Shown here: positions 1 to 64,000 of the stretch, in pieces
Position numbering within the stretch: the stretch's first letter is position 1
Layout: the number at the start of each line of letters is the position of its first letter
IMG/VR virus record: IMGVR_UViG_3300033075_001920
From: a virus
Lineage: Duplodnaviria; Heunggongvirae; Uroviricota; Caudoviricetes
DNA length: 64,000 bases
Reading direction: 5' to 3' (one strand)
Program-made: the position numbers and the translations under genes
The notes under the pieces: model-generated
What the model was told of the DNA's origin: nothing
What the model saw: only the letters and a program-made list of their open reading frames with translations
Databases searched by the model: none

Positions 1-59
1 AATTTCCAAAAGGATATTTAAAAGCCCCAACCTTATTTCCCTCAACCGATTCGGACAAT

Positions 60-686
60 ATGAATTGTGAATTGTGCGGTAAAACACCCATACGCACGAT
101 GTACTGGCTTCAAAATGATAAAATGAAGTGGACAATGGGTGTAGGCTCTGAATGTGTAACACACTTTGGAGATGGCGCTTCCGGAAAGGACAATGTTAGA
201 CAGTATAAAATTAACCGAGCCATTGTTTTAGACAATGATCTTTTGAATCTAAAAAAACTAATCCGTGAAAAAACATCAAAAATCAGACACATAGGATACG
301 GCAAAGAAGTCAGAGAATGGAATAGTGCTAACTTCTATGATGATTCCGGAAATGATAGAATTCAAGAGTTTTACGATTTAGTAAAAGAAAATAAATTGGA
401 TTTATTGTTTGAAGTTGGTAAAACTGGCCGAAACCGGTCCAATAAAAAAACAATATACTGGGATTATGTGTATGGAGCAATACCAATATTTGGTTATAAA
501 AGAGATATTCTAATGGCTGAGGGGCAGGGTAGAACCAAGGAAAGGATAGAAAAGGATCTTCTGAGCTGGTATTCAAAGAATGAAAAAATAGCTGTAGAAA
601 TGATGCAGCAGTCCATTATGGCTCTTGAATCAGCCTATTCGACAAAAGTAGATTTTAACTCTGAATATATGCAACAACAACCATGA
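60..686 (+). CDS. hypothetical protein
   Basis: 208-aa ORF with ATG start and an N-terminal Cys pair (MNCELCGK). No family recognised by eye. Confidence 0.55.
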   Translation: MNCELCGKTPIRTMYWLQNDKMKWTMGVGSECVTHFGDGASGKDNVRQYKINRAIVLDNDLLNLKKLIREKTSKIRHIGYGKEVREWNSANFYDDSGNDRIQEFYDLVKENKLDLLFEVGKTGRNRSNKKTIYWDYVYGAIPIFGYKRDILMAEGQGRTKERIEKDLLSWYSKNEKIAVEMMQQSIMALESAYSTKVDFNSEYMQQQP

Positions 687-744
687 AACCCATGTTATCC
701 AACCCTGTGCATAACTGAGGGCAATGTCTTAGATATTAGGCATG

Positions 745-752
745 TATTTTTG
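745..752 (+). promoter_or_regulatory. Bacteroidota-type -7 promoter box (TATTTTTG)
   Basis: Exact match to TAnnTTTG, 18 nt upstream of the ATG at 770. The same 8-mer recurs before four other late genes. Confidence 0.45.
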
Positions 753-769
753 ATGAAAATATAAGATAT

Positions 770-1306
770 ATGCGTAATATTAATAAAGTCCTTTCTGCAA
801 ATGGACTTGAACTTGCAAATTTACCGGAAGAATTTCAAACCAGAATTAACAATCTGGAAGCGCAATTTATTGCCTACAATGAAAAGTGCGATGATATAGA
901 GCAAAATCCGGGCAACTACACAGCAGAACAAACCGATGAAGTCTTCCAGGAAGGAAATGGGTTAGATGTTCTTGATGCTGAACTCAGTGGAGAAATAAAA
1001 GCTTGGTACAAATCGGAAAAAGACAGGCTTAAAAAAGAAGCTGCAGAGAACAAAAAGAAAGAGGAAGATCGCCTGAAAGCTGAACAGGAACAAGCCGAGA
1101 AGGAAGCTGCCGATAGAGCTGAAGCTGAACGGTTAGAGAAGGAAAAGGCGGATAGAGAAGCTGCCGATAGAGCAGAAGCTGAAAGGATTGCTGCCGAGCA
1201 GAAACAGAACGATGAAAAGAAAGGATCAGGAGCACTGGGCCTTTTTGTGGGCTTAGGTCTTACTATAATAACACTCGGAGTATACAACGCGTTTAAAGAA
1301 AAATAA
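770..1306 (+). CDS. coiled-coil protein with C-terminal membrane anchor
   Basis: 178 aa with a highly charged K/E/A/R helix region. It contains the direct repeat AADRAEAER (DNA 1103-1132 and 1157-1186). C-terminal hydrophobic helix GALGLFVGLGLTIITLGVY. Confidence 0.6.
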   Translation: MRNINKVLSANGLELANLPEEFQTRINNLEAQFIAYNEKCDDIEQNPGNYTAEQTDEVFQEGNGLDVLDAELSGEIKAWYKSEKDRLKKEAAENKKKEEDRLKAEQEQAEKEAADRAEAERLEKEKADREAADRAEAERIAAEQKQNDEKKGSGALGLFVGLGLTIITLGVYNAFKEK

Positions 1307-1311
1307 TCATA

Positions 1312-1977
1312 ATGGCGTATTTGGATACATTATCAACCTCCGCAATTGCAAATGCTAAGATCTTAGCAGAAACATGCCGGTCAAGAGGTGTATCCAATCC
1401 GGTTTCTATTGCTGCGGCAATGTCAGTTGTATCCAAGGAGTCAGGCTTTATTCCCAAGTTCGAAACCGGTTATTCCGGAACTTCTATAAGCCGAATCAGG
1501 GAGATATTCCCTTCTACATTAAAAAACTTTTCCGATGCCCAACTCGTAAAACTCAAAGCGGATGATGTTAAATTTTTTAATGTCATTTATGGTGGAAGGT
1601 ATGGTAATGGTCCAGACGAAGGGTATAAGTACCGTGGTGGTGGACTGAACCAGGTAACGTTTAAAAATAATTATAAAAAGCTTGCCCAATTAACCGGCCA
1701 CGATCTTGTTAACCATCCCGAGCTGATTAACGACATTCACGTAGCTTCGGAATGCATGGTTGAATATTTTAAATCCTGCTTTGTCAATTCTGCACCAATA
1801 GTGCTGAACCGGTACGGAGCCAAACATATTAATGATTTCACCAATTTGGAAACCGCTGCCAAAGCATTTTATAATGCCAATGCCGGGTTTGCCAAGGATA
1901 CCAGAAACAGTAAGATGGATGGATATAAAAGGACACTTGATCGGGTGGATGAATTATACAGTCTAATACATTTTTAA
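1312..1977 (+). CDS. glycoside hydrolase family 19-like muramidase/chitinase-like enzyme
   Basis: SKESGF..FE followed by YKYRGGGLNQVTFKNNYKKLAQLTGHDLVNHPELI. This matches the GH19 catalytic Glu region and the GRGxxQLTxxxNY core by eye. Confidence 0.7.
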   Translation: MAYLDTLSTSAIANAKILAETCRSRGVSNPVSIAAAMSVVSKESGFIPKFETGYSGTSISRIREIFPSTLKNFSDAQLVKLKADDVKFFNVIYGGRYGNGPDEGYKYRGGGLNQVTFKNNYKKLAQLTGHDLVNHPELINDIHVASECMVEYFKSCFVNSAPIVLNRYGAKHINDFTNLETAAKAFYNANAGFAKDTRNSKMDGYKRTLDRVDELYSLIHF

Positions 1978-2226
1978 ATGACAGAATTATATATCATATG
2001 GTTTGAAACAGCCAAAGAACTAGAAATCAGCCAAGCGGCTAGTTTTCTACAATTAGGACTTGGTGTTTTTTATGGTCCGGATGAAAACTGGCCAAACGGA
2101 TATAAAAGGCTCGAGCAACCATTAAATCAGGAACAGATTGAAATTGTCAATCAGTTGTGCGATCAGCATGTTGCTATTAATTGTGTAAGAGGACCTTATC
2201 CTCCGTATTCACCTACAGGTAGATGA
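1978..2226 (+). CDS. hypothetical protein
   Basis: 82-aa ORF abutting the previous stop (TAAATG). Its stop overlaps the next start (ATGA). Confidence 0.5.
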   Translation: MTELYIIWFETAKELEISQAASFLQLGLGVFYGPDENWPNGYKRLEQPLNQEQIEIVNQLCDQHVAINCVRGPYPPYSPTGR

Positions 2227-2702
2227 AAAATCAATTTAAAATCACAGAGATGGCTAAATTTATGCTGGCAATGTGTTTAAGAACCTTAGAACACAGATAT
2301 TACTGCTATGGGCTTTTCAATAGCCGTATTATCAATATCGTGTTACTGTGGTCTATTATTCCAATTGGAATACTTGCTTATCTGATCATGTACAAGTGGC
2401 TTCCTGCAGATGCAATTTATCAGCAATGGGATGCCAACTTTATTTCCGAGAGCATACAATTCTTTTTTATGGGTCTTTTGATTTATTCGTCGTTTCAAGG
2501 TACCAGACATGCCGGCATGGCAACATCAGTACTGATATACTTTATTTTTCACCTGATCAATAGTATTCGTGGCGTGTACATGAAGGTCTGGTGGTTTGGT
2601 CTATCGTGGAAACTGGTTTTGCTGGGGATGGTCTTTTTTACCTTTTACAAATATTTTAAAGGGGCTAAAAAAGATAACCATGTCGAACGAACAATTAAAT
2701 GA
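2223..2702 (+). CDS. multi-pass membrane protein (holin-like candidate)
   Basis: 159 aa with about four hydrophobic segments (IINIVLLWSIIPIGILAYLIMY, FFFMGLLIYSSF, SVLIYFIFHLI, LVLLGMVFFTFY). Confidence 0.55.
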   Translation: MKNQFKITEMAKFMLAMCLRTLEHRYYCYGLFNSRIINIVLLWSIIPIGILAYLIMYKWLPADAIYQQWDANFISESIQFFFMGLLIYSSFQGTRHAGMATSVLIYFIFHLINSIRGVYMKVWWFGLSWKLVLLGMVFFTFYKYFKGAKKDNHVERTIK

Positions 2703-3012
2703 ATGGCTCGGAGTACTGCTTTGGCTGGCAGTAGTATCGCTTACGAAAATAGCATCAGCTTCAAAGGATAAAAAATTAACCACAGCTGAGATGGTTTCAG
2801 AAGTTGCACATGCCTTTTTTGGAGGCATTTTTGCATATCTTTCCATACGCGCTTACAAGGATTTTCAGTGGAAGTGGGCGGTCATTACCGGTGGGGCTGC
2901 AGCAGGAGCTGAACTAATGAAATTTTTTACCCTCAATGTTAAAGCCGGTCTTCGAACGGTAGGAAAAAAAGTTCAAAGTAAAGTCGACAATATTGATAAT
3001 TTAGAAAAATAG
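2680..3012 (+). CDS. membrane protein
   Basis: The track ORF opens at 2596, but the ATG at 2680 (MSNEQLNEW) avoids a long overlap. Hydrophobic helices WLGVLLWLAVVSL and FFGGIFAYLSI. Confidence 0.5.
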   Translation: MSNEQLNEWLGVLLWLAVVSLTKIASASKDKKLTTAEMVSEVAHAFFGGIFAYLSIRAYKDFQWKWAVITGGAAAGAELMKFFTLNVKAGLRTVGKKVQSKVDNIDNLEK

Positions 3013-3014
3013 TC

Positions 3015-3022
3015 TATTTTTG
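3015..3022 (+). promoter_or_regulatory. Bacteroidota-type -7 promoter box (TATTTTTG)
   Basis: TAnnTTTG match 30 nt upstream of the ATG at 3052. Confidence 0.4.
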
Positions 3023-3051
3023 AATTTTCAAAACCATTAAATATTATACAT

Positions 3052-3300
3052 ATGGATAGTCAACCAACCCAAGAAGGCAGACCCCTTACCTATGGAGAAA
3101 AAGCCGTAGGTCTTTCTTTTAATCCATCAGGAGATCCGGCAGTAAATGAATGTAAAAGCATTTTTGCAAGAGCGATTGATCAGATGAATGATCTAAGAGA
3201 AAAATCCGAAAGTAATGAGCAGAAGCGCCATTGTTCTATTGCCATTACCGATATGGAGACAGCCCAGATGAGAGCTGTTAAAGCTATTACCTGGAAATAA
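3052..3300 (+). CDS. hypothetical protein
   Basis: 82-aa soluble ORF followed by an intrinsic terminator. Confidence 0.5.
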   Translation: MDSQPTQEGRPLTYGEKAVGLSFNPSGDPAVNECKSIFARAIDQMNDLREKSESNEQKRHCSIAITDMETAQMRAVKAITWK

Positions 3301-3333
3301 CGATCTGAAATTGTACTGTTCCACCACTTAAAA

Positions 3334-3367
3334 GAAGCCGGTTCGAAAGAATTCGGCTTCTTTTATT
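3334..3367 (+). terminator. rho-independent terminator
   Basis: GAAGCCG (3334-3340) pairs with CGGCTTC (3354-3360), followed by a TTTTATT run. Confidence 0.7.
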
Positions 3368-3401
3368 ACATTTGTATAGTATTTTTATTTTTTATTTTGG
3401 T

Positions 3402-3433
3402 ATCTGAGTCCTGTAGCAATATAGGACTCAGAT
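3402..3433. other. perfect 11-bp stem hairpin in a non-coding gap
   Basis: ATCTGAGTCCT (3402-3412) and AGGACTCAGAT (3423-3433) form a perfect inverted repeat with a 10-nt loop. No T-run follows. Confidence 0.6.
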
Positions 3434-3516
3434 ATTGTAAATCAAACAATTATAAAAAATGTGTTTAAAATAATATACAGATTCTGAATCTAAAAAAATA
3501 TCCTTTTTATTATCTA

Positions 3517-3524
3517 TATTTTTG
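3517..3524 (+). promoter_or_regulatory. Bacteroidota-type -7 promoter box (TATTTTTG)
   Basis: TAnnTTTG match. The extended CTATATTTTTG resembles the box at 7945-7954. It ends 1 nt before the ATG at 3526, so the ATG at 3544 may be the real start. Confidence 0.4.
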
Positions 3525-3525
3525 T

Positions 3526-3807
3526 ATGATAAATCAAAGGATTATGCAAAATTTTTTAAATACAGCTCTCGGCTCATATCTTAAAGTTTTACTTGCTATG
3601 GTCTTAGCTATTGTATTAAAAGACATTGAGTCCGGCAAGACTCTTATGGATATTCTTCACAAAAGCAATCTCAATACCTATGGTACAATTTTGCTCAGTG
3701 GGCTTATTCCTATTATAATCAATGCCCTGAATCCAAAAGATCTTCGCTATGGTAAAAAACCAAAGCCAAAGGATTTCGAAACCAAAACAGACAAACCCAC
3801 TAATTAA
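3526..3807 (+). CDS. membrane protein
   Basis: 93 aa with two hydrophobic helices (YLKVLLAMVLAIVL, GTILLSGLIPIIINAL). An alternative start at 3544 is possible. Confidence 0.55.
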   Translation: MINQRIMQNFLNTALGSYLKVLLAMVLAIVLKDIESGKTLMDILHKSNLNTYGTILLSGLIPIIINALNPKDLRYGKKPKPKDFETKTDKPTN

Positions 3808-3818
3808 TCATAGTTATT

Positions 3819-3935
3819 ATGGCAACAACAGAAAAAACTCCGTCATTAGGAATGGCTATCCTCGGCTTAGGTATATCACTGGCAGTGGTATTTACAGTAG
3901 CCTATGTAGCCGGAAAAGGCTGGAAAAAAGCGTGA
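3819..3935 (+). CDS. micro-ORF, single-helix membrane peptide (38 aa)
   Basis: Not in the track because it is under 60 aa. MATTEKTPSLGMAILGLGISLAVVFTVAYVAGKGWKKA. Its TGA overlaps a GTG in the next frame (GTGA). Confidence 0.4.
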   Translation: MATTEKTPSLGMAILGLGISLAVVFTVAYVAGKGWKKA

Positions 3936-4417
3936 ATAAAGTTTTCGAGCATATCGGTGGTGCTGCTAAGGGTAGTTTGTCCGGAGCATTGGTATACGCA
4001 GGCATAATAGGTCTGATGCTTACCGATGCTGTTCTGACACCTGGGGATATCGCTGCCGACATGCGTGAAAAATCACTCAGGGATAAAATGAGTGAGGGCA
4101 CTATCACTTCCGGGCAATATCAGAAAAAGGCTTCCAATGCTTTTACCTTATATCCTCCCGCATGGTGGGCTCTTGTTCTTGGTCTGGTTTATGTTTCAAA
4201 GGGCGATTATGTTCAGAAAGCAAAATTTGCCGGTATACTCATTGGTTCGGGTGCACTTGCCGCTTTAGCCTTGAATACAAAAAAGCCGGATATTTTGACC
4301 GTAAGAGATAATATGCCGAAGTCAAAACCGGTATCCAGCACCCTGCCTTTCAACGGCCCGAACAAAAAGAAACGAATGGCTCTTATGAGCGGAAATAAAT
4401 TAAAATTCATCAAGTAA
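3932..4417 (+). CDS. membrane protein
   Basis: The track ORF opens at 3749, but its first ~60 codons are R/S/N-rich, overlap two better ORFs and look non-coding. GTG 3932 (VNKVFEHIGG) is proposed instead. Hydrophobic segments GALVYAGIIGLMLT, WWALVLGLVYV and ILIGSGALAALAL. Confidence 0.45.
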   Translation: MNKVFEHIGGAAKGSLSGALVYAGIIGLMLTDAVLTPGDIAADMREKSLRDKMSEGTITSGQYQKKASNAFTLYPPAWWALVLGLVYVSKGDYVQKAKFAGILIGSGALAALALNTKKPDILTVRDNMPKSKPVSSTLPFNGPNKKKRMALMSGNKLKFIK

Positions 4418-4744
4418 ATGGATCCAACACCCAGCCCTACACCGCCAGCATTTGGCTCAGGTCCTCCGCCACCGCCACCAGCGCCACCTGCACCGCCAGC
4501 AACTCCACCAGCGCCACCAATGGCTGAGGGTGGTCAAACTCAATCATCAACTGATGTGGGACAATGGGTTGCTATTGTACTCATTTCGCTTACGTTGGTG
4601 AATTTAGTTCTACAAATATCTTTAAATAGGAAACAGCATGCTCAAATCGGTAAAACCGACGACCAGATAAAAAGAGATATCAAAGAACTTAAACTGAACG
4701 TCCAAAAATCGATGGGAGATAAATATGAACCAGTCACAGTCTGA
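4418..4744 (+). CDS. proline-rich single-pass membrane protein
   Basis: 108 aa with an N-terminal GPPPPPPAPPAPPATPPAPP tract, then helix WVAIVLISLTLVNLVLQI and a charged tail. Confidence 0.6.
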   Translation: MDPTPSPTPPAFGSGPPPPPPAPPAPPATPPAPPMAEGGQTQSSTDVGQWVAIVLISLTLVNLVLQISLNRKQHAQIGKTDDQIKRDIKELKLNVQKSMGDKYEPVTV

Positions 4745-5387
4745 TTTCCTTGATAAAGTAGTTTATGGAACACCCACAGACAGCGATAAGCCGTTTTTGG
4801 TCAAATCTGAATTCGATGAAGTTTTAACCTCTCTTTACATTAAACCTTTCCCGGCATCCGGAAGCGAGGCGACCAAGGATGAAATCCGTGAGCTGATTGC
4901 ACTTCAGCAAGATGCAGCTCAAATGGACCCGAAAATCTCCGGAAGATACCTGCGCTACGACCAGGATATCATTGGTAGTCTTAAAATTATCATTGCCAAA
5001 CATATTCCGGATGAATCAATATCCGGGCTTATTGATCAGATAGTGCAGGATTGCCTGCCGATCATCACCAAATTAAAATACAAATTTCAACGACCAAGGC
5101 CAAATCAGATAGCGCAGTATTTAAAAGCAGCACTGTTTCCCCTTAAAAGTGTTTCCGCATTAAGCCCATCATATCCTTCTGCCAGTGTATTTTATACTCA
5201 GGCTATTTGTGAAGTAATCGGGAGTAAATATCCGGATAAACATGAACTGCTTGAAGAGTTGACTTTCGATGTGGCAACCAGTCGCCTGTATCATGGATTG
5301 AACTATGCAACAGATAATGAATTTGCCATTTACGCGGCAAAGCAGTTATGTAAGCTAAAAGCATTTACAACTAAGTACGGAATATAA
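4725..5387 (+). CDS. PAP2 (acid phosphatase/haloperoxidase) superfamily-like protein, catalytic His residues substituted
   Basis: KLKYKFQRP fits K-x6-RP. SYPSAS sits where PSGH would be. SRLYHGLNYATD sits where SR-x5-H-x3-D would be, with His replaced by Asn. Confidence 0.45.
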   Translation: MNQSQSDFLDKVVYGTPTDSDKPFLVKSEFDEVLTSLYIKPFPASGSEATKDEIRELIALQQDAAQMDPKISGRYLRYDQDIIGSLKIIIAKHIPDESISGLIDQIVQDCLPIITKLKYKFQRPRPNQIAQYLKAALFPLKSVSALSPSYPSASVFYTQAICEVIGSKYPDKHELLEELTFDVATSRLYHGLNYATDNEFAIYAAKQLCKLKAFTTKYGI

Positions 5388-5855
5388 ATGTCAATAAAAA
5401 AGAAGATGTCAAGAAACTTAACACAGGATAACCGTCAGCTCAGGGAGTTTTTAAGCGTATTAACTTCTTCAATAGATAATTTGGGTATTATGCAAACTAC
5501 TCAGATACTCAAGAAAGCACGTAATTCCACAACCATTAATACAGATCTTGCGCATGCAACATATATTGTTGCCGAAATCTTTCAGCTAGCCCCGGATGCT
5601 CTTTTTGGCAAAAGCAGGAAATACCCAAGAAAGTATGCATTTGCAATTTGGGCATTTATAGCATCTGCAGATCTGAATTATTCACTCAAAGACACTTCCT
5701 TATATTGTAAAGCATCAGAAAGCACTTTAAGTAAAAATATAAAGTTTGCCAGAGAATTCCCGGAAAAGACGAAATTTGAAAAGGATATAAAGTTAAAATT
5801 CAATCAATGCCGAGAACGCATTAAAGAACAAATAGTAAATAAATATAGTAAATAG
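5388..5855 (+). CDS. hypothetical protein
   Basis: 155-aa ORF that starts directly at the previous stop (TAAATG). Confidence 0.5.
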   Translation: MSIKKKMSRNLTQDNRQLREFLSVLTSSIDNLGIMQTTQILKKARNSTTINTDLAHATYIVAEIFQLAPDALFGKSRKYPRKYAFAIWAFIASADLNYSLKDTSLYCKASESTLSKNIKFAREFPEKTKFEKDIKLKFNQCRERIKEQIVNKYSK

Positions 5856-5859
5856 TATT

Positions 5860-7002
5860 ATGACCATAGAAAAGAATGACGAATCCGTTTTTTCCCCGTT
5901 TGAAGGAAATGTAAGAGACAGATCATACACCAAACCTGCGATATCACAGAATGAAGTAGGCGGCGAAATTCCTGAGCCTGTATATACCCCTCCTACTATG
6001 GGGCAGATGCAGGAAGCCATGAACGATAAGGCTTTTGAAAATAATCTCGGGGGATTTGGTGCAAAACCTCAATCAAATACCACTTCCAGCACTTCCGGCT
6101 CAGGAAATTCTTCTTCTGGTGGTGATAAAGTAACACCTCCGCCAAAAGCACCTATGCAACCGGTCAATCCGGTCATGAACGAACTGGAGGATACTGAAAA
6201 AAGAAAAGCGGCTCAGATAGCAGTTGAAGCTGCTATGGACGGATACAAAGGTTTGAATAAGTTTGGAAACAGTAAAATCATGTTCAACCTTCCGAAGATT
6301 TCCAAGATGGTTAAGGAAGGAAAGGTAGACCCGCGTATTATTCTCGAACCGGAACCCGGTATAAAGATGCCACTTTTGGAATATATGAAGACATATAACG
6401 CCAATGTGGATGGTATAATCAGTGTTAGCCCTGAATTTGAAAAAAAGGTAAAACCGATTATGACCAGGGTGTTTATGAAAAGGGGAATTGGTATGTCTGA
6501 TGAAGGGCTTTTAGCTTATTACTTCGGAATGGATATTCTGACCAAAACCAAATTGCTCTACGACCTGAATAAGACACTCAAAGATCTGACAGGTGATATT
6601 ATTGAAAGGTCAGCTATTACATTAGCCGGCTCTCCAATCGCGTCCCAGACTTCATATCAACCCGACGTTACTGAGCCTCAGGAAAAAAGAAGTCATCCCG
6701 AGCCTGACCCAACGCCCTCAGGTGGAAACAACTCAGGTGGAGAAAGAGAATTTATAGAACCCCAACAGGAAATAAGCCGTACTTTTGAAGAACCGGAAGA
6801 AAAATCTGCTGTAAAAGAGGAAGTTCATCACGAACCAATTTCTGTCAGCACTGTAAAGGAAAGAACAGGTTCCGAAAAAGTAGAGCAGCCAGTTATTGTT
6901 ACTTCGAAAAGAAAAAGCAAACCTCCTCAATTTGGCAATCCTGAAATATTGAGTGATATGGAACGTGTGGCTAAAAAGGGTACAACAAGAAAAAGAAGAT
7001 AA
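5860..7002 (+). CDS. low-complexity virion/assembly protein with basic C-terminus
   Basis: 380 aa with S/G/T/P/E-rich disordered ends and a C-terminal KKGTTRKRR. It lies immediately upstream of, and is translationally coupled to, the packaging ATPase (TAATG). Confidence 0.5.
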   Translation: MTIEKNDESVFSPFEGNVRDRSYTKPAISQNEVGGEIPEPVYTPPTMGQMQEAMNDKAFENNLGGFGAKPQSNTTSSTSGSGNSSSGGDKVTPPPKAPMQPVNPVMNELEDTEKRKAAQIAVEAAMDGYKGLNKFGNSKIMFNLPKISKMVKEGKVDPRIILEPEPGIKMPLLEYMKTYNANVDGIISVSPEFEKKVKPIMTRVFMKRGIGMSDEGLLAYYFGMDILTKTKLLYDLNKTLKDLTGDIIERSAITLAGSPIASQTSYQPDVTEPQEKRSHPEPDPTPSGGNNSGGEREFIEPQQEISRTFEEPEEKSAVKEEVHHEPISVSTVKERTGSEKVEQPVIVTSKRKSKPPQFGNPEILSDMERVAKKGTTRKRR

Positions 7003-7850
7003 TGGAAGAACTACGCGAACCATTATTAGGTGTGGCCATTGGCAAAAAAGGGGTTGGAAAATCATATCAGACCGATAAACTGATATCGGGCTATATTGCC
7101 GGTAATCCATCTAAGGGTATAAAGGGAAGAAAAGTATTAATCATAGATCCCAACGATGAGTATACCCATATCAAGGCTATTGCATTACAGGATGTAGTTC
7201 GCTTCTCGGTCAGCCCGGTAGTGGAAGCCAGAAGAATTCGTCCATATATCATTGATAAAAATGGTAACACCGAAAGAATGCGATTGGAAGATCTATCCAA
7301 TACTTTAAATATTGTAATGGATGCTTTTTCCGGAGGTCTTCTATTAGTAGAGGATATTAACCGCTATGTGGGAGATAATATGAAGCAGGACGTTATGGGT
7401 GCCATAGCAACCAACCGTCATAGAGATCAGGATATTATTTTGCATTATCAAGGTATTGGACGTATCGGTCCTAAGGTATGGCAGAATTTAAACTGGCTCA
7501 GGTTCCATAAAATCACAGAACCGGTTCACCGCCATAAAAACAAATTCATAGACAAATATGAATTATTGCGTATTACCGAGATTATGGTCAATAATGAATT
7601 CTTCAATGACAATATCCGCTATTTTATTTATGTCGATTGCGACAATATGAAACTGCAGGGAAATATTGATTCTGAAAAATTCAATAAGGCTTGTCTGGAA
7701 TACCTGGAAGAAAACTATTCAACTACCATAGGTCCGATGCTTAGAAGCAGGGGAGATGGTGGCAAAAAAAGATACACTTATGAATCCGCGCTTGCCCATG
7801 AGAAGGACAGGCTTACTAAGTTGTATTTAAAATCAAAGTCTAAAGATTGA
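7002..7850 (+). CDS. FtsK/HerA-superfamily genome-packaging ATPase (A32/PRD1-P9-like)
   Basis: Walker A GKKGVGKS, LIIDPNDEY, Walker B LLLVED, then NRHRDQDIILHYQ (RH-x9-Q signature). Small size of 282 aa. Confidence 0.6.
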   Translation: MEELREPLLGVAIGKKGVGKSYQTDKLISGYIAGNPSKGIKGRKVLIIDPNDEYTHIKAIALQDVVRFSVSPVVEARRIRPYIIDKNGNTERMRLEDLSNTLNIVMDAFSGGLLLVEDINRYVGDNMKQDVMGAIATNRHRDQDIILHYQGIGRIGPKVWQNLNWLRFHKITEPVHRHKNKFIDKYELLRITEIMVNNEFFNDNIRYFIYVDCDNMKLQGNIDSEKFNKACLEYLEENYSTTIGPMLRSRGDGGKKRYTYESALAHEKDRLTKLYLKSKSKD

Positions 7851-7946
7851 ATAATAGCAAGGCTTTTGCCTCTTTATTCAAATAAAATCAACTTTCAACT
7901 TGCTTTTACATCGTGTTGGTAATGAGTTATTACCGAGGATGTGTTA

Positions 7947-7954
7947 TATTTTTG
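7947..7954 (+). promoter_or_regulatory. Bacteroidota-type -7 promoter box (TATTTTTG)
   Basis: TAnnTTTG match in the gap after the ATPase gene. It implies a ~90-nt leader before the ATG at 8050. Confidence 0.45.
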
Positions 7955-8049
7955 AATTCGATTATCAGTCTGTGCTGAAAATCACCCAAGACTCATCGAG
8001 AAAACGACAACAAAAATTTTTACAACACATTAAAAACACCCTTCAAAAA

Positions 8050-8769
8050 ATGAGACAAAACAATAACATCCGTCAATACTTGGATGAAGCGTCTAACAAC
8101 GCACATCAGAAGTTTTTGAACGCGGACGGTTTCTTTGATGACGATCTGAGCTTCACAGCCGGAGAAGACTTCATGAATACCGACGGCAACGCGGTCAGTA
8201 ATGGACCTGCTCCAACCTCTCAGCCATACATCATCATTGTAACAAACACAGGTTCTGCTGTTTCGAACTTTGATTTCCTTGGCTCTAACCAGTACTTGTT
8301 CGATACTGCGACATCAGCATGGACTACCGCCGGTAATCTGGTGGTAAGTAACATCACGATTTCCAGTGGTATCCCGAACATCACGTACCGTGAGGCTCTT
8401 CAACAATTCCAGCAATCGCCGTTCAGTGTGGGTCTTACCTACATTCAGTCGTCTTCTGCTTCTCAGTTGTTACAGGCCATTTCCGTAAACACCAGAGACG
8501 CTAATGGTAACTTGGCGCAAAAACCATTGATTCCAACCATTGACCCGTATCAGCAACAAACTACAGTGCTGGCCATGAAATTTGGCTACCGCATTGATGG
8601 TTTCACAAAGCTGATCATCAACTCAGTGCTGGCTTCAACAACAGTAACCTTCAACATCTACCCATCAGACAACATCAACATCGCTCGTGGTCTGACTGGA
8701 AAACAGGTGTCAAGAGAGTTCGCTTCTCCTGGTATCGTGAAATCACAGACAGTACGTCTGGTTCAGTAA
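8050..8769 (+). CDS. candidate major capsid protein (small beta-rich, jelly-roll-sized)
   Basis: 239 aa from the ATG at 8050; the track ORF opens at 7900 inside the promoter/leader. Beta-strand-like S/T/N/I/V-rich body. It follows the ATPase and is bracketed by its own promoter and the strongest terminator in the window. Function is inferred from context only. Confidence 0.4.
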   Translation: MRQNNNIRQYLDEASNNAHQKFLNADGFFDDDLSFTAGEDFMNTDGNAVSNGPAPTSQPYIIIVTNTGSAVSNFDFLGSNQYLFDTATSAWTTAGNLVVSNITISSGIPNITYREALQQFQQSPFSVGLTYIQSSSASQLLQAISVNTRDANGNLAQKPLIPTIDPYQQQTTVLAMKFGYRIDGFTKLIINSVLASTTVTFNIYPSDNINIARGLTGKQVSREFASPGIVKSQTVRLVQ

Positions 8770-8795
8770 CCAAACCACCCAACACAAAATTCCAA

Positions 8796-8836
8796 AACGG
8801 GGCTGAATGCTGTCTAAGCTCAGCTCCGTTTTTTTT
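8796..8836 (+). terminator. rho-independent terminator
   Basis: AACGGGGCTGA (8796-8806) pairs with TCAGCTCCGTT (8820-8830) over 11 bp with one G-U pair, followed by T8. Confidence 0.8.
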
Positions 8837-8850
8837 AAAACAAAAATCAC

Positions 8851-9288
8851 ATGAGCATGTATGACTATATAGCCAGGAGAGATCCAAGAGGAGCAGTAAA
8901 AGTTCTTTCTGATTTCGGCTATCGTGTTACAGAACCAAGAACAATGGGAAACAACCTTCGCCTTTTGGTTCAAAAAGAAGGTCAACCGGCTCTGATTGCT
9001 ATTTTAGGATTACATCCGGACAAGGATGTAATTTTAGAAGCTTTCGGAGAAGAACAATCCACCCCGCAGGAAAAACCATGCGGATGCAAAGGTTGTTCAG
9101 AAAACAAAAGTTTCGTTAATGCCGATGGAAGCAAGGGTTTAACCTTAAATGAGCTTCTCCCAACCATGAATGCAAATATGCAGGCAAATAACGACGCTAA
9201 TAAACTCGCATCAACCAATAATGCCCTGATCATAGCAGGCGCATTGTTGTTTTCAACCCTCATATTCGTCAACATCAAAAACAAATAA
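8851..9288 (+). CDS. C-terminally anchored membrane protein with FVNADG motif
   Basis: 145 aa with KSFVNADGSKGLTL and the C-terminal helix ALIIAGALLFSTLIFV. Confidence 0.6.
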   Translation: MSMYDYIARRDPRGAVKVLSDFGYRVTEPRTMGNNLRLLVQKEGQPALIAILGLHPDKDVILEAFGEEQSTPQEKPCGCKGCSENKSFVNADGSKGLTLNELLPTMNANMQANNDANKLASTNNALIIAGALLFSTLIFVNIKNK

Positions 9289-9293
9289 CGACA

Positions 9294-9902
9294 ATGGCAA
9301 CATTAAAACCCGAAGATAAACTTTTTACCGCGATGGCTTATACCATCGATAAAAAGCCTAAGGAAACATTGGCTGTAATCAGAAGAAATGGCATATTGCT
9401 TCCTTCCAATGCCAGCCGAAAAGACATCCAGGGAGCTGTTGCTTCCCTTTCCATGAGAAGTAAACCTTTCTGGAAGGATTTTTCGCTTTTAGTTCAAAAG
9501 ACAGGCGAAGAAAATTTCAAAGGATTTGTCCATGCTGACGGAACCCAAGGCTTGAACGATAGTGTAAAGGACAGTAAGAGTAAAGAAAAGAAGGACTATG
9601 CCGACTCTACCTTAGGGAAGGTATTTACTCCAGACTTTATTCAAAATATCCTTGGAACCGGAGTTCAGGTATGGGCTAACAAGCAAAACTCCAAGGCCGG
9701 TGTATCAGGTGTCAATAATGACATCAATTCCGGAAGGAGCAATTACTCCAATGAAGTATCCGGTTCTTCCGGAGATGGTACAGGCAATCCTCCACCTTCA
9801 AAAGGAATCGGGACTACCGGTATCATTTTGATTTCAGTGGGCGCTATTGCATTGATAGGCACAGTGGTCTATTTTGCAATGAAGAGTAAAAAAGGAAAAT
9901 GA
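9294..9902 (+). CDS. C-terminally anchored membrane protein with FVHADG motif
   Basis: 202 aa with GFVHADGTQGLN and the C-terminal helix GIILISVGAIALIGTVVYFAM. Confidence 0.6.
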   Translation: MATLKPEDKLFTAMAYTIDKKPKETLAVIRRNGILLPSNASRKDIQGAVASLSMRSKPFWKDFSLLVQKTGEENFKGFVHADGTQGLNDSVKDSKSKEKKDYADSTLGKVFTPDFIQNILGTGVQVWANKQNSKAGVSGVNNDINSGRSNYSNEVSGSSGDGTGNPPPSKGIGTTGIILISVGAIALIGTVVYFAMKSKKGK

Positions 9903-10141
9903 GTGAGGAAAATAAATATCAAGCTGCATTAGCAAAAGTCAGGAGAGAAAAAACCAACCTTTTAACAGATCAGTCAGGTGAAACGATGAATCTGGTAAAG
10001 GGAAGTGCTTTTGGACTTTTAGCTGGAGCCGGATATGGATTTTTCAAAAAGAAAAACGTATACGTCTGTGCCGTTTTAGGGGCGGTAATAGGCGGAGTGA
10101 TTAACGGAATTGTAATCCCCTATGCAAGTGAGAATATATGA
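9899..10141 (+). CDS. small glycine-zipper membrane protein
   Basis: 80 aa with GSAFGLLAGAGYGFF and VCAVLGAVIGGVINGIVI. ATGA coupling at both ends. Confidence 0.55.
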   Translation: MSEENKYQAALAKVRREKTNLLTDQSGETMNLVKGSAFGLLAGAGYGFFKKKNVYVCAVLGAVIGGVINGIVIPYASENI

Positions 10142-10386
10142 GTAAAGCTGAAAAAATAACACTTGTCTGTATTGCCGTTGGAGCACTGGCTCTTATTGGC
10201 TTGTACGGCAAAAAGATTTCGAGCTATTCATCATCAGACCCTGATGCACCGGTAGGCGACGAAACAGATTTTAATGCAGATGGAAGTCAGTTTAATTACA
10301 ATGCACATGGAAGTAAATTTTCAGATCGCCTGCAACAAAGACAAGTAAAAACCAAAAAGAAACTAACCTTAAATAACCTGTTATGA
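10138..10386 (+). CDS. N-terminally anchored membrane protein with FNADG motif
   Basis: 82 aa with helix ITLVCIAVGALALIGLYG, then DFNADGSQFNYNAHGSKF. Confidence 0.55.
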   Translation: MSKAEKITLVCIAVGALALIGLYGKKISSYSSSDPDAPVGDETDFNADGSQFNYNAHGSKFSDRLQQRQVKTKKKLTLNNLL

Positions 10387-10490
10387 ACAAAACAACCAAA
10401 ATCGTATTTACCATTGCCTTAGTTGGCATTGCAGCATTTTTAATATTCAAAAAACCGGCAGTTGTAGATCCGCCAAAAGAAGTCAAGTAA
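10383..10490 (+). CDS. micro-ORF, single-helix membrane peptide (35 aa)
   Basis: Not in the track. MNKTTKIVFTIALVGIAAFLIFKKPAVVDPPKEVK. Its ATG overlaps the previous TGA and its stop lies 1 nt before the next ATG. Confidence 0.45.
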   Translation: MNKTTKIVFTIALVGIAAFLIFKKPAVVDPPKEVK

Positions 10491-10491
10491 T

Positions 10492-11019
10492 ATGAAATCA
10501 AAAACCCTCATAAAGATTGCAGGAGCCGGATTGCTTGTTTATTTGATTTTCAAATCTTCAAAAAAGTCTGAAGCTCCGAAGGAAACTCCTAAATCTTCCG
10601 GTGGGGGTGGTGGAGGCGGTATGGCATCCAGCCCGATAATTCCTATTTATCCATCCTTTGGTGTTCCTTCAACAACAATAAATACTGTTGTTGGACCAAA
10701 TACCGGAGGCACCCTGTTTAATCCAAATCCTAATTTAATTACTCAGAAGGAAACAACAGGTACCAAGGCTGAAACCACAAAAACCGGAGATAACCAGAAC
10801 ACTACCTATAAAACCCAGGGAGAAGTAACAGGCGGTGGTATTACAGGCGGAGGCACAGGTCAAGGTACCGGATACACGACATCCGGAGGTTCTGGCAGTA
10901 ATGTTTTGACCAAGGATGGAGCAGGCTCCGGAACTAATACAGGAGGCGGACTGGTAGTAAACATGGATGGATTTTCCAAACCAAAAAAAGGCTTACATTT
11001 AGATCATTTCAGAAAATGA
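10492..11019 (+). CDS. N-terminally anchored Gly/Thr-rich membrane protein
   Basis: 175 aa with helix IKIAGAGLLVYLIF, a GGGGGGG tract, G/T-rich repeats and VVNMDGFSKPKKGLHL near the C-terminus. Confidence 0.55.
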   Translation: MKSKTLIKIAGAGLLVYLIFKSSKKSEAPKETPKSSGGGGGGGMASSPIIPIYPSFGVPSTTINTVVGPNTGGTLFNPNPNLITQKETTGTKAETTKTGDNQNTTYKTQGEVTGGGITGGGTGQGTGYTTSGGSGSNVLTKDGAGSGTNTGGGLVVNMDGFSKPKKGLHLDHFRK

Positions 11020-11342
11020 ATAAAACAATTAAAACAGGACTAATGGTGGTAGGTGGCATTGCGGTAGTAATGTTTGCTGCAGGATTCATGGGTAAAAGAA
11101 AAGCTGCTGAAACAGCTTCACCAACCCCGAGCAAACCGGAAGAAAGACCTTCCGATAATGCAAAAGATACGACCACGGCCAATTCGTATGACCCTACGAA
11201 ATTTGGATACAATCCGGGAGCAAAACCTCCGGACATTAAAATAAGTAGTGGCCCTATTCCAACTGAAGTAAATCCGGATTCGAAAACAGTCTTTACTGCT
11301 TTTGATGGTGGGTTAACACTGTCAAAAATACCAAGACGATGA
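11016..11342 (+). CDS. N-terminally anchored membrane protein
   Basis: 108 aa with helix GLMVVGGIAVVMFAAGF and C-terminal FTAFDGGLTLSK. Confidence 0.55.
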   Translation: MNKTIKTGLMVVGGIAVVMFAAGFMGKRKAAETASPTPSKPEERPSDNAKDTTTANSYDPTKFGYNPGAKPPDIKISSGPIPTEVNPDSKTVFTAFDGGLTLSKIPRR

Positions 11343-11662
11343 AAAAGATATTATACATCATAGTGCCAATTGGTCTTGCAGCTGCAGGATTTTTGGTGTA
11401 TAAGAAGTTTTCATCTTCCGGCTCTACCGATGCAGGACCGGTTGAAACTACTCCGGAATTAAAAGATCCGGCTCAAACCCCGTCGGCTCCAAAATTCGAT
11501 ACAGCCAAGGTACCGGCCGTAAACAGCGATAGCAATATTGCAAAAAGCGGAACAGGAAGCTGGATGGCTCCATCAGGTGGCGCAAGCGGCGTGGTTGCAA
11601 ACTTTTCAGGAACAGAAAAAAAAGGATTGTACATAAATGATATCGGCAAATCAGGAATATAA
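11339..11662 (+). CDS. N-terminally anchored membrane protein
   Basis: 107 aa with helix ILYIIVPIGLAAAGFLVY and C-terminal VVANFSGTEKKGLYIN. Confidence 0.55.
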   Translation: MKKILYIIVPIGLAAAGFLVYKKFSSSGSTDAGPVETTPELKDPAQTPSAPKFDTAKVPAVNSDSNIAKSGTGSWMAPSGGASGVVANFSGTEKKGLYINDIGKSGI

Positions 11663-11909
11663 GCTCTCAGGATCAACTTTGCCTTTCGCCCAGTGGCTTG
11701 AAAGGGAAAAAACAAAAGGCAGATTCATTCCCAACAAGGGAGCGACAGAGGAATTCATGAATTTTGCAGGAGCGGAAAAATATCCATCTCCGGATGGAAG
11801 TGAACCAATTCCTGCAGCAAACTACGTGGTTCCAAACCTGCTTAGAACAGCTGCTTTGATTGGTGTTGTTTACATAGTTTATAGAGTATACAAAAATGCC
11901 CAAAAATAA
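11637..11909 (+). CDS. C-terminally anchored membrane protein
   Basis: 90 aa with EEFMNFAGAEK and the C-terminal helix LLRTAALIGVVYIVY. Confidence 0.5.
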   Translation: MISANQEYKLSGSTLPFAQWLEREKTKGRFIPNKGATEEFMNFAGAEKYPSPDGSEPIPAANYVVPNLLRTAALIGVVYIVYRVYKNAQK

Positions 11910-12153
11910 GGTTGTAAAATATGCGCTCATTACACTTGGACTTATAGTATTATATGTCAACAGAGCTATTTTCAACCCTGTAAAATTGCCATTGAATGCA
12001 GATGCCGGTGCCAAAGGAGAAGATGCTAACGTAGCCGATCCCGAAAACGCCAAGAGTGATAACCAGACAGCAATTGACCGTGCATTACTCAAAATCAAGA
12101 CAGGTTCTGTAAAAGTAAATCCAACATCGAAGGAGGCGAGCCAGAGCCTATGA
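11896..12153 (+). CDS. N-terminally anchored membrane protein
   Basis: 85 aa with helix VVKYALITLGLIVLYV, then LPLNADAGAKGE. Confidence 0.5.
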   Translation: MPKNKVVKYALITLGLIVLYVNRAIFNPVKLPLNADAGAKGEDANVADPENAKSDNQTAIDRALLKIKTGSVKVNPTSKEASQSL

Positions 12154-12944
12154 AGTATAGAGTAACGACTAACAACGCACCGATTCGTCTGGAAATAAAA
12201 GTTAAAACATCAAAACCCGAAACGCTGTGTGTATTGGTCTATGATGAAAAGAATCCGGAAGGTACTGTATTTACAAACCGGTGGAAAACAATCAATGGAG
12301 AGGAAACATTTTCCGTCCGTCTTCCATTGAGTCCGGCAACTGCCATTGTGGAGGTTTATAACAAAGCACTTGGCCGTGGAATAAAAAGGGAAAATGAAAC
12401 TTCGTTCTCTATAGAATCAGTTGAAAAGAAAGCACTTGAGCGCAAACTTGCACCAAGCGATATTGCCAATGCCGATATAAGGTCCTTTGTTGACTTTGCG
12501 TGTGCAGTGGCATATAACCTTGGCACAATGGAGCCGGATAAGGCTTACCAAAGTGATGACGGCAAATTCTTCATTAAACTCTCCGGCAGAATGCTGGATA
12601 AACAGGGAAATGAAGTAACCACCCCGGCAAGGATTAACCGCCATACAGGTGTAATTCAGGTATCTAAAAAGCAGATGCTTAAAATGACTGTTCCAATGCG
12701 TTTTGCAATCTTAATGCATGAATTCAGCCATTATTATCTGAATGAAAAGATTGACGATGAGATGGAAGCAGACTTAAACGGCCTGCTGATTTATCTCGGA
12801 TTGGGATTCCCGAGAATAGAAGCATATCAGGCTTTTCTTGAAACCTTCAAGAACCGCCCGAGCGAACTAAATAAAGACCGGTATGATATTATAAATAAAT
12901 TCATTACCGATTTTGAAAACATAGGAATAGTGATCAACAAATGA
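12150..12944 (+). CDS. putative zinc metallopeptidase (HExxH)
   Basis: 264 aa containing FAILMHEFSHYYLNE (HExxH) with a downstream E/D-rich segment. Embedded in the membrane-protein run. Confidence 0.5.
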   Translation: MKYRVTTNNAPIRLEIKVKTSKPETLCVLVYDEKNPEGTVFTNRWKTINGEETFSVRLPLSPATAIVEVYNKALGRGIKRENETSFSIESVEKKALERKLAPSDIANADIRSFVDFACAVAYNLGTMEPDKAYQSDDGKFFIKLSGRMLDKQGNEVTTPARINRHTGVIQVSKKQMLKMTVPMRFAILMHEFSHYYLNEKIDDEMEADLNGLLIYLGLGFPRIEAYQAFLETFKNRPSELNKDRYDIINKFITDFENIGIVINK

Positions 12945-13081
12945 CAAAGAAAATAATTATCATATCGCTTTTGTCAGCCGGGTTAATAGCACTTGGAATC
13001 CATTATGTATCCAAAGATAAAAAGATGCGTATGGGCTCAAAAGAAGCTAATCAGGCGCTGGAAGGTATGAAAATGTATTAA
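12941..13081 (+). CDS. micro-ORF, single-helix membrane peptide (46 aa)
   Basis: Not in the track. MTKKIIIISLLSAGLIALGIHYVSKDKK... ATGA overlap with the previous gene. Confidence 0.45.
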   Translation: MTKKIIIISLLSAGLIALGIHYVSKDKKMRMGSKEANQALEGMKMY

Positions 13082-13084
13082 CAG

Positions 13085-13936
13085 ATGGCAGACCAGTATG
13101 GATATCGTGCAGTAATGATTAACCAGGCTAATCCGGGTTATCCGGCCGGTGCTGTGGCTATCATTAATTTTCTTAAGGATAAATACCGTAAGGAAATAGA
13201 TGCAGCTGCAGACAGGTGGAAAGTTCCGCCACCCATTCTGTATTCGTTCTTTGGAGTTGAATCAGGAAGGGGAGGTAACGATTTGGATTCTTTTGATAAG
13301 CGCACAGTTGGAGGCGTAACAGTTCCCAACACATATGCGCTATGTCAGACCAATTCGATTGGAATTAATGGAGCAATCAAATCCTGTCTGGCAGGCGATT
13401 GCACCCTTGGTCAGATCTATCCGGTTTATGATGCCTTTCCGATAGCGTTTAAGATTGTAAAGAATCTTCCTCCAAAGGCAGATTTCTGGAAAGATGAGTA
13501 CAAGACCAAGAGAAATGAGAAGGCCAGTGATTATTTTGAACTCAGTGATGCTGCCAGAGCTTTTGAAAAAGCAAAGGGAAACATTAAGTCGTATTGGGAT
13601 GCCGGCGCTAAAAAATTAAAATCAGATCCGGGCTTCTCTACCAATATTGGAGCAATACTTTTGAGCAAATATCTCTTAGAGGATTTATCAAAGGTAAAAG
13701 AGGAGGAAATTGATGGAAAGAAAGTAAAGATGGCAAGGCTCGACTGGGTAATTACCAAGTACAATGCCGGTCCGAATGCTTTCAAAAACATGGAGGAGAA
13801 AAAAAATGACAAGGTACAAGCTGATACCACAGTGTTTATTACGATTGTTCCCAGCTATACCAAGTCGTATATTATAAAATTGGTAGGCAAGGATGGTCTA
13901 CTGGATGTACAAAAAAGAGGACTTGTAAAAGTGTAA
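13085..13936 (+). CDS. lytic transglycosylase (SLT domain) protein
   Basis: FFGVESGRGG (catalytic E-S), ALCQT and ITKYNAGPNAF match SLT motifs by eye. Confidence 0.65.
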   Translation: MADQYGYRAVMINQANPGYPAGAVAIINFLKDKYRKEIDAAADRWKVPPPILYSFFGVESGRGGNDLDSFDKRTVGGVTVPNTYALCQTNSIGINGAIKSCLAGDCTLGQIYPVYDAFPIAFKIVKNLPPKADFWKDEYKTKRNEKASDYFELSDAARAFEKAKGNIKSYWDAGAKKLKSDPGFSTNIGAILLSKYLLEDLSKVKEEEIDGKKVKMARLDWVITKYNAGPNAFKNMEEKKNDKVQADTTVFITIVPSYTKSYIIKLVGKDGLLDVQKRGLVKV

Positions 13937-13937
13937 T

Positions 13938-14381
13938 ATGGCAGTTAACACATGGAATATCGCACCGGATTATGATGAATGGGGAGTTGATTCTTCCTGG
14001 ACAGCAGCCGATTGGATTCAGTGGCATAAGCTGCTTAAGGAAAAATTTGGCAAAGACAAAGCAAAAATTGCCTGGGAATATGCCTATGCGAAAAATGGTG
14101 CTTTTGCCAAGGCTTGGGATTACCGAGTGTTTAATTCAGGTTTCCGCCAGTATGTTCAGGATGAAAACCTTGATCCGTATGTCAATGCCGGGTTATTCGA
14201 TCCTCTTTTGAAAGGATACGCAACCGTATCGGATGTATTTGATTCTGTAACGGATGGTATATCTGGAGTATTCGGAGGAAGCAAGACAGGAAAAACCGTA
14301 GTTACGGTTATACTTATTGCCGGTATTTCGTTTGCGGTTTTCAAAGGAGTTCAGGCATTTAAAATGTTAAAATCAGAGTGA
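13938..14381 (+). CDS. Trp-rich protein with C-terminal membrane anchor
   Basis: 147 aa. The C-terminal helix is TVVTVILIAGISFAVF. Confidence 0.55.
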   Translation: MAVNTWNIAPDYDEWGVDSSWTAADWIQWHKLLKEKFGKDKAKIAWEYAYAKNGAFAKAWDYRVFNSGFRQYVQDENLDPYVNAGLFDPLLKGYATVSDVFDSVTDGISGVFGGSKTGKTVVTVILIAGISFAVFKGVQAFKMLKSE

Positions 14382-14545
14382 TGACAGAGAGTAAAAAAAC
14401 CATATTGATTGTAATCTCCACTGTGCTGATAAGCGGTACCATTATCGGTATGGCGATACATAAAGTGCGTAAGGAGAAGATGAATCTGGTTAATGATAAG
14501 GATTTTCAGGAATTAATGAAAAAAATTGACAATGCCAAAAAGTAA
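14381..14545 (+). CDS. micro-ORF, single-helix membrane peptide (54 aa)
   Basis: Not in the track. MTESKKTILIVISTVLISGTIIGMAIHKVRKEK... TGATG overlap with the previous gene. Confidence 0.45.
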   Translation: MTESKKTILIVISTVLISGTIIGMAIHKVRKEKMNLVNDKDFQELMKKIDNAKK

Positions 14546-15023
14546 AGTATACATATTTTCAGGTCTGGCCATTTCGCTCTCGATTGTAGCTTACTTTTTT
14601 ATAACCAAAAAGAAAAAGTTACCGCCAAGTGAAATACCAAAAGTGGATGCTTCCGGTGAAGAAATTACCAAGGAGCAAACAGTCATTCCTGAATCTTTGG
14701 CAGCTCTGATGAAGCTATCGGCAGCTAATGCGACCAAAGCGCTTAGGGGTAAGGATGTATATACTAAACTGAATGATGCCAACGCGCGGGAAGTTGCCTG
14801 GGTAAACAATGGGGTTATAAATAATCTCATAGGTACCATTAAGACCAAGGGCACTTATGTCGGAAAAATACTGGATGTGGAAGAGGATGGCAATGGAGCA
14901 AGAAACGGAGACAGAATATACAAGTGGGTAATGATTGCCCCAACAAGCAAGGAAGCGCGTAAAGACCTGGGAACCGATAGACCAATTTATTTAAGAGAAG
15001 ACGTAATTAATTTGACAAAATGA
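14532..15023 (+). CDS. N-terminally anchored membrane protein
   Basis: The track start at 14526 is TTG; the ATG at 14532 (MPKSKVYIFSGLAISLSIVAYFFI) is preferred. Confidence 0.55.
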   Translation: MPKSKVYIFSGLAISLSIVAYFFITKKKKLPPSEIPKVDASGEEITKEQTVIPESLAALMKLSAANATKALRGKDVYTKLNDANAREVAWVNNGVINNLIGTIKTKGTYVGKILDVEEDGNGARNGDRIYKWVMIAPTSKEARKDLGTDRPIYLREDVINLTK

Positions 15024-15649
15024 ACAGAACATTAAAATACAGCCTTTATTTTGGCGTAGCAGCATTATCAACACTAATTCTTGTCAAGTTGCTAAGGAAA
15101 AAAGAAGAGGAGCCTGTAATCGATTTACCTTCACCTTCCGGCGGAGTGACTTTGAATAACATTCCAAAGTCTATAAACAGATCTGCTATTTTAGTTTTTG
15201 GTTCAAAAGGAGCGGAAGTAAAAGAACTGCAGAAGATACTGGGAGTTACTGCCGATGGCATATTTGGGAAAGATACTCAGGCGGCTTTGGCTGCAAAAAC
15301 CGGTCAAACTTCAGCATCGCTTAATACCGTAAGTAGAATCATGGCTGAGTATGCCGCTAAGAAAGCGCTTGAAGCTAAACTCAGTGGTATTAAATCCACT
15401 TTCCCGGTTGGCAAACCGGTTACGGCTGCGGCAACATTCAGGGCGTTTGCTTATCAATTCCGGAATGGGGATTGGTACCCAACGGATGCTAATGGCAAAT
15501 CACTTCCGAGCAAAGAATTTTTGAAAACAGCCGATATGGGTAAGGTATTCGGATATGGAAAAGCAGATCCGAATCTTATCATTATTGAACTGCCTCAGAC
15601 AATAGAGGGATGGAGATATGCAGGTGTAAAATCGACTTGGATTAAGTAA
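15020..15649 (+). CDS. membrane-anchored peptidoglycan-binding domain protein
   Basis: N-terminal helix YSLYFGVAALSTLILV. GSKGAEVKELQKILGVTADGIFGKDTQAAL matches the PG_binding_1 repeat by eye. Confidence 0.6.
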   Translation: MNRTLKYSLYFGVAALSTLILVKLLRKKEEEPVIDLPSPSGGVTLNNIPKSINRSAILVFGSKGAEVKELQKILGVTADGIFGKDTQAALAAKTGQTSASLNTVSRIMAEYAAKKALEAKLSGIKSTFPVGKPVTAAATFRAFAYQFRNGDWYPTDANGKSLPSKEFLKTADMGKVFGYGKADPNLIIIELPQTIEGWRYAGVKSTWIK

Positions 15650-16146
15650 TGGATATTGATGTATTCTATCGCAATGGTGACGCCAGTTTTGGTGTAGATG
15701 GAAATAAAAATTTCGTAGAGGAATTTTCATGGCCAATGATAAATGCGTCAGGTCCGGAGCAGGAAGCACTTTCTTCTTACAGAAAGCAGCTTACCCCAAA
15801 GATGAAATCCGATTGTGCGGCTTTGGCTACTCTTCTATCGCAGGTTAAAAGCGAAATAGAAATAGCGACTGCAGGTAAAATTGCAGCTAAGTCATCGGAG
15901 AAAAAGAAGATTGAACAAAAGATCGCCGGACTTGAAAAGGCGAAAAACGAGATACAGGCAGCATACAATTCCGGAAAATGCGATGCTAAAATAGCGCAGA
16001 AAGACCAGGATGCTCTTTATGCTGCATTAGGTGTAGGAAAAGGTCCGGATGTGGCAAAAGTAGGAACCTACCTTATTGTAGGCGGAATCGGAGTGGTGGC
16101 GTTGGCTGTAGGTGTAATATTGTATAGAAAATTTAGAAAAAAATGA
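15649..16146 (+). CDS. coiled-coil protein with C-terminal membrane anchor
   Basis: 165 aa. The C-terminal helix is TYLIVGGIGVVALAVGVILY. Confidence 0.55.
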   Translation: MDIDVFYRNGDASFGVDGNKNFVEEFSWPMINASGPEQEALSSYRKQLTPKMKSDCAALATLLSQVKSEIEIATAGKIAAKSSEKKKIEQKIAGLEKAKNEIQAAYNSGKCDAKIAQKDQDALYAALGVGKGPDVAKVGTYLIVGGIGVVALAVGVILYRKFRKK

Positions 16147-16817
16147 GCGACATTTCAAAACAACTTGGACTAAGGGTAATTCCGGAAATTAAAAACACAA
16201 AGACCATTGATCAGGAATTGGGTATTGGTGTTAATAAGGAAGGTATTGTAAAGGTTTCTCAGCCTAATGAATTCAATTTTTTAGGTATAGGGGAAGGTAA
16301 ACAAAAAGCCAAAAAAACCTATGGAAAGATAGGTCAGCCGAATGCGACACTTATCCAGGAAGCCCGTAACAGGATTTTAGCAGAATTCCCTTTTGAAAAA
16401 TCAAGAGCTGCCAGTTCTACAGAAATCGGAGCAATGATCAGTAAAGCTGATCAGGAGATGGACCATGCTTTAAATCAGATGGGAGAATCCAGAAAAAGCA
16501 TAGGAAAATTCATCGGTACCGATTTTAAAGGCAATGGAACATGCGGAGATAACATAGAGTGCGTGAATAAAGCGTTTGCATCCTATCAACAATGGGATAA
16601 ACGCAGAACTGAGCTGGTAAAAGACCAGATAGATGCCGTGGCAAGAGAAGAAAAAGCAGCCGAAAAAGCCGCATCTGATTCAGCCCCTTCGCCTAAAAGT
16701 AAGCCGGGAGCTGGTAATATCACGGCAAACATAAAAAACAACTGGTTGTGGTGGACTCTTGGTTCAGCGGCAGCCATATCAATTGTAGTATTTATTTACA
16801 AAAAACGAAATGGATAA
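16143..16817 (+). CDS. protein with C-terminal membrane anchor
   Basis: 224 aa. The C-terminal helix is WLWWTLGSAAAISIVVFIY. Confidence 0.55.
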   Translation: MSDISKQLGLRVIPEIKNTKTIDQELGIGVNKEGIVKVSQPNEFNFLGIGEGKQKAKKTYGKIGQPNATLIQEARNRILAEFPFEKSRAASSTEIGAMISKADQEMDHALNQMGESRKSIGKFIGTDFKGNGTCGDNIECVNKAFASYQQWDKRRTELVKDQIDAVAREEKAAEKAASDSAPSPKSKPGAGNITANIKNNWLWWTLGSAAAISIVVFIYKKRNG

Positions 16818-17079
16818 TTTTACAGAATTTTTTAACGACACAGGGTCATCCATTGACAGTTTTCAAGTCAATCAGACCATTGAGAAAGCAAAAACATTTT
16901 CTCAAAAGCTTCAAGACCTAATCGGTCCGGAAGCCGGTAAATTCATTGCTCAGGAACAAGCAAGGGCAGACAGGCTCAATGCCAAGGAAGCCATTGTTCC
17001 GAATGTGCCAAACAGCGCATTGTATTACATTGCTGCAGCTGGAGCACTTTATCTGGGATACAGACTGTTATTTAAATGA
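16810..17079 (+). CDS. small protein with C-terminal membrane anchor
   Basis: 89 aa. The C-terminal helix is ALYYIAAAGALYLGYRLLF. Confidence 0.5.
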   Translation: MDNFTEFFNDTGSSIDSFQVNQTIEKAKTFSQKLQDLIGPEAGKFIAQEQARADRLNAKEAIVPNVPNSALYYIAAAGALYLGYRLLFK

Positions 17080-17591
17080 AAAAAAGCACCATCATATTGC
17101 TAACCGGAGGCGCTGTGGTAGCGGGGCTTATGGGCAGGTATGTGTACAGAAATATTGTACTTGCAAAAGACTACGATTTCAAGTTCAATGGTTTCATACC
17201 TACCGGAATTCGTCTTACAGGAGATGATCCTAAAATTTCAGGCAAGGCATCGCTGCAGTTTATCAATAAGAGCGATATCAAAGCTGTCATTAAGGATATC
17301 AATATACAGGTGTTCAGTAAAAATGTTCGCCTGGGAGCAATTGAAAAGCCGGAAGTAGTTTCTATAGCACCAAAAGGATTTACAACATTCAATTTTGATA
17401 TTTCCTTTAATCCAAAATCGGTTGTAGATAATTGGCGCATTTTAACATCAACAATAATCAACGATAAGAACATACCTATGGATTTTGTTGGTCAGTTAAA
17501 AGTGGATACTGCTTTTGGATTTATAAAGATTCCGATTAAGTATTCCACAACGGGTAAAGATTTGTATGCGCTTTATCAACAGTACTACTAA
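17076..17591 (+). CDS. N-terminally anchored beta-sandwich (LEA_2/NDR1-like) protein
   Basis: 171 aa with helix IILLTGGAVVAGLMG. The alternating beta pattern (ASLQFINKSDIKAVIKDINIQVFSKNVRLG) resembles LEA_2 domains. Confidence 0.4.
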   Translation: MKKSTIILLTGGAVVAGLMGRYVYRNIVLAKDYDFKFNGFIPTGIRLTGDDPKISGKASLQFINKSDIKAVIKDINIQVFSKNVRLGAIEKPEVVSIAPKGFTTFNFDISFNPKSVVDNWRILTSTIINDKNIPMDFVGQLKVDTAFGFIKIPIKYSTTGKDLYALYQQYY

Positions 17592-17599
17592 TAAAGAAC

Positions 17600-17607
17600 T
17601 ATTTTTG
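17600..17607 (+). promoter_or_regulatory. Bacteroidota-type -7 promoter box (TATTTTTG)
   Basis: TAnnTTTG match 18 nt upstream of the ATG at 17626. Confidence 0.45.
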
Positions 17608-17625
17608 TATAAATATTAAATATAT

Positions 17626-18078
17626 ATGTTACATAAGATGATTGGTCAAGCGTTCGGACCCAAAATAGAGCGCAATTTCATTAACGGATTAAAAAAATTT
17701 GCTAGTGAGAGTTCAGTTCTGATAAATGAAGTTCAGGTACGAATCACTCCTTCCGTTGTCAATGATCAACCGGCGCTTATTTACCACAAGGCGGTTAATT
17801 GGCAGGTTATGGAAGAGGTTACGTTTAAAAGAATCATGGATTTAAACTTAGATCTTTTAAACTTAGAGGCAAACATATCTCCGGCTATATTTCAAATTAT
17901 AGCTGAGCAGAGCGAAAAACTCTCTATCGAACCGAATATGATTTCTGCATGGATGTTTTTGGTTCAGCAGGAAGAAGCTTCAGAGCCGACGATAATGGTA
18001 TTCTTCTACAATGGCACCGAGCCGGTAAAAGGATATCCGATATTAGAATTATTTGAAACAGAAGAAGAACCAACGTAA
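17626..18078 (+). CDS. hypothetical protein
   Basis: 150-aa soluble acidic ORF, the first gene after the promoter box. Confidence 0.5.
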   Translation: MLHKMIGQAFGPKIERNFINGLKKFASESSVLINEVQVRITPSVVNDQPALIYHKAVNWQVMEEVTFKRIMDLNLDLLNLEANISPAIFQIIAEQSEKLSIEPNMISAWMFLVQQEEASEPTIMVFFYNGTEPVKGYPILELFETEEEPT

Positions 18079-18084
18079 TAAATT

Positions 18085-20157
18085 ATGTCACTTACAGCCA
18101 GTTTAGCCCAGACAATCAAAACCATAGAAGGTAATGGACTTGCCGTTTTTATCAATGAACAAGGAGTTCTTATGCTTAAAGACGTACACGGACAACTGGC
18201 AACGGTGCAATCCTTTATTTCCGGCGGCGGTGGAAGTTCTGACCTTACGGTAGGAACTACTCCAATTCTTTCCGGAGGTTTAAAGCGCGTCCTGTTCGAA
18301 GGAGCTGGTAATATACTTCAAGAATCTTCAAATTTTGTATGGGATTATACCAATAATCGCCTTGGTGTAGGTACAAGCGATCCGGATACAGACATCGCGG
18401 TACAAAAAGCATCAGCAGATGTTGTATTTCAAATTTCAGGTACCTCTGATTTTGACCGCAAGGTGAAATTCAGTTCCTTGGACGGCGGAAGCAATCTTGG
18501 TCGTTTCTCATTTAAGATTACCGGAAACGAAAGCGGATCAGATGCAGGTTCTGATTTATATATTGAGAGATATGATGATGCCGGAGATGTAATAGCCAAT
18601 GCTATGTTTATAGAAAGGGCTACTGGCTTTGTGGGTGTTAATACAAGTTCACCTGCCGGATTCTTTCATATTTTCGGAGCATCTTCTACTACCAATTCAA
18701 TTATAGACGCCAGCAACAATATTGACAGAAACCTTCAATATAGAACCGATGATGTAATACGCTGGAATCTGAATGTTACAGGAGATGAAACCGGTTCGAA
18801 TGCCGGGGCAAATATTGCTTTTAATCGCTACAGCGATGGAGGTGCATTAATTGATGCTGCATTATCCATCACCAGATCGAATGGAAGGGTGGTAGTACTT
18901 AATAACGCCAATGTTGGTGGAGTGCTCGCTCAGACTGCAAGATTAGATGTTGTAGGAAGCAGCGATGTGTCCGGTTCTGCATTGTATATTGGTTCATTAA
19001 GCAATGAAGCTTACCGTATCTATAACAATCGTACAATTGTCTATGGAGGAAGTTCTGCAGCAGCCAGCACACATATCACAGTAAACAACGTCGGAGGTTC
19101 TTCCGGCTCATCCACTTATGCTCAGCAGTGGATAGGCTCAGGTGGAGATAACATTGTGCGAATCTCCAATAACGATGGTTCAAACACCGGTGGTATACAA
19201 ATTTTAAGAACCCAGGCATCGACTTCAAGAACTTCAATTACTGTTGCCGTAGGCTCTACCACTTATTTCAACGTAATGAGCAATGGTATGCTGTATTTTC
19301 CAACAAGAGGTACATGGTTTGATGATGGAACAGCTGCGCATATCCAGTACGTAAATACAGCGGCCGGTAATGCCAATCAGGGATTATGGTTTAATATTGA
19401 AACCGGTTCAGAGGATAGCTTTGTTTTCCATAAATCTCGTTCGAGCGGCGCTATTTCAACAGCGCCATTTATGAGATGGTTCTCAACCTTCACCGATTCC
19501 GGACAGCCGATAACAGGTACCCAAACCATGTTGCGAATAGATCCTACAACCACTTTTACCGGTTCTGGTTCTATCAATCTGGTTGGTATAGAATATAATC
19601 CTACATTAACAAATATCAATGGTGTAAACTATGCTTTGTTAATGAAATCAGGTAGAAATGGTTTTGGTCTTGGTTCTACACTTCCAACTGCAATAATTGA
19701 CATAACCGGTTCGACTACCGGTGTATCCTCCCTGCGCATGCGCTCAGGTACAGCGCCAAGTTCTCCGAATGATGGGGATGATTGGTATACCGGAACAGTA
19801 AGACAATTCAGGGTAGGTTCTACAACACGTACATACGAGTTTACACCTGTTACTCAGACAGTAAATGCAACTACAGCTACTACTACAATTGATTTATCGC
19901 TTGCTCAGATAACAATTTTAAATCTACAGACAGCTACTACAGCCCTTACTTTAACAAATCCGGCGGTAGGAACATATATCATTAAAGTCAAGCAGGATGC
20001 TACCGGAAGCCGCTTACTGACCTATACAACTATTATCGCGTGGGCGGGCGGTTCATCTCCAACACTTACAACAACTGCCAATTACAGCGATGTAATTACA
20101 CTGGTATACGATGGAACTAACTTGCTGGCAACATTTACTGCAAACTTTAACGTATAA
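18085..20157 (+). CDS. fibre/spike-like receptor-binding protein
   Basis: 690 aa, G/S/T/N-rich and beta-rich. The N-terminal ~45 aa are shared with ORF 21176 (TIKTIEGNGLAVF...KDVHGQ). Confidence 0.5.
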   Translation: MSLTASLAQTIKTIEGNGLAVFINEQGVLMLKDVHGQLATVQSFISGGGGSSDLTVGTTPILSGGLKRVLFEGAGNILQESSNFVWDYTNNRLGVGTSDPDTDIAVQKASADVVFQISGTSDFDRKVKFSSLDGGSNLGRFSFKITGNESGSDAGSDLYIERYDDAGDVIANAMFIERATGFVGVNTSSPAGFFHIFGASSTTNSIIDASNNIDRNLQYRTDDVIRWNLNVTGDETGSNAGANIAFNRYSDGGALIDAALSITRSNGRVVVLNNANVGGVLAQTARLDVVGSSDVSGSALYIGSLSNEAYRIYNNRTIVYGGSSAAASTHITVNNVGGSSGSSTYAQQWIGSGGDNIVRISNNDGSNTGGIQILRTQASTSRTSITVAVGSTTYFNVMSNGMLYFPTRGTWFDDGTAAHIQYVNTAAGNANQGLWFNIETGSEDSFVFHKSRSSGAISTAPFMRWFSTFTDSGQPITGTQTMLRIDPTTTFTGSGSINLVGIEYNPTLTNINGVNYALLMKSGRNGFGLGSTLPTAIIDITGSTTGVSSLRMRSGTAPSSPNDGDDWYTGTVRQFRVGSTTRTYEFTPVTQTVNATTATTTIDLSLAQITILNLQTATTALTLTNPAVGTYIIKVKQDATGSRLLTYTTIIAWAGGSSPTLTTTANYSDVITLVYDGTNLLATFTANFNV

Positions 20158-20191
20158 TAAGCAAATCCGGTCAACTTTTAAATAAAATAAC

Positions 20192-20653
20192 ATGCAAGAT
20201 ATTCTTAAACTTCAAACAGCACTGGAACTTACCGATTGGACAAATCGCGGTCTTACACACAGTGTTTCAGATGATCCTGTAACCGGTAAGAACAGAATTG
20301 CCTTAATGGGTGGATTTGATCACATAGACTTCAATAACAACAAGCTCGGAGTTTATGTGGTTATCTACAATTTGGACGACAATGGCAAACCGCTCAATGG
20401 CAGACTGTCTAAGGCAGATGGGTCTATCTATCCCAAAGAGATATTGATTCAGGCCAACAATGAAACATTTGTTTCGCTTCCCGGTTTAACTGTTATTCCA
20501 AATGAGGATGTTACAGACGACATGCGAAATAATGTTGATTACGGAAATGGATATATGCGCGAGTTTGACGCCTATTTTGCCGTAGCCCAAGCGGGAGCAA
20601 TCAACTTGTTTGATTTAATCAGAAACGCTATAGACACATCTTCCCAGGTATGA
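20192..20653 (+). CDS. hypothetical virion-associated protein
   Basis: 153-aa ORF between the fibre-like genes. Confidence 0.45.
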   Translation: MQDILKLQTALELTDWTNRGLTHSVSDDPVTGKNRIALMGGFDHIDFNNNKLGVYVVIYNLDDNGKPLNGRLSKADGSIYPKEILIQANNETFVSLPGLTVIPNEDVTDDMRNNVDYGNGYMREFDAYFAVAQAGAINLFDLIRNAIDTSSQV

Positions 20654-21165
20654 TTCAGACAGGTGATATAGCAATGGTGCATACACCGTTTAACTGGAGA
20701 CAGCCGCTTACAATTATCAGTTTTCTGATTCGAAAAGTCACCGGATTCTTCTGGAACCACAATATGACATTTTATACTGTGGACGGATTAGTATTTGTAG
20801 TTGAAAGCGATATTTCCGGAGTTGTCATATATCCCATATACAACATCAATCCGAGTAAAATAGTCAAAATATACAGATTGCCTGATCCGGGGGATAAGAA
20901 CAGACTCCTGAGTAGGATCCATAAAACCAAGTATGATTTTCGCGGGTTATTCATTCACGGGTTAGTCAAAGAATATTTAGGCATCTGGATAGGTCCAACT
21001 TGTCCGGGCGCTCAATACGAAAAATTCACCTGTTGTGAGTTTGTTCTCTGGTGGAGAAAGCAACCGGATGCATATAAATCAAAACCATCTGACGTTGAAA
21101 AATACTGTCTTGAAAATCAAGGAACTGTTGTATATGAAGGATCTGTAAAAAATATAATGTCGTAA
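20650..21165 (+). CDS. putative permuted papain-like (YiiX/C92, NlpC/P60-related) amidase
   Basis: WNHNMTF..VFVVESDISGV (His, then a Glu-bearing strand) followed by a late FTCCEFVLWW. The order fits permuted papain-fold amidases. Weak call made by eye. Confidence 0.3.
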   Translation: MIQTGDIAMVHTPFNWRQPLTIISFLIRKVTGFFWNHNMTFYTVDGLVFVVESDISGVVIYPIYNINPSKIVKIYRLPDPGDKNRLLSRIHKTKYDFRGLFIHGLVKEYLGIWIGPTCPGAQYEKFTCCEFVLWWRKQPDAYKSKPSDVEKYCLENQGTVVYEGSVKNIMS

Positions 21166-21175
21166 TGATTACTTA

Positions 21176-21664
21176 ATGATTACTAGGAGTTTACCACATA
21201 CCGTCAAAACTATTGAAGGCAATGGCTTAGCGGTTTTCGTGGACGATACAGACTCCGAATTAAAAGTTAAAGATGTCAATGGTCAGGTTTTTAATATTGC
21301 AGATCTAATTTCAAATGCATTAGAGAACAGAATATCATTTACAAAAGCTTTTTCATTACATGATCCCGACACTTCAGATATCATTCTTCTCAGAACAGAC
21401 CACCAATATCTTATTCAGGAAGTGTATTCACTGGCTCAGGGAGTTAATCCTGAAATTTCATACAACATTTATTTTGCTCCCAGTTATAGCGATACCCCTA
21501 CACAACTGTGGGATGAGGATAAGCTTATTACCGGCGAAAGTGCGTTTACGGAATTTGATCATTCAAGAATTGACAGCGCTAATGTTATTTGGTTTAAAAT
21601 TAATTCTTTATCCGGAAGCGACTTAAAATTTCATACAACCATCACTTTTATAAAAATTCATTAA
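21176..21664 (+). CDS. short fibre/adaptor protein sharing an N-terminal module with ORF 18085
   Basis: 162 aa. The N-terminus SLPHTVKTIEGNGLAVFVDDTDSELKVKDVNGQ is paralogous to 18085. Confidence 0.5.
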   Translation: MITRSLPHTVKTIEGNGLAVFVDDTDSELKVKDVNGQVFNIADLISNALENRISFTKAFSLHDPDTSDIILLRTDHQYLIQEVYSLAQGVNPEISYNIYFAPSYSDTPTQLWDEDKLITGESAFTEFDHSRIDSANVIWFKINSLSGSDLKFHTTITFIKIH

Positions 21665-21670
21665 TCCAAA

Positions 21671-22093
21671 ATGTCAGTAGTAGCATTAACCCTTTATCCT
21701 TCATTTGTCGAAGGTAAAAACGAAGGAAAACACAATCTTCAAACCGACCAGATTATGGTTGCATTCACTAATGCAGCCCCTAACCCTGCTCATACCGTTT
21801 TGGCTGATTTAAGCCCGATAAACCATGCAAATATGTCATCCAGGGTGCTGTCAATGGTGTCATCATCAATGAGCGGAGGCACATACCGGTTTATAGTTGC
21901 GGATAATACCATCACCTCTTCCGGCGGTTCATCCGGTCCGTATCAGCATATACACATATACAACAATACGGCAACAAATAAGGATTTGATTGCTTACGGA
22001 AGCTTTGCCGCTGCAAAAACCTTGGAAGATACCGATCAGCAGGTTTTGGATTTTGATGGAACAGAAGGACTTTTAAAAGATGTTATCGTTTAA
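21671..22093 (+). CDS. hypothetical virion protein
   Basis: 140-aa ORF. Confidence 0.45.
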   Translation: MSVVALTLYPSFVEGKNEGKHNLQTDQIMVAFTNAAPNPAHTVLADLSPINHANMSSRVLSMVSSSMSGGTYRFIVADNTITSSGGSSGPYQHIHIYNNTATNKDLIAYGSFAAAKTLEDTDQQVLDFDGTEGLLKDVIV

Positions 22094-22095
22094 TT

Positions 22096-22476
22096 ATGGA
22101 ACAAGAAATATTACAACAAATCAGTCAGCTTCGCTCTCAATATCACGATAATATTGACAAGATGACCATAGCTCAGGAAGCAGATCTTTCATCGGCTATC
22201 AAAAAAGCATGCTCCCAGCTTCAAGACTTTTACTTAAAAGGTGTTAAAATACCTGGTAATGTCAATGGCAATGTGCTGGGTATGAGAAAAAACGAGCATA
22301 CTATTGAAATTGGCTGCCAAGTGATGGTAACAATCGGCAAAAAAGTAACCCCTGTTTTTATTAAATCCCAGGGTGTAACCCAAGAGTTAGCTGCAGCCAG
22401 TTGGAATGCGGATGATTTTATCAATAAGGCAGGACTTAAACTTGTTTGGAAGGGAGATGATATAGTATGTCAATAA
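22096..22476 (+). CDS. hypothetical protein
   Basis: 126-aa ORF. Confidence 0.45.
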   Translation: MEQEILQQISQLRSQYHDNIDKMTIAQEADLSSAIKKACSQLQDFYLKGVKIPGNVNGNVLGMRKNEHTIEIGCQVMVTIGKKVTPVFIKSQGVTQELAAASWNADDFINKAGLKLVWKGDDIVCQ

Positions 22477-23276
22477 CCACTCTCGACGGTGTTATTGCCG
22501 GTGCCAAGCCTCCAGTATGGTTTGCAAAGGCAATTACTCCTACTCTTGTAGCGGGTAAGCCTCAAAGCCTATGGGGATTAGGTGGCAATCCCGGTGCGGG
22601 TGCTTTCAGTGGCTCATTGGCAGGTGCTGCATTGTCATCCTCAGGTGGATTGGTAGCAGGTCAGCTGCCTTATAGCGATCCAAGCAATAATTCATATTTG
22701 AGCCTGTTTTCAGCGATGGCAACGCAGGCCGGTATGCTCTTACTATGCGATAGATTATGGCATAACGGTGGTTTTACAATTACCTCCAACACTTCTCAAA
22801 CAGTGAACTCAGTTGCTTTCCCTGCCAGAGATAATAATGGATCCGCTAATGGCGAAGGTGTTCTTTTAGGTCTTGAAATTTCCTCGGGAGCCGGCGCCGC
22901 TGCTCCAACCATCACAGTAAGTTATACCAATAGCGATAATACCGCAGGAAGAACAGCTCTCAATTCATTTGCTACAGCAAACTCCCCTGCTGCAGGTTCG
23001 TTTTTTCCAATTGGTCTGCAGGCAACCGATAAGGGAGTCAGAAGTGTTCAGAGTTTAACATTATCGGCATCCTGGCTTTCCGGTACCATGAACTTAGTGG
23101 CTTACAGGGTTCTTGCAGCAATTGAGCTTATAGGGGCAAACATCCCTAATGCCATAGATGCTGTCACCGGGGGCTTTCCAAAATTACACAACGGCACTGT
23201 TCCGTTTCTTATTTTCATTCCCAATACTACTACTGCTTCATATGTGAACGGAAGGGTAGTGTACTCACAAGACTAA
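22467..23276 (+). CDS. beta-rich structural protein (second capsid/vertex candidate)
   Basis: 269 aa, G/A/S/T-rich with no hydrophobic helix. The size is compatible with a jelly-roll protein. Context-based call only. Confidence 0.35.
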   Translation: MSITTLDGVIAGAKPPVWFAKAITPTLVAGKPQSLWGLGGNPGAGAFSGSLAGAALSSSGGLVAGQLPYSDPSNNSYLSLFSAMATQAGMLLLCDRLWHNGGFTITSNTSQTVNSVAFPARDNNGSANGEGVLLGLEISSGAGAAAPTITVSYTNSDNTAGRTALNSFATANSPAAGSFFPIGLQATDKGVRSVQSLTLSASWLSGTMNLVAYRVLAAIELIGANIPNAIDAVTGGFPKLHNGTVPFLIFIPNTTTASYVNGRVVYSQD

Positions 23277-24214
23277 TGCATCAGCTCTTATCCTCATATG
23301 GCATTCAATCTAAGTTCTTGAAAAGAAGAGCTCGGCTCCTGAATTTAGAAAAGACCAATATGGCTTTTCCAAATACAGATACAGCTTCGAGTGTCATTTG
23401 GCAGGATTGGTATAGCAGAGGACAAAGTTTAAACACTGTACATAATGATAGTTTTACGACCGGCCGCATAAATGCATCAGCAGTTTCTTTAAATTCCAGA
23501 ACCGTTAGAAATGATTCTGCCAGCGGTGATCAGTCCGATAGTTCTGTGATTTCAATTTCTGCCATAGCAGTGAGAAAAGAGGCTATTTCAGTGTCTCAAA
23601 CAAATAATACAGCCGTCTCCCTGATTCAAAGAATTATTTATCGTGCCACAATTCCCAAGGCAGAAAATAGTTCTCAAAGCGTAAATATCCAAGCTTTCAC
23701 CAAAGCAACAGCTCAGCATGCGACGGTCCAAACGCAAAATCAATCTAACGCGATAAATCAAAGCACGGTTTATAATGGGCTATTCACCCCGTCTGTCCTA
23801 AACAGCCAGAGCGAACCGGTAAGCTATAGAATGGTTTATTCCCGGCAACTGACTCCATCCGGGCAGCAATCCCAGGCAAATGTTATAGATGGACGAAACA
23901 TAAAACGAAATACGGTCTCTCCGGCATCAAATCAAGCTGCGGCAGGAGAGATATCGGTTAAAAAAATCACTCCAAATCAGTTTCAAGATGCTCAATCATT
24001 GAGTTATGTGCCTGAAATTCAAAGTTTCAGTATTGTATCAGACACAGTGAATGCCGGGTTATCCCATGCTGTTAGTAATATAATGAATTCATACTCAGTG
24101 AGTCAATTTACTTTTGTAAAAGCAGTGGTTAATGCCTCCGGAATTAACATTCAGGAAAGCTTCATCCACAACACATCGCCGTCGATGTCCAAGAAAATAA
24201 TATTCATAATTTAA
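23276..24214 (+). CDS. Ser/Asn/Gln-rich hypothetical protein
   Basis: 312-aa low-complexity S/N/Q/V-rich ORF. Confidence 0.45.
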   Translation: MHQLLSSYGIQSKFLKRRARLLNLEKTNMAFPNTDTASSVIWQDWYSRGQSLNTVHNDSFTTGRINASAVSLNSRTVRNDSASGDQSDSSVISISAIAVRKEAISVSQTNNTAVSLIQRIIYRATIPKAENSSQSVNIQAFTKATAQHATVQTQNQSNAINQSTVYNGLFTPSVLNSQSEPVSYRMVYSRQLTPSGQQSQANVIDGRNIKRNTVSPASNQAAAGEISVKKITPNQFQDAQSLSYVPEIQSFSIVSDTVNAGLSHAVSNIMNSYSVSQFTFVKAVVNASGINIQESFIHNTSPSMSKKIIFII

Positions 24215-24224
24215 ATAGATACAT

Positions 24225-24608
24225 ATGGACAAATCAAAAAACAAACGAAATCCAGATCAAGTGCCTCCAAAAGAACACTTGGTCGAAGCAAAGGTAGAGC
24301 CGGCAAAAGACGGCAAAATCTATGTTACAAAATCTGAGCTTGATTACATCAAGAAAAAAGATACTGTTACTGCGCAGATGAAGGACCGCATTAGTGATAT
24401 CACCATCAATATAATGGTTCTTGAAGAACAGAGAAAGAATGTATTTTCTCAGTTGAAAGACCATTTAAGGCAGTTTGATGAATGGCAAGGAGAATTCATT
24501 TCGCCAAAATACGGAAAGGGTAACATCAACCTTGAAACAGGTGAATTTATTGCCCAGGCGAAGGAAGTACCAAAACAGGAAGTAACGTTAGAAGCCGCCG
24601 CAAAATGA
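24225..24608 (+). CDS. hypothetical coiled-coil protein
   Basis: 127-aa K/E-rich ORF. Confidence 0.45.
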   Translation: MDKSKNKRNPDQVPPKEHLVEAKVEPAKDGKIYVTKSELDYIKKKDTVTAQMKDRISDITINIMVLEEQRKNVFSQLKDHLRQFDEWQGEFISPKYGKGNINLETGEFIAQAKEVPKQEVTLEAAAK

Positions 24609-25081
24609 TTGTAGTGTTTTACGGCGCCCGAGACAGCGGTAAAACGACACTATGCAAATTGTTTCACAGCTGGCTACGGAGCGAGACGAATTATAAAAAG
24701 ATACATTACATTGATTCTGATAAAATCAAGTATGTATTTAGTAAAGGACAGACCATGTATGATATAGCATCATTTGGACTCCACGACAGGGCAGTTATAT
24801 GTGCCCGTTACGAAGAATCGCTTAATGAAGTGGTCCTTATGGCTATGCCTTTTCCTACTCAGAAAGAACGAGATCTTTTATCCGATCATCCAAACACACT
24901 TTGGTTGTATTTAAAAGATATAAATTCGGCCAGAGAATTAAAGAATAAAAAGCCCATTATTCCATTTGAAGAGCCAAGTGATCAGATTATCGATACAGGT
25001 CTTAATAATGAAATCAAAACCCTTGATATCGTTATTGAAAAATTTAAACAATTTACATTTAACCAGGTAATGAAAAACTAA
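24605..25081 (+). CDS. P-loop NTPase/kinase-like protein
   Basis: N-terminal MIVVFYGARDSGKTTLCK (Walker A directly after beta-strand 1), 158 aa. This layout is typical of small nucleotide or APS-type kinases. Confidence 0.45.
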   Translation: MIVVFYGARDSGKTTLCKLFHSWLRSETNYKKIHYIDSDKIKYVFSKGQTMYDIASFGLHDRAVICARYEESLNEVVLMAMPFPTQKERDLLSDHPNTLWLYLKDINSARELKNKKPIIPFEEPSDQIIDTGLNNEIKTLDIVIEKFKQFTFNQVMKN

Positions 25082-25083
25082 CC

Positions 25084-25782
25084 ATGCAGGTACCATTCGG
25101 ATTTATGTCATCTACTCCTTCCATAGGCACAGCCAGAGTTCTTCGGGTTGCTGGCGGTGGTGGGGGTGGTGAATATAATGGCGGTGGTGGCAGTGCGGGT
25201 GAATTTTTAGACACGCCCTCTGAGGTTATTCCCCAAGGCGCCAATACCGTTACAGTAGGTATTGGTGGTCCGGGTGCGCCCGGTTCAGGTTCTCCCGAGG
25301 CAGGCGATGACGGAGGCGATACAACCTTTAATGGTGTAACAGTATCGGGAGGTGCGGGAGGTGGAGGAGATACAGGTCTTGGTGGAAACGGTGCCGGTTC
25401 TGCAGGCTCAGGTAGAGACGCAGGAGATGGATTGTCAAGCGATATTTCCGGTTCTACGCTATTTTATTCAGGTGGTGGTGGAGCGTCCGATGGTGGAAGC
25501 ACATTGCACGTGGGTGGTAGTGGAGTGGGAGGAGATGGCTCGGTTAATGATACTGCAACCCCTGCCACAAGTGGAGTAGCGAACAGGGGATCAGGAGGAG
25601 GTGGAGACTGGTTTGGTATAGATGCCGGTGATGGTTCAGACGGTGTAGTAGTGATTGCTTACAAGACAGATGGTTCTGATGGTATTTCAAATTCATCTAC
25701 CGGAGGAACAATTACCACAAGCGGAGCATACACAATTCATACATTTACCACAAGCGGAACCTTTACATGCGTGTATTCATAA
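25084..25782 (+). CDS. glycine-rich fibre-associated protein
   Basis: 232 aa with GGGGGG/GGAGGGG/GSGGGG tracts. The N-terminus MQVPFGFMSS is shared with ORF 25822. Confidence 0.5.
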   Translation: MQVPFGFMSSTPSIGTARVLRVAGGGGGGEYNGGGGSAGEFLDTPSEVIPQGANTVTVGIGGPGAPGSGSPEAGDDGGDTTFNGVTVSGGAGGGGDTGLGGNGAGSAGSGRDAGDGLSSDISGSTLFYSGGGGASDGGSTLHVGGSGVGGDGSVNDTATPATSGVANRGSGGGGDWFGIDAGDGSDGVVVIAYKTDGSDGISNSSTGGTITTSGAYTIHTFTTSGTFTCVYS

Positions 25783-25821
25783 CAGGAAAACATGAAATAA
25801 AACAAAACTAACGAAAATAGA

Positions 25822-28800
25822 ATGCTGGTACCATTTGGATTTATGTCTTCGGACGCGGAAGTTAACACAGACAATTATAACTTTACGTTATCTGCGCCGG
25901 CAATGGTGAGTGCCGGTGTTTATGATTCTGATGATTATCTGCTGAGGGTTCTTTTCCAGGGGGAATATTTAGAAGCAGGCAATCACGTATTTACATGGGA
26001 TAAACTCGACAGACAAGGTAATCCCGTTACGGGCACTCCCGGTGTTGATTGGGTTATAAAGTATTTGAGGTCTGAGGCAAATATTGTCTATCAATCTCCT
26101 TTAATAGGAAACTCCTCCACCGTTGAGCATGGCCGGCATAAACTCAGATCATTCAATCCGCTGCAGTGCGCCGTATTGGATGGTAATATTATGACCTTTG
26201 GATGCGGATATGCCGAAGGTATCAGCTCTGCCCACCAATTACTTTACGATAACAAGGGAGAAAAACTTAATGACCTTCTAGATGGTATATTTGGTGAAAA
26301 TGGTCAGGAAACAGAATTTATATGCTCAGACGGAACTATTGTTTATCTGGCCGGCTTTGACCCGTACAACAACGTTACTTCATGGGTCTTTGGAGTATTA
26401 CTGAACAATACAACAGAATTTGAATTTGCGGATGGTGTTCCATACACATGCTCTATCGGACGAACATATAACTGGTGTATTGGATACATGGATGGCGGCA
26501 CCGATGAACAAATAACCGGAATAGCCGTATCGGATTCATATCTATACATTGCCAGAGGCGGCATTGATACTATTCAGATTTTAAATAAACTTACCGGTGA
26601 ACTCCTTGTGACCAACACGGATTATACGAACCCGAGGGCTATATCTATCATTGGAGATAAAATGACGATGATTACCGGCACTTCAGGAGCGGGTGATGTT
26701 GATACATATACACTCTCAGGCACTACAATTACCCTGGATGTATCACTAGCCAGTCTGGTTGACCCGTTAAATACGGCTATGAGCGTTAGGCTTATAGAGT
26801 ACCTGCAATCAACAAACAGTTCAATTTCCGGATACGATACACTTCAAACATGGAGACCGGTTTCAACCCAGGAAGTAGTAACGGTAACAACTACCAATGT
26901 AAGCACAGAATATCTTTTAAAAGCTTTCAATACCGGCGCCATTGGTCTTACATCCATTCCTGCATGCGATTGGGAATTTAACACCTATTGCAGAGCTTCG
27001 CTGGCTAATCAGAAGCTGGTTTACAGGGTTTATAAACGCGCAGTCGACACCACGGAAACACAATTATTTACCGTAACGTCTGCAAATATGACAAACGGAA
27101 GTGTTCCGCCATACGATTTATTGACTACAACCAGTTCACAGGGTGCATTCACAATAGACCCTACTGATATAATTGTTGTAAAAATATACGCATACAGAAC
27201 TACCGGCTCGGCTGCGACAGTTAATATCGCCTACGACGGGGCTACTTACATGTCTTACTTTAAGGCAGTTCCTACCACGCCATACATATATATTATTGAT
27301 GGTGGTTCAAGTATGCAAATTAAGCGTTATGATCTGGCCGGTAGCAGTGTAGATACATTTGGAACAGCAGGAGGGTATATCACAAATTCACCTGCAGTAA
27401 CAAATGCTAAATTTGCTTTTGACGATGTTACTGTTCCTTATGGAGAAAGTAATGGATTCAGACCGTTTATTTTACCGGTATTTGATTCAACCTATTGGGT
27501 AATGGATCCGGGGCTGGAAAGATTCCAGCATTATGATTCAAGTAATACGTACATAGAACGCATTAACTGGCTGATCAACTCATACATTGTTATGGGTGTT
27601 ACCGCTGACCCTACAAGGGTATTTAATAAGCTCAATGAATACAGCGTGCCACTGGAAACCCCAGAAGATGCTCAAACCCCTGTAAACTACTGGGCAGGAA
27701 AATTAACGGCAGATTATTTCGACCAGTGGGTGCAGTCATACAGGCAAATTGTAGAGTTTCCTAACGGGGAAACCTATATGCTGTTAAACCATCCGTCAGA
27801 AGGTACATACGAACTTGTCAGGTTAGATCCAACCGTAGGTATTGTTTACTTGGGTATAGATACCGATGCCGACTATGGAACAAGGGTATGGATTGATGAA
27901 GCCACAGGTGATTGGTATTGGGCTGATACAACCTTCTCGGTTGGCGATCCAATTTACATTAAAAAAAGAACCGTTACAGGTTATTCAGGCGGAGGACTTA
28001 TTCCTACATACAGCGCATGGGCTGTCAACACTACCACTCCTGATATTGTAGCAAATTCTGTTACTGCGGATGCTTCCAACAATATCTTCGATACATTCCC
28101 GGTAAAAACATTAAGCGGAAAATTTGCGCTTTATAATCCTGAAAAAACCAATTTAGGATACCACCAAAATATCATAAGAGAGGGAGATAATGCCTGGGAT
28201 TCAGTTTCACATCCTGCCACCTGGTTTGGATCTGCAACTGATAACCCCTATGGTGTTCCGGATGGGTATTATGGAGGATATCCGGATAAGGGATATCATG
28301 ATATAGCCAACCACGTTCAATATGCAGGCTCGAGAATGTTTACGGCCAATAACTTCCTTATACTGCTTTATAGAGGGGAATTCTGGCACGATACGCAGAC
28401 CAATAAGATGTTCCTGTATAACGATATGGGTCTGATGGTTGGTATTATTGGAATAACAGCCGATTCATCCAGAGCTTTAAATGATGATCCATATTATTCA
28501 GCGCAGGCAACGCCGTACATGGTTGGAAATGCATTTACAGCTGCATTCTTTTATTCAGGAACTACTCTTTACATACGTCAAAACGATGAAAGCTATCAGT
28601 CAGCGGTGACTCCTTGGAAAATTGAAAATATGGACTCAGTGGTTGTGGCCAATGCAACCATAGGTGGAACTCTTATTGATGATGGATATGTAAGCTTGCT
28701 TGATGATGTTCCGGTAAGGGACGACGAAGTTCTGTCCGTTGGAAATTTAGTTCGTACTCCAAACAGCCAGTACCATAACGTGCCATCGGGAGATAACTGG

Positions 28801-29370
28801 TGGAATGTCATTTCCGGACATTACAGTTATTTACCGGGCACAAATGACGTTTCTGTTCGCGGAAGAAGCACATTAGGTGCAACATTGAGCTTTGACTTTG
28901 AAATAGATCCTTCGCCGGTGGTTTCTTCTGAATTTACAGTAAGGGGAGGTATTATACTTGCGGCTCCGTTCCCAACCAATGAGGATGTTGGTATTCAATT
29001 CCAGATATTGGACGATACGGATAAAGTTATTGCAAGGATGAAACCAATGTCCTATAATGGTTTCCCATATCCGGTTTTCAGAATGCTGATGAACGACGAT
29101 GATTCCATGTTCCAGCTCGAAGGATATGACTTCTCATACGGTCCGTATTTTAAAGATAATGCAGATTTTTCAATCAGGGTATATTCAGGTGGCTGCGACT
29201 TTACTTTTGGAGATGAAGATCCGCTCACAGGTGTTGCGCTTATGGATCCGACTGCAGACAGGTTCTCTCCTGCAAAAGTCAGAATATTAATAGTAACCAC
29301 CGATGGATTGGATAATTGGACAAACGATAATTTAATGATCATAAAAGCCTTAGAAATCAAAAAAGAATGA
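25822..29370 (+). CDS. large fibre/spike or host-recognition protein
   Basis: 1182 aa, the largest ORF. The N-terminus is MLVPFGFMSS. The body is beta-rich and aromatic-rich with no membrane helices. Confidence 0.5.
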   Translation: MLVPFGFMSSDAEVNTDNYNFTLSAPAMVSAGVYDSDDYLLRVLFQGEYLEAGNHVFTWDKLDRQGNPVTGTPGVDWVIKYLRSEANIVYQSPLIGNSSTVEHGRHKLRSFNPLQCAVLDGNIMTFGCGYAEGISSAHQLLYDNKGEKLNDLLDGIFGENGQETEFICSDGTIVYLAGFDPYNNVTSWVFGVLLNNTTEFEFADGVPYTCSIGRTYNWCIGYMDGGTDEQITGIAVSDSYLYIARGGIDTIQILNKLTGELLVTNTDYTNPRAISIIGDKMTMITGTSGAGDVDTYTLSGTTITLDVSLASLVDPLNTAMSVRLIEYLQSTNSSISGYDTLQTWRPVSTQEVVTVTTTNVSTEYLLKAFNTGAIGLTSIPACDWEFNTYCRASLANQKLVYRVYKRAVDTTETQLFTVTSANMTNGSVPPYDLLTTTSSQGAFTIDPTDIIVVKIYAYRTTGSAATVNIAYDGATYMSYFKAVPTTPYIYIIDGGSSMQIKRYDLAGSSVDTFGTAGGYITNSPAVTNAKFAFDDVTVPYGESNGFRPFILPVFDSTYWVMDPGLERFQHYDSSNTYIERINWLINSYIVMGVTADPTRVFNKLNEYSVPLETPEDAQTPVNYWAGKLTADYFDQWVQSYRQIVEFPNGETYMLLNHPSEGTYELVRLDPTVGIVYLGIDTDADYGTRVWIDEATGDWYWADTTFSVGDPIYIKKRTVTGYSGGGLIPTYSAWAVNTTTPDIVANSVTADASNNIFDTFPVKTLSGKFALYNPEKTNLGYHQNIIREGDNAWDSVSHPATWFGSATDNPYGVPDGYYGGYPDKGYHDIANHVQYAGSRMFTANNFLILLYRGEFWHDTQTNKMFLYNDMGLMVGIIGITADSSRALNDDPYYSAQATPYMVGNAFTAAFFYSGTTLYIRQNDESYQSAVTPWKIENMDSVVVANATIGGTLIDDGYVSLLDDVPVRDDEVLSVGNLVRTPNSQYHNVPSGDNWWNVISGHYSYLPGTNDVSVRGRSTLGATLSFDFEIDPSPVVSSEFTVRGGIILAAPFPTNEDVGIQFQILDDTDKVIARMKPMSYNGFPYPVFRMLMNDDDSMFQLEGYDFSYGPYFKDNADFSIRVYSGGCDFTFGDEDPLTGVALMDPTADRFSPAKVRILIVTTDGLDNWTNDNLMIIKALEIKKE

Positions 29371-29564
29371 GCACTATTACCCAACTTCCGGAGCAATTAA
29401 AAATCGTAAGAACGCCTAACAATATGCCAAACGATATGGTTTGCACTTGTGGTAAAAAACTGCAAGTCCCCATAGATTTAAAACAGTGGATTTTGCCGAA
29501 AGTAGAAGAGAGAATACAGAAATTCTACGATGAGCACAAGAAATGCAAACCATTGAGTAAGTAA
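29367..29564 (+). CDS. small Cys-containing hypothetical protein
   Basis: 65-aa ORF with ATGA coupling to the previous gene. Confidence 0.45.
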   Translation: MSTITQLPEQLKIVRTPNNMPNDMVCTCGKKLQVPIDLKQWILPKVEERIQKFYDEHKKCKPLSK

Positions 29565-29612
29565 GAGAAAAGGCACTTGCACTTACGTTTTATGCCTTTT
29601 AGAAATAATTTG

Positions 29613-29620
29613 TAAATTTG
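29613..29620 (+). promoter_or_regulatory. Bacteroidota-type -7 promoter box (TAAATTTG)
   Basis: TAnnTTTG match 4 nt upstream of the ATG at 29625. Confidence 0.35.
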
Positions 29621-29624
29621 TACT

Positions 29625-29915
29625 ATGTCTATTATAGCAATTGGAGAAGTTGCAGCTGTTCTTACCAAAGCGGGAATAGATTTGCACGATAGTAACCAGC
29701 GAAGAAAATTCGACCAGGCGGTTGCGGGTATGAATGCCGCCAAGCAAAGAGAACTGGCCGATAAGCTTGCCAAAGAGCAGAGCAATGCCATGCGTATGCA
29801 GATTATAGCCGATGCTATAAAAAAGCAGCAACAGAATCAATATATTCCCATATATATTGGAGCCGGTTTACTATTGACAGGACTCATTGTAACGCTTATT
29901 ATACTTAAAAAATAA
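29625..29915 (+). CDS. protein with C-terminal membrane anchor
   Basis: 96 aa. The C-terminal helix is IPIYIGAGLLLTGLIVTLIIL. Confidence 0.5.
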   Translation: MSIIAIGEVAAVLTKAGIDLHDSNQRRKFDQAVAGMNAAKQRELADKLAKEQSNAMRMQIIADAIKKQQQNQYIPIYIGAGLLLTGLIVTLIILKK

Positions 29916-29918
29916 ACC

Positions 29919-30242
29919 ATGTTTGACAAAACAAAAATAAAATACTTTATCGGTATAGTTGCCATTACAGGTTTGCTCATTTTTGTGCTTAAGCCTAAGG
30001 ATAAGAGCGGAATAAAAACACCGTCACTAGCGGATAAGAAAAAAATTGACGAGAAAGAAAACGCCAGAATTGCGTTGGATGCATATCTGAATGCCGTGGA
30101 AGCCGGGGAAAACCAGCAGGCTTTACTGAAGTTGAATGCAATTATGTCCGAGCAGTTTGGTATCAGAGTAGCGAGAAAAAAAGATGGCACATGGGTTGCC
30201 AGATCTTCCGATGGAAGGGATATATTGTATGTAAGAGCATAA
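29919..30242 (+). CDS. N-terminally anchored membrane protein
   Basis: 107 aa with helix YFIGIVAITGLLIFVL. Confidence 0.5.
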   Translation: MFDKTKIKYFIGIVAITGLLIFVLKPKDKSGIKTPSLADKKKIDEKENARIALDAYLNAVEAGENQQALLKLNAIMSEQFGIRVARKKDGTWVARSSDGRDILYVRA

Positions 30243-30691
30243 TGGCATCAAAGAAGCCCAAAAGACGAACTGACAAGACAGTTCCCCAAAAGCAGCAAGA
30301 AGGGGATAAAAAAGGTACGTCCGTGGGTAAGGGTAACTCATCAACAGCCCAGACAAGTTCTCAGGGAGCATTCTTTTTTCAATTTGACAATGACCGGCCT
30401 GAGTACATTAAAGGTCAGAAAGAAGGTCAAAATCTCTCTATACGTGTTCTTCCAAGTATTGATGGTGGCTTTAAAGCGCAGTGTAACGATAAGACATTTG
30501 AACTGTATTACGATGCACTTATTGGATTTTATTGTTTCCGGTTCAACAGACGATTCACAACAATATTTCCATTAATTTCACATGCTCCTGTTGATCTGTT
30601 AATTTCCCTTACAAGGGTTTCTTCCTCAATTGCTGTGTTTAATGATTTTGTAGGACATTCCTTTAAAATTTTCTATAAAGAACATGCCTGA
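30242..30691 (+). CDS. hypothetical basic protein
   Basis: The track ORF opens at 30191. The ATG at 30242 (MASKKPKRRTDK) abuts the previous stop (TAATG). Confidence 0.45.
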   Translation: MASKKPKRRTDKTVPQKQQEGDKKGTSVGKGNSSTAQTSSQGAFFFQFDNDRPEYIKGQKEGQNLSIRVLPSIDGGFKAQCNDKTFELYYDALIGFYCFRFNRRFTTIFPLISHAPVDLLISLTRVSSSIAVFNDFVGHSFKIFYKEHA

Positions 30692-31127
30692 TTACATACC
30701 AACTTTAACTACTTCATCGACTCCTTTTATAGAAGTAACTTCAGCAGGTGGTGTCAGCTACACTGAAATACAGAACTCTATTGGAACTTATGTTTACCAG
30801 ATATTGAACTTATACCAGAGAGCCAGTAGTATAAGTCAGATAATGCAGAACATCCTTTTGAGAAAATACGACAAATTTGGTAATCGTCAGCTCAGATTGA
30901 TGGAAATGAACATTGATCCGTTTCAGTTTCAGGCTTCACTTAATAAAAACATGCGGAATCTTGACTACCGTTTTGACAACAATAACAATATGTACATGAC
31001 GGTTGAAGGCAATACATTGATAAACATTGTTATAGATATGATAGAATTGAACCGGGCTGATATGCTCGGTCCCAATGATACATTTAAGGAGATTGAATTT
31101 TTGAAGGATTATAATATTGATTTTTAA
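30684..31127 (+). CDS. hypothetical protein
   Basis: 147-aa ORF. Confidence 0.45.
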   Translation: MPDYIPTLTTSSTPFIEVTSAGGVSYTEIQNSIGTYVYQILNLYQRASSISQIMQNILLRKYDKFGNRQLRLMEMNIDPFQFQASLNKNMRNLDYRFDNNNNMYMTVEGNTLINIVIDMIELNRADMLGPNDTFKEIEFLKDYNIDF

Positions 31128-31430
31128 ATGGCAAAGATATATTCTGTAGAAAATCAACCCGGCATGTTTGGATTTTATTGTCCCGGATGTAAGATGGATC
31201 ATGGATTTACCATTGCGCATCCGGATATGGACCATAAAATCAAGTGGGTATGGAATGGCAGTTTTGATGCTCCCACGGTCAGGGATAGTATACGGGTTGT
31301 GTATCCTTGGGGAGATCCGCCGGTTCAAATGCTTTGTCATTTATATTTGGACGATGGGTTTATCCGGTTTTTAGATGACTGCACGCATGGATTGAAGGGG
31401 CAAATAATACCAATGAATGAAGTAGAATGA
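31128..31430 (+). CDS. small Cys/His-rich (putative Zn-binding) protein
   Basis: 100 aa with CPGC...H...H...LCH...DDCTH spacing. It resembles small phage metal-binding proteins of unknown function. Confidence 0.4.
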   Translation: MAKIYSVENQPGMFGFYCPGCKMDHGFTIAHPDMDHKIKWVWNGSFDAPTVRDSIRVVYPWGDPPVQMLCHLYLDDGFIRFLDDCTHGLKGQIIPMNEVE

Positions 31431-31789
31431 AACAGAAGCAGATTATATTGCAGGTTCAGAACAATATGAGCATTCAGGCTCCCATATCTCTTTTTGGCGG
31501 TATGTTTGACCCAAATGGCAATACAGTTAATACGCACAACCGCTGGGCATGGGATATCAGTGCTCAGACTTACGTAGGACTATCATTGTTCCAGTTGCAA
31601 TATAGAAGAGTAGGGGTAATTCCCTATACCACCATCAGCATGCCTGTACCGGGCAATTTTGCAGATGTAATCCGGATTTTAAATTTACAAGGTCTTGGAA
31701 CGTTTTGGGCTGTAAGTTTGATTCTGCCACCACTGATGATTTATACTATGTCCGATACTCTGCAGTTTAATCAGCTTTCAATAGCATAG
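31427..31789 (+). CDS. hypothetical protein
   Basis: 120-aa ORF, the last gene of the + block. It converges with and overlaps the - strand methyltransferase end by 23 nt. Confidence 0.45.
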   Translation: MKQKQIILQVQNNMSIQAPISLFGGMFDPNGNTVNTHNRWAWDISAQTYVGLSLFQLQYRRVGVIPYTTISMPVPGNFADVIRILNLQGLGTFWAVSLILPPLMIYTMSDTLQFNQLSIA

Positions 31790-33011
31790 CCTCATATTGT
31801 TCGATTGCTTTTGCAATTTGCATAAACACTTGTGGTACAATTGCATTACCGCCTGCCTTTATAGATTGTTCTCTCCACCGTGTAAAGGTTTTTTTTGGTT
31901 TTACGTTGTTTCTTCTTGGGTCTTGATAAACGGCAGTAGGGTCCAATCGGGAGGGAATCCCATCATTTCCATCACAAAAAGGGGAGACAGTTGGCCACTC
32001 GTCCCAGTATGATCCTGCATTACTGCGCAGAGATAATCCTTTTCTGACATGTGTACATGACTCTTTGAGTTTAGCGGTCCTACTCCCTTCCACTCCGATG
32101 CTCGAGGGGTTGGAATTAGCCCATTTTCTTTCAAAACTGTTTTCAAGGCTTTGCCCCCTTGTGCGAAATTTGTGTTTCTGTCCGCCCCCGATGTTGGCGT
32201 CGGAATTAGTCCCTGTATTTGAAGATATTCCAAATGGCTCTCTAAGTATGACATTGCGACTAAATGACCCTTTCTTTCCGCTCTGGTATGGTATCCTTCC
32301 TGTCCGCCAACTCGAGGAGTTGGAATAAGACCGTGCATTATTGTGTCTGTCAGATTCAAACTGTGGCTGTTGCCGTTTGCCGCTTTTCTGCGTCCAGTTT
32401 TTGTTAATTCCGCTTTGGGGTGTGGAGTTTCTTGTGTTGTTACTGTAGGCAATAAACCAGACTCTATATCTCCGGTGGGGTGCTCCGACACCAGCAGCTG
32501 GAAGTACAAACGGGAGAACCTCATATCCTTCGGACTCGAGCTGCTGCGTCTGATCACTGTCTTTGAACGCAGCTCCCAAGTCAGCTTGCACCTCGTCGAA
32601 GACCATCCCGGCATTCCAATTAATAAGCCCGAGAACGTTCTCGCCCACGACCCAACGGGGACGAACCTCTCGAATGACTCTAAGCATCTCTGGCCAGAGG
32701 TGGCGTTCATCCTCTTTTCCTTTTTGTTTTCCTGCGACTGAGTAAGGTTGGCATGGTCATCACGGGAACCCTCCGACGAGAACAATGTCATTTGTCCTCC
32801 AGAGGGTTCCTTTTGTTTTTGAAATTTCTTCATTTAATTTTTGGTAATTGAGAGTATGAATATCGTCATGATGATAAGCATCAGGCCAATAGTATTTTAG
32901 TAGATGTCTGCAAAAAGGATTTATTTCGCATGAGGATAGAACTTCCCAACCTAAGGCAGAAGCCCCAAGTTCAAACCCACCCATTCCGGAAAAAAGGCTA
33001 ATTAATTTCAA
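31767..33011 (-). pseudogene. DNA (cytosine-5) methyltransferase, interrupted by in-frame tandem TGA-TGA inside motif IV
   Basis: Motif I FSGMGGFELG and GGFP, then TGA TGA (32757-32762). The same frame continues PCQPYSVAGKQKG, ENV, GAPHRRYRVWFIAY and GNAIVPQV. A second frame carries GLIPTP repeats and MGFPPDWT. Confidence 0.75.
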
Positions 33012-33014
33012 TAC

Positions 33015-33575
33015 TTATGGATCTAAACGCATTGAATTACAGATTCCGGACTTCACATTAATAAATCCATCCCATTCTAAAGATCCTGATCTGGTTCTGG
33101 CAGACCATCCATAACTACCCTCTTTGGCTATAATGGTAACAAATCCATCTGCATTACAGGCCGGCTCTCCGGAAATAACATATTTGGTAATTGTGCCTAC
33201 ATAGCTGCCATTTACCGATATATCAATAACTTCCCCGAAATTATGGTTCACATAAAACACGCAGGTACCCCTTACGTTTTCTATGTTTACAATTTGGGAA
33301 GCGGAAGAGGAAACATTGTCGATACTTGTAGCTTTTAGATTCACAAGGTAAGAACCATTTTTGCTATACTTATGGGTTGTATGCTTTGATGTGGAACTTG
33401 CGCCATCTCCAAAATCCCAATTGAATTTTTCTCCGTTGGAGGTATTATTGGTAAAGGTAACGCTCCCTTCATCGGTGGGAGAGATAAAGTATGAGAAACC
33501 GGTTTCCGGTGTTACTTTTTTGCAGCCGCTTACGGTTGCAAGCAGGGTAATTAAAATTAATTGTATTATTTTCAT
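33015..33575 (-). CDS. lipoprotein with PKD domain
   Basis: Lipobox signal MKIIQLILITLLATVSGC. FNWDFGDGASSTSKHTTHKYSKNGSYLVNLKA matches the PKD domain core. Confidence 0.7.
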   Translation of the reverse strand: MKIIQLILITLLATVSGCKKVTPETGFSYFISPTDEGSVTFTNNTSNGEKFNWDFGDGASSTSKHTTHKYSKNGSYLVNLKATSIDNVSSSASQIVNIENVRGTCVFYVNHNFGEVIDISVNGSYVGTITKYVISGEPACNADGFVTIIAKEGSYGWSARTRSGSLEWDGFINVKSGICNSMRLDP

Positions 33576-33603
33576 ATTTGTTCAATATTCAAAGCTTGTG
33601 CCA

Positions 33604-34290
33604 TTATTTCTTGTAGAAATACTTTGGAGTAGAATCCGGCACATCCAGCATCTTTGGTTTAATCTTTTTAAGCTTGAAGAAGTCCTTACAAGCTTTTTGA
33701 GCACCCTCCAAAGCCCAATCGTCGATAATAATGATTCCTCCTTTTGAAACAAAGGGATATAGGTTCATTAAAGCATAAAGGGTAGGATCGTAAATATCCA
33801 TATCCAAACGTAGGATAGAAATAGCCCCTATTTTATTAATTGTCTGCGGGAGGGTATGTTGTATCCATCCTTCGACCAATTCAATGTCCAGTGAGCCATA
33901 AAGACCCCAATCGGTTAAATTTTTGATTACCTGCTGGCGGGATACGGAGGTAACACCACTGGATTTCAGAAGTTCCTCTTCAGGTACATTGACATCGTGG
34001 GTGATAGTACCTATACCTGGCTGTTCTTTATCATTCTTACCGGCAAGCTGAATTCCCTGAAAAGAGTCAAAACCCCAGAATTTTCTTCCCGATGGTCCTC
34101 CGGCGTCAAGTACACCGAGCATCATACTGGCAAAGTTTCCTGCTGCAGCCACTCCGCATTCAATAATATCTCCGGGAATGTTTTGCTCAATGATTTCTTT
34201 ACCACACTGGTAGCTGTGCAGCTGAGTTTGTTTGGTTGAATAGACATACTGTCCGATACGGTCCAGTTTTGCCTGAGTATTTATATCCAT
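33604..34290 (-). CDS. TylF/macrocin-O-methyltransferase-like class I SAM methyltransferase
   Basis: IECGVAAAGN (SAM-binding loop) and ISILRLDMDIYDPT...GGIIIIDDW match TylF-family hallmarks by eye. Confidence 0.6.
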   Translation of the reverse strand: MDINTQAKLDRIGQYVYSTKQTQLHSYQCGKEIIEQNIPGDIIECGVAAAGNFASMMLGVLDAGGPSGRKFWGFDSFQGIQLAGKNDKEQPGIGTITHDVNVPEEELLKSSGVTSVSRQQVIKNLTDWGLYGSLDIELVEGWIQHTLPQTINKIGAISILRLDMDIYDPTLYALMNLYPFVSKGGIIIIDDWALEGAQKACKDFFKLKKIKPKMLDVPDSTPKYFYKK

Positions 34291-34360
34291 AATCGTTGGA
34301 ACTTATTTTTTGGTAAAAATAATATTTTTTAAGTTATTCGAAAGTAAAAAGCTATAAACG

Positions 34361-34368
34361 CAAATTTA
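34361..34368 (-). promoter_or_regulatory. Bacteroidota-type -7 promoter box (TAAATTTG on - strand)
   Basis: + strand CAAATTTA is the reverse complement of TAnnTTTG, ~70 nt upstream of the start at 34290. Confidence 0.3.
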
Positions 34369-34383
34369 TAAAATACATTAAAA

Positions 34384-35010
34384 TTAGAATAATTTCAACT
34401 GTTTTTTGTATTGATTGAACCTTTTAACACCAGCATCAAAATAAGTAGTATTTATTTCGCATATATCTAAATCATATCCCATTTCATCGCAGGCAATAGC
34501 AATACTCATTGAACCTCCATGTGTATCTAAAATTTTAGCATTTGCAACACCTGACCCAAATTTATCAAGAAGGTACTTATACAATTTGACCGGTTTTTGT
34601 GTAGGATGGATTTTATCTTCATTTGTCCTTACAGTTGATTGTCTAAATATTTTTGATGGTTTGTCAAACGAAGTCCATGCATATTCTGCTGCGCTAAAAT
34701 TTTCAAAAGGCTGTTCTTTATCCCATATAACAAAACATCTGTTAGGAGGAAGATCGAAGTAATTCCCCCCCCATATAATTTGATTCTTTGAAACCCTAAA
34801 CAATTCGTTAAAATATTCTTCACTTGGCGCGGTATCCCATTCTTGAATATTACCTCTATTTAAAATTCTGTTTTTTAATTTACCGCTCCCTTGAGAAGAG
34901 CTTTTTGGCATTCCATATGGAGGATCGACAATTGCTAATTCATAAATCTTATCTTCTTTTCCTTTCAAGAAATCCATAGCATCGACATTGTAAAATTCAA
35001 TATTGCTCAT
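34384..35010 (-). CDS. DNA methyltransferase, N6-adenine/N4-cytosine (beta class, DPPY)
   Basis: IVDPPYG (motif IV) comes first, then HPTQKPV and LDTHGGSMS (motif I). Confidence 0.8.
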   Translation of the reverse strand: MSNIEFYNVDAMDFLKGKEDKIYELAIVDPPYGMPKSSSQGSGKLKNRILNRGNIQEWDTAPSEEYFNELFRVSKNQIIWGGNYFDLPPNRCFVIWDKEQPFENFSAAEYAWTSFDKPSKIFRQSTVRTNEDKIHPTQKPVKLYKYLLDKFGSGVANAKILDTHGGSMSIAIACDEMGYDLDICEINTTYFDAGVKRFNQYKKQLKLF

Positions 35011-35441
35011 TTTCTCTTTTTTCTATGATCTTCCATATCGATGTGCAAATCCGGTTTAAAATTAGGGTTTGCTATACACTTTTGTTCGTGTTGTACCAAA
35101 ACCCTCAAAGCTTCTTCTTTGGAAGGGAATCGCGTATTATGTAGGTATTCGTCTGTCCGAGAGGATGGAATGGGTTCATACACATATTTTGTGCCCTGTG
35201 TCAGGCTTTTTGCTAAAGCCCAGGTATTATCCATTAAAACCTTCCAAAGAACTGTTCCATCTCTCTGAATGGCTTTATGGATATAAATTTCCCGACCGAA
35301 TGAACCATCGTTCATCCTATAAGCTCTGGATTCACCAATATAAAAACTATCAGCAGCTAAGTTCCAGTCGAACGGAAGCATTCCGCAAATCTGTTGGTCA
35401 AAATTTTCTTGTATATCTTTTGGTACGTTCATTTTTTTCAA
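35007..35441 (-). CDS. hypothetical protein
   Basis: 144-aa ORF coupled (ATGA) to neighbours. Confidence 0.45.
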   Translation of the reverse strand: MKKMNVPKDIQENFDQQICGMLPFDWNLAADSFYIGESRAYRMNDGSFGREIYIHKAIQRDGTVLWKVLMDNTWALAKSLTQGTKYVYEPIPSSRTDEYLHNTRFPSKEEALRVLVQHEQKCIANPNFKPDLHIDMEDHRKKRK

Positions 35442-35689
35442 TGTATATTTTTCCCCCGAATATCTTTAATTAAATCTTCCTCAAATCCATTTTCCTTAAG
35501 TAATTTAATGGCATCAGTATATGCTTTCACTAGTTTTTGGTTATCAATCACAGCCAGATTGTAAAATGTGGGATGAATCTCATCCTTTCGTTGTTCCATC
35601 CGTAATGCAATATCTTTTACTGCATCCAAGTGCTCTTTAAGGGATTTTATCGGTCCGAGTGGATTTTTAATTGAACTTTTACCGTACAT
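35438..35689 (-). CDS. hypothetical protein
   Basis: 83-aa ORF. Confidence 0.45.
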   Translation of the reverse strand: MYGKSSIKNPLGPIKSLKEHLDAVKDIALRMEQRKDEIHPTFYNLAVIDNQKLVKAYTDAIKLLKENGFEEDLIKDIRGKNIH

Positions 35690-36473
35690 AGGGGAATTGT
35701 CTTATTTTTAAACTTTCAGGAAAATTATTTATGTCATTGCCGTGGCGATCTGAGCCAAGTTGCAATTTTTGGGCAATATGGGTACCAAGCTGCTTTACAA
35801 AGACCGGTACACCCATAGACTGACAATGACCAGCGATAGACTGAATCCATTCTACTTCACATTTGCGGTACCGGTATTTACCGTTTTCATTTCCGGATTC
35901 CCCGCCTATGATTACCCAGTCAATTGTGCCAATTTCAAACTTTCTTGTATTGTCAAGAAATTTGTCAAGCCAGAAAGAAAATAAATCCACCGGCCCTATA
36001 AGAGGTTCGCAGCTCAGGAATCTAACCTTTGCCGGCACCGAAAGAAGCGTAGGGATTCTCTTTCTGGCAAACTCATCATTTTCAACAGAAACGCCTAACC
36101 AGACATTATTCCATCCATCGCCCCAGTCGGGGGGTAAACATTGAAGTATTCTATCTTCACGTTTGGTAAGAATCTGCCAAATAAGATCAGGACGGGAGCG
36201 AATGATATCCCATGCAGCCGGCCTCCACTGGTCAGCTTCTTCTATAAAGAAGTCAGACCAAGAGCATGTAAATATCTTATCTCCGGGCTTTGCCTTACGC
36301 AGTACCTCATTGATAGTTTTTTGCTTTACCTGGATAACCTGTGATGGATCCAGCCCATATCTTTCCTTATCCCGGTACATATAGCAAAATTTACATCCAG
36401 GCGATGTCTTGCGGCATCCTGTCCAAAAGTTCAAGGTATGATCAGTCCATTCAATGGAGGAGTTGGTTGTCAT
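35679..36473 (-). CDS. phage Gp37/Gp68 family (DUF5131) protein
   Basis: The N-terminus SIEWTDHTLNFWTGCRKTSPGCKFCY is the characteristic IEWT...GC...GC..CY signature. Also WVIIGGESG. Confidence 0.7.
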   Translation of the reverse strand: MTTNSSIEWTDHTLNFWTGCRKTSPGCKFCYMYRDKERYGLDPSQVIQVKQKTINEVLRKAKPGDKIFTCSWSDFFIEEADQWRPAAWDIIRSRPDLIWQILTKREDRILQCLPPDWGDGWNNVWLGVSVENDEFARKRIPTLLSVPAKVRFLSCEPLIGPVDLFSFWLDKFLDNTRKFEIGTIDWVIIGGESGNENGKYRYRKCEVEWIQSIAGHCQSMGVPVFVKQLGTHIAQKLQLGSDRHGNDINNFPESLKIRQFPYVR

Positions 36474-36475
36474 AA

Positions 36476-36733
36476 TTAATCGATAAATCCAATTACTGTT
36501 GTTATGTCTCCGTTTACGATGGACTGCTTCCGTTTTCCTTCTTCCATTAATGGCTTAGGATTCATAGGACCGATGATATGCTTTACAATAAACTTTTTTT
36601 GCTTAATAAGATCATCACTCTGATCTTGGTTGAATGCTTGCCCAAAATGAAGATTCCCTTCTTTGTCAGTCCATTTGATTACAAAACCTCCTTTTTCCCG
36701 ATTACCCATAATATCTTTGCCGTTGTATGACAT
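36476..36733 (-). CDS. hypothetical protein
   Basis: 85-aa ORF. Confidence 0.45.
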   Translation of the reverse strand: MSYNGKDIMGNREKGGFVIKWTDKEGNLHFGQAFNQDQSDDLIKQKKFIVKHIIGPMNPKPLMEEGKRKQSIVNGDITTVIGFID

Positions 36734-37035
36734 TATTTTGTTTCCAAATTGACCGGTGGGTTATTCCCGATTTGAACGGATTGGGTTTTATAGAATTCAA
36801 TTTCCTTAGCAGTCAATTCCCTGCACTTGGATTTTGGGAATAGCACATCTATTAAGCCAAAACCTGTCACCCAGTTTCCAATGTAATAGTCTGGTGTTTC
36901 ATGGGTTGCCACAAGTAAATCTTCTTCGGTCCGACTGATTTCTCCCAGTGTGTGGTGAGCCGTAGTCCCCATCATGTATTTAAGTTCAATGGGAGTTTTC
37001 TGGTTTAATTGTTCTTGAATTTCTTTGTCTTTCAT
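36733..37035 (-). CDS. hypothetical protein
   Basis: 100-aa ORF. Confidence 0.45.
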   Translation of the reverse strand: MKDKEIQEQLNQKTPIELKYMMGTTAHHTLGEISRTEEDLLVATHETPDYYIGNWVTGFGLIDVLFPKSKCRELTAKEIEFYKTQSVQIGNNPPVNLETK

Positions 37036-37466
37036 GATTTTAAAGTTAAAGTGGTTAAATCTATGGCAAACCCTTTTGGAATGAGATTAAATATATCAAA
37101 CTTTTTAGAAAGAAGCCATAGTGTTACATCTATTCCTCTTTGGGAATGATGCCAATTAATGATAGGTCCTGCCTGAATTTCCGGTAGAATGTTTTTGGTG
37201 GATGTTGAAGATAAATCTCTGTGAAATTCACGTTTTTCCGAATCTGTCATGCTGGATAAAGGTCGGAGCAATAGTTTAAATGGAAGTGGCATTTCATTTT
37301 TATCTTCAATTTGCCACAAGAGATCAATTAAGGGATGTCCGGTCGAAGAATATCCACCCACTTCATCAATATTAATATTGTCAATTTTTCCAGAATCATT
37401 CCATATGATTTTTAAATCAAAAGGAATATATGAAGCGAATTGTTGAAATGTCAGTTTATTTTTCAT
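37032..37466 (-). CDS. hypothetical protein (paralog family with C-terminal ..GFAIDLTTL)
   Basis: 144 aa. The C-terminus LWLLSKKFDIFNLIPKGFAIDLTTL resembles the C-terminus of ORF 58353. Confidence 0.45.
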   Translation of the reverse strand: MKNKLTFQQFASYIPFDLKIIWNDSGKIDNINIDEVGGYSSTGHPLIDLLWQIEDKNEMPLPFKLLLRPLSSMTDSEKREFHRDLSSTSTKNILPEIQAGPIINWHHSQRGIDVTLWLLSKKFDIFNLIPKGFAIDLTTLTLKS

Positions 37467-37512
37467 CCCTGTATTATTTTTGATTTTTATTGATTTTAAA
37501 TTCCTTGATTAT

Positions 37513-38055
37513 TTAAGTAACATTTTTTATAAATTCATCCCAATCTTCGATTGTATCAGCTTCTTCACCTTCTATAAAAAGACTTTTTCCACCTCTGCCT
37601 CTAAAATAACAGCAGCCCTTACATCTGTCTATTCCGTGCAATCTTTGAGATTTACAACCAAGACATCCACAGTGAAATATAATATTTGGATTATTGCCAG
37701 ATATAATAATCCCATTTGGATATTGTTCGGTAAGCCATTCAGTTCTATAAGCGTCCGCATACATTTTGTATTCAATGTAATCATCATCAGATAGAAACTC
37801 TATACACCTCATAGGTTTGTCGTAGTTCTGAGTATCAATCCAGAAATGCTTGAATGCTTCTTTTCGGTCATTTGGAAACATAGCAAAGTAGTCAATGTAG
37901 TATATATCCTTCATTTTTTCCTCATACTCTATTTGTGCCGCAATTCTTTCGCGCTCATCAATCTCAAAATGCTTTGTATTTGTTGGCAAATTCTCAACCT
38001 TATGTGTCATGTATATAAGCCATGCAACTACAATAATTGTAATTAATATTTCCAT
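37513..38055 (-). CDS. N-terminally anchored Cys-rich protein
   Basis: 180 aa with helix ILITIIVVAWLIYM and the C-terminal cluster HCGCLGCKSQRLHGIDRCKGCCYF. Confidence 0.5.
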   Translation of the reverse strand: MEILITIIVVAWLIYMTHKVENLPTNTKHFEIDERERIAAQIEYEEKMKDIYYIDYFAMFPNDRKEAFKHFWIDTQNYDKPMRCIEFLSDDDYIEYKMYADAYRTEWLTEQYPNGIIISGNNPNIIFHCGCLGCKSQRLHGIDRCKGCCYFRGRGGKSLFIEGEEADTIEDWDEFIKNVT

Positions 38056-38117
38056 TTTATTTTCACATTTGATTGTATTGCTTTCATCTTAAAAGTAATC
38101 TGCATTAAAACATTAAT

Positions 38118-38531
38118 TTATAGGGCTTTTAATCGATTGATTACATCAGCCGGTGTATGGCCATCAAACTCAAATAATGCTCTATCTTTTGCGGGGATTC
38201 TAAACAGATCCCAATCCTCTCTTTTGTAGTGATTAGTTATCTGTCCTGTAGGGAGCATGGCAACCACTACAAACCAATTTTCATCTCCGAAGCAATATTC
38301 GCCGTCAGCATGCCTAACGGATTTATGCACATCATACATTCCGGCTGCAGCCCATTGATTAAAGAGTGCGGCATTATAAACTTTCCGAAACTCATACAAT
38401 TCATCAAACGTATGATATCCGTCTGATATGTCTTTACTTATACAGAACTTCCCAATTACATCATTAACGATTTTGGTATTGTATAGCTTATCTTTCTCGT
38501 CAGATCTTAGTGATATTGGCATTGTTTTCAT
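38118..38531 (-). CDS. hypothetical protein
   Basis: 137-aa ORF containing YHTFDELYEFR...HADG...WFVVVAMLPTGQITNHY, a widely seen phage family of unknown function. Confidence 0.45.
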   Translation of the reverse strand: MKTMPISLRSDEKDKLYNTKIVNDVIGKFCISKDISDGYHTFDELYEFRKVYNAALFNQWAAAGMYDVHKSVRHADGEYCFGDENWFVVVAMLPTGQITNHYKREDWDLFRIPAKDRALFEFDGHTPADVINRLKAL

Positions 38532-38535
38532 TTTT

Positions 38536-38688
38536 TTATCTGGGTTTATGTTTTATATACCGAAAACGATTATTTGACATTAAATCACAAATACTATCAC
38601 AAGTTGAGCGCATCCAAGTCCATTGCTCTAATTGTTTATCCCAAAGTTTGATCCAATCACCCCTGAGTTTTGCAAAATTTGGTTTCAT
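38536..38688 (-). CDS. micro-ORF (50 aa)
   Basis: Not in the track. MKPNFAKLRGDWIKLWDKQLEQWTWMRSTCDSICDLMSNNRFRYIKHKPR. ATGA overlap with the upstream gene. It fills the gap exactly. Confidence 0.4.
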   Translation of the reverse strand: MKPNFAKLRGDWIKLWDKQLEQWTWMRSTCDSICDLMSNNRFRYIKHKPR

Positions 38689-38906
38689 TTGATTGTATCT
38701 CCTATTTGATATTTTTTACAGGAATCTTCGAACAAGTGTAAGTTATAGTCTGAATAATATTCATACATACAGATACACGGCATCAGTTTCTTTCTTGGCT
38801 CGAAGGAATACGACTTTGATGCTATAACTTTACCTCTCGGTTTTGGAGTATAACCGCAACCACTGAATACCAAAATTGATAGTATTAAGGCGATAAGTTT
38901 TTTCAT
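38685..38906 (-). CDS. small lipoprotein
   Basis: Signal plus lipobox MKKLIALILSILVFSGC. Confidence 0.55.
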   Translation of the reverse strand: MKKLIALILSILVFSGCGYTPKPRGKVIASKSYSFEPRKKLMPCICMYEYYSDYNLHLFEDSCKKYQIGDTIK

Positions 38907-39142
38907 TATTTAAATGTTTCTTGATAATATTCTCCGCCTTCTGTGAACAAGGTATTATCACCTATATCGTTAGTGCTATTACTAAATCCTTTGTTAAAAG
39001 CATCTATGATAACCTGTTTTTCGGTTGGTAGTTTACGAATAGCGAGTTGTTTACAGTATAGATATACTTGCCTGTTAGAAATAGGACCTCTTTTGGCAGC
39101 TTTATCAAATTCCTCTATTAATTGTTGCAATGGTGTTTTCAT
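38906..39142 (-). CDS. hypothetical protein
   Basis: 78-aa ORF. Confidence 0.45.
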   Translation of the reverse strand: MKTPLQQLIEEFDKAAKRGPISNRQVYLYCKQLAIRKLPTEKQVIIDAFNKGFSNSTNDIGDNTLFTEGGEYYQETFK

Positions 39143-39327
39143 TTCTTTTCGCTTAAAAGTGTTTCAATTTCAGAATCCGTGATTTGCCCAGTATGGTCGT
39201 AGCCCTTATTAAGGCCGTAAACCAATACCTTTCTTACCTGTTCTTTGGTCATCGGTTTGCCGTTATGGACAAAAGCTCTATATGACTTATTTATCTGGGC
39301 TAATGCCCCTTTGATATCTGCATTCAT
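39139..39327 (-). CDS. hypothetical protein
   Basis: 62-aa ORF. Confidence 0.4.
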   Translation of the reverse strand: MNADIKGALAQINKSYRAFVHNGKPMTKEQVRKVLVYGLNKGYDHTGQITDSEIETLLSEKK

Positions 39328-39875
39328 TTCAATAATTCTTTAGCTTTTACTTCCATGTCCCGGATGTCTCCATTATTGTTAATAGATCTACCATGTTCAG
39401 CAAGTGCTTGAAAATTATCATAAAAGAATCTTAAACAGGCTCTGAGCCTTTCATTCTCACTTTTTAAAACCTCAAATCTTGCAGACTGTTCTTTCATTCC
39501 TGATGTTAAAGTTTCTATTATAACATTTCTCCCTTCTAACTGTTCTTTTAAAACCTCTATCTCGGAAGGTTCAGCACTTTTCAATGCAGGTTCGATAATT
39601 TCAGAACGATATTTGTCTTTAAGAGAAGGTTCAGCACTTTCTATGATATTACCACTTGAATCTAAAAAGACTTCGGTGTAGCCTTTAGGTGGGATATCGG
39701 AATTATAAGTAATATAATCAGCATTGTCAACAATACCTTCATAATCAATAAACCAATATTCGCCAATTATCGGAGCATCAACTTCCCAAAGATTGTTCTC
39801 CCCTCCCAATTTTTCAAGTGCAGGAATAACAAACTGTTTGTTTTCTTCTGTTACTCTTATGTATCTTTTTCTCAT
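39324..39875 (-). CDS. hypothetical protein
   Basis: 183-aa ORF with a C-terminal coiled coil. Confidence 0.45.
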   Translation of the reverse strand: MRKRYIRVTEENKQFVIPALEKLGGENNLWEVDAPIIGEYWFIDYEGIVDNADYITYNSDIPPKGYTEVFLDSSGNIIESAEPSLKDKYRSEIIEPALKSAEPSEIEVLKEQLEGRNVIIETLTSGMKEQSARFEVLKSENERLRACLRFFYDNFQALAEHGRSINNNGDIRDMEVKAKELLK

Positions 39876-39879
39876 GGCT

Positions 39880-40050
39880 TTAATCGTTACGCGATTTTAA
39901 ATATTCAAAAATATCCTTTGGAAATCCGAACCATAATTCCCGGAAACCTTCCGATTTAGCGAACATTATCATACCAATGATGGTGCAGCAAATAAGAGCA
40001 GTGGCGGCAAGCCAGATCGTTAAAAGAATGGAAAGAAAGAATAATTTCAT
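39880..40050 (-). CDS. small membrane protein
   Basis: The internal ATG at 40050 (MKLFFLSILLTIWLAATALICCTIIGMIMF) avoids overlap with the upstream gene. Confidence 0.45.
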   Translation of the reverse strand: MKLFFLSILLTIWLAATALICCTIIGMIMFAKSEGFRELWFGFPKDIFEYLKSRND

Positions 40051-40057
40051 AATTTGA

Positions 40058-40525
40058 TTAAATAAGAAAGTAATTACCCACCTTTGAATAAACAACATTG
40101 TTCTTCAACATCTCCATCCACTCTTCTTTAGAGGCGGTATAATTAGCAAATGTTGTGCAGTTTTCAGCAGCATATTCACAAAGCTTTTCCAGTTCATCTG
40201 CTTTAAATACAGGGCTTTCGGGTGTTCCTTCTGATGTCTCTTCGTATAACTGAATATGGGTTAGTTCCTCTGGAGTATATTTTTTGGTTTGATATCGTTC
40301 TATCTCAGGAGCGTCTCCATTCCACATAGCATAAAACGGGTATTTTTCTTTTGAGGCATCCCCGCTTAACAAATCAGGATGCGTTCCGGCTTCCCATAAT
40401 TGATGGTTATGTAACCACTCATTTAATGCATCGCCATAATATTTATTAAACATAGGGATGTAATTCCCATCACTGTCCTTTGGATGCTCCCATCCTTCGG
40501 GAACTTTTCTAATTATTCTACCCAT
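40058..40525 (-). CDS. hypothetical protein
   Basis: 155-aa ORF. Confidence 0.45.
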   Translation of the reverse strand: MGRIIRKVPEGWEHPKDSDGNYIPMFNKYYGDALNEWLHNHQLWEAGTHPDLLSGDASKEKYPFYAMWNGDAPEIERYQTKKYTPEELTHIQLYEETSEGTPESPVFKADELEKLCEYAAENCTTFANYTASKEEWMEMLKNNVVYSKVGNYFLI

Positions 40526-40531
40526 AATGAT

Positions 40532-41467
40532 TTATTTTGGGAGTTGTACAATTGCTCCGGAGTTTGGGGAAAGCACAGTAGTAGGATTTACCCCATTCCA
40601 TGTTTTAACTTTTAGATATTCAATATAAAGCGGAGTAAGCTGCATCTGCTCTTTCTTTATTGCTTCCGCGCGTCCGGATGCGGCGATCACAGCCTGGGCA
40701 GAATCTCCTCTGGCTGTGGCTATTTTTCGCAGAGCTTCCGCTGCAGCTACCTTGGTTTGGCTTTCGGCTACCATAACATCCTGTATTGCTTTGGTTTTCT
40801 GAACAATTGATTCTTTAAGGGCATCGGGAGGCATAATATTGGTTCTAAGTTGCGATATCGTAAACCACTTTCCGGTACGTTTTATAGTTTCAGCAATGAT
40901 CGACATTTCAAATAGTTCTCTGTGATTAAAAATACTATCTACGGTCCAGCTATTACTTACATCATTTATAGAGCTGGTAATGGCGGTTTTAAGCCATAAT
41001 TGTTCTACTTCTTTCAAGGGAAGTCTAAGGTTGGAAAACATATCTCCTACCGTGCCCGGAATAAGTGAATAGTTAAAGGAAGGTTTTATAATAGTTGGAA
41101 ATCCACCCTTGGTAATTACCGGCTGCTCAGGATAATCGACATGTTGCTGGAAGATCTGGTATTCGTATAGTTTTGAAAACCAACTATTATAAACCACCCA
41201 TCCGCCTTTTAATTCGTATTTCGAAATTCCTCTTTCATTTCCGGATAAGCGAAAAACTATACCTACACTCCCGGCATCGACTCGTTTAATTGTAAATGGC
41301 TGGATAAATGAAAAAACGATTCCGCCTGAGAAGATGGAAAAGGTGATAATAGCTGCTTTGATTTTTGAGCTTGCGCTGGCGTCAGAATCAGTAAAAACGC
41401 TTAATTTTTTGAAGATGTACCAAACGGTAATTGCTATCGTTAAAAGTACGAAAATTGTAGTAATCAT
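40532..41467 (-). CDS. SPFH/band-7 (prohibitin-homology) domain membrane protein
   Basis: N-terminal helices, then VDAGSVGIVFRLSG... and a C-terminal Ala/Glu-rich helix (VAAAEALRKIATARGDSAQAVIAASGRAEAIKKEQ) typical of SPFH proteins. Confidence 0.6.
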   Translation of the reverse strand: MITTIFVLLTIAITVWYIFKKLSVFTDSDASASSKIKAAIITFSIFSGGIVFSFIQPFTIKRVDAGSVGIVFRLSGNERGISKYELKGGWVVYNSWFSKLYEYQIFQQHVDYPEQPVITKGGFPTIIKPSFNYSLIPGTVGDMFSNLRLPLKEVEQLWLKTAITSSINDVSNSWTVDSIFNHRELFEMSIIAETIKRTGKWFTISQLRTNIMPPDALKESIVQKTKAIQDVMVAESQTKVAAAEALRKIATARGDSAQAVIAASGRAEAIKKEQMQLTPLYIEYLKVKTWNGVNPTTVLSPNSGAIVQLPK

Positions 41468-41679
41468 TGTTGTGGGTTATTTTTTTTTGGTTTTAAAATT
41501 TCGATTAACAATCCGAGGAGTATAAGACTCACTCCCAGTATAGCTACAGCGCAGCCCATCTGAAGCCAGGTATCACTACTTTCGCTGAAAAGGCTGAATA
41601 GGTAATCAAGAATCATCATCCAGCCAATTAGTATAATGGAAGTGAGCATGATTTTTTTGAAGATGGTTATTTTGTTCAT
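41464..41679 (-). CDS. two-helix small membrane protein
   Basis: 71 aa with LTSIILIGWMMILDYLF and CAVAILGVSLILLGLLI. ATGA-coupled upstream of the SPFH gene. Confidence 0.5.
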   Translation of the reverse strand: MNKITIFKKIMLTSIILIGWMMILDYLFSLFSESSDTWLQMGCAVAILGVSLILLGLLIEILKPKKNNPQQ

Positions 41680-41811
41680 ACAGATTTGATAATTAAGTTT
41701 TTTTGATTTTACCGGTTGCTACTTCCTTCTTTGACTTACTACTTGAAATACAATCCAAAATGAGCAGGATCAAAGAAAGGATTGCAACAGTCCTGAAAAA
41801 GCAATTTCTTC

Positions 41812-42204
41812 TCACTTGGCTTTAATAATTAAGGATGATTCGTCTAAGGTAATAGAATACGGCTTTTTGCACGCCGAGCATTCAAATGCTGTGTCGTTAA
41901 AAACAATTTTCATATTTTGAATAGCTTCTTCCTGTCTGTCCACATGATGCGATTCATAAGAAAAGAGCTTCTTCCTTCCGCATATGCAGGTAAATGTCCC
42001 GCCGGCCACTATGGATGATACTTCTTCATTGCTGTATAAGACCAGAACAGAGAGAATAATTCCAGAAAGCAGATCATCGTGGTACTTTTGAGTTTTTTTA
42101 AAAGCCCGGATATGTTCACTGTTGTGTATCTGAGGTATGATTTTTCTGCCGTTGGCAAGCATTGTTCCGTCAGTAGAAACGGAGTAAATTATTCTATTTT
42201 CCAT
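41812..42204 (-). CDS. hypothetical Cys-containing protein
   Basis: 130 aa with CICG...H and CSACKK pairs. Confidence 0.45.
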   Translation of the reverse strand: MENRIIYSVSTDGTMLANGRKIIPQIHNSEHIRAFKKTQKYHDDLLSGIILSVLVLYSNEEVSSIVAGGTFTCICGRKKLFSYESHHVDRQEEAIQNMKIVFNDTAFECSACKKPYSITLDESSLIIKAK

Positions 42205-42257
42205 TGTAATTGTGATTCAACATTATACCATTGTTTTAATATTTCCAAATAAATTAT

Positions 42258-42821
42258 CTAAGGGTATTGAACAGGGTTTTTTGAGAAAACCAAGATCTTT
42301 CCCTCAAATGAGGGCATATACTTGTTTTCATTAGAATTAAACCATTCTAAAAAATTTCTATGTCCAAGTCCATCATTCTCTGCTAGTTTATTGATTGTAT
42401 CATCGTAATGATCAAAAAGCCATTCGCCTCCATTGAATTTTATAGCATCAAGTCCAAAGCCTAATTCAACCGGGATAATTTGATTAATTGTGGAGCACGC
42501 AAATATCATCTGAGCTGTGCGGTATGGTCTGCCGCTCCAAACGCGTAAAGAAGCCGGTTCTCCTTCCTTAAAACGGGAGGTCCTTCGGATAGTGTGAATT
42601 TTGGTTCTTGTGGTTTCAAAGTCAAGGTAGAGGGAATCAAAAAAGCTGTTAATCTGTTTTAACGAAAACCGGTCGCTATTTTCTTTGATCAGGAACTGAC
42701 GGTATTTTTCATTTATAGGAATATGCAGTCCTTTTAGAACAGATTCCACAAAATAAGTAGATTGGCCAGCCCTTGGATGGTAATGGGGGAATTCCCTGGA
42801 AAATGATAATACCTTTGCCAT
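42258..42821 (-). CDS. hypothetical protein
   Basis: 187-aa ORF. Confidence 0.45.
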   Translation of the reverse strand: MAKVLSFSREFPHYHPRAGQSTYFVESVLKGLHIPINEKYRQFLIKENSDRFSLKQINSFFDSLYLDFETTRTKIHTIRRTSRFKEGEPASLRVWSGRPYRTAQMIFACSTINQIIPVELGFGLDAIKFNGGEWLFDHYDDTINKLAENDGLGHRNFLEWFNSNENKYMPSFEGKILVFSKNPVQYP

Positions 42822-43027
42822 TATTGATTTGCTTCGTTAAAGATTTTCCATCCTCGATTAAAATGCTCCTGGTTTCTGTAAGCCCAAAATTCCTTAGGGG
42901 AGCATCGAACCCCGTCTTCCATCACATATTCATCCTCTTCCTGTTTTACCCATTCGCCACTAGAAAAATATTCATGAGTAAGTACTTTTCCGGCAAGCAG
43001 AGCTTGTTTTGCTTCTAGCATGTTCAT
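42821..43027 (-). CDS. small hypothetical protein
   Basis: The track start at 43123 overlaps the methyltransferase gene by 73 nt. The ATG at 43027 (MNMLEAKQALLAGKVL...) removes the overlap. Confidence 0.4.
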   Translation of the reverse strand: MNMLEAKQALLAGKVLTHEYFSSGEWVKQEEDEYVMEDGVRCSPKEFWAYRNQEHFNRGWKIFNEANQ

Positions 43028-43049
43028 ATCTGATAATATTTGTAAGTGG

Positions 43050-44570
43050 TTATAATTTTTCCGGTAATGTTTGCCCTTTAATCTTCGCATATCTCTGCAT
43101 AAGTCTGGCCCAGACGTTTTCATCTTTGAACTTTAAGTGCAGGCTTCCTTTCATATATCCCTTAATTTCAAAGAAACCCCAATCCATCCACTTGCCAAAT
43201 TCAGATTTCTGTTCTACAATTTCAAGTTCAACACCTACTTTGGCAGCCTCCTGCTTTACATGAACCAGCGAATCGTATTTATCTTCGTGCAGGTATTTAT
43301 ATTCTCCCCATGATCGGATAAACTGTCCGTCTTTTTTAACATGGAATGAGTACCTTGTTAAATTGTACAAATCCGGTATGGTGTCATAGTCAATTCCTTC
43401 ATTGGCGGCAATAACCTTTACAAGGTCATTTAAGCGCTGTGCGTTCGAATAAGAACTGTGGGCGGATTTGGCGTACATACGACCTACTTTGTATCCTTTT
43501 TCAGTCATGTAGTCAAGGATGAATTTTTTGTTCAACATATAACCGGAATTGGTTTTCCATCCTTCTACGTTGTAGCGGTTTTCGTGCGTATGGCGCGTAA
43601 AGTTATCGACGGCCTCTTCCAAAGCTTTATTAAAAATCTGGTCTTTGGTCCCACGGATAATATCAAACATTTTGTAGATATTTCTCATAGTGAAAGGGAT
43701 TTGAGTCTGAGTTTCTACAAACTTATTGATTTCACCAATTACACCAGCAGTGAGATACTTAGACATATTCATTTCATTGAATAAATGCTCCCATGCTTTC
43801 TTCTGAAGTGCTTTTTTAAACTCGTCATGCGTACATACAGTATCGTTGTACCCAACTTGGAAGGTAAAACCACCCACGCCGAAAGGAGCGGTATACTTGT
43901 TCATTTTTTTATTTAATTCCAAATGCTCATCAAAGCACTTTACAGAGCCGATATATCTTTGGACAATATCACGAACATAATTGTATTTCATGATTCCTTC
44001 CCTTGCCGGTCCTTCGGGTTCTTCCTCGAGAAAAAATCCATCAAATTCATTGTTTTCATCTGCAGGCTTGAATAAGCGTATTAAGCCGACATGGACATCG
44101 GTACTGCGCTCAGCATCTGAAAAGGGATTACCTAAGTTTTCAAGACTTCCATATGATTCAATAATTGGAAACAGTTCCTGTGCTGCAGTTCTATACTGGT
44201 TTTTAATGCTGCTATGGTTTACCAGTGAAACAATTTCACATCCTGCAGGAGCAATCTTCCATGCATGCAAAATATGGGCGCAATCGTTGGAAAAAGGAGG
44301 ATTCATAACTATAGCCCCAATATGGCTTACTTCATTAGGAACTACCTGTAAAAAGTCGTTTTTCAAAAACTGAGCTTTACTACTGATAATTTTAGCAAGA
44401 TCCATATGAATTTCACAAGCCAAAACTTTTGCCCCATAGCTTTTAAGCACATCTACAATGTTACCTTTACCGGCTGATGGCTCTAAAACAGTTTTACCAT
44501 TTACGTCCATTCCATGCAGCATTGTATGTATGGTATTTTCGGGGGTTGGATAGAAATCTGAATTAAACAT
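43050..44570 (-). CDS. N6-adenine DNA methyltransferase (gamma class, NPPF) with large C-terminal domain
   Basis: FYPTPENT, VLEPSAGKGN (motif I) and IVMNPPFS (motif IV), followed by ~300 aa of unassigned domain. Confidence 0.7.
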   Translation of the reverse strand: MFNSDFYPTPENTIHTMLHGMDVNGKTVLEPSAGKGNIVDVLKSYGAKVLACEIHMDLAKIISSKAQFLKNDFLQVVPNEVSHIGAIVMNPPFSNDCAHILHAWKIAPAGCEIVSLVNHSSIKNQYRTAAQELFPIIESYGSLENLGNPFSDAERSTDVHVGLIRLFKPADENNEFDGFFLEEEPEGPAREGIMKYNYVRDIVQRYIGSVKCFDEHLELNKKMNKYTAPFGVGGFTFQVGYNDTVCTHDEFKKALQKKAWEHLFNEMNMSKYLTAGVIGEINKFVETQTQIPFTMRNIYKMFDIIRGTKDQIFNKALEEAVDNFTRHTHENRYNVEGWKTNSGYMLNKKFILDYMTEKGYKVGRMYAKSAHSSYSNAQRLNDLVKVIAANEGIDYDTIPDLYNLTRYSFHVKKDGQFIRSWGEYKYLHEDKYDSLVHVKQEAAKVGVELEIVEQKSEFGKWMDWGFFEIKGYMKGSLHLKFKDENVWARLMQRYAKIKGQTLPEKL

Positions 44571-44574
44571 GCAA

Positions 44575-44582
44575 CAAAATTA
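44575..44582 (-). promoter_or_regulatory. Bacteroidota-type -7 promoter box (TAATTTTG on - strand)
   Basis: + strand CAAAATTA is the reverse complement of TAnnTTTG. It lies 4 nt upstream of the start at 44570 and 2 nt from the palindrome. Confidence 0.45.
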
Positions 44583-44584
44583 AA

Positions 44585-44602
44585 GTTATTTTACAAAATA
44601 AC
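44585..44602. promoter_or_regulatory. 18-bp palindromic operator GTTATTTT-AC-AAAATAAC (copy 1 of 3)
   Basis: Perfect 8-bp inverted arms with a 2-bp spacer. Identical arms occur at 51088-51105 and 53838-53855. Confidence 0.65.
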
Positions 44603-44779
44603 AATAAATATTTTCATAAAATTGGTAAAATGCAGAAAATCAGCAATAAAAAATAAATACATGAATAAAATACGTAGTATTAAGTAAATATTAACCGGAT
44701 ATACCTTTTTAATATTTTTTTTATTGTGAACAAATATTATGTAATTTGTAATATATAAGCAATTAAAACTTACACAGTG

Positions 44780-45445
44780 ATGGAAAAAATAGATATAAAA
44801 AAAGATTTTGTAATATCAAATCTATTCCGAAAATACAAAAGGGAACTTGATGAACAAAAAATATCGACTAAGGGATTAAGAAAATCATTAGAACTTATCG
44901 GAGATGGTGAAATAATTGAAAAATCGGAATACAATATCGAGGGTGATAATTTAATGTATAAAGAATTTTCTAAGGATCAAACAAAAATATTTGTTGTTCA
45001 TGCGCAAATTGCGAGAAGTCCTTATGGTGGGCCATTCGGATATGCTTATGAAATAGGTGTTTATTTAAATGATCCAAGCACTATTCAGATAGGTGGTGGT
45101 TATGGGACGTCGGGAATAATTCAAATAAAACATACCAGTCTATTTGCAAAAGGTTTTGGAGATGAAGTTTATTTTAATGAAAATATCATTTCAAAGGTTT
45201 GTGATGTTATTAAAGATTACTTTGATTTTTCAATTAAAATGAGTCAAGGTGGATCAATAGGAAATAAAGGTACATTTAAATCGCTTGGCTCAGCAAAAGA
45301 ATTAGGAATAAAACCAGATATTAAATCGCATGATATGATTGCTATCTGTGATTGCGGGGGAAAATTCAGCTATCAAAATTCAAAGAAAAATATACCCTGG
45401 CAATGCCCCGAATGTAACAAAATAAAACGGATTAAAACTGTTTAA
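44780..45445 (+). CDS. hypothetical protein with C-terminal zinc ribbon (opposite-strand island gene)
   Basis: The ATG at 44780 follows a GTG at 44777. C-terminal CDCGG...CPECNK. It is the only + strand gene inside the - strand block. Confidence 0.5.
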   Translation: MEKIDIKKDFVISNLFRKYKRELDEQKISTKGLRKSLELIGDGEIIEKSEYNIEGDNLMYKEFSKDQTKIFVVHAQIARSPYGGPFGYAYEIGVYLNDPSTIQIGGGYGTSGIIQIKHTSLFAKGFGDEVYFNENIISKVCDVIKDYFDFSIKMSQGGSIGNKGTFKSLGSAKELGIKPDIKSHDMIAICDCGGKFSYQNSKKNIPWQCPECNKIKRIKTV

Positions 45446-45498
45446 ATTTACTGAGAGAGGTTTTTCTGATAGGATACTATTGGCATACCAAATAATTT

Positions 45499-45765
45499 TT
45501 ATAGAAGTTCAATCGCTTTTACAATCATACTCTCGTATTCTGAAATATCGGTATCCGGTTGATCGTTTAGAGTTTGATTAGGATTTGCCTTCAATTCATC
45601 GTGCATGACATGAGCTTGTGGAGGATTTTTACTCTTCCAGGACTCAATAGCACCAAGCTCGGTCTTAAGCATATTTTTTGCTAAGTCCGGTCCATATTTC
45701 TTCCGCATAAAGCTTGATAACTCCTCGGCGGAATGAAACATCACAAATATTTCTGGTTTATACAT
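45499..45765 (-). CDS. hypothetical protein
   Basis: 88-aa ORF. Confidence 0.45.
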   Translation of the reverse strand: MYKPEIFVMFHSAEELSSFMRKKYGPDLAKNMLKTELGAIESWKSKNPPQAHVMHDELKANPNQTLNDQPDTDISEYESMIVKAIELL

Positions 45766-46360
45766 AAAGTCTTTGTATTATATCGATTCCATAAAAAACA
45801 TGATCACCTCTCTGCAGTGGAAGTGTACCTGGGAGATAAAGTGGATGAGCTGGTGAACCGTCGCTGTTGAGTTTGATATGAAATCCATCCGGGAAATTTG
45901 ATTTCAACCATTTGTCTTTTTTAAACTGTGCTCCATCCTTTCCCCAAGCGTACACGACGCAGGCAGAATCTTTAGCCATTTCCTTTAAATAGAACAAATT
46001 TTGCTCCACAATTTCAACGGTTTCACTTTGAGCGTATTGCGAAAATAATTCTTTCGGGTTTGGAGTTCTGAAAGTCCATAAATTACCAACATAGAACCCG
46101 CCGGCCTTCCAGTATTTTGAAAAAGAGATAAGTCTTCTTATAGTAGCATCATTGATATTGTGGGAAGCGGTCGAAGGATTAAGCATTACAAAAAGAATCT
46201 TTGGCCTGTCATCCCAGTAGCGATACAAGGTATATCGGTGGGACATATCTTCGGAAAATGTTGCACTGGACAAAATCTTTCCATTTTGATCGTTGGTACT
46301 GAGTGTTTTGGTTTTTAACCAAGCTCTGTCTTGTATCATTTCATTCATAATTTTTGCCAT
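45758..46360 (-). CDS. DUF1643 family protein
   Basis: ILFVMLNPSTAS...DATIRRLISF...GGFYVGNLWTFRTPNPKEL matches the DUF1643 signature by eye. Confidence 0.65.
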   Translation of the reverse strand: MAKIMNEMIQDRAWLKTKTLSTNDQNGKILSSATFSEDMSHRYTLYRYWDDRPKILFVMLNPSTASHNINDATIRRLISFSKYWKAGGFYVGNLWTFRTPNPKELFSQYAQSETVEIVEQNLFYLKEMAKDSACVVYAWGKDGAQFKKDKWLKSNFPDGFHIKLNSDGSPAHPLYLPGTLPLQRGDHVFYGIDIIQRLYV

Positions 46361-46611
46361 GCCATTCCGTTCCAGGTATGTTTTATACCCTGAACAATTT
46401 TTTCACTTACTCCGGATATTAATTCTTCGGTTGTTTCGTTAACTATATTTTGAATTCTGTAGCCATGATTGTAATATTTAGGATCATCGCATACGGTCTC
46501 GAGTTTCTGTTTTGCAATAAACTTATCAGGAGCCTCAATGGTAATTGGCTTTTCAATATCCTTAAAAAAAAATTTATACCGGTTCATTCTATTTAAAAAG
46601 CGGGTGTCCAT
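46345..46611 (-). CDS. hypothetical protein
   Basis: 88-aa ORF. Confidence 0.45.
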   Translation of the reverse strand: MDTRFLNRMNRYKFFFKDIEKPITIEAPDKFIAKQKLETVCDDPKYYNHGYRIQNIVNETTEELISGVSEKIVQGIKHTWNGMAWQKL

Positions 46612-47000
46612 TCTGCTTCAACCCATTCTGCAGGAGCGATAAGAAAAATTAAATTTTCATCTTTACTGATTCTATCTTCAAAGCACATTCGATACACATT
46701 TGCCAAAGAATCGGGATGTTCCATAATAAACCGGTCAGTCGTTTTTACTTTTCCGCAGTACAATTCGTATGGAGGATAGTATCCTTTTATAGCCGGGATA
46801 TCATACATTTGATAATCCCCATTGAGAATTAATTTTTTATCGCTTACACAATTGATGACATTGTATTTATCGATGTAATAAAATCCATTGGGGTCATCGC
46901 CTTTGTGGTTGTAATAATTTACTCCATTATCTCGTAATAGATAAGAAATAATGATGTTTCCTGTTTTTTTGGTACCGTCTGATGCAAATACTGCTTTCAT
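46593..47000 (-). CDS. hypothetical protein
   Basis: The internal ATG at 47000 (MKAVFASDG) abuts the upstream stop. The track start at 47066 would overlap by 67 nt. Confidence 0.45.
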   Translation of the reverse strand: MKAVFASDGTKKTGNIIISYLLRDNGVNYYNHKGDDPNGFYYIDKYNVINCVSDKKLILNGDYQMYDIPAIKGYYPPYELYCGKVKTTDRFIMEHPDSLANVYRMCFEDRISKDENLIFLIAPAEWVEAEWTPAF

Positions 47001-47215
47001 TATACAATTGTTGGAATTTTTGCGCGGTTGAGTCTTTGATAAAATACTTTCAGGCAGTCGGGACAAAATTGTTTCATGTCTTTCTGCCTAAGAGCATCTG
47101 ACCAAGAACAGCATGATTGGTTATACCGTTTTTTCATCGTATTCTTAATAGATGGAGACATGCTTGAATTCATCAAGCAAAAAATATTTCCATCTCTTTT
47201 AATATGAGTTGCCAT
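47000..47215 (-). CDS. small Cys-containing protein
   Basis: 71-aa ORF containing CCSWSD...CPDC. Confidence 0.4.
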   Translation of the reverse strand: MATHIKRDGNIFCLMNSSMSPSIKNTMKKRYNQSCCSWSDALRQKDMKQFCPDCLKVFYQRLNRAKIPTIV

Positions 47216-47550
47216 TATTGTATTAAATTTTCATATCCCCTGAGACATCTGGAATAGTTCAGCCACTGGGCAGCATCAATAATATATTTGTCCTGATTAA
47301 TGCTTATGTCAATGGAATTGTTGCGCCTTACGCGATATTTAAGATCGATCCTCGAACCAACTCCATATCTGGGCTCACGAAACTTTCCGGTTTTTACAGG
47401 TTCAACCCGCTTGGTATTATCTTCCAAAATCCAAACCTTGGAGTGTTTACTGCTCGTATAAGCGACGATTGTGCCAGCGCTGTCCATATGCTCGCTTTTT
47501 GAGCAACCGAAGCACCAGGTGGCAAATATGGCAAAAATCAGAGTTTTCAT
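47215..47550 (-). CDS. lipoprotein
   Basis: The internal ATG at 47550 gives MKTLIFAIFATWCFGC (signal plus lipobox) with ATGA coupling to the upstream gene. Confidence 0.55.
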   Translation of the reverse strand: MKTLIFAIFATWCFGCSKSEHMDSAGTIVAYTSSKHSKVWILEDNTKRVEPVKTGKFREPRYGVGSRIDLKYRVRRNNSIDISINQDKYIIDAAQWLNYSRCLRGYENLIQ

Positions 47551-48287
47551 AAATTCAATGTGAAAGATCCGCCAAAGTGAAGTTTGCCATCGTAAAAACC
47601 ATTCAGCCCGAAGCGCTTTCTTTTTGACAATACACACAGGCCGGCATTGGGCAGGTTGTTATAAAGTCCGCCATTAACAAGCAGACCTTTGTAAAGGGAG
47701 CGATAAAGCTGAATGTTTATTACCATAGGGCTTGATTTAACCTCGGATTTATTGGCATAGTACCTCAGGCTGGATTCAAACCCTATATGACGGCTGTATC
47801 CGTTAAATCCGGCTCTTAATCCTGTCTGGTATTTAGAACGGTCAAAACGACCATCTACACCAACATGCCAATATCCCTTCATATTGATAAAGCCCATAAA
47901 GCTAAAAAGGCATTCAGTGCTCTGCGCGTAGCTGATGTTTAAATTTGCTCTTTTAAGCAAATCATCATAAGAAAATCCCGCAAATATGAATTTTGGCCTT
48001 TTCATATCCTCGTCAGGTAGTAAGTTCTGATTGTTTACCATTATTAGCAGTTCGGAATTAAACCTAATGTTTGTAAGCATGCCGCTTTCTGAATTTCCAA
48101 AATGTCCATAAGCTTTTTCCGGAACTGTTGAAGCAGGTTGCGTAAAGTGGCCTAACGTGGTCCGGAGCACCGGAGTCTTTACCCCAAAATTTAATCGAAG
48201 CAAAGACATGTCTTCTCCGTTAATCCGGATTGATTGCCCCTGGACTGCAGTGGCAATTACAATGAGTAAAAAAAGTATTGATTTCAT
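47547..48287 (-). CDS. secreted beta-barrel outer-membrane-like protein
   Basis: Signal peptide MKSILFLLIVIATAVQG. The body has alternating hydrophobic/polar beta patterns rich in G/Y/F/N/R. Fold is inferred only. Confidence 0.4.
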   Translation of the reverse strand: MKSILFLLIVIATAVQGQSIRINGEDMSLLRLNFGVKTPVLRTTLGHFTQPASTVPEKAYGHFGNSESGMLTNIRFNSELLIMVNNQNLLPDEDMKRPKFIFAGFSYDDLLKRANLNISYAQSTECLFSFMGFINMKGYWHVGVDGRFDRSKYQTGLRAGFNGYSRHIGFESSLRYYANKSEVKSSPMVINIQLYRSLYKGLLVNGGLYNNLPNAGLCVLSKRKRFGLNGFYDGKLHFGGSFTLNL

Positions 48288-48748
48288 GGTTGTTTGTTCT
48301 GATCGTTTCTGATTGGAATAGGAATCTGAATTCTAAAATATAGAGATCTGATAAGGCTATACCATCTGAATTTTTGAAGATAAGTATTGATGGATTTTAA
48401 TCCCTGATGGAACGTTTGCTGATTGGACGGTGCTGGTTTCCTGCGCTCTACCTTCGTGTAGTTATCGATGCGCTTGTCTAAAAACCGGTTAAAATCATCC
48501 CCAAGGTCTTTCTTGTATGGGGATCTATACCATTTGGCAAAAGCGGCAGTATCAAATCCCCGCATGCGCATATCCCGGAACATCCAAACCATATGGGGTA
48601 TTGGTTTTTCTTGTTTTTTAACATTTTTAGGGCGATTACCGAGCATTTCTCCCAAGACGAGTATAACACCAATCATTAGCGCCATCCAGACACCAATTGG
48701 CAAATTAATGAGATTGTAAAGTATATTCATAAGTAGTTTGTTAATCAA
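48284..48748 (-). CDS. N-terminally anchored membrane protein
   Basis: 154 aa with helix INLPIGVWMALMIGVILVLGEML. Confidence 0.5.
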   Translation of the reverse strand: MINKLLMNILYNLINLPIGVWMALMIGVILVLGEMLGNRPKNVKKQEKPIPHMVWMFRDMRMRGFDTAAFAKWYRSPYKKDLGDDFNRFLDKRIDNYTKVERRKPAPSNQQTFHQGLKSINTYLQKFRWYSLIRSLYFRIQIPIPIRNDQNKQP

Positions 48749-48754
48749 TTTTAT

Positions 48755-49057
48755 TTAAGTTTTGTCAATCCCTTCTATCAGTAATTCAAAAAGGGCAGCC
48801 CTTGCGGCGTCTCTAAAAGAAGAGTATTGCATACGACCAATTTTATTTTGTATCTTCTTGCAAAATTCAAGATTATCCTTAATATTTTGCTTCACCAATT
48901 CAACGCATTCTAAAAACATGCAAGCAAATTGTTCATCATTTCCATCAATGTGCTCACTTGCAAATTTAATAATTTCCGACTGAGGTTTATAGCTATTATA
49001 CATGGCAACCATTTCAGTCTTTAATTTCCAAAGTCTGTCAATTTCCTGTTGTTCCAT
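48755..49057 (-). CDS. hypothetical protein
   Basis: 100-aa helical ORF. Confidence 0.45.
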   Translation of the reverse strand: MEQQEIDRLWKLKTEMVAMYNSYKPQSEIIKFASEHIDGNDEQFACMFLECVELVKQNIKDNLEFCKKIQNKIGRMQYSSFRDAARAALFELLIEGIDKT

Positions 49058-49277
49058 TTTTTAAAAAATAAATACGTAAGTTAATTCGAAGTAAAGAATC
49101 GATTGTAACACCAAATAAATCACTCATTTTGACAATGATTTCTATAGGAGGATTACAACGGGATTCTTCATATGCCCCAACGGCGGATCTGGAAACACTG
49201 AGCTGCTGAGCCAAATCACTTTGAGTCATCTTCCTTTTGCTACGTAAAAATACAATATTTTCACTCCAAATGCTCAT
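49038..49277 (-). CDS. XRE/Cro-C1-type helix-turn-helix transcriptional regulator
   Basis: FLRSKRKMTQSDLAQQLSVSRSAVGAYEESRCNPPIEIIVKMSDLFGVTIDSLL is a canonical HTH_3 pattern. Confidence 0.8.
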   Translation of the reverse strand: MSIWSENIVFLRSKRKMTQSDLAQQLSVSRSAVGAYEESRCNPPIEIIVKMSDLFGVTIDSLLRINLRIYFLKNGTTGN

Positions 49278-49687
49278 AATTTGATAGCAAAGGGCAGTAG
49301 AGACGGATAATTCTCTTCACATTCTATACAAAGTCCATTAAAGATGGTAAAAGCGTCTTCTCTGGATTTAGCCTTTTCTTTTCCGGCATTGAAAAACAGA
49401 TAGATGTTTCCGGTCTCCGAGTCCCATGCCCCGAACGAGAACTGTCTTGTAAGGTTTTTGTTCTTTAATTTAATGGGATTTGCAATCCGGAACTTCCTTT
49501 TGCTTTCGACAAATTCATTTATGGCTATATGGTATTTACCTTGCCATATTATTGTCTGTTTGCAGCCCTTTATAAGCTTATCATTGCGCTCTAGTAGTAT
49601 TTCAGGATTCTGATCGTAATGCATAAGCGATTCCGAGTCAAATAACTGGGAAGGGGATGCTAAAAATAACTTTATTGGTTCTGCCAT
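49274..49687 (-). CDS. hypothetical protein
   Basis: 137-aa ORF coupled to the HTH gene. Confidence 0.45.
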   Translation of the reverse strand: MAEPIKLFLASPSQLFDSESLMHYDQNPEILLERNDKLIKGCKQTIIWQGKYHIAINEFVESKRKFRIANPIKLKNKNLTRQFSFGAWDSETGNIYLFFNAGKEKAKSREDAFTIFNGLCIECEENYPSLLPFAIKL

Positions 49688-49712
49688 GTTCTATATGATA
49701 ATTTTATACTTT

Positions 49713-50159
49713 TTATTTCTGACACATTTTTAAGTGACGCGAATAACCTCCCATTTGTGTACCAATAATTCTTTCACATTTAGGGCATTTAATATACATA
49801 TAACTTCCTGCTCTACCTGTTGGGAATTTGCCATCTATTTCGCTTACAAAAAAACCACGATGCGATTCAAAAAATTTTTTATTTAAAAACCCATCAACGA
49901 GCCAGACCTGACTATATTCAGATTTTCTAATAAATTCACATCTAAAACTTCCACTATTGGTTCTGTATCCATTTTCTAAAATAAATTCATGTCCTCCGTT
50001 AATAGTGTACACAAGATGCCACATTTGATCGGTAGACTTTCTTACGCGCTTTACTTTTAATACATCCTCACCATTGTTTATATATGCCGATTCTCCAATA
50101 GAAAGAAATAATTTATTGTCGCCAATTGTGAATTCGTATTTATATTTTTTTTGTTTCAT
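49713..50159 (-). CDS. hypothetical protein with C-terminal C2HC-like finger
   Basis: 148 aa with CPKCERIIGTQMGGYSRHLKMC. Confidence 0.45.
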   Translation of the reverse strand: MKQKKYKYEFTIGDNKLFLSIGESAYINNGEDVLKVKRVRKSTDQMWHLVYTINGGHEFILENGYRTNSGSFRCEFIRKSEYSQVWLVDGFLNKKFFESHRGFFVSEIDGKFPTGRAGSYMYIKCPKCERIIGTQMGGYSRHLKMCQK

Positions 50160-50197
50160 AATTATTTTAGGTTAGTTATACATATAATAACCTTTAT

Positions 50198-50950
50198 TTA
50201 TGCTTTCTTTTTCTTCTTATCTTCGAATACCAGCTGTTTGAAATTAAATCCAAGTTTTCTAAGGTAGTTGTGTACTATTTTTCTGTTTTCTTTCGTGCCT
50301 CTGTAATAGATACAATCGGTCCTGTAAGCTTCAAACTCATTTCCGAGAAGTGCAGCCATGTCATTCATCATTTCATAACACTTGTATCTGATTGACCTGT
50401 ACATGTCTTTCATTTTTGGGTGTTCAGGTTCAATGATCACCGGCTTGGTTTTATCGAGCTTCCCCTTTTCGAAATTCTGATAAGCAGTATTTCTGCCAAG
50501 TACAGCTAAGGCAGCCAGACGAACTCTTTTATATTCATCCCCGCCGGCTCTTTTAAAGGTATTATCAGAAATCATTCCAAGGCGGTATGCCATTACCCAG
50601 TAAGCTGAATCAATATCGGTACCTTCCAGTTCGCCGTAGGAATCATCGTAATCGTAGTTTGTTACATTGGTTGGAAGTTTTTTTGGAGCTTCCCAATCAG
50701 GGTGTACCTGAAGGAACTTTCTTGCATCCATTTTTACAGATCTGAAAACCCATAATTGATTGATTGCAAAACCCTCCTCATTCCGGTTTGGAAATGAATA
50801 ATCGATGTTATTATGAATGATGGTGGTCATGTAACTGGTCTGACGGAACAAAAAAGTCTTACCTTTTTTTTCGAGTGTTTTCTTTAACACCCCAGGCTTG
50901 CGTCTGGCGTTAAACCTTGTTTCAATAATTTCCAAATCCTTTCTAACCAT
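50198..50950 (-). CDS. hypothetical protein
   Basis: 250-aa basic ORF. See the rejected polymerase-motif note. Confidence 0.5.
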   Translation of the reverse strand: MVRKDLEIIETRFNARRKPGVLKKTLEKKGKTFLFRQTSYMTTIIHNNIDYSFPNRNEEGFAINQLWVFRSVKMDARKFLQVHPDWEAPKKLPTNVTNYDYDDSYGELEGTDIDSAYWVMAYRLGMISDNTFKRAGGDEYKRVRLAALAVLGRNTAYQNFEKGKLDKTKPVIIEPEHPKMKDMYRSIRYKCYEMMNDMAALLGNEFEAYRTDCIYYRGTKENRKIVHNYLRKLGFNFKQLVFEDKKKKKA

Positions 50951-50953
50951 ACG

Positions 50954-51067
50954 TTATCTATCTAAGAAGTGGGGCTTTTTACGCATAAGATATCTGCCCA
51001 AACAATACAAGGTTATTGGCATAGAAATCATAAGCGCGATACCGATCCAAAAATATACTATTTCCAT
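50954..51067 (-). CDS. micro-ORF, single-helix membrane peptide (37 aa)
   Basis: Not in the track. MEIVYFWIGIALMISMPITLYCLGRYLMRKKPHFLDR. It starts 10 nt after a -7 box and ends 3 nt before the next ATG. Confidence 0.4.
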   Translation of the reverse strand: MEIVYFWIGIALMISMPITLYCLGRYLMRKKPHFLDR

Positions 51068-51077
51068 AATTACGGGA

Positions 51078-51085
51078 CAAATATA
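51078..51085 (-). promoter_or_regulatory. Bacteroidota-type -7 promoter box (TATATTTG on - strand)
   Basis: + strand CAAATATA is the reverse complement of TAnnTTTG. It lies 2 nt from palindrome copy 2, the same spacing as at copy 1. Confidence 0.45.
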
Positions 51086-51087
51086 GT

Positions 51088-51105
51088 GTTATTTTTTAAA
51101 ATAAC
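51088..51105. promoter_or_regulatory. 18-bp palindromic operator GTTATTTT-TT-AAAATAAC (copy 2 of 3)
   Basis: Perfect 8-bp inverted arms identical to those of copies 1 and 3. Confidence 0.65.
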
Positions 51106-51115
51106 AAGAGATATT

Positions 51116-52156
51116 TTAAATTTCTCCCCCTTTTTCGAATTTAGATATAGCCAGATTGGTTTGTTCTATAAGGGCATTGCTCTGAGCGAGGTAGTCTTTT
51201 TTACTGATAATTTTATCTCTGAGCAGTCTTTCCAATCTGTCGAGTTGTTTTTCCTGACGGTCCATAATAGCCTGAATATTTGCAGCTCTTTCTGAGCCGG
51301 ATATTTTACCCGGTTTCGGAGCAGGAGGTGGTACCGGTGGCGCTGGGGGTTGCTTACCTACTTTTACTTTAACTTCTGGGCGCTTACGCTTACGCTTCTC
51401 TTTTTTAGATAATTCCTCTTTGCGCCTCTTTTCAAGTTCTTTTTGCCTTTCAATGACATCCTTCCTTCTTTCTTTCCTGATTTCCGGGCTTGGCTGGGGA
51501 AGTTCTATTTCGGATTCTTCAAACGTCTGTGTGGGCGGGATGGGCTCACCATTGGTATCAACTAGGGTAAACTGGATAAAATAACTACTGGCTTTACCAT
51601 CATCCTGCTTTCCTTTTCGAATAACAACAGATCCAACCCACTCAGGGCCGGATTTGTTTTCAATATCCATCCTCAGATTTTCAACAATCTGATTGAGCCC
51701 GGAAGAAAAGTATTCGTATTTAAATCCTCCATTGGGCATGTATAGGCTCAGCATGCCCGTGGTACCATATTGGTCGCCGGCATTACATTCAAAACGAATA
51801 TTAAGCGGAGTGACCATAGCTGCAAAGTCCGTGGTAAGAAAGTCATCAATTTCCCACCAGGGGATACCGGTGAGGGATGCGATGTCTAATTGCAGTGGAT
51901 TGAAGTATCGTTCAGCTTTAACTTCTTTATCTCCAAATTCGAGATCGAAGGCTGTTTTCCGGATATCCTTTACTTTAACCTTTCTAAAATTCTGTCCTTT
52001 ATAGGAGAGATAAGTTTCATGAATTAAGGCTTTTTCCTGTTCAGGCGTTAATTCAAGTTTATTGGATTTTAGTTCTTTTAGTACACTTCTTTTGACCTTC
52101 TGATAGAGCCGAGAGGAAGCTTTTATCTTTTGAGATTTAGACTTTGATCTGGTCAT
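51116..52156 (-). CDS. basic/coiled-coil protein, first gene of the leftward early unit
   Basis: 346 aa with a K/R-rich N-terminus, a central beta-rich domain, a K/E-rich coil and a PPAPPVPPPAPKPG tract. Confidence 0.5.
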   Translation of the reverse strand: MTRSKSKSQKIKASSRLYQKVKRSVLKELKSNKLELTPEQEKALIHETYLSYKGQNFRKVKVKDIRKTAFDLEFGDKEVKAERYFNPLQLDIASLTGIPWWEIDDFLTTDFAAMVTPLNIRFECNAGDQYGTTGMLSLYMPNGGFKYEYFSSGLNQIVENLRMDIENKSGPEWVGSVVIRKGKQDDGKASSYFIQFTLVDTNGEPIPPTQTFEESEIELPQPSPEIRKERRKDVIERQKELEKRRKEELSKKEKRKRKRPEVKVKVGKQPPAPPVPPPAPKPGKISGSERAANIQAIMDRQEKQLDRLERLLRDKIISKKDYLAQSNALIEQTNLAISKFEKGGEI

Positions 52157-52173
52157 AAAGTAAAGGTGGGATG

Positions 52174-52181
52174 CAAATGTA
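52174..52181 (-). promoter_or_regulatory. Bacteroidota-type -7 promoter box (TACATTTG on - strand)
   Basis: + strand CAAATGTA is the reverse complement of TAnnTTTG, 17 nt upstream of the start at 52156. No palindrome is adjacent. Confidence 0.4.
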
Positions 52182-52367
52182 TTATAAAAATTATTATTTC
52201 AAAATATTAATAGTTATTGTAATTGCAAGTCATTGCAGGAGTAAGGAGAAAAAACTATTTATGTCAAATATTATAAATAATTATTCACATTAACGAATTA
52301 ATATTTGCACAGATTAAATTTAATGTATTTATTTGTGAACTTTTCATTAAAAAAGTAATTGGTAAAG

Positions 52368-52400
52368 CAGGGACTTCTTCGGGAGCCCCTGTTTTATTTT
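52368..52400 (+). terminator. orphan terminator-like hairpin with C(UUCG)G tetraloop
   Basis: CAGGGACTTC/TTCG/GGGAGCCCCTG forms a ~9-bp stem with one mismatch, followed by TTTTATTTT. No + strand ORF lies upstream. Confidence 0.45.
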
Positions 52401-52414
52401 ATCGCAATGTATTG

Positions 52415-52422
52415 TATATTTG
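52415..52422 (+). promoter_or_regulatory. Bacteroidota-type -7 promoter box (TATATTTG)
   Basis: TAnnTTTG match 5 nt upstream of the GTG start at 52428. Confidence 0.4.
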
Positions 52423-52427
52423 CCTAA

Positions 52428-53114
52428 GTGAAGTTTAAAACCGAATATATTTTATTTGTACTTGGCGGATTGTTTTCCATAATTCTATTAACCAGCTCTA
52501 AGGCAAAAGGCAAAAGGATTAATCCAAAGGGTATGACCGTCGCGTTTATAGGTGATAGTCAAATGGCAAATTTCACAGCATCCGGATGGCAAAATCAGAT
52601 GATTAGGGAATACGGAATGAAATTATTGCCGGTACCCATGAACAATGGAACAGGGGCTTCAAAAAACAGCAATCTGGCACAGGTTGGTAAAACTACCACT
52701 TGGATGAAGAATATACTTTCTAAATTCTATAGTACCTGGCTTTTCCGGCCGGATATACTATTTATATACGGAGGAGGTAATGATATATCCAATGGAATCT
52801 CTCCAGAGTCAGTAGTAAAGAACACTCAGGACATGGTGGATCTTGCCAGAAAATATGGAACAAAACATATTTATGTTATTCCAGGATATCGGAGCAGTAA
52901 AGTATCTTTAAAGGCAAAAGCAATCTCAGAATCCGATGCTCAATTACGGGATTCTTATAAACAGATGTTAACAACCCAAATTAAAGGGGCAACAGTTCTG
53001 CCAATATGGGAACAAGCCGATTCAACTTATTCGAGCGATGGTTTACATATATCCGATCAGGCAAAGCTCAAACAGTTTAGCGATTTTATTTCTAAAGCAA
53101 TATTTGTCAAATGA
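52428..53114 (+). CDS. membrane-anchored SGNH/GDSL hydrolase (esterase)
   Basis: N-terminal helix YILFVLGGLFSIILLT. FIGDSQ (block I), IYGGGNDI (block III) and SSDGLHIS (block V, DxxH). Confidence 0.65.
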   Translation: MKFKTEYILFVLGGLFSIILLTSSKAKGKRINPKGMTVAFIGDSQMANFTASGWQNQMIREYGMKLLPVPMNNGTGASKNSNLAQVGKTTTWMKNILSKFYSTWLFRPDILFIYGGGNDISNGISPESVVKNTQDMVDLARKYGTKHIYVIPGYRSSKVSLKAKAISESDAQLRDSYKQMLTTQIKGATVLPIWEQADSTYSSDGLHISDQAKLKQFSDFISKAIFVK

Positions 53115-53758
53115 GAATAGACAGGAATATACGTATAGCAATGGGACTTGGCATACTGGCCGGTGCACTTCTGAGTATTAAAGTTGGTCGGGAGGTATAT
53201 GTAAAAACTGTTATCTCTGATAAGATGTTTTCTGACTCTGCAAAGTTGCTAGGTATTGACGAAGCTTTCCTTAGAGCCATAGCGGAAAAGGAGGGTGGAG
53301 GAAAAGGTTTTTATATCAATGGAAAACCTATAGTAAGACTGGAAAATCATATTTTAGAAAAATATTACCTGAGTAAGGGTAAAACTATTGATGCAGATAA
53401 GCTGTACGGAAGTAACAAATCCGGAATGAGTGAATATTCTCGCTTTGTAAGAGCATACAATGATGATCCGGAAGCTGCCATCTATGCAACTTCATTTGGT
53501 GCATTCCAAGTGATGGGATTTAATGCTATTCCAATTGGATATAAATCTTTGTATGAATTTTATAACAAGATGCACCAGTCTGCCGATAATCAATTCGAAG
53601 CAGTGGTTCGCTTTATAAAGAAGAATAATCTGACACCATATATTAAGAATCGGGATTATAACGGTTTTGCAAAAAAATACAATGGTTCTGTTTCATATGC
53701 GCAAGGTCCGAATGGAATTGCAGCTTTACATAAAAAGTGGCTTTCTAAAACCACGTAA
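53111..53758 (+). CDS. N-acetylmuramidase (DUF3380-type endolysin) with N-terminal signal-anchor
   Basis: SFGAFQVMGFN...GY.SLYEF...ADNQFEAVVRFI...DYNGFAKKYNG matches the DUF3380 muramidase family. The N-terminus IRIAMGLGILAGALLSI is Gly/Ala-rich and SAR-like. Confidence 0.7.
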   Translation: MRIDRNIRIAMGLGILAGALLSIKVGREVYVKTVISDKMFSDSAKLLGIDEAFLRAIAEKEGGGKGFYINGKPIVRLENHILEKYYLSKGKTIDADKLYGSNKSGMSEYSRFVRAYNDDPEAAIYATSFGAFQVMGFNAIPIGYKSLYEFYNKMHQSADNQFEAVVRFIKKNNLTPYIKNRDYNGFAKKYNGSVSYAQGPNGIAALHKKWLSKTT

Positions 53759-53837
53759 ATAAAAACAAAACAAGATAAAATAAAAATTAAATGCTCTGAA
53801 AAACAGCATTTTAAAACTATTTCACAAAAAATATGTC

Positions 53838-53855
53838 GTTATTTTATAAAATAAC
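53838..53855. promoter_or_regulatory. 18-bp palindromic operator GTTATTTT-AT-AAAATAAC (copy 3 of 3)
   Basis: Fully self-complementary 18-mer, 12 nt upstream of the -7 box at 53868. Confidence 0.65.
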
Positions 53856-53867
53856 AAAAAAAGGAAT

Positions 53868-53875
53868 TATGTTTG
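53868..53875 (+). promoter_or_regulatory. Bacteroidota-type -7 promoter box (TATGTTTG)
   Basis: TAnnTTTG match 33 nt upstream of the ATG at 53909. Confidence 0.4.
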
Positions 53876-53908
53876 CTGTACAATTACTAACAATTACAAA
53901 GAAAAGTT

Positions 53909-54508
53909 ATGACTACAACCGCAAAACCATCTCAGTATGCTTCCGTTGATTTGAAATACAACATTGAATTAAAAAATGTAAAAATATTTGTACCCGGAAG
54001 CCAAGAAACAATCAACTTCGTAGCCGATATTCATATCAATGGAAAACATGCAGGTTACGCTAATAATGAAGGTCAGGGAGGTCCAACTTCTGTTCAATCA
54101 AAAGATCCACAAAGCAGAGAAGTGTTAAATCAAGTAGAGCAATACTTTGGAACACTTCCTAAAATGCAGTATCAAGGTATGAAAACAGAACTTACCTTTC
54201 AACCTACATTAGATGGCTACATAGATGAAATTATCAATGACCTTTTTAATGAAAAGGAAAGATCAAAGTATGAAAAAAAACTTCAGAAGGATTGCGAAGT
54301 GGGTATTTGTTTTGGGTCGGAAAATCACTATGCAATGGCGTACTGGAATGACCCAAGGAATACGCGTAAAAAAATCGCATTAGCTCAAATGCTTACCATG
54401 CCAAAAGGTAAAGAAACCATTGTGGCTAGAATAGCTGAAATACGCGCTACTTTGGAAGAAGGAGAAAGAATTTTAAACACCAATCTTCCATCTGAAATAC
54501 TTGCTTAA
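53909..54508 (+). CDS. hypothetical protein
   Basis: 199-aa ORF, the first gene after operator copy 3. Confidence 0.5.
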   Translation: MTTTAKPSQYASVDLKYNIELKNVKIFVPGSQETINFVADIHINGKHAGYANNEGQGGPTSVQSKDPQSREVLNQVEQYFGTLPKMQYQGMKTELTFQPTLDGYIDEIINDLFNEKERSKYEKKLQKDCEVGICFGSENHYAMAYWNDPRNTRKKIALAQMLTMPKGKETIVARIAEIRATLEEGERILNTNLPSEILA

Positions 54509-54722
54509 AATGGAAATAAAAGTAAGAATGGTACTCATGTCGCATCTAAGTGATTTATCACTAAAAGCTTCTATGCAGCAAAATGAATATTCAAAAGACA
54601 TATTGGAGCATATTGAGTTCTGCAAGTTTTTGATTCTCGAACACACGGATACAGACAAAGAGATTAATCCGGATACCGAATACCAAAGATTCTTAGAATT
54701 AATAAATAAACGTAAAGGATAG
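54501..54722 (+). CDS. hypothetical protein
   Basis: 73-aa ORF. Confidence 0.4.
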   Translation: MLKMEIKVRMVLMSHLSDLSLKASMQQNEYSKDILEHIEFCKFLILEHTDTDKEINPDTEYQRFLELINKRKG

Positions 54723-54724
54723 TT

Positions 54725-55042
54725 ATGAATACTGCAGACAATTTCGCCTTCAATTTTTTATGTAAAAGAAATGTGCTTTCTGATACTCATGATCAGAGTG
54801 ATTACGTTTTTTTGCTTATGGAATTTGAAAGAATCCACGGAGCCGAAGGGCTTAAGAAACTGGCTGGTTTCTATTGCTTTGTGATAGACCATAAAAAGGA
54901 TGCAAAAGCTCAGATAAGAGCGCTCCAAGAGGTATTTTATCACGATTTAATGGGTGCATCTGAAAAGGGCTTTTTGCCGCGTTCGGACGACTATTTGGAA
55001 TATTGGAACATTGAACTTGAAAAACACCAACTAGTTAACTAA
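54725..55042 (+). CDS. hypothetical protein
   Basis: 105-aa ORF. Confidence 0.45.
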   Translation: MNTADNFAFNFLCKRNVLSDTHDQSDYVFLLMEFERIHGAEGLKKLAGFYCFVIDHKKDAKAQIRALQEVFYHDLMGASEKGFLPRSDDYLEYWNIELEKHQLVN

Positions 55043-55047
55043 ATACC

Positions 55048-55413
55048 ATGAACACAATTGCAATAGGAGCAAGCCTTTCTGTCGATGATGCAAAGATATT
55101 GATGCAAAGCATTAAGACCAATATTGACCAATGGAATTCAGGTAGGATTCCTACTTCAGTTTCTTACATAGACTGGGGTAGTAAAAAAAGAGGCCAAGGG
55201 CGTCGATCCGGTAGCACTATTCTAGGTTCTATGTCTGCTGCTCGCTATGGAATCGTAAAGTATGTTGGCGTAGACTTTAGAAAATATAAAGCAGATTGGA
55301 ATGGAGAAATAATGAAACTGCTTTCATATGATGGTTCTCGGATGAGTCGGTATTACAAAGCTCGGGAATTTGGCTGCAATCAGATTGAGGCAAGACTTTA
55401 CGCCATAATATAA
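55048..55413 (+). CDS. hypothetical protein
   Basis: 121-aa ORF. Confidence 0.45.
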   Translation: MNTIAIGASLSVDDAKILMQSIKTNIDQWNSGRIPTSVSYIDWGSKKRGQGRRSGSTILGSMSAARYGIVKYVGVDFRKYKADWNGEIMKLLSYDGSRMSRYYKAREFGCNQIEARLYAII

Positions 55414-55419
55414 CACTGT

Positions 55420-55704
55420 ATGAATAAAATCGAATTATTAAGCCAAGGCAAACCGATAATAACATCAGAGAAAGGGAATTCTATGTCCCCGAGAATACTA
55501 TCCGGACAAAAACATGAATTAACTCCATGTACACTGGATGATATTATTGTGAATGATATCGTATACTGTAAAGTGCATGGTCGGTTTTATACCCATCTTG
55601 TTAAAGCCAAAGATCCGCTAAAAGGAGTATTGATTTCCAACATGAAAGGCAGAATTAATGGATGGACAAAAAATGTATATGGCAAGGTAACAAAAGTACT
55701 ATAA
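55420..55704 (+). CDS. S24 (LexA/signal-peptidase-like) peptidase-fold mini-protein
   Basis: EKGNSMSPRILSGQ resembles the G-[DN]-S-M-x-P Ser motif and a later LVKAK supplies a candidate Lys. At 94 aa it has no DNA-binding domain. Confidence 0.35.
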   Translation: MNKIELLSQGKPIITSEKGNSMSPRILSGQKHELTPCTLDDIIVNDIVYCKVHGRFYTHLVKAKDPLKGVLISNMKGRINGWTKNVYGKVTKVL

Positions 55705-56222
55705 TGGCAAAAGTAAAAACATATCTGTTTGAAAATATGCATTTAGCTTCCAGTCAAACTATTGAGTTTGTAAAAAGTATCGATCATGAATACGTAGAAA
55801 TTGATACTGAAACAGGAGAATATAGGAGGGAGCGTGATTTTTATACTATGCAGTTACTTATTAATCCGTCTATAGAAAATATAGTCAGCTGCTCCGATTT
55901 TCTTAATATTATGGGACATAAAGCAGAATACAGTTTTCATCGGAGAGATGGTGAGAATAGATACCTTCAAATAGAGCATTTTGCATGGTTAATACGCATT
56001 GCTCTTAGAATAAGAGAAGAAAATAGGTCAAAACACTTAACCATTCATCTTAATTATTTTGGAACTGATTTTTTGCAAGACCTCAAGGATGAAGTATTCG
56101 GAGAAAATACAAAAACTCATTTAATGCTAATTTTAAGACAACAAACAAATGTTACTTTCAAAATTTACAGTGAATATAAATTAGTGAAGACCCTTACAAA
56201 AGAAGAAGACCTTGAACTATAA
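55704..56222 (+). CDS. hypothetical protein
   Basis: The ATG at 55704 (MAKVKTYLF) overlaps the previous TAA. The track start at 55662 overlaps by 43 nt. Confidence 0.45.
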   Translation: MAKVKTYLFENMHLASSQTIEFVKSIDHEYVEIDTETGEYRRERDFYTMQLLINPSIENIVSCSDFLNIMGHKAEYSFHRRDGENRYLQIEHFAWLIRIALRIREENRSKHLTIHLNYFGTDFLQDLKDEVFGENTKTHLMLILRQQTNVTFKIYSEYKLVKTLTKEEDLEL

Positions 56223-56422
56223 TGGCAAAAAAACTAAAAGACTTATCAAGCTATACAAAGCCACAGAACTGCACCGATATAAACGATGCTACTTTGGGGC
56301 TATTAGAACTCACAAACTTCGTTAGGAACGCAAAAAACCCGCCAAAAACAGCATACATTCGAATTAATAAACTTAATCAAAAGATTCAACTATGGAACAA
56401 GAAATTCAACCAAATGTCTTAA
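56222..56422 (+). CDS. hypothetical protein
   Basis: 66-aa ORF. Confidence 0.4.
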   Translation: MAKKLKDLSSYTKPQNCTDINDATLGLLELTNFVRNAKNPPKTAYIRINKLNQKIQLWNKKFNQMS

Positions 56423-56730
56423 TTAAAGCTCAGGTAATGCACTTCCGCAAACCAAAGGGGCAGAATAGCCCAATTTGGCAGAAGTCCGGCTTTAAGGTAT
56501 TTCTATTAACCATCAACCCTGATTACATAGGAAGTCAGGCAATACTTGCAGTAAAGGCTATTGAAGATGTTTTAGAAGATGCAGGCAATCCAAACACTAA
56601 GTTTGTCTACCACGAGCATGAATTCCTTACACATGAAAGCCATTTCTTAAATCCTGATCTGTTTGAAAAACACTTTCAGGAGCGCTTTAAAGCTTATCGC
56701 GAAAAAAAGACACAATCACAAATCAGCTAA
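56392..56730 (+). CDS. hypothetical protein
   Basis: 112-aa ORF. The true start may be the internal MHFRKPKG. Confidence 0.4.
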   Translation: MEQEIQPNVLIKAQVMHFRKPKGQNSPIWQKSGFKVFLLTINPDYIGSQAILAVKAIEDVLEDAGNPNTKFVYHEHEFLTHESHFLNPDLFEKHFQERFKAYREKKTQSQIS

Positions 56731-57420
56731 ATGAATACCAACGATCAACTACGCCTGTTTGGCGAACCAACAACACCGGCCACTGATACAAGAGTACAAA
56801 AGATTGATATCAGCGTATTATCAGCTCATGACATGCTGGGTATGCTGCTTAAAAAGCTAAAACAACCAGGCAGTGTTGATGCGCCTTTGGATGCAATTTT
56901 ACAAGCAGCTCAGGATATGTTGGACTTTGTGCCCAAAGAGCCGGCTCCGGTTACTTTAAGGGATGCCAGAGAAGAAGTCTTTTCTATGCGCACTCAGGGC
57001 ATCAAATGTCCTTGCTGCGATCAGTTTGCCAAGGTATACCGGCGCAATTTGAATTCAAGTATGGCTTCCGGGTTAATCCGTTTTTATATGGCCACTCAGG
57101 ATATCAATAAATTTCATCATGTGCCTACAGTGTTTACCAGAATGAAGATGAACTTTATGAATACCGAATTTTCAAAACTTAGGTACTGGGGACTGGTTGA
57201 GGAGCAGACAAGTGATGATGTTCAGGAAAAGAAAACTTCCGGATACTGGAGAGTTACCGAGAAAGGCCGCGATTTTGCCTTGGCTATGATTACGGTACCT
57301 AAATACATTTACCTTTACGATTCTCAGATTTGTGAAAACTTTTCAGACCCTACCCAGATTGATATCAATCAAGCTTTGGGCTCGAGATTCAACTATCAGG
57401 AATTAATGAGGGCAATTTAA
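56731..57420 (+). CDS. zinc-ribbon plus winged-helix-like putative DNA-binding protein
   Basis: CPCCDQ...YRRNLNSSMASGLIRF...LRYWGLVEE...GYWRVTEKGRDFA. Lies immediately upstream of a PP-loop protein. Confidence 0.4.
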   Translation: MNTNDQLRLFGEPTTPATDTRVQKIDISVLSAHDMLGMLLKKLKQPGSVDAPLDAILQAAQDMLDFVPKEPAPVTLRDAREEVFSMRTQGIKCPCCDQFAKVYRRNLNSSMASGLIRFYMATQDINKFHHVPTVFTRMKMNFMNTEFSKLRYWGLVEEQTSDDVQEKKTSGYWRVTEKGRDFALAMITVPKYIYLYDSQICENFSDPTQIDINQALGSRFNYQELMRAI

Positions 57421-57423
57421 TCT

Positions 57424-58350
57424 ATGACAGAAACCAAGCCAATAGCGCTCACAGTTGTATCGTTCGGTGCCGGTCAGGACACAATCTATTTTGTGCACAG
57501 ACTTTTAAACGACCAGACTTTCTACGATAGACACGTAAAGGGCGATCTTGTTATTGTTGGCTCGGATACCGGCAATGAGCACCCGCATACTTACCAAGCC
57601 ATTCATCATATAAAAGAATTATGCAATGGCCGGTTTGGATTTTTCTGGCTTACTCCTGACATGGGCTTTCATCCTATTACCTGGCAGAGCCTTACATATC
57701 AATATAAATTGAACAGCAGATGCGGCTCAGCTGCATTTCCTCAGACCTGCACAGACAATTTAAAGGTCAAAGTGGTAGATAATTTTGTCGAATGGTATAT
57801 TGGCAGGATGTATCTAAACATTGAACTTCCTCAATTTGTTAACCGCAAATATGTAGGTAGTAATAAGAAAAACTACCATCAATTCTATGAGAATCATGGT
57901 AAGATAAGGCTTATTTTAGGCTTTGCCGATCAAGAGGAGAGCCGGACAAAGAACGGTAATAAGTTTGATCCTGTTTGGAAAAAAAAGGTAATAGAAAGAT
58001 ATTATCCTCTTATTGAAGACAAAACAGACCGTCAGCAGGCTATTGATTACAATGAAGCCAATATTGAAATGAAAATATTCCCGAGCAATTGTATGATTTG
58101 TTTCTATTCATCCGATCAGGAAATACTTTGGCTTTACCGGAACTATCCACAGGTATTCTATGAGTGGGTGGATATCGAAAAGAAAAAGCTCGAAAAAAGT
58201 GCTGACAAAGAAAAGAATTATGGGGTATATGGGAAAATTACCCTGCAGCAGAAATTAGAAAAGGCTGAGAAACTTTATGGGCATTGGTCCGACGATCAGC
58301 TCACTGAATATAAATACTCCCACGGACATTGTATAAAATCAAGATATTGA
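57424..58350 (+). CDS. PAPS reductase-like (PP-loop ATPase fold) protein with degenerate P-loop
   Basis: VVSFGAGQDTIYF sits in place of SGGKDS. Also VGSDTGNEHPHTY (DTG.E.P.T) and QTCTDNLKVKVV (WCT..LK-like). Confidence 0.5.
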   Translation: MTETKPIALTVVSFGAGQDTIYFVHRLLNDQTFYDRHVKGDLVIVGSDTGNEHPHTYQAIHHIKELCNGRFGFFWLTPDMGFHPITWQSLTYQYKLNSRCGSAAFPQTCTDNLKVKVVDNFVEWYIGRMYLNIELPQFVNRKYVGSNKKNYHQFYENHGKIRLILGFADQEESRTKNGNKFDPVWKKKVIERYYPLIEDKTDRQQAIDYNEANIEMKIFPSNCMICFYSSDQEILWLYRNYPQVFYEWVDIEKKKLEKSADKEKNYGVYGKITLQQKLEKAEKLYGHWSDDQLTEYKYSHGHCIKSRY

Positions 58351-58352
58351 AT

Positions 58353-58841
58353 ATGATAAAAATTTTACCGGAACAACAGATGCAGGTATACGCCAGATAT
58401 TGGGGCTGTAAATATTTACTTACAATAAATATTGAAGGCAATCCGGTTGTTCAAACTTTAAGAAGTAGATTCATGTTAGATTTAGAACCTGATTTAGAAA
58501 ACAGACGAGATCTTATTTTAGTCAGAAAAATCGAAAATATAACAGATGAGCATGTATGGGATCTTCTAGCATTGCTTCATGAAAATGAAGAAACAAAAAG
58601 AAAAGACGAAGCTTTGCATTATGGAATAAAATCAGCAATTATTAATGGCTTTCCTAATGCGTGGAAATGGAATTACTGGTCAGCGGTCAAAATCTATACA
58701 TTTCTTATTTCAAAAGGCTACAATATGCCAACATTTATTGGATTTAACGACGTCAAAAGCACTCCGCTGGATTTAGGGATGGCTATTGATGTAGATGAAT
58801 TAAATAAAACTCTTCACCCTCAATACAGAATAACATTATGA
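58353..58841 (+). CDS. hypothetical protein (paralog family with C-terminal ..GMAIDVDEL)
   Basis: The ATG at 58353 follows the previous TGA. The C-terminus FLISKGYNMPTFIGF...LDLGMAIDVDEL resembles ORF 37032. Confidence 0.45.
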   Translation: MIKILPEQQMQVYARYWGCKYLLTINIEGNPVVQTLRSRFMLDLEPDLENRRDLILVRKIENITDEHVWDLLALLHENEETKRKDEALHYGIKSAIINGFPNAWKWNYWSAVKIYTFLISKGYNMPTFIGFNDVKSTPLDLGMAIDVDELNKTLHPQYRITL

Positions 58842-59188
58842 ACTTGGAAGAATTTAATGAAAAACTAAAAAAGCTGATTGAAGAATCCGGTGAGGGGTTT
58901 ACTTTTGGCTTTATAATCTCCTGTATACAGGGCTTACCTGGTAGAGATGCAAAGGGAAATAAGGCAGAGCAGATTCTGCTGTTCAATATCAGACATTCAG
59001 AGCTTTACTATAGTTTACGCAACATAATGGACAATAACGATCAGATGGCTAAGGTAATTTTGGATGTAGCCTTAGGCTATATGGCTGAAAAGAATATCGA
59101 GCCGGTCCTTCCTAATAATAATGGGGAGGGTGAAATTGGCTTGCCGATTATGATGATGCCGGGAAAGAAGGATAAATATGTTAATTAG
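58838..59188 (+). CDS. hypothetical protein
   Basis: 116-aa ORF. Confidence 0.45.
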   Translation: MNLEEFNEKLKKLIEESGEGFTFGFIISCIQGLPGRDAKGNKAEQILLFNIRHSELYYSLRNIMDNNDQMAKVILDVALGYMAEKNIEPVLPNNNGEGEIGLPIMMMPGKKDKYVN

Positions 59189-59196
59189 CAATAATT

Positions 59197-59460
59197 ATGG
59201 CAAAAACATTTAATAAAGAACAAACCGGCAATACTCAGGCACAACCAGATATCATTCATATTGTCGATTATAAGGGGCAAAAGGAAACAAATATCATATG
59301 GGATAGAACCAGGGATGTTGTATACAATGGAGACCAATTACAAATGAATACATATTCATGTTCAAGTTGTGAAAAAGTTTACTATTTCGAACAAATAAAA
59401 CATAGTTTCTGTCCTTTTTGTGGCATAAAATTCAAATACGAAACCGATGTTTCAGTATAA
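59197..59460 (+). CDS. zinc-ribbon protein
   Basis: 87 aa with CSSC...CPFCG. Confidence 0.5.
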   Translation: MAKTFNKEQTGNTQAQPDIIHIVDYKGQKETNIIWDRTRDVVYNGDQLQMNTYSCSSCEKVYYFEQIKHSFCPFCGIKFKYETDVSV

Positions 59461-59508
59461 AATCGATAACTAAATAATTCAAATCAAAAATAAAAAATCA
59501 AATTAATC

Positions 59509-60342
59509 ATGAACAATACCACAACAATCGCAATCATTATCATTGTCTGTCTTCTTATTATCATTTATTGGAAGAAGATAGTAATCAAAATTCTGTCTTT
59601 CTACACAGCGACAGCCATCACTTTGCACACCGCAAAACTCAATGCAAAGAAAGAAAAAAAACCGATTCCTACGCTTACACCTCTTGACCATTTTGCTAAC
59701 CATGCACCGGCTTGTCCGCACTGGTTTGAACCAAAAATGGCAAGAAAGAGTCCAATTATACGCAAGCATCCCAATATGGGCTCCATTGGTCCAGTTACTC
59801 TCCCCAGCGGTGAAATATTGTCGGAAGATGAGGCTCGCAAATATTTAGATGTTCATTATTCCGAAGATGGTGAATGGATCCAAAATCCAGAAGTGGTAAA
59901 TTTGGATTTATGGGGGAAGTACATTACTCTACCGGAAGGATTTAAGGAGTACATTGACAATTATGTTGCCGAATGGGATAAGGAATGTAAGGCTCATCAG
60001 AAATGGTCAAACGATTATGAACTTCAAAGGAATGTCCAGTGGAGATATTATTTTGCCTCTGCAATGGAAGTTCAATCAAAGAAACAGACTACCCAAAATG
60101 ATTGGTTAATCTTACTTGGGGCATTCTCTTCTCTTTTATCAACCATATCTGCAAAAGACGTAATTGAAAAGTATACTAAGAAAGCCGAATCACATGAATC
60201 TCCAATTGAAGAAAATGAAAAAGCCGAATCAAACGCCAAGCTCGAACCATTACCAGATGAAGTTACTGAGCCTGAAAATACTCTATCCCCTACAGATCAG
60301 AAGCCGGAAGGTATAGACGATAAGGCTTTGGAAAATCAATAG
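59509..60342 (+). CDS. N-terminally anchored membrane protein
   Basis: 277 aa with helix TIAIIIIVCLLIIIYW and an acidic C-terminal tail. Confidence 0.5.
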   Translation: MNNTTTIAIIIIVCLLIIIYWKKIVIKILSFYTATAITLHTAKLNAKKEKKPIPTLTPLDHFANHAPACPHWFEPKMARKSPIIRKHPNMGSIGPVTLPSGEILSEDEARKYLDVHYSEDGEWIQNPEVVNLDLWGKYITLPEGFKEYIDNYVAEWDKECKAHQKWSNDYELQRNVQWRYYFASAMEVQSKKQTTQNDWLILLGAFSSLLSTISAKDVIEKYTKKAESHESPIEENEKAESNAKLEPLPDEVTEPENTLSPTDQKPEGIDDKALENQ

Positions 60343-60377
60343 GAAAATTTGACGTTACAAACTATATAAAAAGTATC

Positions 60378-60719
60378 ATGACTGATCACGAATACCTCGT
60401 AAAGAGCACCATTTTCCGGATATACAACCCAACCACAGTTTTTGTTAAATATGGTCGCGGAATCTGCGATTGTAAAGGCTTTATCATATTGGAAGGAAAG
60501 CATAGGCTATATCTTGATATAAATGGCGGGGAATGGGTGGATATTGAAGAAGTTAAATTAATATTAAGGTCTGGCAGATTTACAAATACGATAGAAACCC
60601 ATTGGAATCTGATTAATCAGGGATATTCAATTCCTGTGAGTGTTCCGGGTGAAAATGGGGCAATCCAGATGGTAAACCCTATTGATATTCCTGATTTAGT
60701 AGTTTTAAAAACAGAATGA
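60378..60719 (+). CDS. hypothetical protein
   Basis: 113-aa ORF. Confidence 0.45.
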   Translation: MTDHEYLVKSTIFRIYNPTTVFVKYGRGICDCKGFIILEGKHRLYLDINGGEWVDIEEVKLILRSGRFTNTIETHWNLINQGYSIPVSVPGENGAIQMVNPIDIPDLVVLKTE

Positions 60720-61348
60720 ATCGAAATTATCAATTTAAAGTAGGTCAAAAGGTCAAGATGCTGGATGAAAGCATATTGGAAGAATGGTGGATGCATGGAG
60801 AAGTTGAAGGTATTTGTTCTGATGCTGTTTTCATCCTTTTTGAAGGGGAAACTGAGTCAACCAGGGTAGAGCCAGCCAACTTCAATTTGATCAGGTTCTT
60901 AAATTGTATTACAATAGGCAAAATAGGTATGTCTACTTATTACCAACCATTTGGATTTGTGGCAAGTTCTGATGTTACTATTCTAAAACCTAACTTTCAA
61001 ATGAGTGTTTATACTGCAATGTTTATAGTATCAATATTGAGTATGGATAAATATAAATGGAGTTATGGACGACAAATACGATTAAATGATTCACAAAAAT
61101 TGTCTGTGATGTTTCCTGTAAATTCTGATGGAGAACCAGATTGGAATTTTATGGACTATTACATAAAAAGTCTACCATATAGTAAAAATTTAGATTCTAT
61201 AAAGCATATTAGTAACGCTCCATTGTCTGATGAACAACTTGTTTCAAAATATGAATCAGGGGGAATTGAATTAGCTACCGCGATGGAACCTATGTTACAA
61301 ACACCAAGCAATTCATCAACACTAAAAAAATCAAAGAAAAAGACCTAA
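60716..61348 (+). CDS. type I S-subunit TRD-like (specificity-domain-like) protein with N-terminal SH3/Tudor-like extension
   Basis: GKIGMSTYYQPFGFVASSDVTILKP...YTAMFIVSIL...KWSYGRQIRLNDSQKLSVMFPVNSDGEPDWNFMDYYIKSL resembles a half HsdS target-recognition domain. Weak call made by eye. Confidence 0.3.
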   Translation: MNRNYQFKVGQKVKMLDESILEEWWMHGEVEGICSDAVFILFEGETESTRVEPANFNLIRFLNCITIGKIGMSTYYQPFGFVASSDVTILKPNFQMSVYTAMFIVSILSMDKYKWSYGRQIRLNDSQKLSVMFPVNSDGEPDWNFMDYYIKSLPYSKNLDSIKHISNAPLSDEQLVSKYESGGIELATAMEPMLQTPSNSSTLKKSKKKT

Positions 61349-61398
61349 AATTTAGGTTTATTTGGTACACTAAACTATATAATTGCCTAAATAAAAAT

Positions 61399-62217
61399 AT
61401 GATTATACATGGATATTCTGAAAAAGAATTACTAAAGATAGCTGATAGTAGTATTGATTTAATAATAACATCACCACCATACGCGGATCGTCGAAAAAAA
61501 ACATATGGTGGTATATCAGAGGATGAATATGTAGAATGGTTTAAGCCTATTGCTATTCAAATAAAAAGAATTTTAAAACCCTCAGGTAGTTTTTTTTTAA
61601 ATATAAAGCCACACACCAACAATGGAGAGCGAAGTTTATATGTCTTTGATTTAATACTCATGCTCACCAGGGAATTAAAATTTAGATTTTGCGATGAATT
61701 TTGTTGGACAAAATTGGGCGTTCCAGGTAGATTTAAAGGGCGTTTCAAAAATGCCTTTGAACCTATATATCATTTTACATTAGAATCTGGATATAAACAC
61801 AATCCATATAGTGTTGCTGAAAAAGCAAAAGAGACTTCAATAAAAAGATATAAAAGAAAAGCATGCGGGGAAAGTAAAAATGGTAGCGGCTTTGCTGGTA
61901 TGCGAAAAGAAATTACTAGCCATCTTGCACTACCCAGCAATCATTTACATATTCCACAAAAATCTAATCAATATACCATTGAAAAAAAACATTCAGCGGT
62001 TTTTCCAGTTGCACTATCTAGTTTTTTTATAAAAGCCTTTAGTGATGAAGGTGATACAATTTTAGATTGTTTCGGAGGAAGTGGAACGGTTGCTATATCG
62101 TGTATTGAAACAAATCGAAACTATATTATAATTGAAAAAGAGAAGGCGAATGTAAAATTGATTAACAAGCGAATAAAAATGAAAATTGGGTTGGATAAAA
62201 ATAATAACGATATTTGA
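61399..62217 (+). CDS. DNA methyltransferase, N4-cytosine/N6-adenine (beta class, SPPY)
   Basis: LIITSPPYA (motif IV), HSAVFPVAL and ILDCFGGSGT (motif I). Confidence 0.8.
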   Translation: MIIHGYSEKELLKIADSSIDLIITSPPYADRRKKTYGGISEDEYVEWFKPIAIQIKRILKPSGSFFLNIKPHTNNGERSLYVFDLILMLTRELKFRFCDEFCWTKLGVPGRFKGRFKNAFEPIYHFTLESGYKHNPYSVAEKAKETSIKRYKRKACGESKNGSGFAGMRKEITSHLALPSNHLHIPQKSNQYTIEKKHSAVFPVALSSFFIKAFSDEGDTILDCFGGSGTVAISCIETNRNYIIIEKEKANVKLINKRIKMKIGLDKNNNDI

Positions 62218-62224
62218 ATTATAC

Positions 62225-62880
62225 ATGAACTTACTCGAATTATTCGCTGGTAGCCGATCTATTGGTAAGATTGCGGAAAAACACAATATAAATGTTTTCA
62301 GTTCGGATATTGAACCATTTACTGATATTGATTATGTTGTAAATATTCTTAATTTTGATTGCTCCAAAGTGCCATTTATTCCCGATATAATATGGGCATC
62401 CCCCCCCTGCACTTTCTTCTCTGTGGCATCAATTGGGCGGCATTGGCACATCAATAATACCCCGAAGACAGAAAACGCTGTCTTGGGCGTTAAAATCGTT
62501 CAGAAGACAAGAGATATTATTGAATACTTTTTAAAATTGAATCCTGATCTTATTTGGTTTATGGAAAATCCGCTTGGCAAATTAAGAAAATTACCGGTTG
62601 TGGAAGGTTTGCCTCGGGCGACAATTACTTATTGCAGCTATGGAGATACCCGCATGAAACCAACGGATATTTGGTCCAACCATATTTAATTTATGATTCA
62701 AAGTTCAGATTGAATGGATGGAAGCCAATTGAAAGGTGCCTGCCATCAACTCAAACATGTCATCATGAAAAGGCGACTAGGGGAAGCAAGACTGGAACGC
62801 AAGGTCTGAAAGGATCATATCTTCGAAGTAAAATACCAGAAAAATTGTGTGAGGCAATTATTTCGTCTACATTGGCATGA
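62225..62880 (+). pseudogene. small DNA (cytosine-5) methyltransferase, frameshifted
   Basis: LELFAGSRSIG (I), ASPPCTFFS (IV, PC) and FMENP (VI) in one frame stop at TAA 62687-62689. The conserved tail (RLNGWKP..C..TCHHEKATRGSKTGTQGL...IPEKLC) continues in the -1 frame. The break is at a short T-run (62685-62687). Confidence 0.7.
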
Positions 62881-62899
62881 CTATTGGACATAATAATGT

Positions 62900-63865
62900 A
62901 TGACTGGAATGGAGTCTTATGATAAATACATTGTTGCCTTCTCTGGTGGCAAGGATTCAACGGTATGTTTCTTACATCTGCTGGATCTCGGAATTCCAAA
63001 AGAAAAGATTGAATTATGGCACTGTCTGATTGATGGTAAAGGACCGGTCTATATGGATTGGGAAGTTACCGAGGACTATTGCAGAAAATTTGCGGAAGCT
63101 TTCGGGGTTAAAATTTACTTTGCATGGAAGGAAGGTGGTTTCAAAAAGGAAATGTACAGAGAAAATGCTCTGACAGCTCCAACCACATTTGAAATTCCGG
63201 AAGGCGGAACTAAGACTATTGGAGGCGTCCGTGGCAAACTCACCACAAGGCGTAAATTTCCGCAGGTAAGCCCCGATCTGAATGTGAGATGGTGTAGTGC
63301 CTATCTGAAAATAGATGTGTGCTCTGCTGCCATCAGAAATCAGTCAAGGTTTGACGGATTAAAGACAATTGTGATATCCGGTGAGCGCGGGGAAGAATCT
63401 GCTGCCCGTGCAAAATATGCTGAATTTGAAGTGGATAGGGCGGATGGAAGAAATGGCAGAGGAAAGCGGCACGTCGATCGCGGCAGGTTGATAAAGGATT
63501 GGACCGAGGCTCAGGTATGGGATATCATATCAAAATACAAAGTTGTGGTGCATCCATGTTACTATATGGGATGGTCAAGGTGCAGTTGTAAGTTCTGCAT
63601 CTTTGGCAATGCTGACCAATTTAAATCAGCCTACACGGTTTCTCCGACTCAGGGGGAACTGCTTATATCAGCCGAGGAAGAATTCGGTGTCACAATGAAG
63701 CGGAAAGGTTCTATAAGGGATTTGGTGAGTGCTGGCAATGATTACCCGGGCATATCATCAAGCACAATCGAACTAGCCACCAATCACATCTATACCGGCC
63801 AGATATTTACTCAGCAATGGAATCTTCCAATGGGAGCATTCGGAAATGGATGTGGACCATCTTGA
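62900..63865 (+). CDS. PAPS reductase family (PP-loop ATPase) protein
   Basis: IVAFSGGKDST (SGGxDS PP-loop), VRWCSAYLKIDV and a C-terminal Cys cluster (CYYMGWSRCSCKFCIF). Confidence 0.7.
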   Translation: MTGMESYDKYIVAFSGGKDSTVCFLHLLDLGIPKEKIELWHCLIDGKGPVYMDWEVTEDYCRKFAEAFGVKIYFAWKEGGFKKEMYRENALTAPTTFEIPEGGTKTIGGVRGKLTTRRKFPQVSPDLNVRWCSAYLKIDVCSAAIRNQSRFDGLKTIVISGERGEESAARAKYAEFEVDRADGRNGRGKRHVDRGRLIKDWTEAQVWDIISKYKVVVHPCYYMGWSRCSCKFCIFGNADQFKSAYTVSPTQGELLISAEEEFGVTMKRKGSIRDLVSAGNDYPGISSSTIELATNHIYTGQIFTQQWNLPMGAFGNGCGPS

Positions 63866-63893
63866 TTTGAAATCTCGAAAAGTTTCTGGACCG

Positions 63894-63918
63894 GCCGCCT
63901 GATGAGGGCGGTTTTTTT
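63894..63918 (+). terminator. rho-independent terminator
   Basis: CCGCC (63895-63899) pairs with GGCGG (63907-63911), extendable by G-U pairs, followed by T7. Confidence 0.6.
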
Positions 63919-63946
63919 ATGCCGGGATGAAATGGTTTCCCGGCAT
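63919..63946. other. perfect 9-bp stem hairpin at the right edge of the AT-rich element
   Basis: ATGCCGGGA (63919-63927) and TCCCGGCAT (63938-63946) with a 10-nt loop. Sequence to the right becomes GC-rich. Confidence 0.55.
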
Positions 63947-64000
63947 TCAAAGTGTCCGTCAGGCAGCGAAGAAGTGAGAGAGCATCGCGCGCACGCCCTG

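What the first reader, a model, noticed from the sequence alone, without database searches (positions are those of the whole stretch)
56731..63865. Two divergent PAPS-reductase-like PP-loop proteins, one with a degenerate P-loop, flank a methyltransferase/specificity module
ORF 62900-63865 has a canonical SGGKDST PP-loop, RWCSAYLK and a C-terminal Cys cluster. ORF 57424-58350 keeps the fold landmarks (DTGNEHPHTY, QTCTDNLK) but its P-loop reads SFGAGQDT. It is preceded by a zinc-ribbon plus winged-helix-like protein (56731-57420). Between the two PP-loop proteins lie an S-subunit-like TRD protein, an SPPY methyltransferase and a C5 methyltransferase. The PP-loop/PAPS-reductase fold is used by DndC (phosphorothioation), by IbrA-like proteins and by base-modifying ATP pyrophosphatases. 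Two copies next to DNA-targeting proteins suggest an ATP-dependent DNA or nucleotide modification pathway that I cannot assign to a described system.
Basis: partly seen in the sequence, partly recalled or inferred. Interest (0 to 1): 0.6.

Follow-up and report, generated by a model that had tools for sequence, protein, structure and literature searches.

The report
Paired phage PAPS-reductase-like DNA-modification enzymes
A phage, probably of Bacteroidota, carries two very different enzymes of the PAPS-reductase/DndC fold among several DNA methyltransferases. These two kinds of enzyme turn out to be a recurring gene pair that probably modifies phage DNA to escape host restriction, but the chemistry is unknown.

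Summary
The genes are real and both fold assignments hold.

**The two enzymes**
- ORF 62900-63865 ("B") is a PF01507 protein with a canonical SGGKDS loop.
- ORF 57424-58350 ("A") has no Pfam hit, but a confident model (pLDDT 93) has the PP-loop fold.
- A's odd loop is not decay. S-x-G-x-G-Q-[DE]-[ST] is the conserved signature of a small, unnamed family, mostly from Bacteroidota phages and prophages.
- Both proteins keep the same cysteine pattern: one Cys before LK, a CxxC, and a C-terminal tail Cys.

**What the surroundings show**
- The genes between A and B, and the upstream winged-helix protein, are not conserved partners.
- The pairing is conserved. In 26 of about 79 family-A loci a canonical SGGKDS PAPS-like gene lies within 10 kb, always on the same strand. 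Sixteen are within 1 kb and eight within 50 bp, and several of these are close B homologues.
- The only other recurrent neighbours are DNA methyltransferases.
- In relatives, the A domain ends "polyvalent" proteins, joined to the ART-PolyVal ADP-ribosyltransferase domain.

**Assignment**
Neither protein is CysH, DndC, SspD, BrxP, IbrA, QueC or TilS.

**Reading**
This is most likely an anti-restriction DNA-modification pair, probably transferring sulfur. It is a new variant of a known but uncharacterised kind.

The parts
56731..57420 (+). Winged-helix DNA-binding protein (phrog_2693) with a CPCC motif. It ends 3 nt before the start of A. Probably a phage early-region regulator, not a dedicated partner of the PP-loop enzymes.
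57424..58350 (+). Family A. A divergent PAPS-reductase/PP-loop enzyme with the loop SFGAGQDT, DTGNEHPHTY, QTC109TDNLK, an EES-R motif, PSNC223xxC226 and a C-terminal SHGHC303.
58329..60719 (+). Five tightly packed ORFs with no recognisable family (58329-58841, 58838-59188, 59197-59460, 59509-60342, 60378-60719). They are absent from the other family-A loci held at that point, so they look like lineage-specific cargo between the two enzymes.
   Evidence: No Pfam hit reaches its cut-off and no PHROG hit beats 1e-3. jackhmmer found no relative in the loci then held.
60716..61348 (+). Small protein with a single TRD-like (target recognition) stretch, immediately upstream of the N6/N4 methyltransferase.
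   Evidence: PADLOC Specificity_II at 3.5e-8 over residues 62-153, and phrog_12160 at 6e-11. No Pfam or PDB sequence match.
61399..62217 (+). Beta-class N6-adenine/N4-cytosine DNA methyltransferase with an SPPY motif.
   Evidence: PF01555 at 1.3e-41. phrog_67 at 2.6e-48.
62186..62880 (+). Small C5-type DNA methyltransferase (FAGSRS, SPPC, ENP motifs) split into two frames near 62685. Either a pseudogene or a homopolymer sequencing error.
   Evidence: phrog_757 at 1.6e-20 covers only the first 167 of 247 profile positions. Sequence at the join. Intact 242-aa relative L003:9200-9928 lies just upstream of that locus's A gene.
62900..63865 (+). Family B. A canonical SGGKDS PAPS-reductase/DndC-like PP-loop enzyme with invariant C61, C132 (RWCS), C230xxC233 and a tail C318.
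   Evidence: PF01507 at 4.5e-8. phrog_424 at 9e-30. BrxP 9.8e-14 and DndC 8e-10, domain-level only. More than 4000 homologues. Conservation.
63893..63913 (+). Intrinsic-terminator-like hairpin plus T-run. It closes the co-directional gene block that runs from about 52428 to 63865.
   Evidence: It is the stronger of only two + strand terminator-like sites in 52000-64000: 8 pairs, 5 of them G-C, against a 7-pair, 3 G-C site at 55140-55156. Sequence.

Best explanation
A and B are the two halves of a recurrent phage gene pair. One half is a canonical SGGKDS PAPS-reductase/DndC-like ATP pyrophosphatase (B). The other is a member of a distinct, unnamed clade with a GxGQDS loop (A). In this window the pair has been pulled 4.5 kb apart by lineage-specific ORFs and methyltransferase genes. 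All of it lies in one co-directional block that is closed by the terminator after B.

Shown:
- both folds and their motifs;
- conservation of A's variant loop;
- the same cysteine pattern in both proteins;
- the tight, same-strand pairing in about a third of family-A loci;
- the association with DNA methyltransferases;
- the occurrence of the A domain in polyvalent proteins.

Inferred mechanism: each enzyme uses ATP to adenylate an oxygen on DNA, either a backbone phosphate or a base carbonyl. It then replaces that oxygen with sulfur. The sulfur would be carried on an Fe-S cluster or a persulfide held by the Cys/CxxC triad and the mobile C-terminal cysteine, and would come from the host cysteine desulfurase. 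The resulting mark, alongside the phage's several methylations, would protect phage DNA from host restriction. Targets could include phosphorothioate-dependent systems such as BREX type 4, Ssp or Dnd. The upstream winged-helix protein is most likely a regulator and not part of the chemistry.
For: Fold and family
- B passes PF01507.
- A's best viral structural match is a Vibrio phage 'PAPS reductase' (E 3e-9, TM 0.62).
- Divergent family-A members pass the PF01507 cut-off themselves.

Active-site conservation
- A's loop is conserved, as are its DTG, C-LK, EES-R, CxxC and tail-Cys motifs.
- B has the parallel invariant cysteines C132, C230, C233 and C318.
- From established knowledge, this pattern resembles APS reductase and the [4Fe-4S]-dependent thiolases and DndC.

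Pairing
- 26 of about 79 A loci have a canonical partner within 10 kb, all on the same strand. Sixteen are within 1 kb and eight within 50 bp.
- The binomial probability against uniform spacing is 2e-10.
- Close B homologues abut A in L086 (5 bp), L064, L068, L024 and L060.
- In L016 the two adjacent proteins share a near-identical stretch of about 20 residues (KFDKGGIAGLKAMLPFVS), within a longer similar segment just N-terminal of their PP-loop domains.

Context
- Methyltransferases are the only other recurrent neighbours.
- The window holds four more methyltransferase-family genes, two of them DNA methyltransferases.
- The cultured Pseudoalteromonas phage KB12-38 has two PAPS reductases, methyltransferases and a DndB-like gene together.
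- The A domain is fused to ART-PolyVal, DUF3140 and a C5-methylase-like region in polyvalent proteins.

Precedents
- A phage PAPS-Dam fusion, transferred together with an adjacent gene of unknown function, gives escape from Dnd (bioRxiv 10.1101/2021.05.05.442762).
- TdpC alone makes phosphorothioate (PMC12914056 citing An 2025).
- BrxP makes phosphorothioate in Bacteroidota, and BrxP is B's best defence-model hit.
- Family A is mostly found in Bacteroidota.
Against: - There is no biochemical or modification data for either family.
- No DndD/SspC/BrxC-type ATPase, DndE/SspB-type DNA-recognition protein or cysteine desulfurase appears among the matches shown for the neighbours or for the window's ORFs upstream of 56000. 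Published work says phosphorothioation normally needs a P-loop NTPase.
- Two thirds of A loci show no partner within 10 kb. B relatives mostly occur without A: the family has more than 4000 members against about 213 cluster representatives for A. The pairing is therefore facultative.
- In this window the two genes are not adjacent.
- A and B are barely alignable to each other (hhalign probability 25%).
- Fe-S binding and sulfur chemistry are inferred from motif analogy only.
Confidence: 0.5

Rival explanations
1. Two independent anti-restriction genes. A and B do not cooperate. Each is a separate DNA-modifying or anti-defence enzyme, perhaps with its own sequence specificity as the several methyltransferases have. 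They are near each other only because such genes collect in the same variable island.
For: - In the window they are 4.5 kb apart with non-conserved genes between them.
- Most B relatives and two thirds of A loci lack the other gene nearby.
- The partner belongs to at least three different PAPS-like subfamilies.
- Methyltransferases cluster in the same places.
Against: - Eight loci have the two genes within 50 bp or overlapping, and 16 of 26 are within 1 kb.
- No other gene family shows comparable linkage.
- In L016 the two proteins share a common stretch just N-terminal of their PP-loop domains.
Confidence: 0.22
2. Interference with the host's own machinery. One or both proteins mimic the host DndC, SspD or BrxP. 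They would either join the host's ATPase and recognition subunits so that phage DNA gets the host's phosphorothioate mark, or poison that complex.
For: - The phage lacks its own DndD/SspC/BrxC-like partner among the matches shown.
- A phage PAPS domain was linked to escape from Dnd.
- B's best defence-model match is BrxP, and A's is the C-terminal half of SspD.
Against: - The similarity to DndC, SspD and BrxP is only at domain level and far below the family cut-off. For DndC it is 34 bits against 290.
- Both families are strongly conserved at catalytic motifs, which argues for an active enzyme and not a mere decoy.
Confidence: 0.13
3. Adenylation-dependent chemistry that is not sulfur transfer, or a target that is not DNA. 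Examples are amination or amidation of a DNA base (TilS- or GMP-synthase-like), modification of free nucleotides before incorporation, or modification of tRNA.
For: - PP-loop enzymes as a class carry out many O-to-N and O-to-S replacements (established knowledge).
Against: - The conserved Cys/CxxC/tail-Cys pattern in both families is typical of the Fe-S or persulfide branch.
- No glutaminase partner, 7-deazaguanine genes or tRNA genes appear nearby.
- The recurrent neighbours are DNA methyltransferases.
Confidence: 0.1
4. Auxiliary metabolic genes for sulfate assimilation, as the usual 'cysH' virome annotation implies. The proteins would reduce PAPS or APS to sulfite to boost host cysteine supply.
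For: - Pfam and PHROG names.
- An APS kinase gene lies about 1.9 kb from A in L010.
Against: - B scores 15-24 bits against NCBIfam CysH and APS-reductase cut-offs of 154-254, and A scores nothing.
- B has an ATP-type SGGKDS loop, which true PAPS reductases lack (established knowledge).
- Neither protein has the ECG[LI]H end.
- The neighbours are DNA methyltransferases and polyvalent-protein domains, not cys genes.
- The L010 kinase is on the opposite strand of a 134-kb contig and is a single case.
Confidence: 0.03

Closest known systems
Phage-encoded PAPS-reductase-like proteins (PHROG 424 and relatives), including the PAPS-Dam fusion of Vibrio crassostreae phages linked to escape from Dnd (Piel et al. 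2022)
   Same: Same superfamily, and both window proteins match phrog_424. Same habitat: variable, methyltransferase-rich phage regions. Same proposed role in escaping restriction.
   Different: Here there are two separate proteins, not a fusion to Dam. Family A has its own loop signature, no Pfam coverage and no close relative in 50,697 deposited phage records. The A-plus-canonical pairing and the polyvalent-protein fusions turned up in none of the papers searched here.
DndC / SspD / BrxP / TdpC, the sulfur-inserting PAPS-reductase-like enzymes of DNA phosphorothioation systems
   Same: PP-loop fold, an SGGKDS loop in B, cysteine motifs compatible with an Fe-S site, and action on DNA. TdpC shows that one such enzyme can suffice.
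   Different: Scores are far below family cut-offs. For DndC it is 34.4 bits against 290.4. The BrxP and SspD matches cover only part of the domain. There are no DndD/E, SspB/C or BrxC neighbours and no DUF4007 fusion.
Assimilatory APS/PAPS reductase (CysH)
   Different: No ECG[LI]H end, no cys-operon context, and NCBIfam cut-offs missed by a factor of six or more. B has an ATP-type loop.
[4Fe-4S]-dependent tRNA thiolases (TtuA, NcsA/Ncs6, TtcA) and the Ctu1/Ctu2 pair
   Different: Sequence identity is 13-14%. There are no zinc-finger or tRNA-binding domains and no sulfur-carrier genes nearby. The genomic context points to DNA.
Polyvalent proteins of phages and conjugative elements (Iyer et al. 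2017)
   Same: Family-A domains form the C-terminus of 600-1768-aa proteins that contain ART-PolyVal, DUF3140, hemerythrin and C5-methylase-like regions. The L016 and L056 loci place A next to proteins of 1498 and 2920 aa.
   Different: The window's A and B are stand-alone proteins. That paper does not mention a PP-loop or PAPS-reductase module.

Membership tests
PP-loop / adenine-nucleotide alpha-hydrolase superfamily (Pfam PAPS_reduct, PF01507) | Rossmann-like alpha/beta fold of PP-loop ATP pyrophosphatases | tested here: met
PP-loop / adenine-nucleotide alpha-hydrolase superfamily (Pfam PAPS_reduct, PF01507) | Pfam PF01507 score above the gathering cut-off (22.5 bits) | tested here: met
   B scores 33.7 bits. 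The window's A has no hit, but family-A members P0317, P0320 and P0353 score 24.5-30.9 bits.
PP-loop / adenine-nucleotide alpha-hydrolase superfamily (Pfam PAPS_reduct, PF01507) | SGGxDS pyrophosphate-binding loop | tested here: inconclusive
   B has SGGKDS, invariant in its family. A has the conserved variant G-x-G-Q-[DE]-[ST], in which the first Ser is Gly and the second Gly is variable. ATP binding was not tested.
Assimilatory PAPS/APS reductase (CysH) | NCBIfam equivalog score above cut-off (TIGR02057 254, TIGR02055 235, NF002537 154) | tested here: not met
   B scores 15.0, 23.1 and 24.3 bits. A has no match.
Assimilatory PAPS/APS reductase (CysH) | C-terminal ECG[LI]H catalytic motif | tested here: not met
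   A ends SHGHCIKSRY. B ends GNGCGPS, with family consensus ESCGP.
DndC (Dnd phosphorothioation) | TIGR03183 score above 290.4 bits | tested here: not met
   B scores 34.4 bits over residues 124-212 only. A has no match.
DndC (Dnd phosphorothioation) | Operon with dndD (ABC ATPase), dndE and usually dndB/dndA | tested here: not met
   No such families appear among the listed families for neighbours of about 35 A loci or for window ORFs upstream of 56000. No conserved third gene appears in 26 paired loci.
DndC (Dnd phosphorothioation) | [4Fe-4S] cluster on three cysteines, and ATP pyrophosphatase activity | not testable with these tools
   Conserved Cys/CxxC triads are present in both proteins, but metal binding and activity need experiments.
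SspD / BrxP (Ssp and BREX type 4 phosphorothioation) | Full-length match to the family model, and a neighbouring SspB/SspC or BrxC (DUF4007, DUF6079) | tested here: not met
   The PADLOC BrxP match of B covers 212-316 of 779 profile positions (48.5 bits). SspD scores 21.5 bits for B and 23.9 bits for A (residues 186-282). No such neighbours were found.
TdpC (single-gene phosphorothioation) | Sequence similarity to TdpC and linkage to tdpAB | not tested
   No TdpC sequence or model was available in the libraries used. It is known here only from PMC12914056.
IbrA/YbdN-type (DUF3440) with ParB-like IbrB | DUF3440 C-terminal domain and an adjacent ParB-like gene | tested here: not met
   No DUF3440 or ParB Pfam hit for A, B or their window neighbours. 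ParB is not among the listed neighbour families.
QueC / 7-deazaguanine DNA modification | PF06508 match plus DpdA/TGT and QueD/QueE/FolE genes | tested here: not met
TilS (lysidine synthetase) | TIGR02432 score above 93.6 bits, and C-terminal tRNA-binding domains | tested here: not met
   B scores 15.6 bits over the loop region only. The profile search against PDB gives E 0.09 to TilS.
Polyvalent-protein module | Domain recurs fused to hallmark polyvalent domains such as ART-PolyVal in very long phage or plasmid proteins | tested here: met
   Met for family A as a whole. P0297 (1768 aa), P0312, P0303 and P0298 carry ART-PolyVal. P0295 carries a C5-methylase-like region and DUF6929. The window's own copy is stand-alone.
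Type I restriction-modification S subunit (for ORF 60716-61348) | Two TRDs separated by conserved helical regions, next to an HsdM-type methyltransferase | tested here: not met
   There is only one TRD-like stretch, residues 62-153, and no Pfam Methylase_S hit. The adjacent methyltransferase is PF01555, not HsdM.

The most novel reading that the evidence does not exclude
A and B together form a self-contained, phage-borne DNA sulfur-modification pathway. It would be a fifth route to phosphorothioate, or a route to a thio-base, distinct from Dnd, Ssp, BREX-4 and Tdp. The canonical SGGKDS enzyme would adenylate DNA. The GxGQDS enzyme, with its HGHC tail, would deliver or resolve the sulfur. The pathway would need only the host cysteine desulfurase, and in some phages it would be delivered into the cell as part of polyvalent proteins.
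Probability: 0.2. Interest if true: 0.8.

Novelty: new variant of a known kind. Interest (0 to 1): 0.5.

Why it matters
Phage 'PAPS reductases' are very common. In virome studies they are routinely annotated as sulfur-metabolism genes. One genetic experiment ties one of them to escape from a phosphorothioate-based defence, and none has a known reaction.

This locus adds three things. It defines an unnamed clade with its own loop signature. It identifies a recurrent two-enzyme arrangement next to DNA methyltransferases. It links that clade to polyvalent proteins. Together these give a concrete, testable pair of genes for finding out what such enzymes do to DNA.

The work also argues against counting these genes as auxiliary sulfur metabolism.

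Tried and rejected
- Near-identity DNA search of 56000-64000 against deposited phages found nothing.
- Sequence searches of PDB with the family-A profile, the B protein, the B profile, the TRD protein and the split methyltransferase found nothing significant.
- The AlphaFold-database fold library was not available. BFVD and PDB were used instead.
- ORF 56731 as a dedicated partner was rejected.
- The ORFs between A and B as conserved pathway members were rejected.
- The APS kinase near A in L010 as evidence for sulfate metabolism was rejected. It is on the opposite strand and is a single case on a 134-kb contig.
- A fusion of the A and B domains in one protein was not found. No B-type domain occurs in the 146 newly retrieved representatives.
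- Direct hhalign of A against B gave a colinear alignment with only 25% probability. It was used only to map motifs.
- The sigma-70 promoter scan gave no more sites than shuffled sequence, and Bacteroidota promoters are not covered.
- A literature search for IbrA/IbrB returned only unrelated papers.
- Spatial clustering of the cysteines could not be checked, because model coordinates are not exposed.

Full report
**Setting**

The window looks like part of a novel phage. It has no tRNA genes, a G+C content of about 0.34-0.43, few PHROG matches and no DNA match to 50,697 deposited phage records. Protein look-ups place it on a 132,469-bp JGI metagenome contig.

The finding lies at the end of a tightly packed + strand block running from about 52428 to 63865. 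The block begins with a GDSL lipase and a muramidase. It is closed by the stronger of the region's two + strand terminator-like hairpins, at 63893-63913.

**Check of the observation**

B (62900-63865, 321 aa):
- It has SGGKDST, RWCSAYLK and SRCSCKFC.
- It passes Pfam PAPS_reduct at 33.7 bits against a cut-off of 22.5.

A (57424-58350, 308 aa):
- It has SFGAGQDT, DTGNEHPHTY, QTCTDNLK, PSNCMIC and a C-terminal SHGHC.
- It has no Pfam or NCBIfam match.
- It matches phrog_424 'PAPS reductase' at 5.7e-18 and, weakly, the C-terminal half of PADLOC SspD.
- A model built on 88 homologues is confident, with pLDDT 93.2 and pTM 0.90.
- Its best match among predicted viral structures is a Vibrio phage 'PAPS reductase', with E 3e-9 and TM 0.62 over 324 columns.

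The other genes:
- The SPPY methyltransferase is solid (PF01555, 1.3e-41).
- The 'S-subunit-like' protein has a single TRD-like stretch.
- The 'C5 methyltransferase' is split between two frames near a T3 run at about 62685. Only its first part matches a phage methyltransferase family, phrog_757, over profile positions 15-167 of 247. An intact 242-aa relative exists.

**The 'degenerate' loop is a family signature**

- A has only 94 close relatives in 5.8 billion proteins.
- It has 213 cluster representatives at E below 1e-30 in 1.84 billion proteins.
- 92 of the 94 close relatives carry S-x-G-[AG]-G-Q-[DE]-[ST].
- Across the wider family the loop reads S-x-G-x-G-Q-D-S.
- The family also conserves E52 in the DTG motif, C109 and K114, E171 and R174 (an EES-R motif), P-S-N-C223-x-x-C226 and H-G-H-C303.
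- Some divergent members pass the Pfam PF01507 cut-off, so the clade grades into PAPS_reduct.

This is the pattern of an active enzyme under selection, not of a decayed copy.

B belongs to a much larger family of more than 4000 proteins, many from Sphingobacterium, Dyadobacter and other Bacteroidota. Its invariant residues are SGGKD, C61, C132, ER-EES-R, S-C230-x-x-C233-IF and a tail C318.

The two proteins are barely alignable to each other. Even so, they share the same layout: a loop, a Cys before LK, EES-R, CxxC and a cysteine on the C-terminal tail.

From established knowledge, this layout recalls two groups. One is APS reductase, which has a CC...RK motif, a CxxC and a catalytic tail Cys. 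The other is the three-cysteine [4Fe-4S] sites of DndC, TtuA and NcsA.

**What belongs together**

I collected about 79 distinct family-A loci from IMG/VR, GTDB genomes and assemblies.

Not conserved with A:
- The five unassigned ORFs between A and B (58329-60719), the TRD protein and the two ORFs checked upstream of 56731 (55662-56222 and 56392-56730) have no relative in the A loci held at that point.
- The 56731 protein recurs in one of the loci checked.
- Its roughly 155-aa relatives sit in early regions of phage-like contigs without any PAPS-like gene.

Conserved with A:
- 26 loci contain a second PAPS-like gene within 10 kb, nearly always with an SGGKDS loop.
- This partner is always on the same strand as A.
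- Eight partners are within 50 bp or overlapping, and 16 are within 1 kb.
- Against uniform spacing this has a binomial probability of 2e-10.
- The partner comes from at least three subfamilies. It is often a close B homologue, lying 5 bp from A in L086, 34 bp in L064, 184 bp in L068, 481 bp in L024 and 574 bp in L060.

The only other recurrent neighbours are DNA methyltransferases:
- The Pfam census within 2.6 kb of A gives PAPS_reduct 8, C5 DNA_methylase 7 and N6_N4_Mtase 3.
- Clustering of neighbours in the paired loci finds a DUF4942 methylase in four loci, a C5 methylase in three and the small phrog_757 type in two.
- The window itself carries a close relative of that DUF4942 methylase at 43050-44570.
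- It also has another DNA methyltransferase at 31901-32833, plus a TylF-type and a further N6/N4 methyltransferase match.

A cultured phage, Pseudoalteromonas KB12-38, shows the same theme. It has two PAPS reductases, a methyltransferase, a C5 methylase and a DndB-like gene within 9 kb.

**Polyvalent proteins**

- About 15% of the family-A representatives listed are long fusions with A at the C-terminus.
- Four of the first ten examined carry ART-PolyVal. Others carry DUF3140, hemerythrin, a C5-methylase-like region, a GNAT-like region or DUF6929.
- In L016 the adjacent B-type (799 aa) and A-type (490 aa) proteins share a near-identical stretch of about 20 residues, KFDKGGIAGLKAMLPFVS, within a longer similar segment just N-terminal of their PP-loop domains. 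They are followed by a 1498-aa protein.
- In L056, A is followed by a 2920-aa protein.
- Polyvalent proteins are thought to act in conflicts between mobile elements and their hosts (PMC5512222). That paper does not mention a PP-loop or PAPS module.

**Comparison with known systems**

- CysH: excluded by scores, by the absence of the ECG[LI]H end and by context.
- DndC: 34 bits against a cut-off of 290, with no dndBDE genes nearby.
- SspD and BrxP: partial, domain-level matches only, with no SspB/C or BrxC partner.
- IbrA, QueC and TilS: not met.
- PDB: neither family has a sequence-level relative.

Three results from the literature matter here:
- Phage PAPS-reductase homologues are widespread and uncharacterised (PMC11437467).
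- A phage PAPS-Dam fusion, transferred together with an adjacent gene of unknown function, confers escape from Dnd (bioRxiv 10.1101/2021.05.05.442762; cited in PMC13551039).
- Phosphorothioation needs a PAPS-domain protein and usually a P-loop NTPase, yet TdpC alone suffices. BrxP makes phosphorothioate in Bacteroidota (PMC12914056).

Family A is found mainly in Bacteroidota, and B's best defence-model hit is BrxP.

**Interpretation**

The best-supported reading is a facultative two-enzyme PP-loop pair that belongs to the phage's DNA-modification and anti-restriction equipment.

- The fold, the conserved motifs, the pairing, the methyltransferase association and the polyvalent fusions are shown.
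- ATP-dependent adenylation of DNA followed by sulfur insertion is inferred from motif analogy and precedent.
- The choice of target is open. It could be a backbone phosphate or a base, and DNA is favoured over nucleotides or RNA only by context.

The main weaknesses are:
- the lack of any DndD/SspC/BrxC-like ATPase, DNA-recognition subunit or desulfurase nearby;
- the absence of a partner in two thirds of A loci;
- the 4.5-kb separation in this window.

The rivals, in order of weight, are:
1. independent anti-restriction genes collected in one island;
2. hijacking or poisoning of the host's phosphorothioation complex;
3. non-sulfur or non-DNA chemistry;
4. sulfate assimilation, which is largely refuted.

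**Verdict**

The claims of a 'degenerate' loop, a zinc-ribbon partner and a flanked module were not.

The finding is a new variant of a known but uncharacterised kind. It is of moderate interest as it stands. It would be of high interest if the pair proves to be a self-sufficient route to sulfur-modified phage DNA.

Noticed in passing
window 62186-62880 (join near 62680-62690): The small C5-type methyltransferase is split between two frames at the sequence catatttaa. One extra T in the T3 run would restore a single ORF of about 230 aa. This is either a real pseudogene or a homopolymer error.
   Followed up: partly
L016 7044-9443 and 9446-10918: The adjacent B-type and A-type proteins share a near-identical stretch of about 20 residues (KFDKGGIAGLKAMLPFVS), within a longer similar segment just N-terminal of their PP-loop domains. 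Similar F-[AD]-[KD]-GG motifs occur in the N-terminal extensions of P0083, P0086 and P0088. This could be a shared docking, packaging or linker peptide.
   Followed up: partly
proteins P0295, P0297, P0298, P0303, P0312 (relatives of window 57424-58350): The family-A domain forms the C-terminus of 700-1768-aa polyvalent proteins that carry ART-PolyVal, DUF3140, hemerythrin, a C5-methylase-like region and DUF6929/DUF6910. The 2017 polyvalent-protein survey does not mention a PP-loop or PAPS module.
   Followed up: partly
window 31901-32833 (-), 43050-44570 (-), 61399-62217 (+), 62186-62880 (+), plus TylF-type and second N6/N4 matches upstream of 56000: The window encodes at least four DNA methyltransferase genes, plus TylF-type and further N6/N4 matches whose positions were not mapped. 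The DUF4942 methylase at 43050-44570 is a close relative (1.6e-142) of the one that sits next to the A/B genes in L001, L066 and L085.
   Followed up: partly
window 35679-36473 (-): A strong DUF5131 (Gp37/Gp68) protein (Pfam 7e-60). The same family lies two genes downstream of the family-A gene in L044. DUF1643 also appears both in the window and near A in another locus. Their function is unknown, and the repeat may be chance.
   Followed up: no
window 60716-61348 and 61399-62217: A stand-alone protein with a single TRD sits directly upstream of a PF01555 (beta-class) methyltransferase. This is an unusual split of recognition and catalysis for that class.
   Followed up: no
L038 8982-9287, L039 8981-9286, L001 10215-10523: B-family genes in other phages and prophages are followed by a protein of about 101 aa, which has an HTH_3 domain in L039. 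In the window that position is taken by the terminator at 63893-63913. Whether these 101-aa proteins are related to one another was not tested.
   Followed up: no
L041 (Pseudoalteromonas phage KB12-38, MF098558.1 43720-58673): A cultured phage has two PAPS reductases, a methyltransferase, a C5 methylase, a DndB-like protein and a small 'sulfate reductase' ORF within about 9 kb. It is a possible experimental model for this kind of island.
   Followed up: partly
window 52428-53758: A GDSL lipase/acylhydrolase and an N-acetylmuramidase sit at the start of the same + strand block. These look like lysis-type genes, transcribed in the same direction as the modification genes.
   Followed up: no
L076, L079 (Asgard archaeal MAG contigs) and L088, L091 (Halobacteriovorax): Family-A genes also turn up on contigs binned to Thorarchaeota, Borrarchaeum and predatory Halobacteriovorax. 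These may be viral contigs mis-binned into MAGs, or signs of a wider host range.
   Followed up: no

What the first reader, a model, noticed from the sequence alone, without database searches (positions are those of the whole stretch)
62225..62880. Both cytosine-5 methyltransferases are broken while all three N6/N4 methyltransferases are intact
The second, small C5 methyltransferase has motifs FAGSRSIG, SPPCTFFS and ENP. It terminates at TAA 62687-62689 and its conserved tail continues in the -1 frame. Restoring one T in the run at 62685-62687 (ATTTAA to ATTTTAA) would give ...IWSNHILIYDSKFRLNGWKP.... Together with the tandem-stop gene at 31767-33011, both m5C enzymes are disrupted by small, reversible-looking lesions. 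The DPPY (34384), NPPF (43050) and SPPY (61399) enzymes are uninterrupted. This pattern would be expected if m5C is counter-selected in the current host, for example by an McrBC or other type IV system. It would also fit homopolymer-based on/off switching.
Basis: partly seen in the sequence, partly recalled or inferred. Interest (0 to 1): 0.5.

Follow-up and report, generated by a model that had tools for sequence, protein, structure and literature searches.

The report
One broken methylase, one recoded methylase
Only the small cytosine methylase gene is truly broken, by a private 5-base duplication; the "tandem stop" in the other one is a conserved feature of about 50 related phage genes that ribosomes probably skip, so the two do not show that cytosine methylation is being selected against.

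Summary

(1) Small gene, 62225-62880. It is a roughly 216-aa phage C5-cytosine methyltransferase with a frameshift private to this genome. The best model is a 5-bp tandem duplication, ATTTA|ATTTA at 62684-62693, not the loss of one T. 78 of 80 relatives and thousands of protein homologues are single-frame. The tail is undecayed, so the lesion is recent. A second assembly carries the same bases.

(2) Large gene, 33011-31767, minus strand. It is not privately broken. [quoted passage not shown] Its "P**P" is a variant of a conserved mini-insert, [stop][YYN] or [stop][stop][CCN], placed exactly between the Pro and Cys of motif IV. I found it in about 50 contigs. No real methylase gene with such an insert has a sense codon in the first position. 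Both sides of the stop are under purifying selection in the alpha frame. My leading but unproven mechanism is a 6- or 9-nt ribosomal hop of peptidyl-tRNA-Pro that restores GGFPCQPYS.

The three N6/N4 enzymes are uninterrupted ORFs. Counter-selection of m5C and homopolymer switching are not supported.

The parts
62225..62689 (+). Small C5-cytosine MTase gene, frame-0 part. 154 codons plus TAA. Motif I-like FAGSRS, motif IV SPPC, motif VI-like ENP.
   Evidence: phrog_757, E 2e-20; P0001 is this exact 154-aa product
62684..62693 (+). The lesion: an exact tandem duplication ATTTA|ATTTA (+5 nt), which moves the tail into the +2 (= -1) frame.
   Evidence: The same bases are present in an independent Logan assembly.
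62686..62880 (+). Undecayed C-terminal third of the small MTase, in the shifted frame, ending at TGA 62878-62880. It keeps the family-invariant G, P, C, CHH, A.RGS, GTQG, Y.RS..P..L residues.
61399..62217 (+). Uninterrupted SPPY N6/N4 DNA MTase directly upstream of the small gene.
   Evidence: PF01555, E 1e-41, profile positions 1-221 of 221
62900..63865 (+). PAPS-reductase-like (PP-loop) gene directly downstream of the small gene.
31767..33011 (-). Alpha frame of the large C5 MTase. TTG start at 33011, motifs I-VIII, a low-complexity linker, then motif X (GNAIVPQV).
   Evidence: PF00145, 131.7 bits once the stops are removed
32754..32765 (-). CCG TGA TGA CCA. Pro take-off codon, two stops, Pro landing codon, lying between the P and the C (TGC 32753-32751) of motif IV. 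A conserved mini-insert.
31901..32833 (-). Beta ORF (310 aa) nested in the +1 frame of alpha. A leader overlapping motifs IV-VIII, LLPT/LIPTP repeats, and the motif-IX-like LSPLFVMEMMGFPPDWT.
   Evidence: phrog_1008; more than 1000 homologues
34384..35010 (-). Uninterrupted DPPY N6/N4 MTase ORF (208 aa).
43050..44570 (-). Uninterrupted NPPF MTase ORF with DUF4942 (506 aa).

Best explanation
Two unrelated phenomena were read as one pattern.

(A) Small gene, 62225-62880. It encodes a small (about 216 aa) phage C5-cytosine DNA methyltransferase. In this genome a private 5-bp tandem duplication (ATTTA|ATTTA, 62684-62693) has inactivated it. The product ends after 154 residues and lacks the conserved C-terminal third, which holds the Cys/His cluster, the RGS.TGTQG segment and the last helix. 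The tail shows no decay, so the event is recent and could revert by loss of one repeat copy. Shown: the frameshift, that it is private to this genome, and that the tail is intact. Inferred: loss of activity.

(B) Large gene, 33011-31767. It is an M.EcoHK31I-type two-polypeptide C5 methyltransferase. The alpha frame encodes the large catalytic domain: motifs I-VIII, then an unconstrained linker, then motif X. The nested +1-frame beta ORF encodes the repeat-rich target-recognition part and the motif-IX-like end. Its two in-frame TGA codons belong to a conserved mini-insert placed exactly between Pro and Cys of motif IV. The form is CCN, then one or two stops, then a codon with pyrimidines at its first two positions, then TGY. 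I infer that a fraction of ribosomes carrying peptidyl-tRNA-Pro fail to terminate, slide 6 nt (9 nt in this window), re-pair on the CCN/CUN/UCN landing codon and resume at Cys. That would make the canonical GGFPCQPYS enzyme at a reduced level. Shown: conservation of the insert, an always-stop first codon, an otherwise intact gene, and purifying selection on both sides. Inferred: the hop mechanism.
For: Small gene
- The restored protein matches more than 8000 proteins. The best 120 are 212-250 aa, 61-70% identical, at 98-100% coverage. It also matches phrog_757 over residues 1-214.
- 78 of 80 IMG/VR relatives are single-frame. The two other disrupted ones are disrupted elsewhere.
- Removing one ATTTA copy gives a gapless alignment to the closest homologues.
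- The fold is C5-MTase: Foldseek probability 1.0 to DNMT3A/B, M.HaeIII and M.HhaI.
- The Logan contig is 100% identical, lesion included.

Large gene, two frames
- Frames alpha and beta are both open in 82 of 82 loci. The third frame is open for at most 61 codons.
- In synonymous-shuffle controls, beta stays open in about 4% of shuffles and alpha in about 0.1%. Observed: 62 of 62.
- The wobble position switches alpha / beta / alpha along the gene.
- GenBank annotates the same nesting in Paenibacillus phage Shelly: gp56 is labelled 'g55 internal gene'.
- M.EcoHK31I has beta inside alpha in another frame, with motif IX on beta (PMC2836561).

Large gene, the stop insert
- Two-codon inserts: all 27 real IMG/VR cases and all 26 real metagenome cases are stop + YYN.
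- Three-codon inserts: 7 IMG/VR loci (6 distinct sequences), 4 of them (3 distinct) with double stops, one with the same 9 nt as the window.
- No real methylase gene has a one-codon insert.
- In 20 complete members the only alpha-frame interruption is this stop.
- Within all-insert clades, pN/pS is 0.19 upstream of the stop and 0.31 in the non-overlapped alpha tail downstream, at pS 0.7-0.8.
- Short bypasses and a two-codon hop have precedents (PMC10732093).
Against: Small gene
- Read-level support was not examined. The JGI and Logan assemblies may come from the same reads.
- One homologue (P0119) has a longer loop at this position, so the +T model cannot be excluded.

Large gene
- No product was observed.
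- No conserved stimulatory RNA structure was found. Hairpin z-scores ran from -2.1 to +1.4, and the window's own sequence does not form the common hairpin.
- An SD-like GGAGG is present in the window but is not conserved in relatives.
- CUN and UCN landing codons need a G.U pair.
- Pyrimidine at the first landing position can also be explained by Asn/Asp conservation in the beta frame.
- Insert-bearing and insert-less alleles are interleaved in the tree (14 all-insert clades). Frequent gain and loss could therefore inflate the apparent purifying selection 'in the presence of the stop'.
- The window's alpha also starts with TTG, where the relatives checked have ATG.
- AlphaFold gives only a low-confidence model for beta alone (pLDDT 60).
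Confidence: 0.66

Rival explanations
1. Both m5C methyltransferases were recently knocked out because m5C is counter-selected in the current host (McrBC or another type IV system), or they are switched on and off through slippage-prone tracts.
For: Both C5 genes are interrupted while three N6/N4 genes are not. The small-gene lesion is recent and revertible. Insert-bearing and insert-less alleles of the large gene interconvert over evolutionary time.
Against: The large-gene stops are an old, widely shared element kept under selection. There is no homopolymer or multi-copy repeat at either site. The host is unknown, so type IV systems cannot be examined. With one private lesion left there is no pattern to explain.
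Confidence: 0.1
2. The stops in the large gene are true terminators and alpha is not made in insert-bearing phages. The insert is an evolutionary 'off' allele, or a device that ends alpha translation just after the beta start. It is exchanged between alleles by recombination or lost by precise deletion, and that exchange keeps the flanks looking selected.
For: Double stops are hard to read through. The stop lies only 10-26 codons downstream of the conserved beta start. The alleles have a mosaic distribution. No stimulatory RNA signal was found.
Against: Purifying selection in the alpha frame holds both upstream and far downstream of the stop within all-insert clades, at near-saturated synonymous divergence. 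There are no secondary lesions in 20 complete genes. The codon after the stop is restricted to YYN although the beta frame tolerates seven different residues at that position.
Confidence: 0.2
3. The frameshift in the small gene is a sequencing or assembly artefact, and the gene is intact in the real phage.
For: The tail is perfectly preserved. Only one sample is known.
Against: A 5-bp duplication is not a typical homopolymer error. Two different assemblies, the 132-kb JGI contig and the Logan SRR32380200 contig, agree base for base over 8167 nt.
Confidence: 0.1
4. The small gene is expressed despite the shift, either by programmed -1 frameshifting or as two cooperating polypeptides, as in split C5 MTases.
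For: Split C5 MTases exist, for example M.EcoHK31I. The tail frame is open and conserved.
Against: There is no slippery heptamer at CAT ATT TAA. There is no ATG or GTG for the tail in its frame; the first TTG lies 8 codons inside it. The arrangement is absent from 78 of 80 relatives and from thousands of homologues.
Confidence: 0.04

Closest known systems
M.EcoHK31I, a natural alpha/beta C5-cytosine methyltransferase (Lee, Kam & Shaw 1995, as described in PMC2836561)
   Same: The beta polypeptide is encoded entirely inside the alpha gene in another reading frame. [quoted passage not shown] The N-terminal part of beta is dispensable there. Here, likewise, the beta leader evolves mainly as the shadow of alpha.
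   Different: Here the repeat-rich variable region (LLPTP repeats) is selected in the beta frame, while the corresponding alpha segment is an unconstrained linker. In M.EcoHK31I the TRD is assigned to alpha. Sequence homology to M.EcoHK31I was not tested. A subset of the phage genes also carries a stop-containing insert in motif IV.
Programmed translational bypassing or hopping: T4 gene 60 (50 nt), candidate 10-nt bypasses in Streptomyces phage Hau3 terminase, and the two-codon hop in E. coli (PMC10732093 and references therein)
   Same: A stop immediately 3' of the take-off codon. Take-off and landing codons readable by the same peptidyl-tRNA. Both ORF halves in the same frame and both conserved. 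The element sits in a phage DNA-metabolism gene.
   Different: The gap is only 6 or 9 nt. No conserved stem-loop, nascent-peptide signal or SD-like signal could be shown. The landing codon is often only near-cognate (CUN or UCN). There is no experimental evidence.
Small single-domain phage C5 methyltransferases (PHROG phrog_757; named 'site-specific DNA-cytosine methylase' in JGI records)
   Same: The restored 62225-62880 product is a full-length member, 61-70% identical to the best 120 of several thousand homologues, with a C5-MTase fold.
   Different: This copy is frameshifted after residue 154. The family scores below the Pfam PF00145 threshold and has no solved relative detectable by sequence.
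Out-of-frame elements hidden inside phage methylase genes (ShiLan domain with a hidden HNH endonuclease, PMC11855218)
   Same: A segment is kept free of stops in the methylase frame while its real coding frame is a different one.
   Different: That element is a mobile homing endonuclease. Here the hidden frame encodes part of the methylase itself.

Membership tests
C5-cytosine DNA methyltransferase (small gene) | Catalytic Pro-Cys dipeptide (motif IV), AdoMet-binding motif I, and motif VI ENV | tested here: met
   SPPC is invariant in alignments A1 and A2. FAGSRS and ENP are variant forms of FxGxG and ENV, conserved across 51 homologues.
C5-cytosine DNA methyltransferase (small gene) | Three-dimensional fold of C5 MTases | tested here: met
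   AlphaFold model of homologue P0009 (69% identical; pLDDT 84, pTM 0.85). The listed top PDB matches (50 shown of 79 at E <= 0.001) are almost all C5 DNA MTases: DNMT3A/B/C, M.HaeIII and M.HhaI, plus DNMT2 and a prophage 'putative DNA modification methyltransferase' (probability 1.0, E about 1e-6).
C5-cytosine DNA methyltransferase (small gene) | Pfam PF00145 gathering score | tested here: not met
   11.9 bits against a cut-off of 22 for the restored protein. The fragments give no hit. PDB sequence search: none.
C5-cytosine DNA methyltransferase (small gene) | Uninterrupted reading frame and enzymatic activity | tested here: not met
   The frame is broken at 62687. Activity cannot be tested with these tools.
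M.EcoHK31I-type two-polypeptide C5 MTase (large gene) | Beta ORF lies wholly inside the alpha gene in another frame, and the arrangement is conserved | tested here: met
   82 of 82 loci have both frames open. Shuffle controls give 4% and 0.1%. The same nesting is annotated in phage Shelly.
M.EcoHK31I-type two-polypeptide C5 MTase (large gene) | Alpha carries motifs I-VIII and X; beta carries motif IX | tested here: inconclusive
   Alpha matches PF00145 positions 1-207 and has GNAIVPQV. For beta, LSPLFVMEMMGFPPDWT joined to alpha's motif X matches PF00145 positions 278-323 only weakly (12 bits, E 0.13). The wobble pattern shows that this segment is selected in the beta frame.
M.EcoHK31I-type two-polypeptide C5 MTase (large gene) | Both polypeptides are needed for methylation | not testable with these tools
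   Needs co-expression and a protection assay.
Programmed translational bypass (hop) | A stop or slow codon directly after a take-off codon, and a landing codon readable by the same tRNA directly before the resume codon | tested here: met
   CCN, then one or two stops, then CCN/CUN/UCN, then TGY, in all real inserts whose first codon is followed by one landing codon or by a second stop plus a landing codon: 53 two-codon cases and the double-stop cases. Two three-codon variants (L279 TGA TGG TCA; L287 TAA GGA CCG) have a sense codon in second place. The window reads CCG TGA TGA CCA TGC.
Programmed translational bypass (hop) | Both sides of the gap are under purifying selection in one frame, with no other lesions | tested here: met
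Programmed translational bypass (hop) | Stimulatory signals (stem-loop, nascent peptide, SD-like element) | tested here: inconclusive
   A weak hairpin that puts CCN and the stop in its loop appears in many members but not in the window. Its z-scores are not significant.
Programmed translational bypass (hop) | Junction peptide lacking the gap-encoded residues | not testable with these tools
   Needs mass spectrometry or a reporter assay.
Phase-variable methyltransferase | A long homopolymer or multi-copy short repeat within the ORF whose length varies | tested here: not met
   T3 and two copies of a 5-mer in the small gene. The large-gene site is TGA TGA. Relatives show no length-variable tract at the small-gene site.

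The most novel reading that the evidence does not exclude
A clade of phage alpha/beta C5-cytosine methyltransferase genes carries a programmed two- or three-codon translational hop. Peptidyl-tRNA-Pro would jump over one or two stop codons placed exactly inside the catalytic Pro-Cys motif, so that only ribosomes that bypass precisely make active enzyme. This would be a built-in throttle on a potentially toxic methylase. It would also be a large natural series (about 50 alleles, with 6- and 9-nt gaps and cognate or near-cognate landing codons) for studying short-range bypassing.
Probability: 0.35. Interest if true: 0.8.

Novelty: new variant of a known kind. Interest (0 to 1): 0.6.

Why it matters
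For genome annotation. In-frame stops in this methylase family should not be scored as pseudogenes, and the nested beta ORF should be called. In this window the large gene would otherwise be written off as dead.

For the biology of recoding. A conserved stop inside the Pro-Cys catalytic motif, kept for long evolutionary times with selection on both sides, is a strong candidate for a new natural case of short-range ribosomal bypassing. Its many natural variants make the mechanism directly testable with a 60-nt reporter cassette.

For phage-host biology. The inference that this phage has 'shed' m5C because of type IV restriction loses its basis. At most one m5C specificity, that of the small enzyme, has been lost.

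Tried and rejected
Searches and tests that led nowhere
- Pfam on the two halves of the small gene: no hit.
- PDB sequence search with the family profile: none.
- blastn of 61300-64000 against cultured phages: none.
- Exact-pattern search for sister alleles of the small-gene lesion in metagenome contigs: none, and the source contig is not in that collection either.
- tRNA scan of the window for suppressor tRNAs: none.
- A general alternative genetic code: rejected. The window is densely packed with standard-code ORFs, and all three stop codons occur at the insert site.
- Stop-codon read-through: disfavoured by the double stops TAA TGA and TGA TGA.
- +1 slippage of tRNA-Pro into the beta frame: rejected as a general mechanism, because the take-off codon uses all four CCN codons and only CCC could re-pair.
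- Re-initiation after the stop: there is no in-frame start before the Met of LWPEM, and the ATG or GTG formed by xxR-TGC opens only a 15-17-codon ORF in the third frame.
- A single alpha-beta-alpha polypeptide made by two programmed frameshifts: rejected, because it does not explain why both frames stay open over their whole length.
- An alpha/beta/alpha chimera scored no better on PF00145 than alpha alone (127 against 132 bits), although it aligned end to end.
- AlphaFold of beta alone was too poor for a fold search (pLDDT 60).
- RNA hairpin and SD-like stimulators: not significant or not conserved.
- PHROG scan of six overlapping ORF pairs elsewhere in the window, looking for other split genes: uninformative.
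- Literature searches for a described stop in motif IV of phage C5 MTases found nothing in the held library.

Full report
**The observation.** The small gene starts at ATG 62225. It reads MNLLELFAGSRSIG...IWASPPCTFFS...FMENP...PTDIWSNHI and stops at TAA 62687-62689. The rest of the family sequence (...YDSKFRLNGWKPIERCLPSTQTCHHEKATRGSKTGTQGLKGSYLRSKIPEKLCEAI...) continues in the -1 (= +2) frame to TGA 62878-62880. On the minus strand, 33011-31767 reads ...VGGFP**PCQPYSVAGK..., with TGA at 32762-32760 and TGA at 32759-32757. The SPPY (61399-62217), DPPY (34384-35010) and NPPF (43050-44570) genes are uninterrupted ORFs. The SPPY protein matches the full PF01555 profile, the DPPY protein only its C-terminal part, and the NPPF protein matches DUF4942.

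**What the small gene is.**
- Neither half reaches Pfam significance, and the restored protein scores only 11.9 bits on PF00145.
- The restored protein matches PHROG phrog_757 ('DNA methyltransferase') over residues 1-214, E 6e-25.
- It has more than 8000 database homologues. The best 120 are 212-250 aa long, 61-70% identical, and cover 98-100% of the query.
- An AlphaFold model of a 69%-identical homologue (pLDDT 84, pTM 0.85) finds C5-cytosine DNA methyltransferases as nearly all of its top PDB matches: DNMT3A/B, M.HaeIII and M.HhaI, Foldseek probability 1.0.
- I conclude it is a minimal C5 MTase.

**The lesion in the small gene.**
- The break falls just after the strand PTDIWSN. It removes a third of the protein, including residues invariant in 51 homologues (C, C.H, R-G, Q-G, Y.RS..P..L) and the last helix. 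Loss of activity is inferred, not shown.
- The T run is only three bases long.
- The sequence CAT ATTTA ATTTA TGA contains an exact 5-bp tandem duplication at 62684-62693.
- Deleting one copy gives DIWSNHIYDSKFRLNGWKP. This aligns without gaps to the closest homologues, which have ten residues between DIWSN and GWKP.

**The small-gene lesion is private and recent.**
- In 80 IMG/VR relatives, 78 genes are single-frame. One is cut off by a contig end. One carries a stop within the match (L259). One is frameshifted about 25 residues further on (L274).
- The lesion is therefore private to this genome.
- The tail is undecayed, which indicates a recent event.
- A Logan assembly of run SRR32380200 is 100% identical to window 55634-63800, duplication included. 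That argues against an assembler artefact. It does not exclude that the two assemblies share reads.

**The large gene holds two reading frames.** Frame alpha contains motifs I-VIII (PF00145, 131.7 bits once the stops are removed), then about 170 low-complexity residues, then ...GNAIVPQV. Frame beta is alpha +1 and runs 32833-31901 (310 aa), entirely inside alpha. It reads ...SGQRCLES...WARTF...GLLPTVTTQE..., followed by three LIPTP repeats and LSPLFVMEMMGFPPDWT.

**Evidence that both frames are kept.**
- Beta has more than 1000 stand-alone homologues of 250-360 aa. The best is 48% identical, E 2e-70.
- In L001 plus 80 IMG/VR loci and the window, both frames are open across the same DNA in 82 of 82 cases. 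The third frame is open for at most 61 codons.
- Synonymous-codon shuffles that keep the driver protein leave beta open in about 4% of trials and alpha open in about 0.1%. The observed figure is 62 of 62 distinct sequences.
- The most variable codon position switches along the gene. It is the alpha wobble through motifs I-VIII, the beta wobble through the repeats and MGFPPDW, and the alpha wobble again around motif X.
- The first ATG of beta lies 32-77 nt upstream of motif IV in 55 of the 61 sequences where it could be located.

**The nesting has a published precedent.** From established knowledge of M.HhaI (Cheng et al. 1993), the large domain of a C5 MTase is built from motifs I-VIII plus X, and the small domain from the variable region plus motif IX. 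The two frames here therefore correspond to the two structural domains. This architecture has been described before. [quoted passage not shown] GenBank annotators of Paenibacillus phage Shelly also marked gp56 as 'g55 internal gene'. The nesting is therefore a known kind, although apparently far more widespread in phages than is recognised.

**The tandem stop is not a private lesion.**
- Other loci have a stop at the same spot: GGFP*LCQPYS (CCG TAA CTA TGC), GGFP*PCQPYS (CCT TAA CCG; CCT TGA CCA), and others.
- I scanned IMG/VR for any two codons between the P and C of motif IV. This returned 33 hits, of which 27 lie in real methylase genes. In all 27 the first inserted codon is a stop and the second is CTA, CCA, CCG, CCC, CCT, CTT, TCA or TCG.
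It gave 26 more real cases, all stop + YYN. The single exception has junk flanks.
- A three-codon scan gave seven real loci (six distinct sequences). They are TAA TGA CCT (two identical loci), TAA TGA CCC, TGA TGA CCA (the same 9 nt as the window, in a different background), TGA TGG TCA and TAA GGA CCG.
- A one-codon scan gave no hit in a real methylase gene.
- The double-stop variants have otherwise intact alpha and beta frames.

**The stop has been retained under selection.**
- In 20 complete insert-bearing genes, the programmed stop is the only interruption between motif I and motif X.
- Within clades in which every member has the insert, pN/pS is 0.19 for the non-overlapped N-terminal part (pS 0.72, 17 pairs).
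- For the non-overlapped alpha tail downstream of the beta stop, pN/pS is 0.31 (pS 0.80, 12 pairs).
- At that divergence a neutral codon would have been randomised. Yet the first inserted codon only ever changes among TAA, TGA and TAG.
- The stop is therefore selected, and alpha is evidently translated on both sides of it.

**How the stop may be passed.** These steps are inferred.
- Read-through is unlikely, given the TAA TGA and TGA TGA tandems and the use of all three stop codons.
- No suppressor tRNA is encoded in the window.
- Re-initiation has no in-frame start codon before the catalytic Cys.
- The context fits a short translational hop. It consists of a Pro codon (all four CCN codons are used), then the stop(s), then a codon with pyrimidines at positions 1 and 2, then TGY (Cys).
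- Peptidyl-tRNA-Pro (anticodon NGG) can re-pair with CCN perfectly, and with CUN or UCN through one G.U pair. Resuming at Cys recreates the canonical GGFPCQPYS.
- From general knowledge, a C-terminal Pro and a pyrimidine after the stop both slow termination.
- Short bypasses (10 nt in phage Hau3 terminase) and a two-codon hop in E. coli are documented (PMC10732093).

**Weaknesses of the hop model.**
- I could not show a conserved stimulatory hairpin, and the SD-like GGAGG in the window is not conserved.
- Pyrimidine at the first landing position is also explained by Asn/Asp conservation in the beta frame. The second position is not explained that way, because beta shows seven different residues there.
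- Insert-bearing and insert-less alleles are interleaved in an NJ tree: 27 of 149 distinct sequences carry the insert, in 14 all-insert clades confined to one part of the tree. Repeated gain and loss, or recombination, is therefore part of the history.
- The window's alpha starts with TTG.

Only one private, recent lesion remains, the one in the small gene. The large gene conforms to a conserved and probably recoded architecture. The contrast 'both m5C genes dead, all N6/N4 genes alive' is not there. With it goes the argument for counter-selection of m5C by a type IV system. That idea remains untested, because the host is unknown. Neither site has the tract structure of a phase-variable methyltransferase.

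**Verdict.** The finding as written is partly right on observation and mostly wrong on interpretation. The small-gene frameshift is an ordinary recent inactivation. The unexpected result is the conserved stop inside the catalytic motif of an EcoHK31I-type nested methylase. I rate it a new variant of known kinds (nested alpha/beta C5 MTase; translational bypass) and worth an experiment.

Noticed in passing
window 31901-32833 (-) inside 31767-33011 (-): A complete 310-aa ORF lies in the +1 frame of the C5 MTase gene. Both frames are kept open in 82 of 82 related loci, and selection switches alpha / beta / alpha along the gene. This is the M.EcoHK31I-type alpha/beta architecture, apparently widespread in phages of Bacteroidota and Paenibacillus.
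   Followed up: yes
window 33009-33011 (-): Alpha of the large MTase begins with TTG, three bases after the stop of the upstream gene. The relatives checked begin with ATG (M[IL]H...). This may mean weak initiation or translational coupling.
   Followed up: no
window 31889-31896 (-): An A8 homopolymer (CCAAAAAAAACC) lies in the alpha frame directly after the beta stop codon. It is the only slippage-prone run in the gene.
   Followed up: no
L034 (alpha, between motifs I and II); L036; L055: Other interrupted alpha frames with beta intact. L034 reads WMG**TLAW, where two adjacent codons (W and K in relatives) are replaced by TGA TAG. L036 reads GK*DERHLW. L055 reads FDLA*EWMG. The tandem stop in L034, apparently made by two substitutions, is odd.
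   Followed up: partly
protein P0137 (Logan, 1009-nt contig): A single ORF fuses the alpha N-terminus (motif I ... ILTGGF) directly to the beta frame (HASHTQ...MGFPPDWT), at exactly the motif IV site. It could be a 1-nt deletion, a sequencing error, or a hint that frame switching happens at this site.
   Followed up: no
L293, alpha N-terminal region: This double-stop allele (the same TGA TGA CCA as the window) has an extra segment in alpha upstream of motif IV containing ...WMCVDCHFEWHKNNK.... It looks like an HNH-type insertion. Compare the hidden HNH elements in phage methylases (PMC11855218).
   Followed up: no
L274 2570-3261; L259: Two other disrupted copies in the small-MTase family: a frameshift after ...PCHVSAP in L274 and a stop within the match in L259. 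They lie at positions different from the window's lesion, so inactivation in this family is sporadic.
   Followed up: partly
window 33604-34290 (-), 35679-36473 (-), 62900-63865 (+): Further DNA-modification-type genes sit among the MTases. One ORF looks TylF-like to me and matches phrog_6608 'methyltransferase'. One ORF with N-terminal Cys motifs looks like Gp37/Gp68 (DUF5131), by eye only. One is a PAPS-reductase-like PP-loop protein. Bacteroides phage BKO1-TP3 has the same neighbourhood of alpha/beta MTase, PAPS reductase and N6 MTase.
   Followed up: partly
window 55634-63800 = L300: A Logan assembly of SRA run SRR32380200 reproduces this stretch at 100% identity. The run could be used for read-level checks.
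   Followed up: partly
alpha motif VIII / beta first repeat, window about 32440-32460 (-): The +1 reading of the motif VIII strand (VWFIAY or LWIVAY) is GLLPT, the same motif that is repeated in the beta variable region (LIPTP/LLPTP). This may hint that the repeats arose by duplication of this overprinted segment.
   Followed up: no
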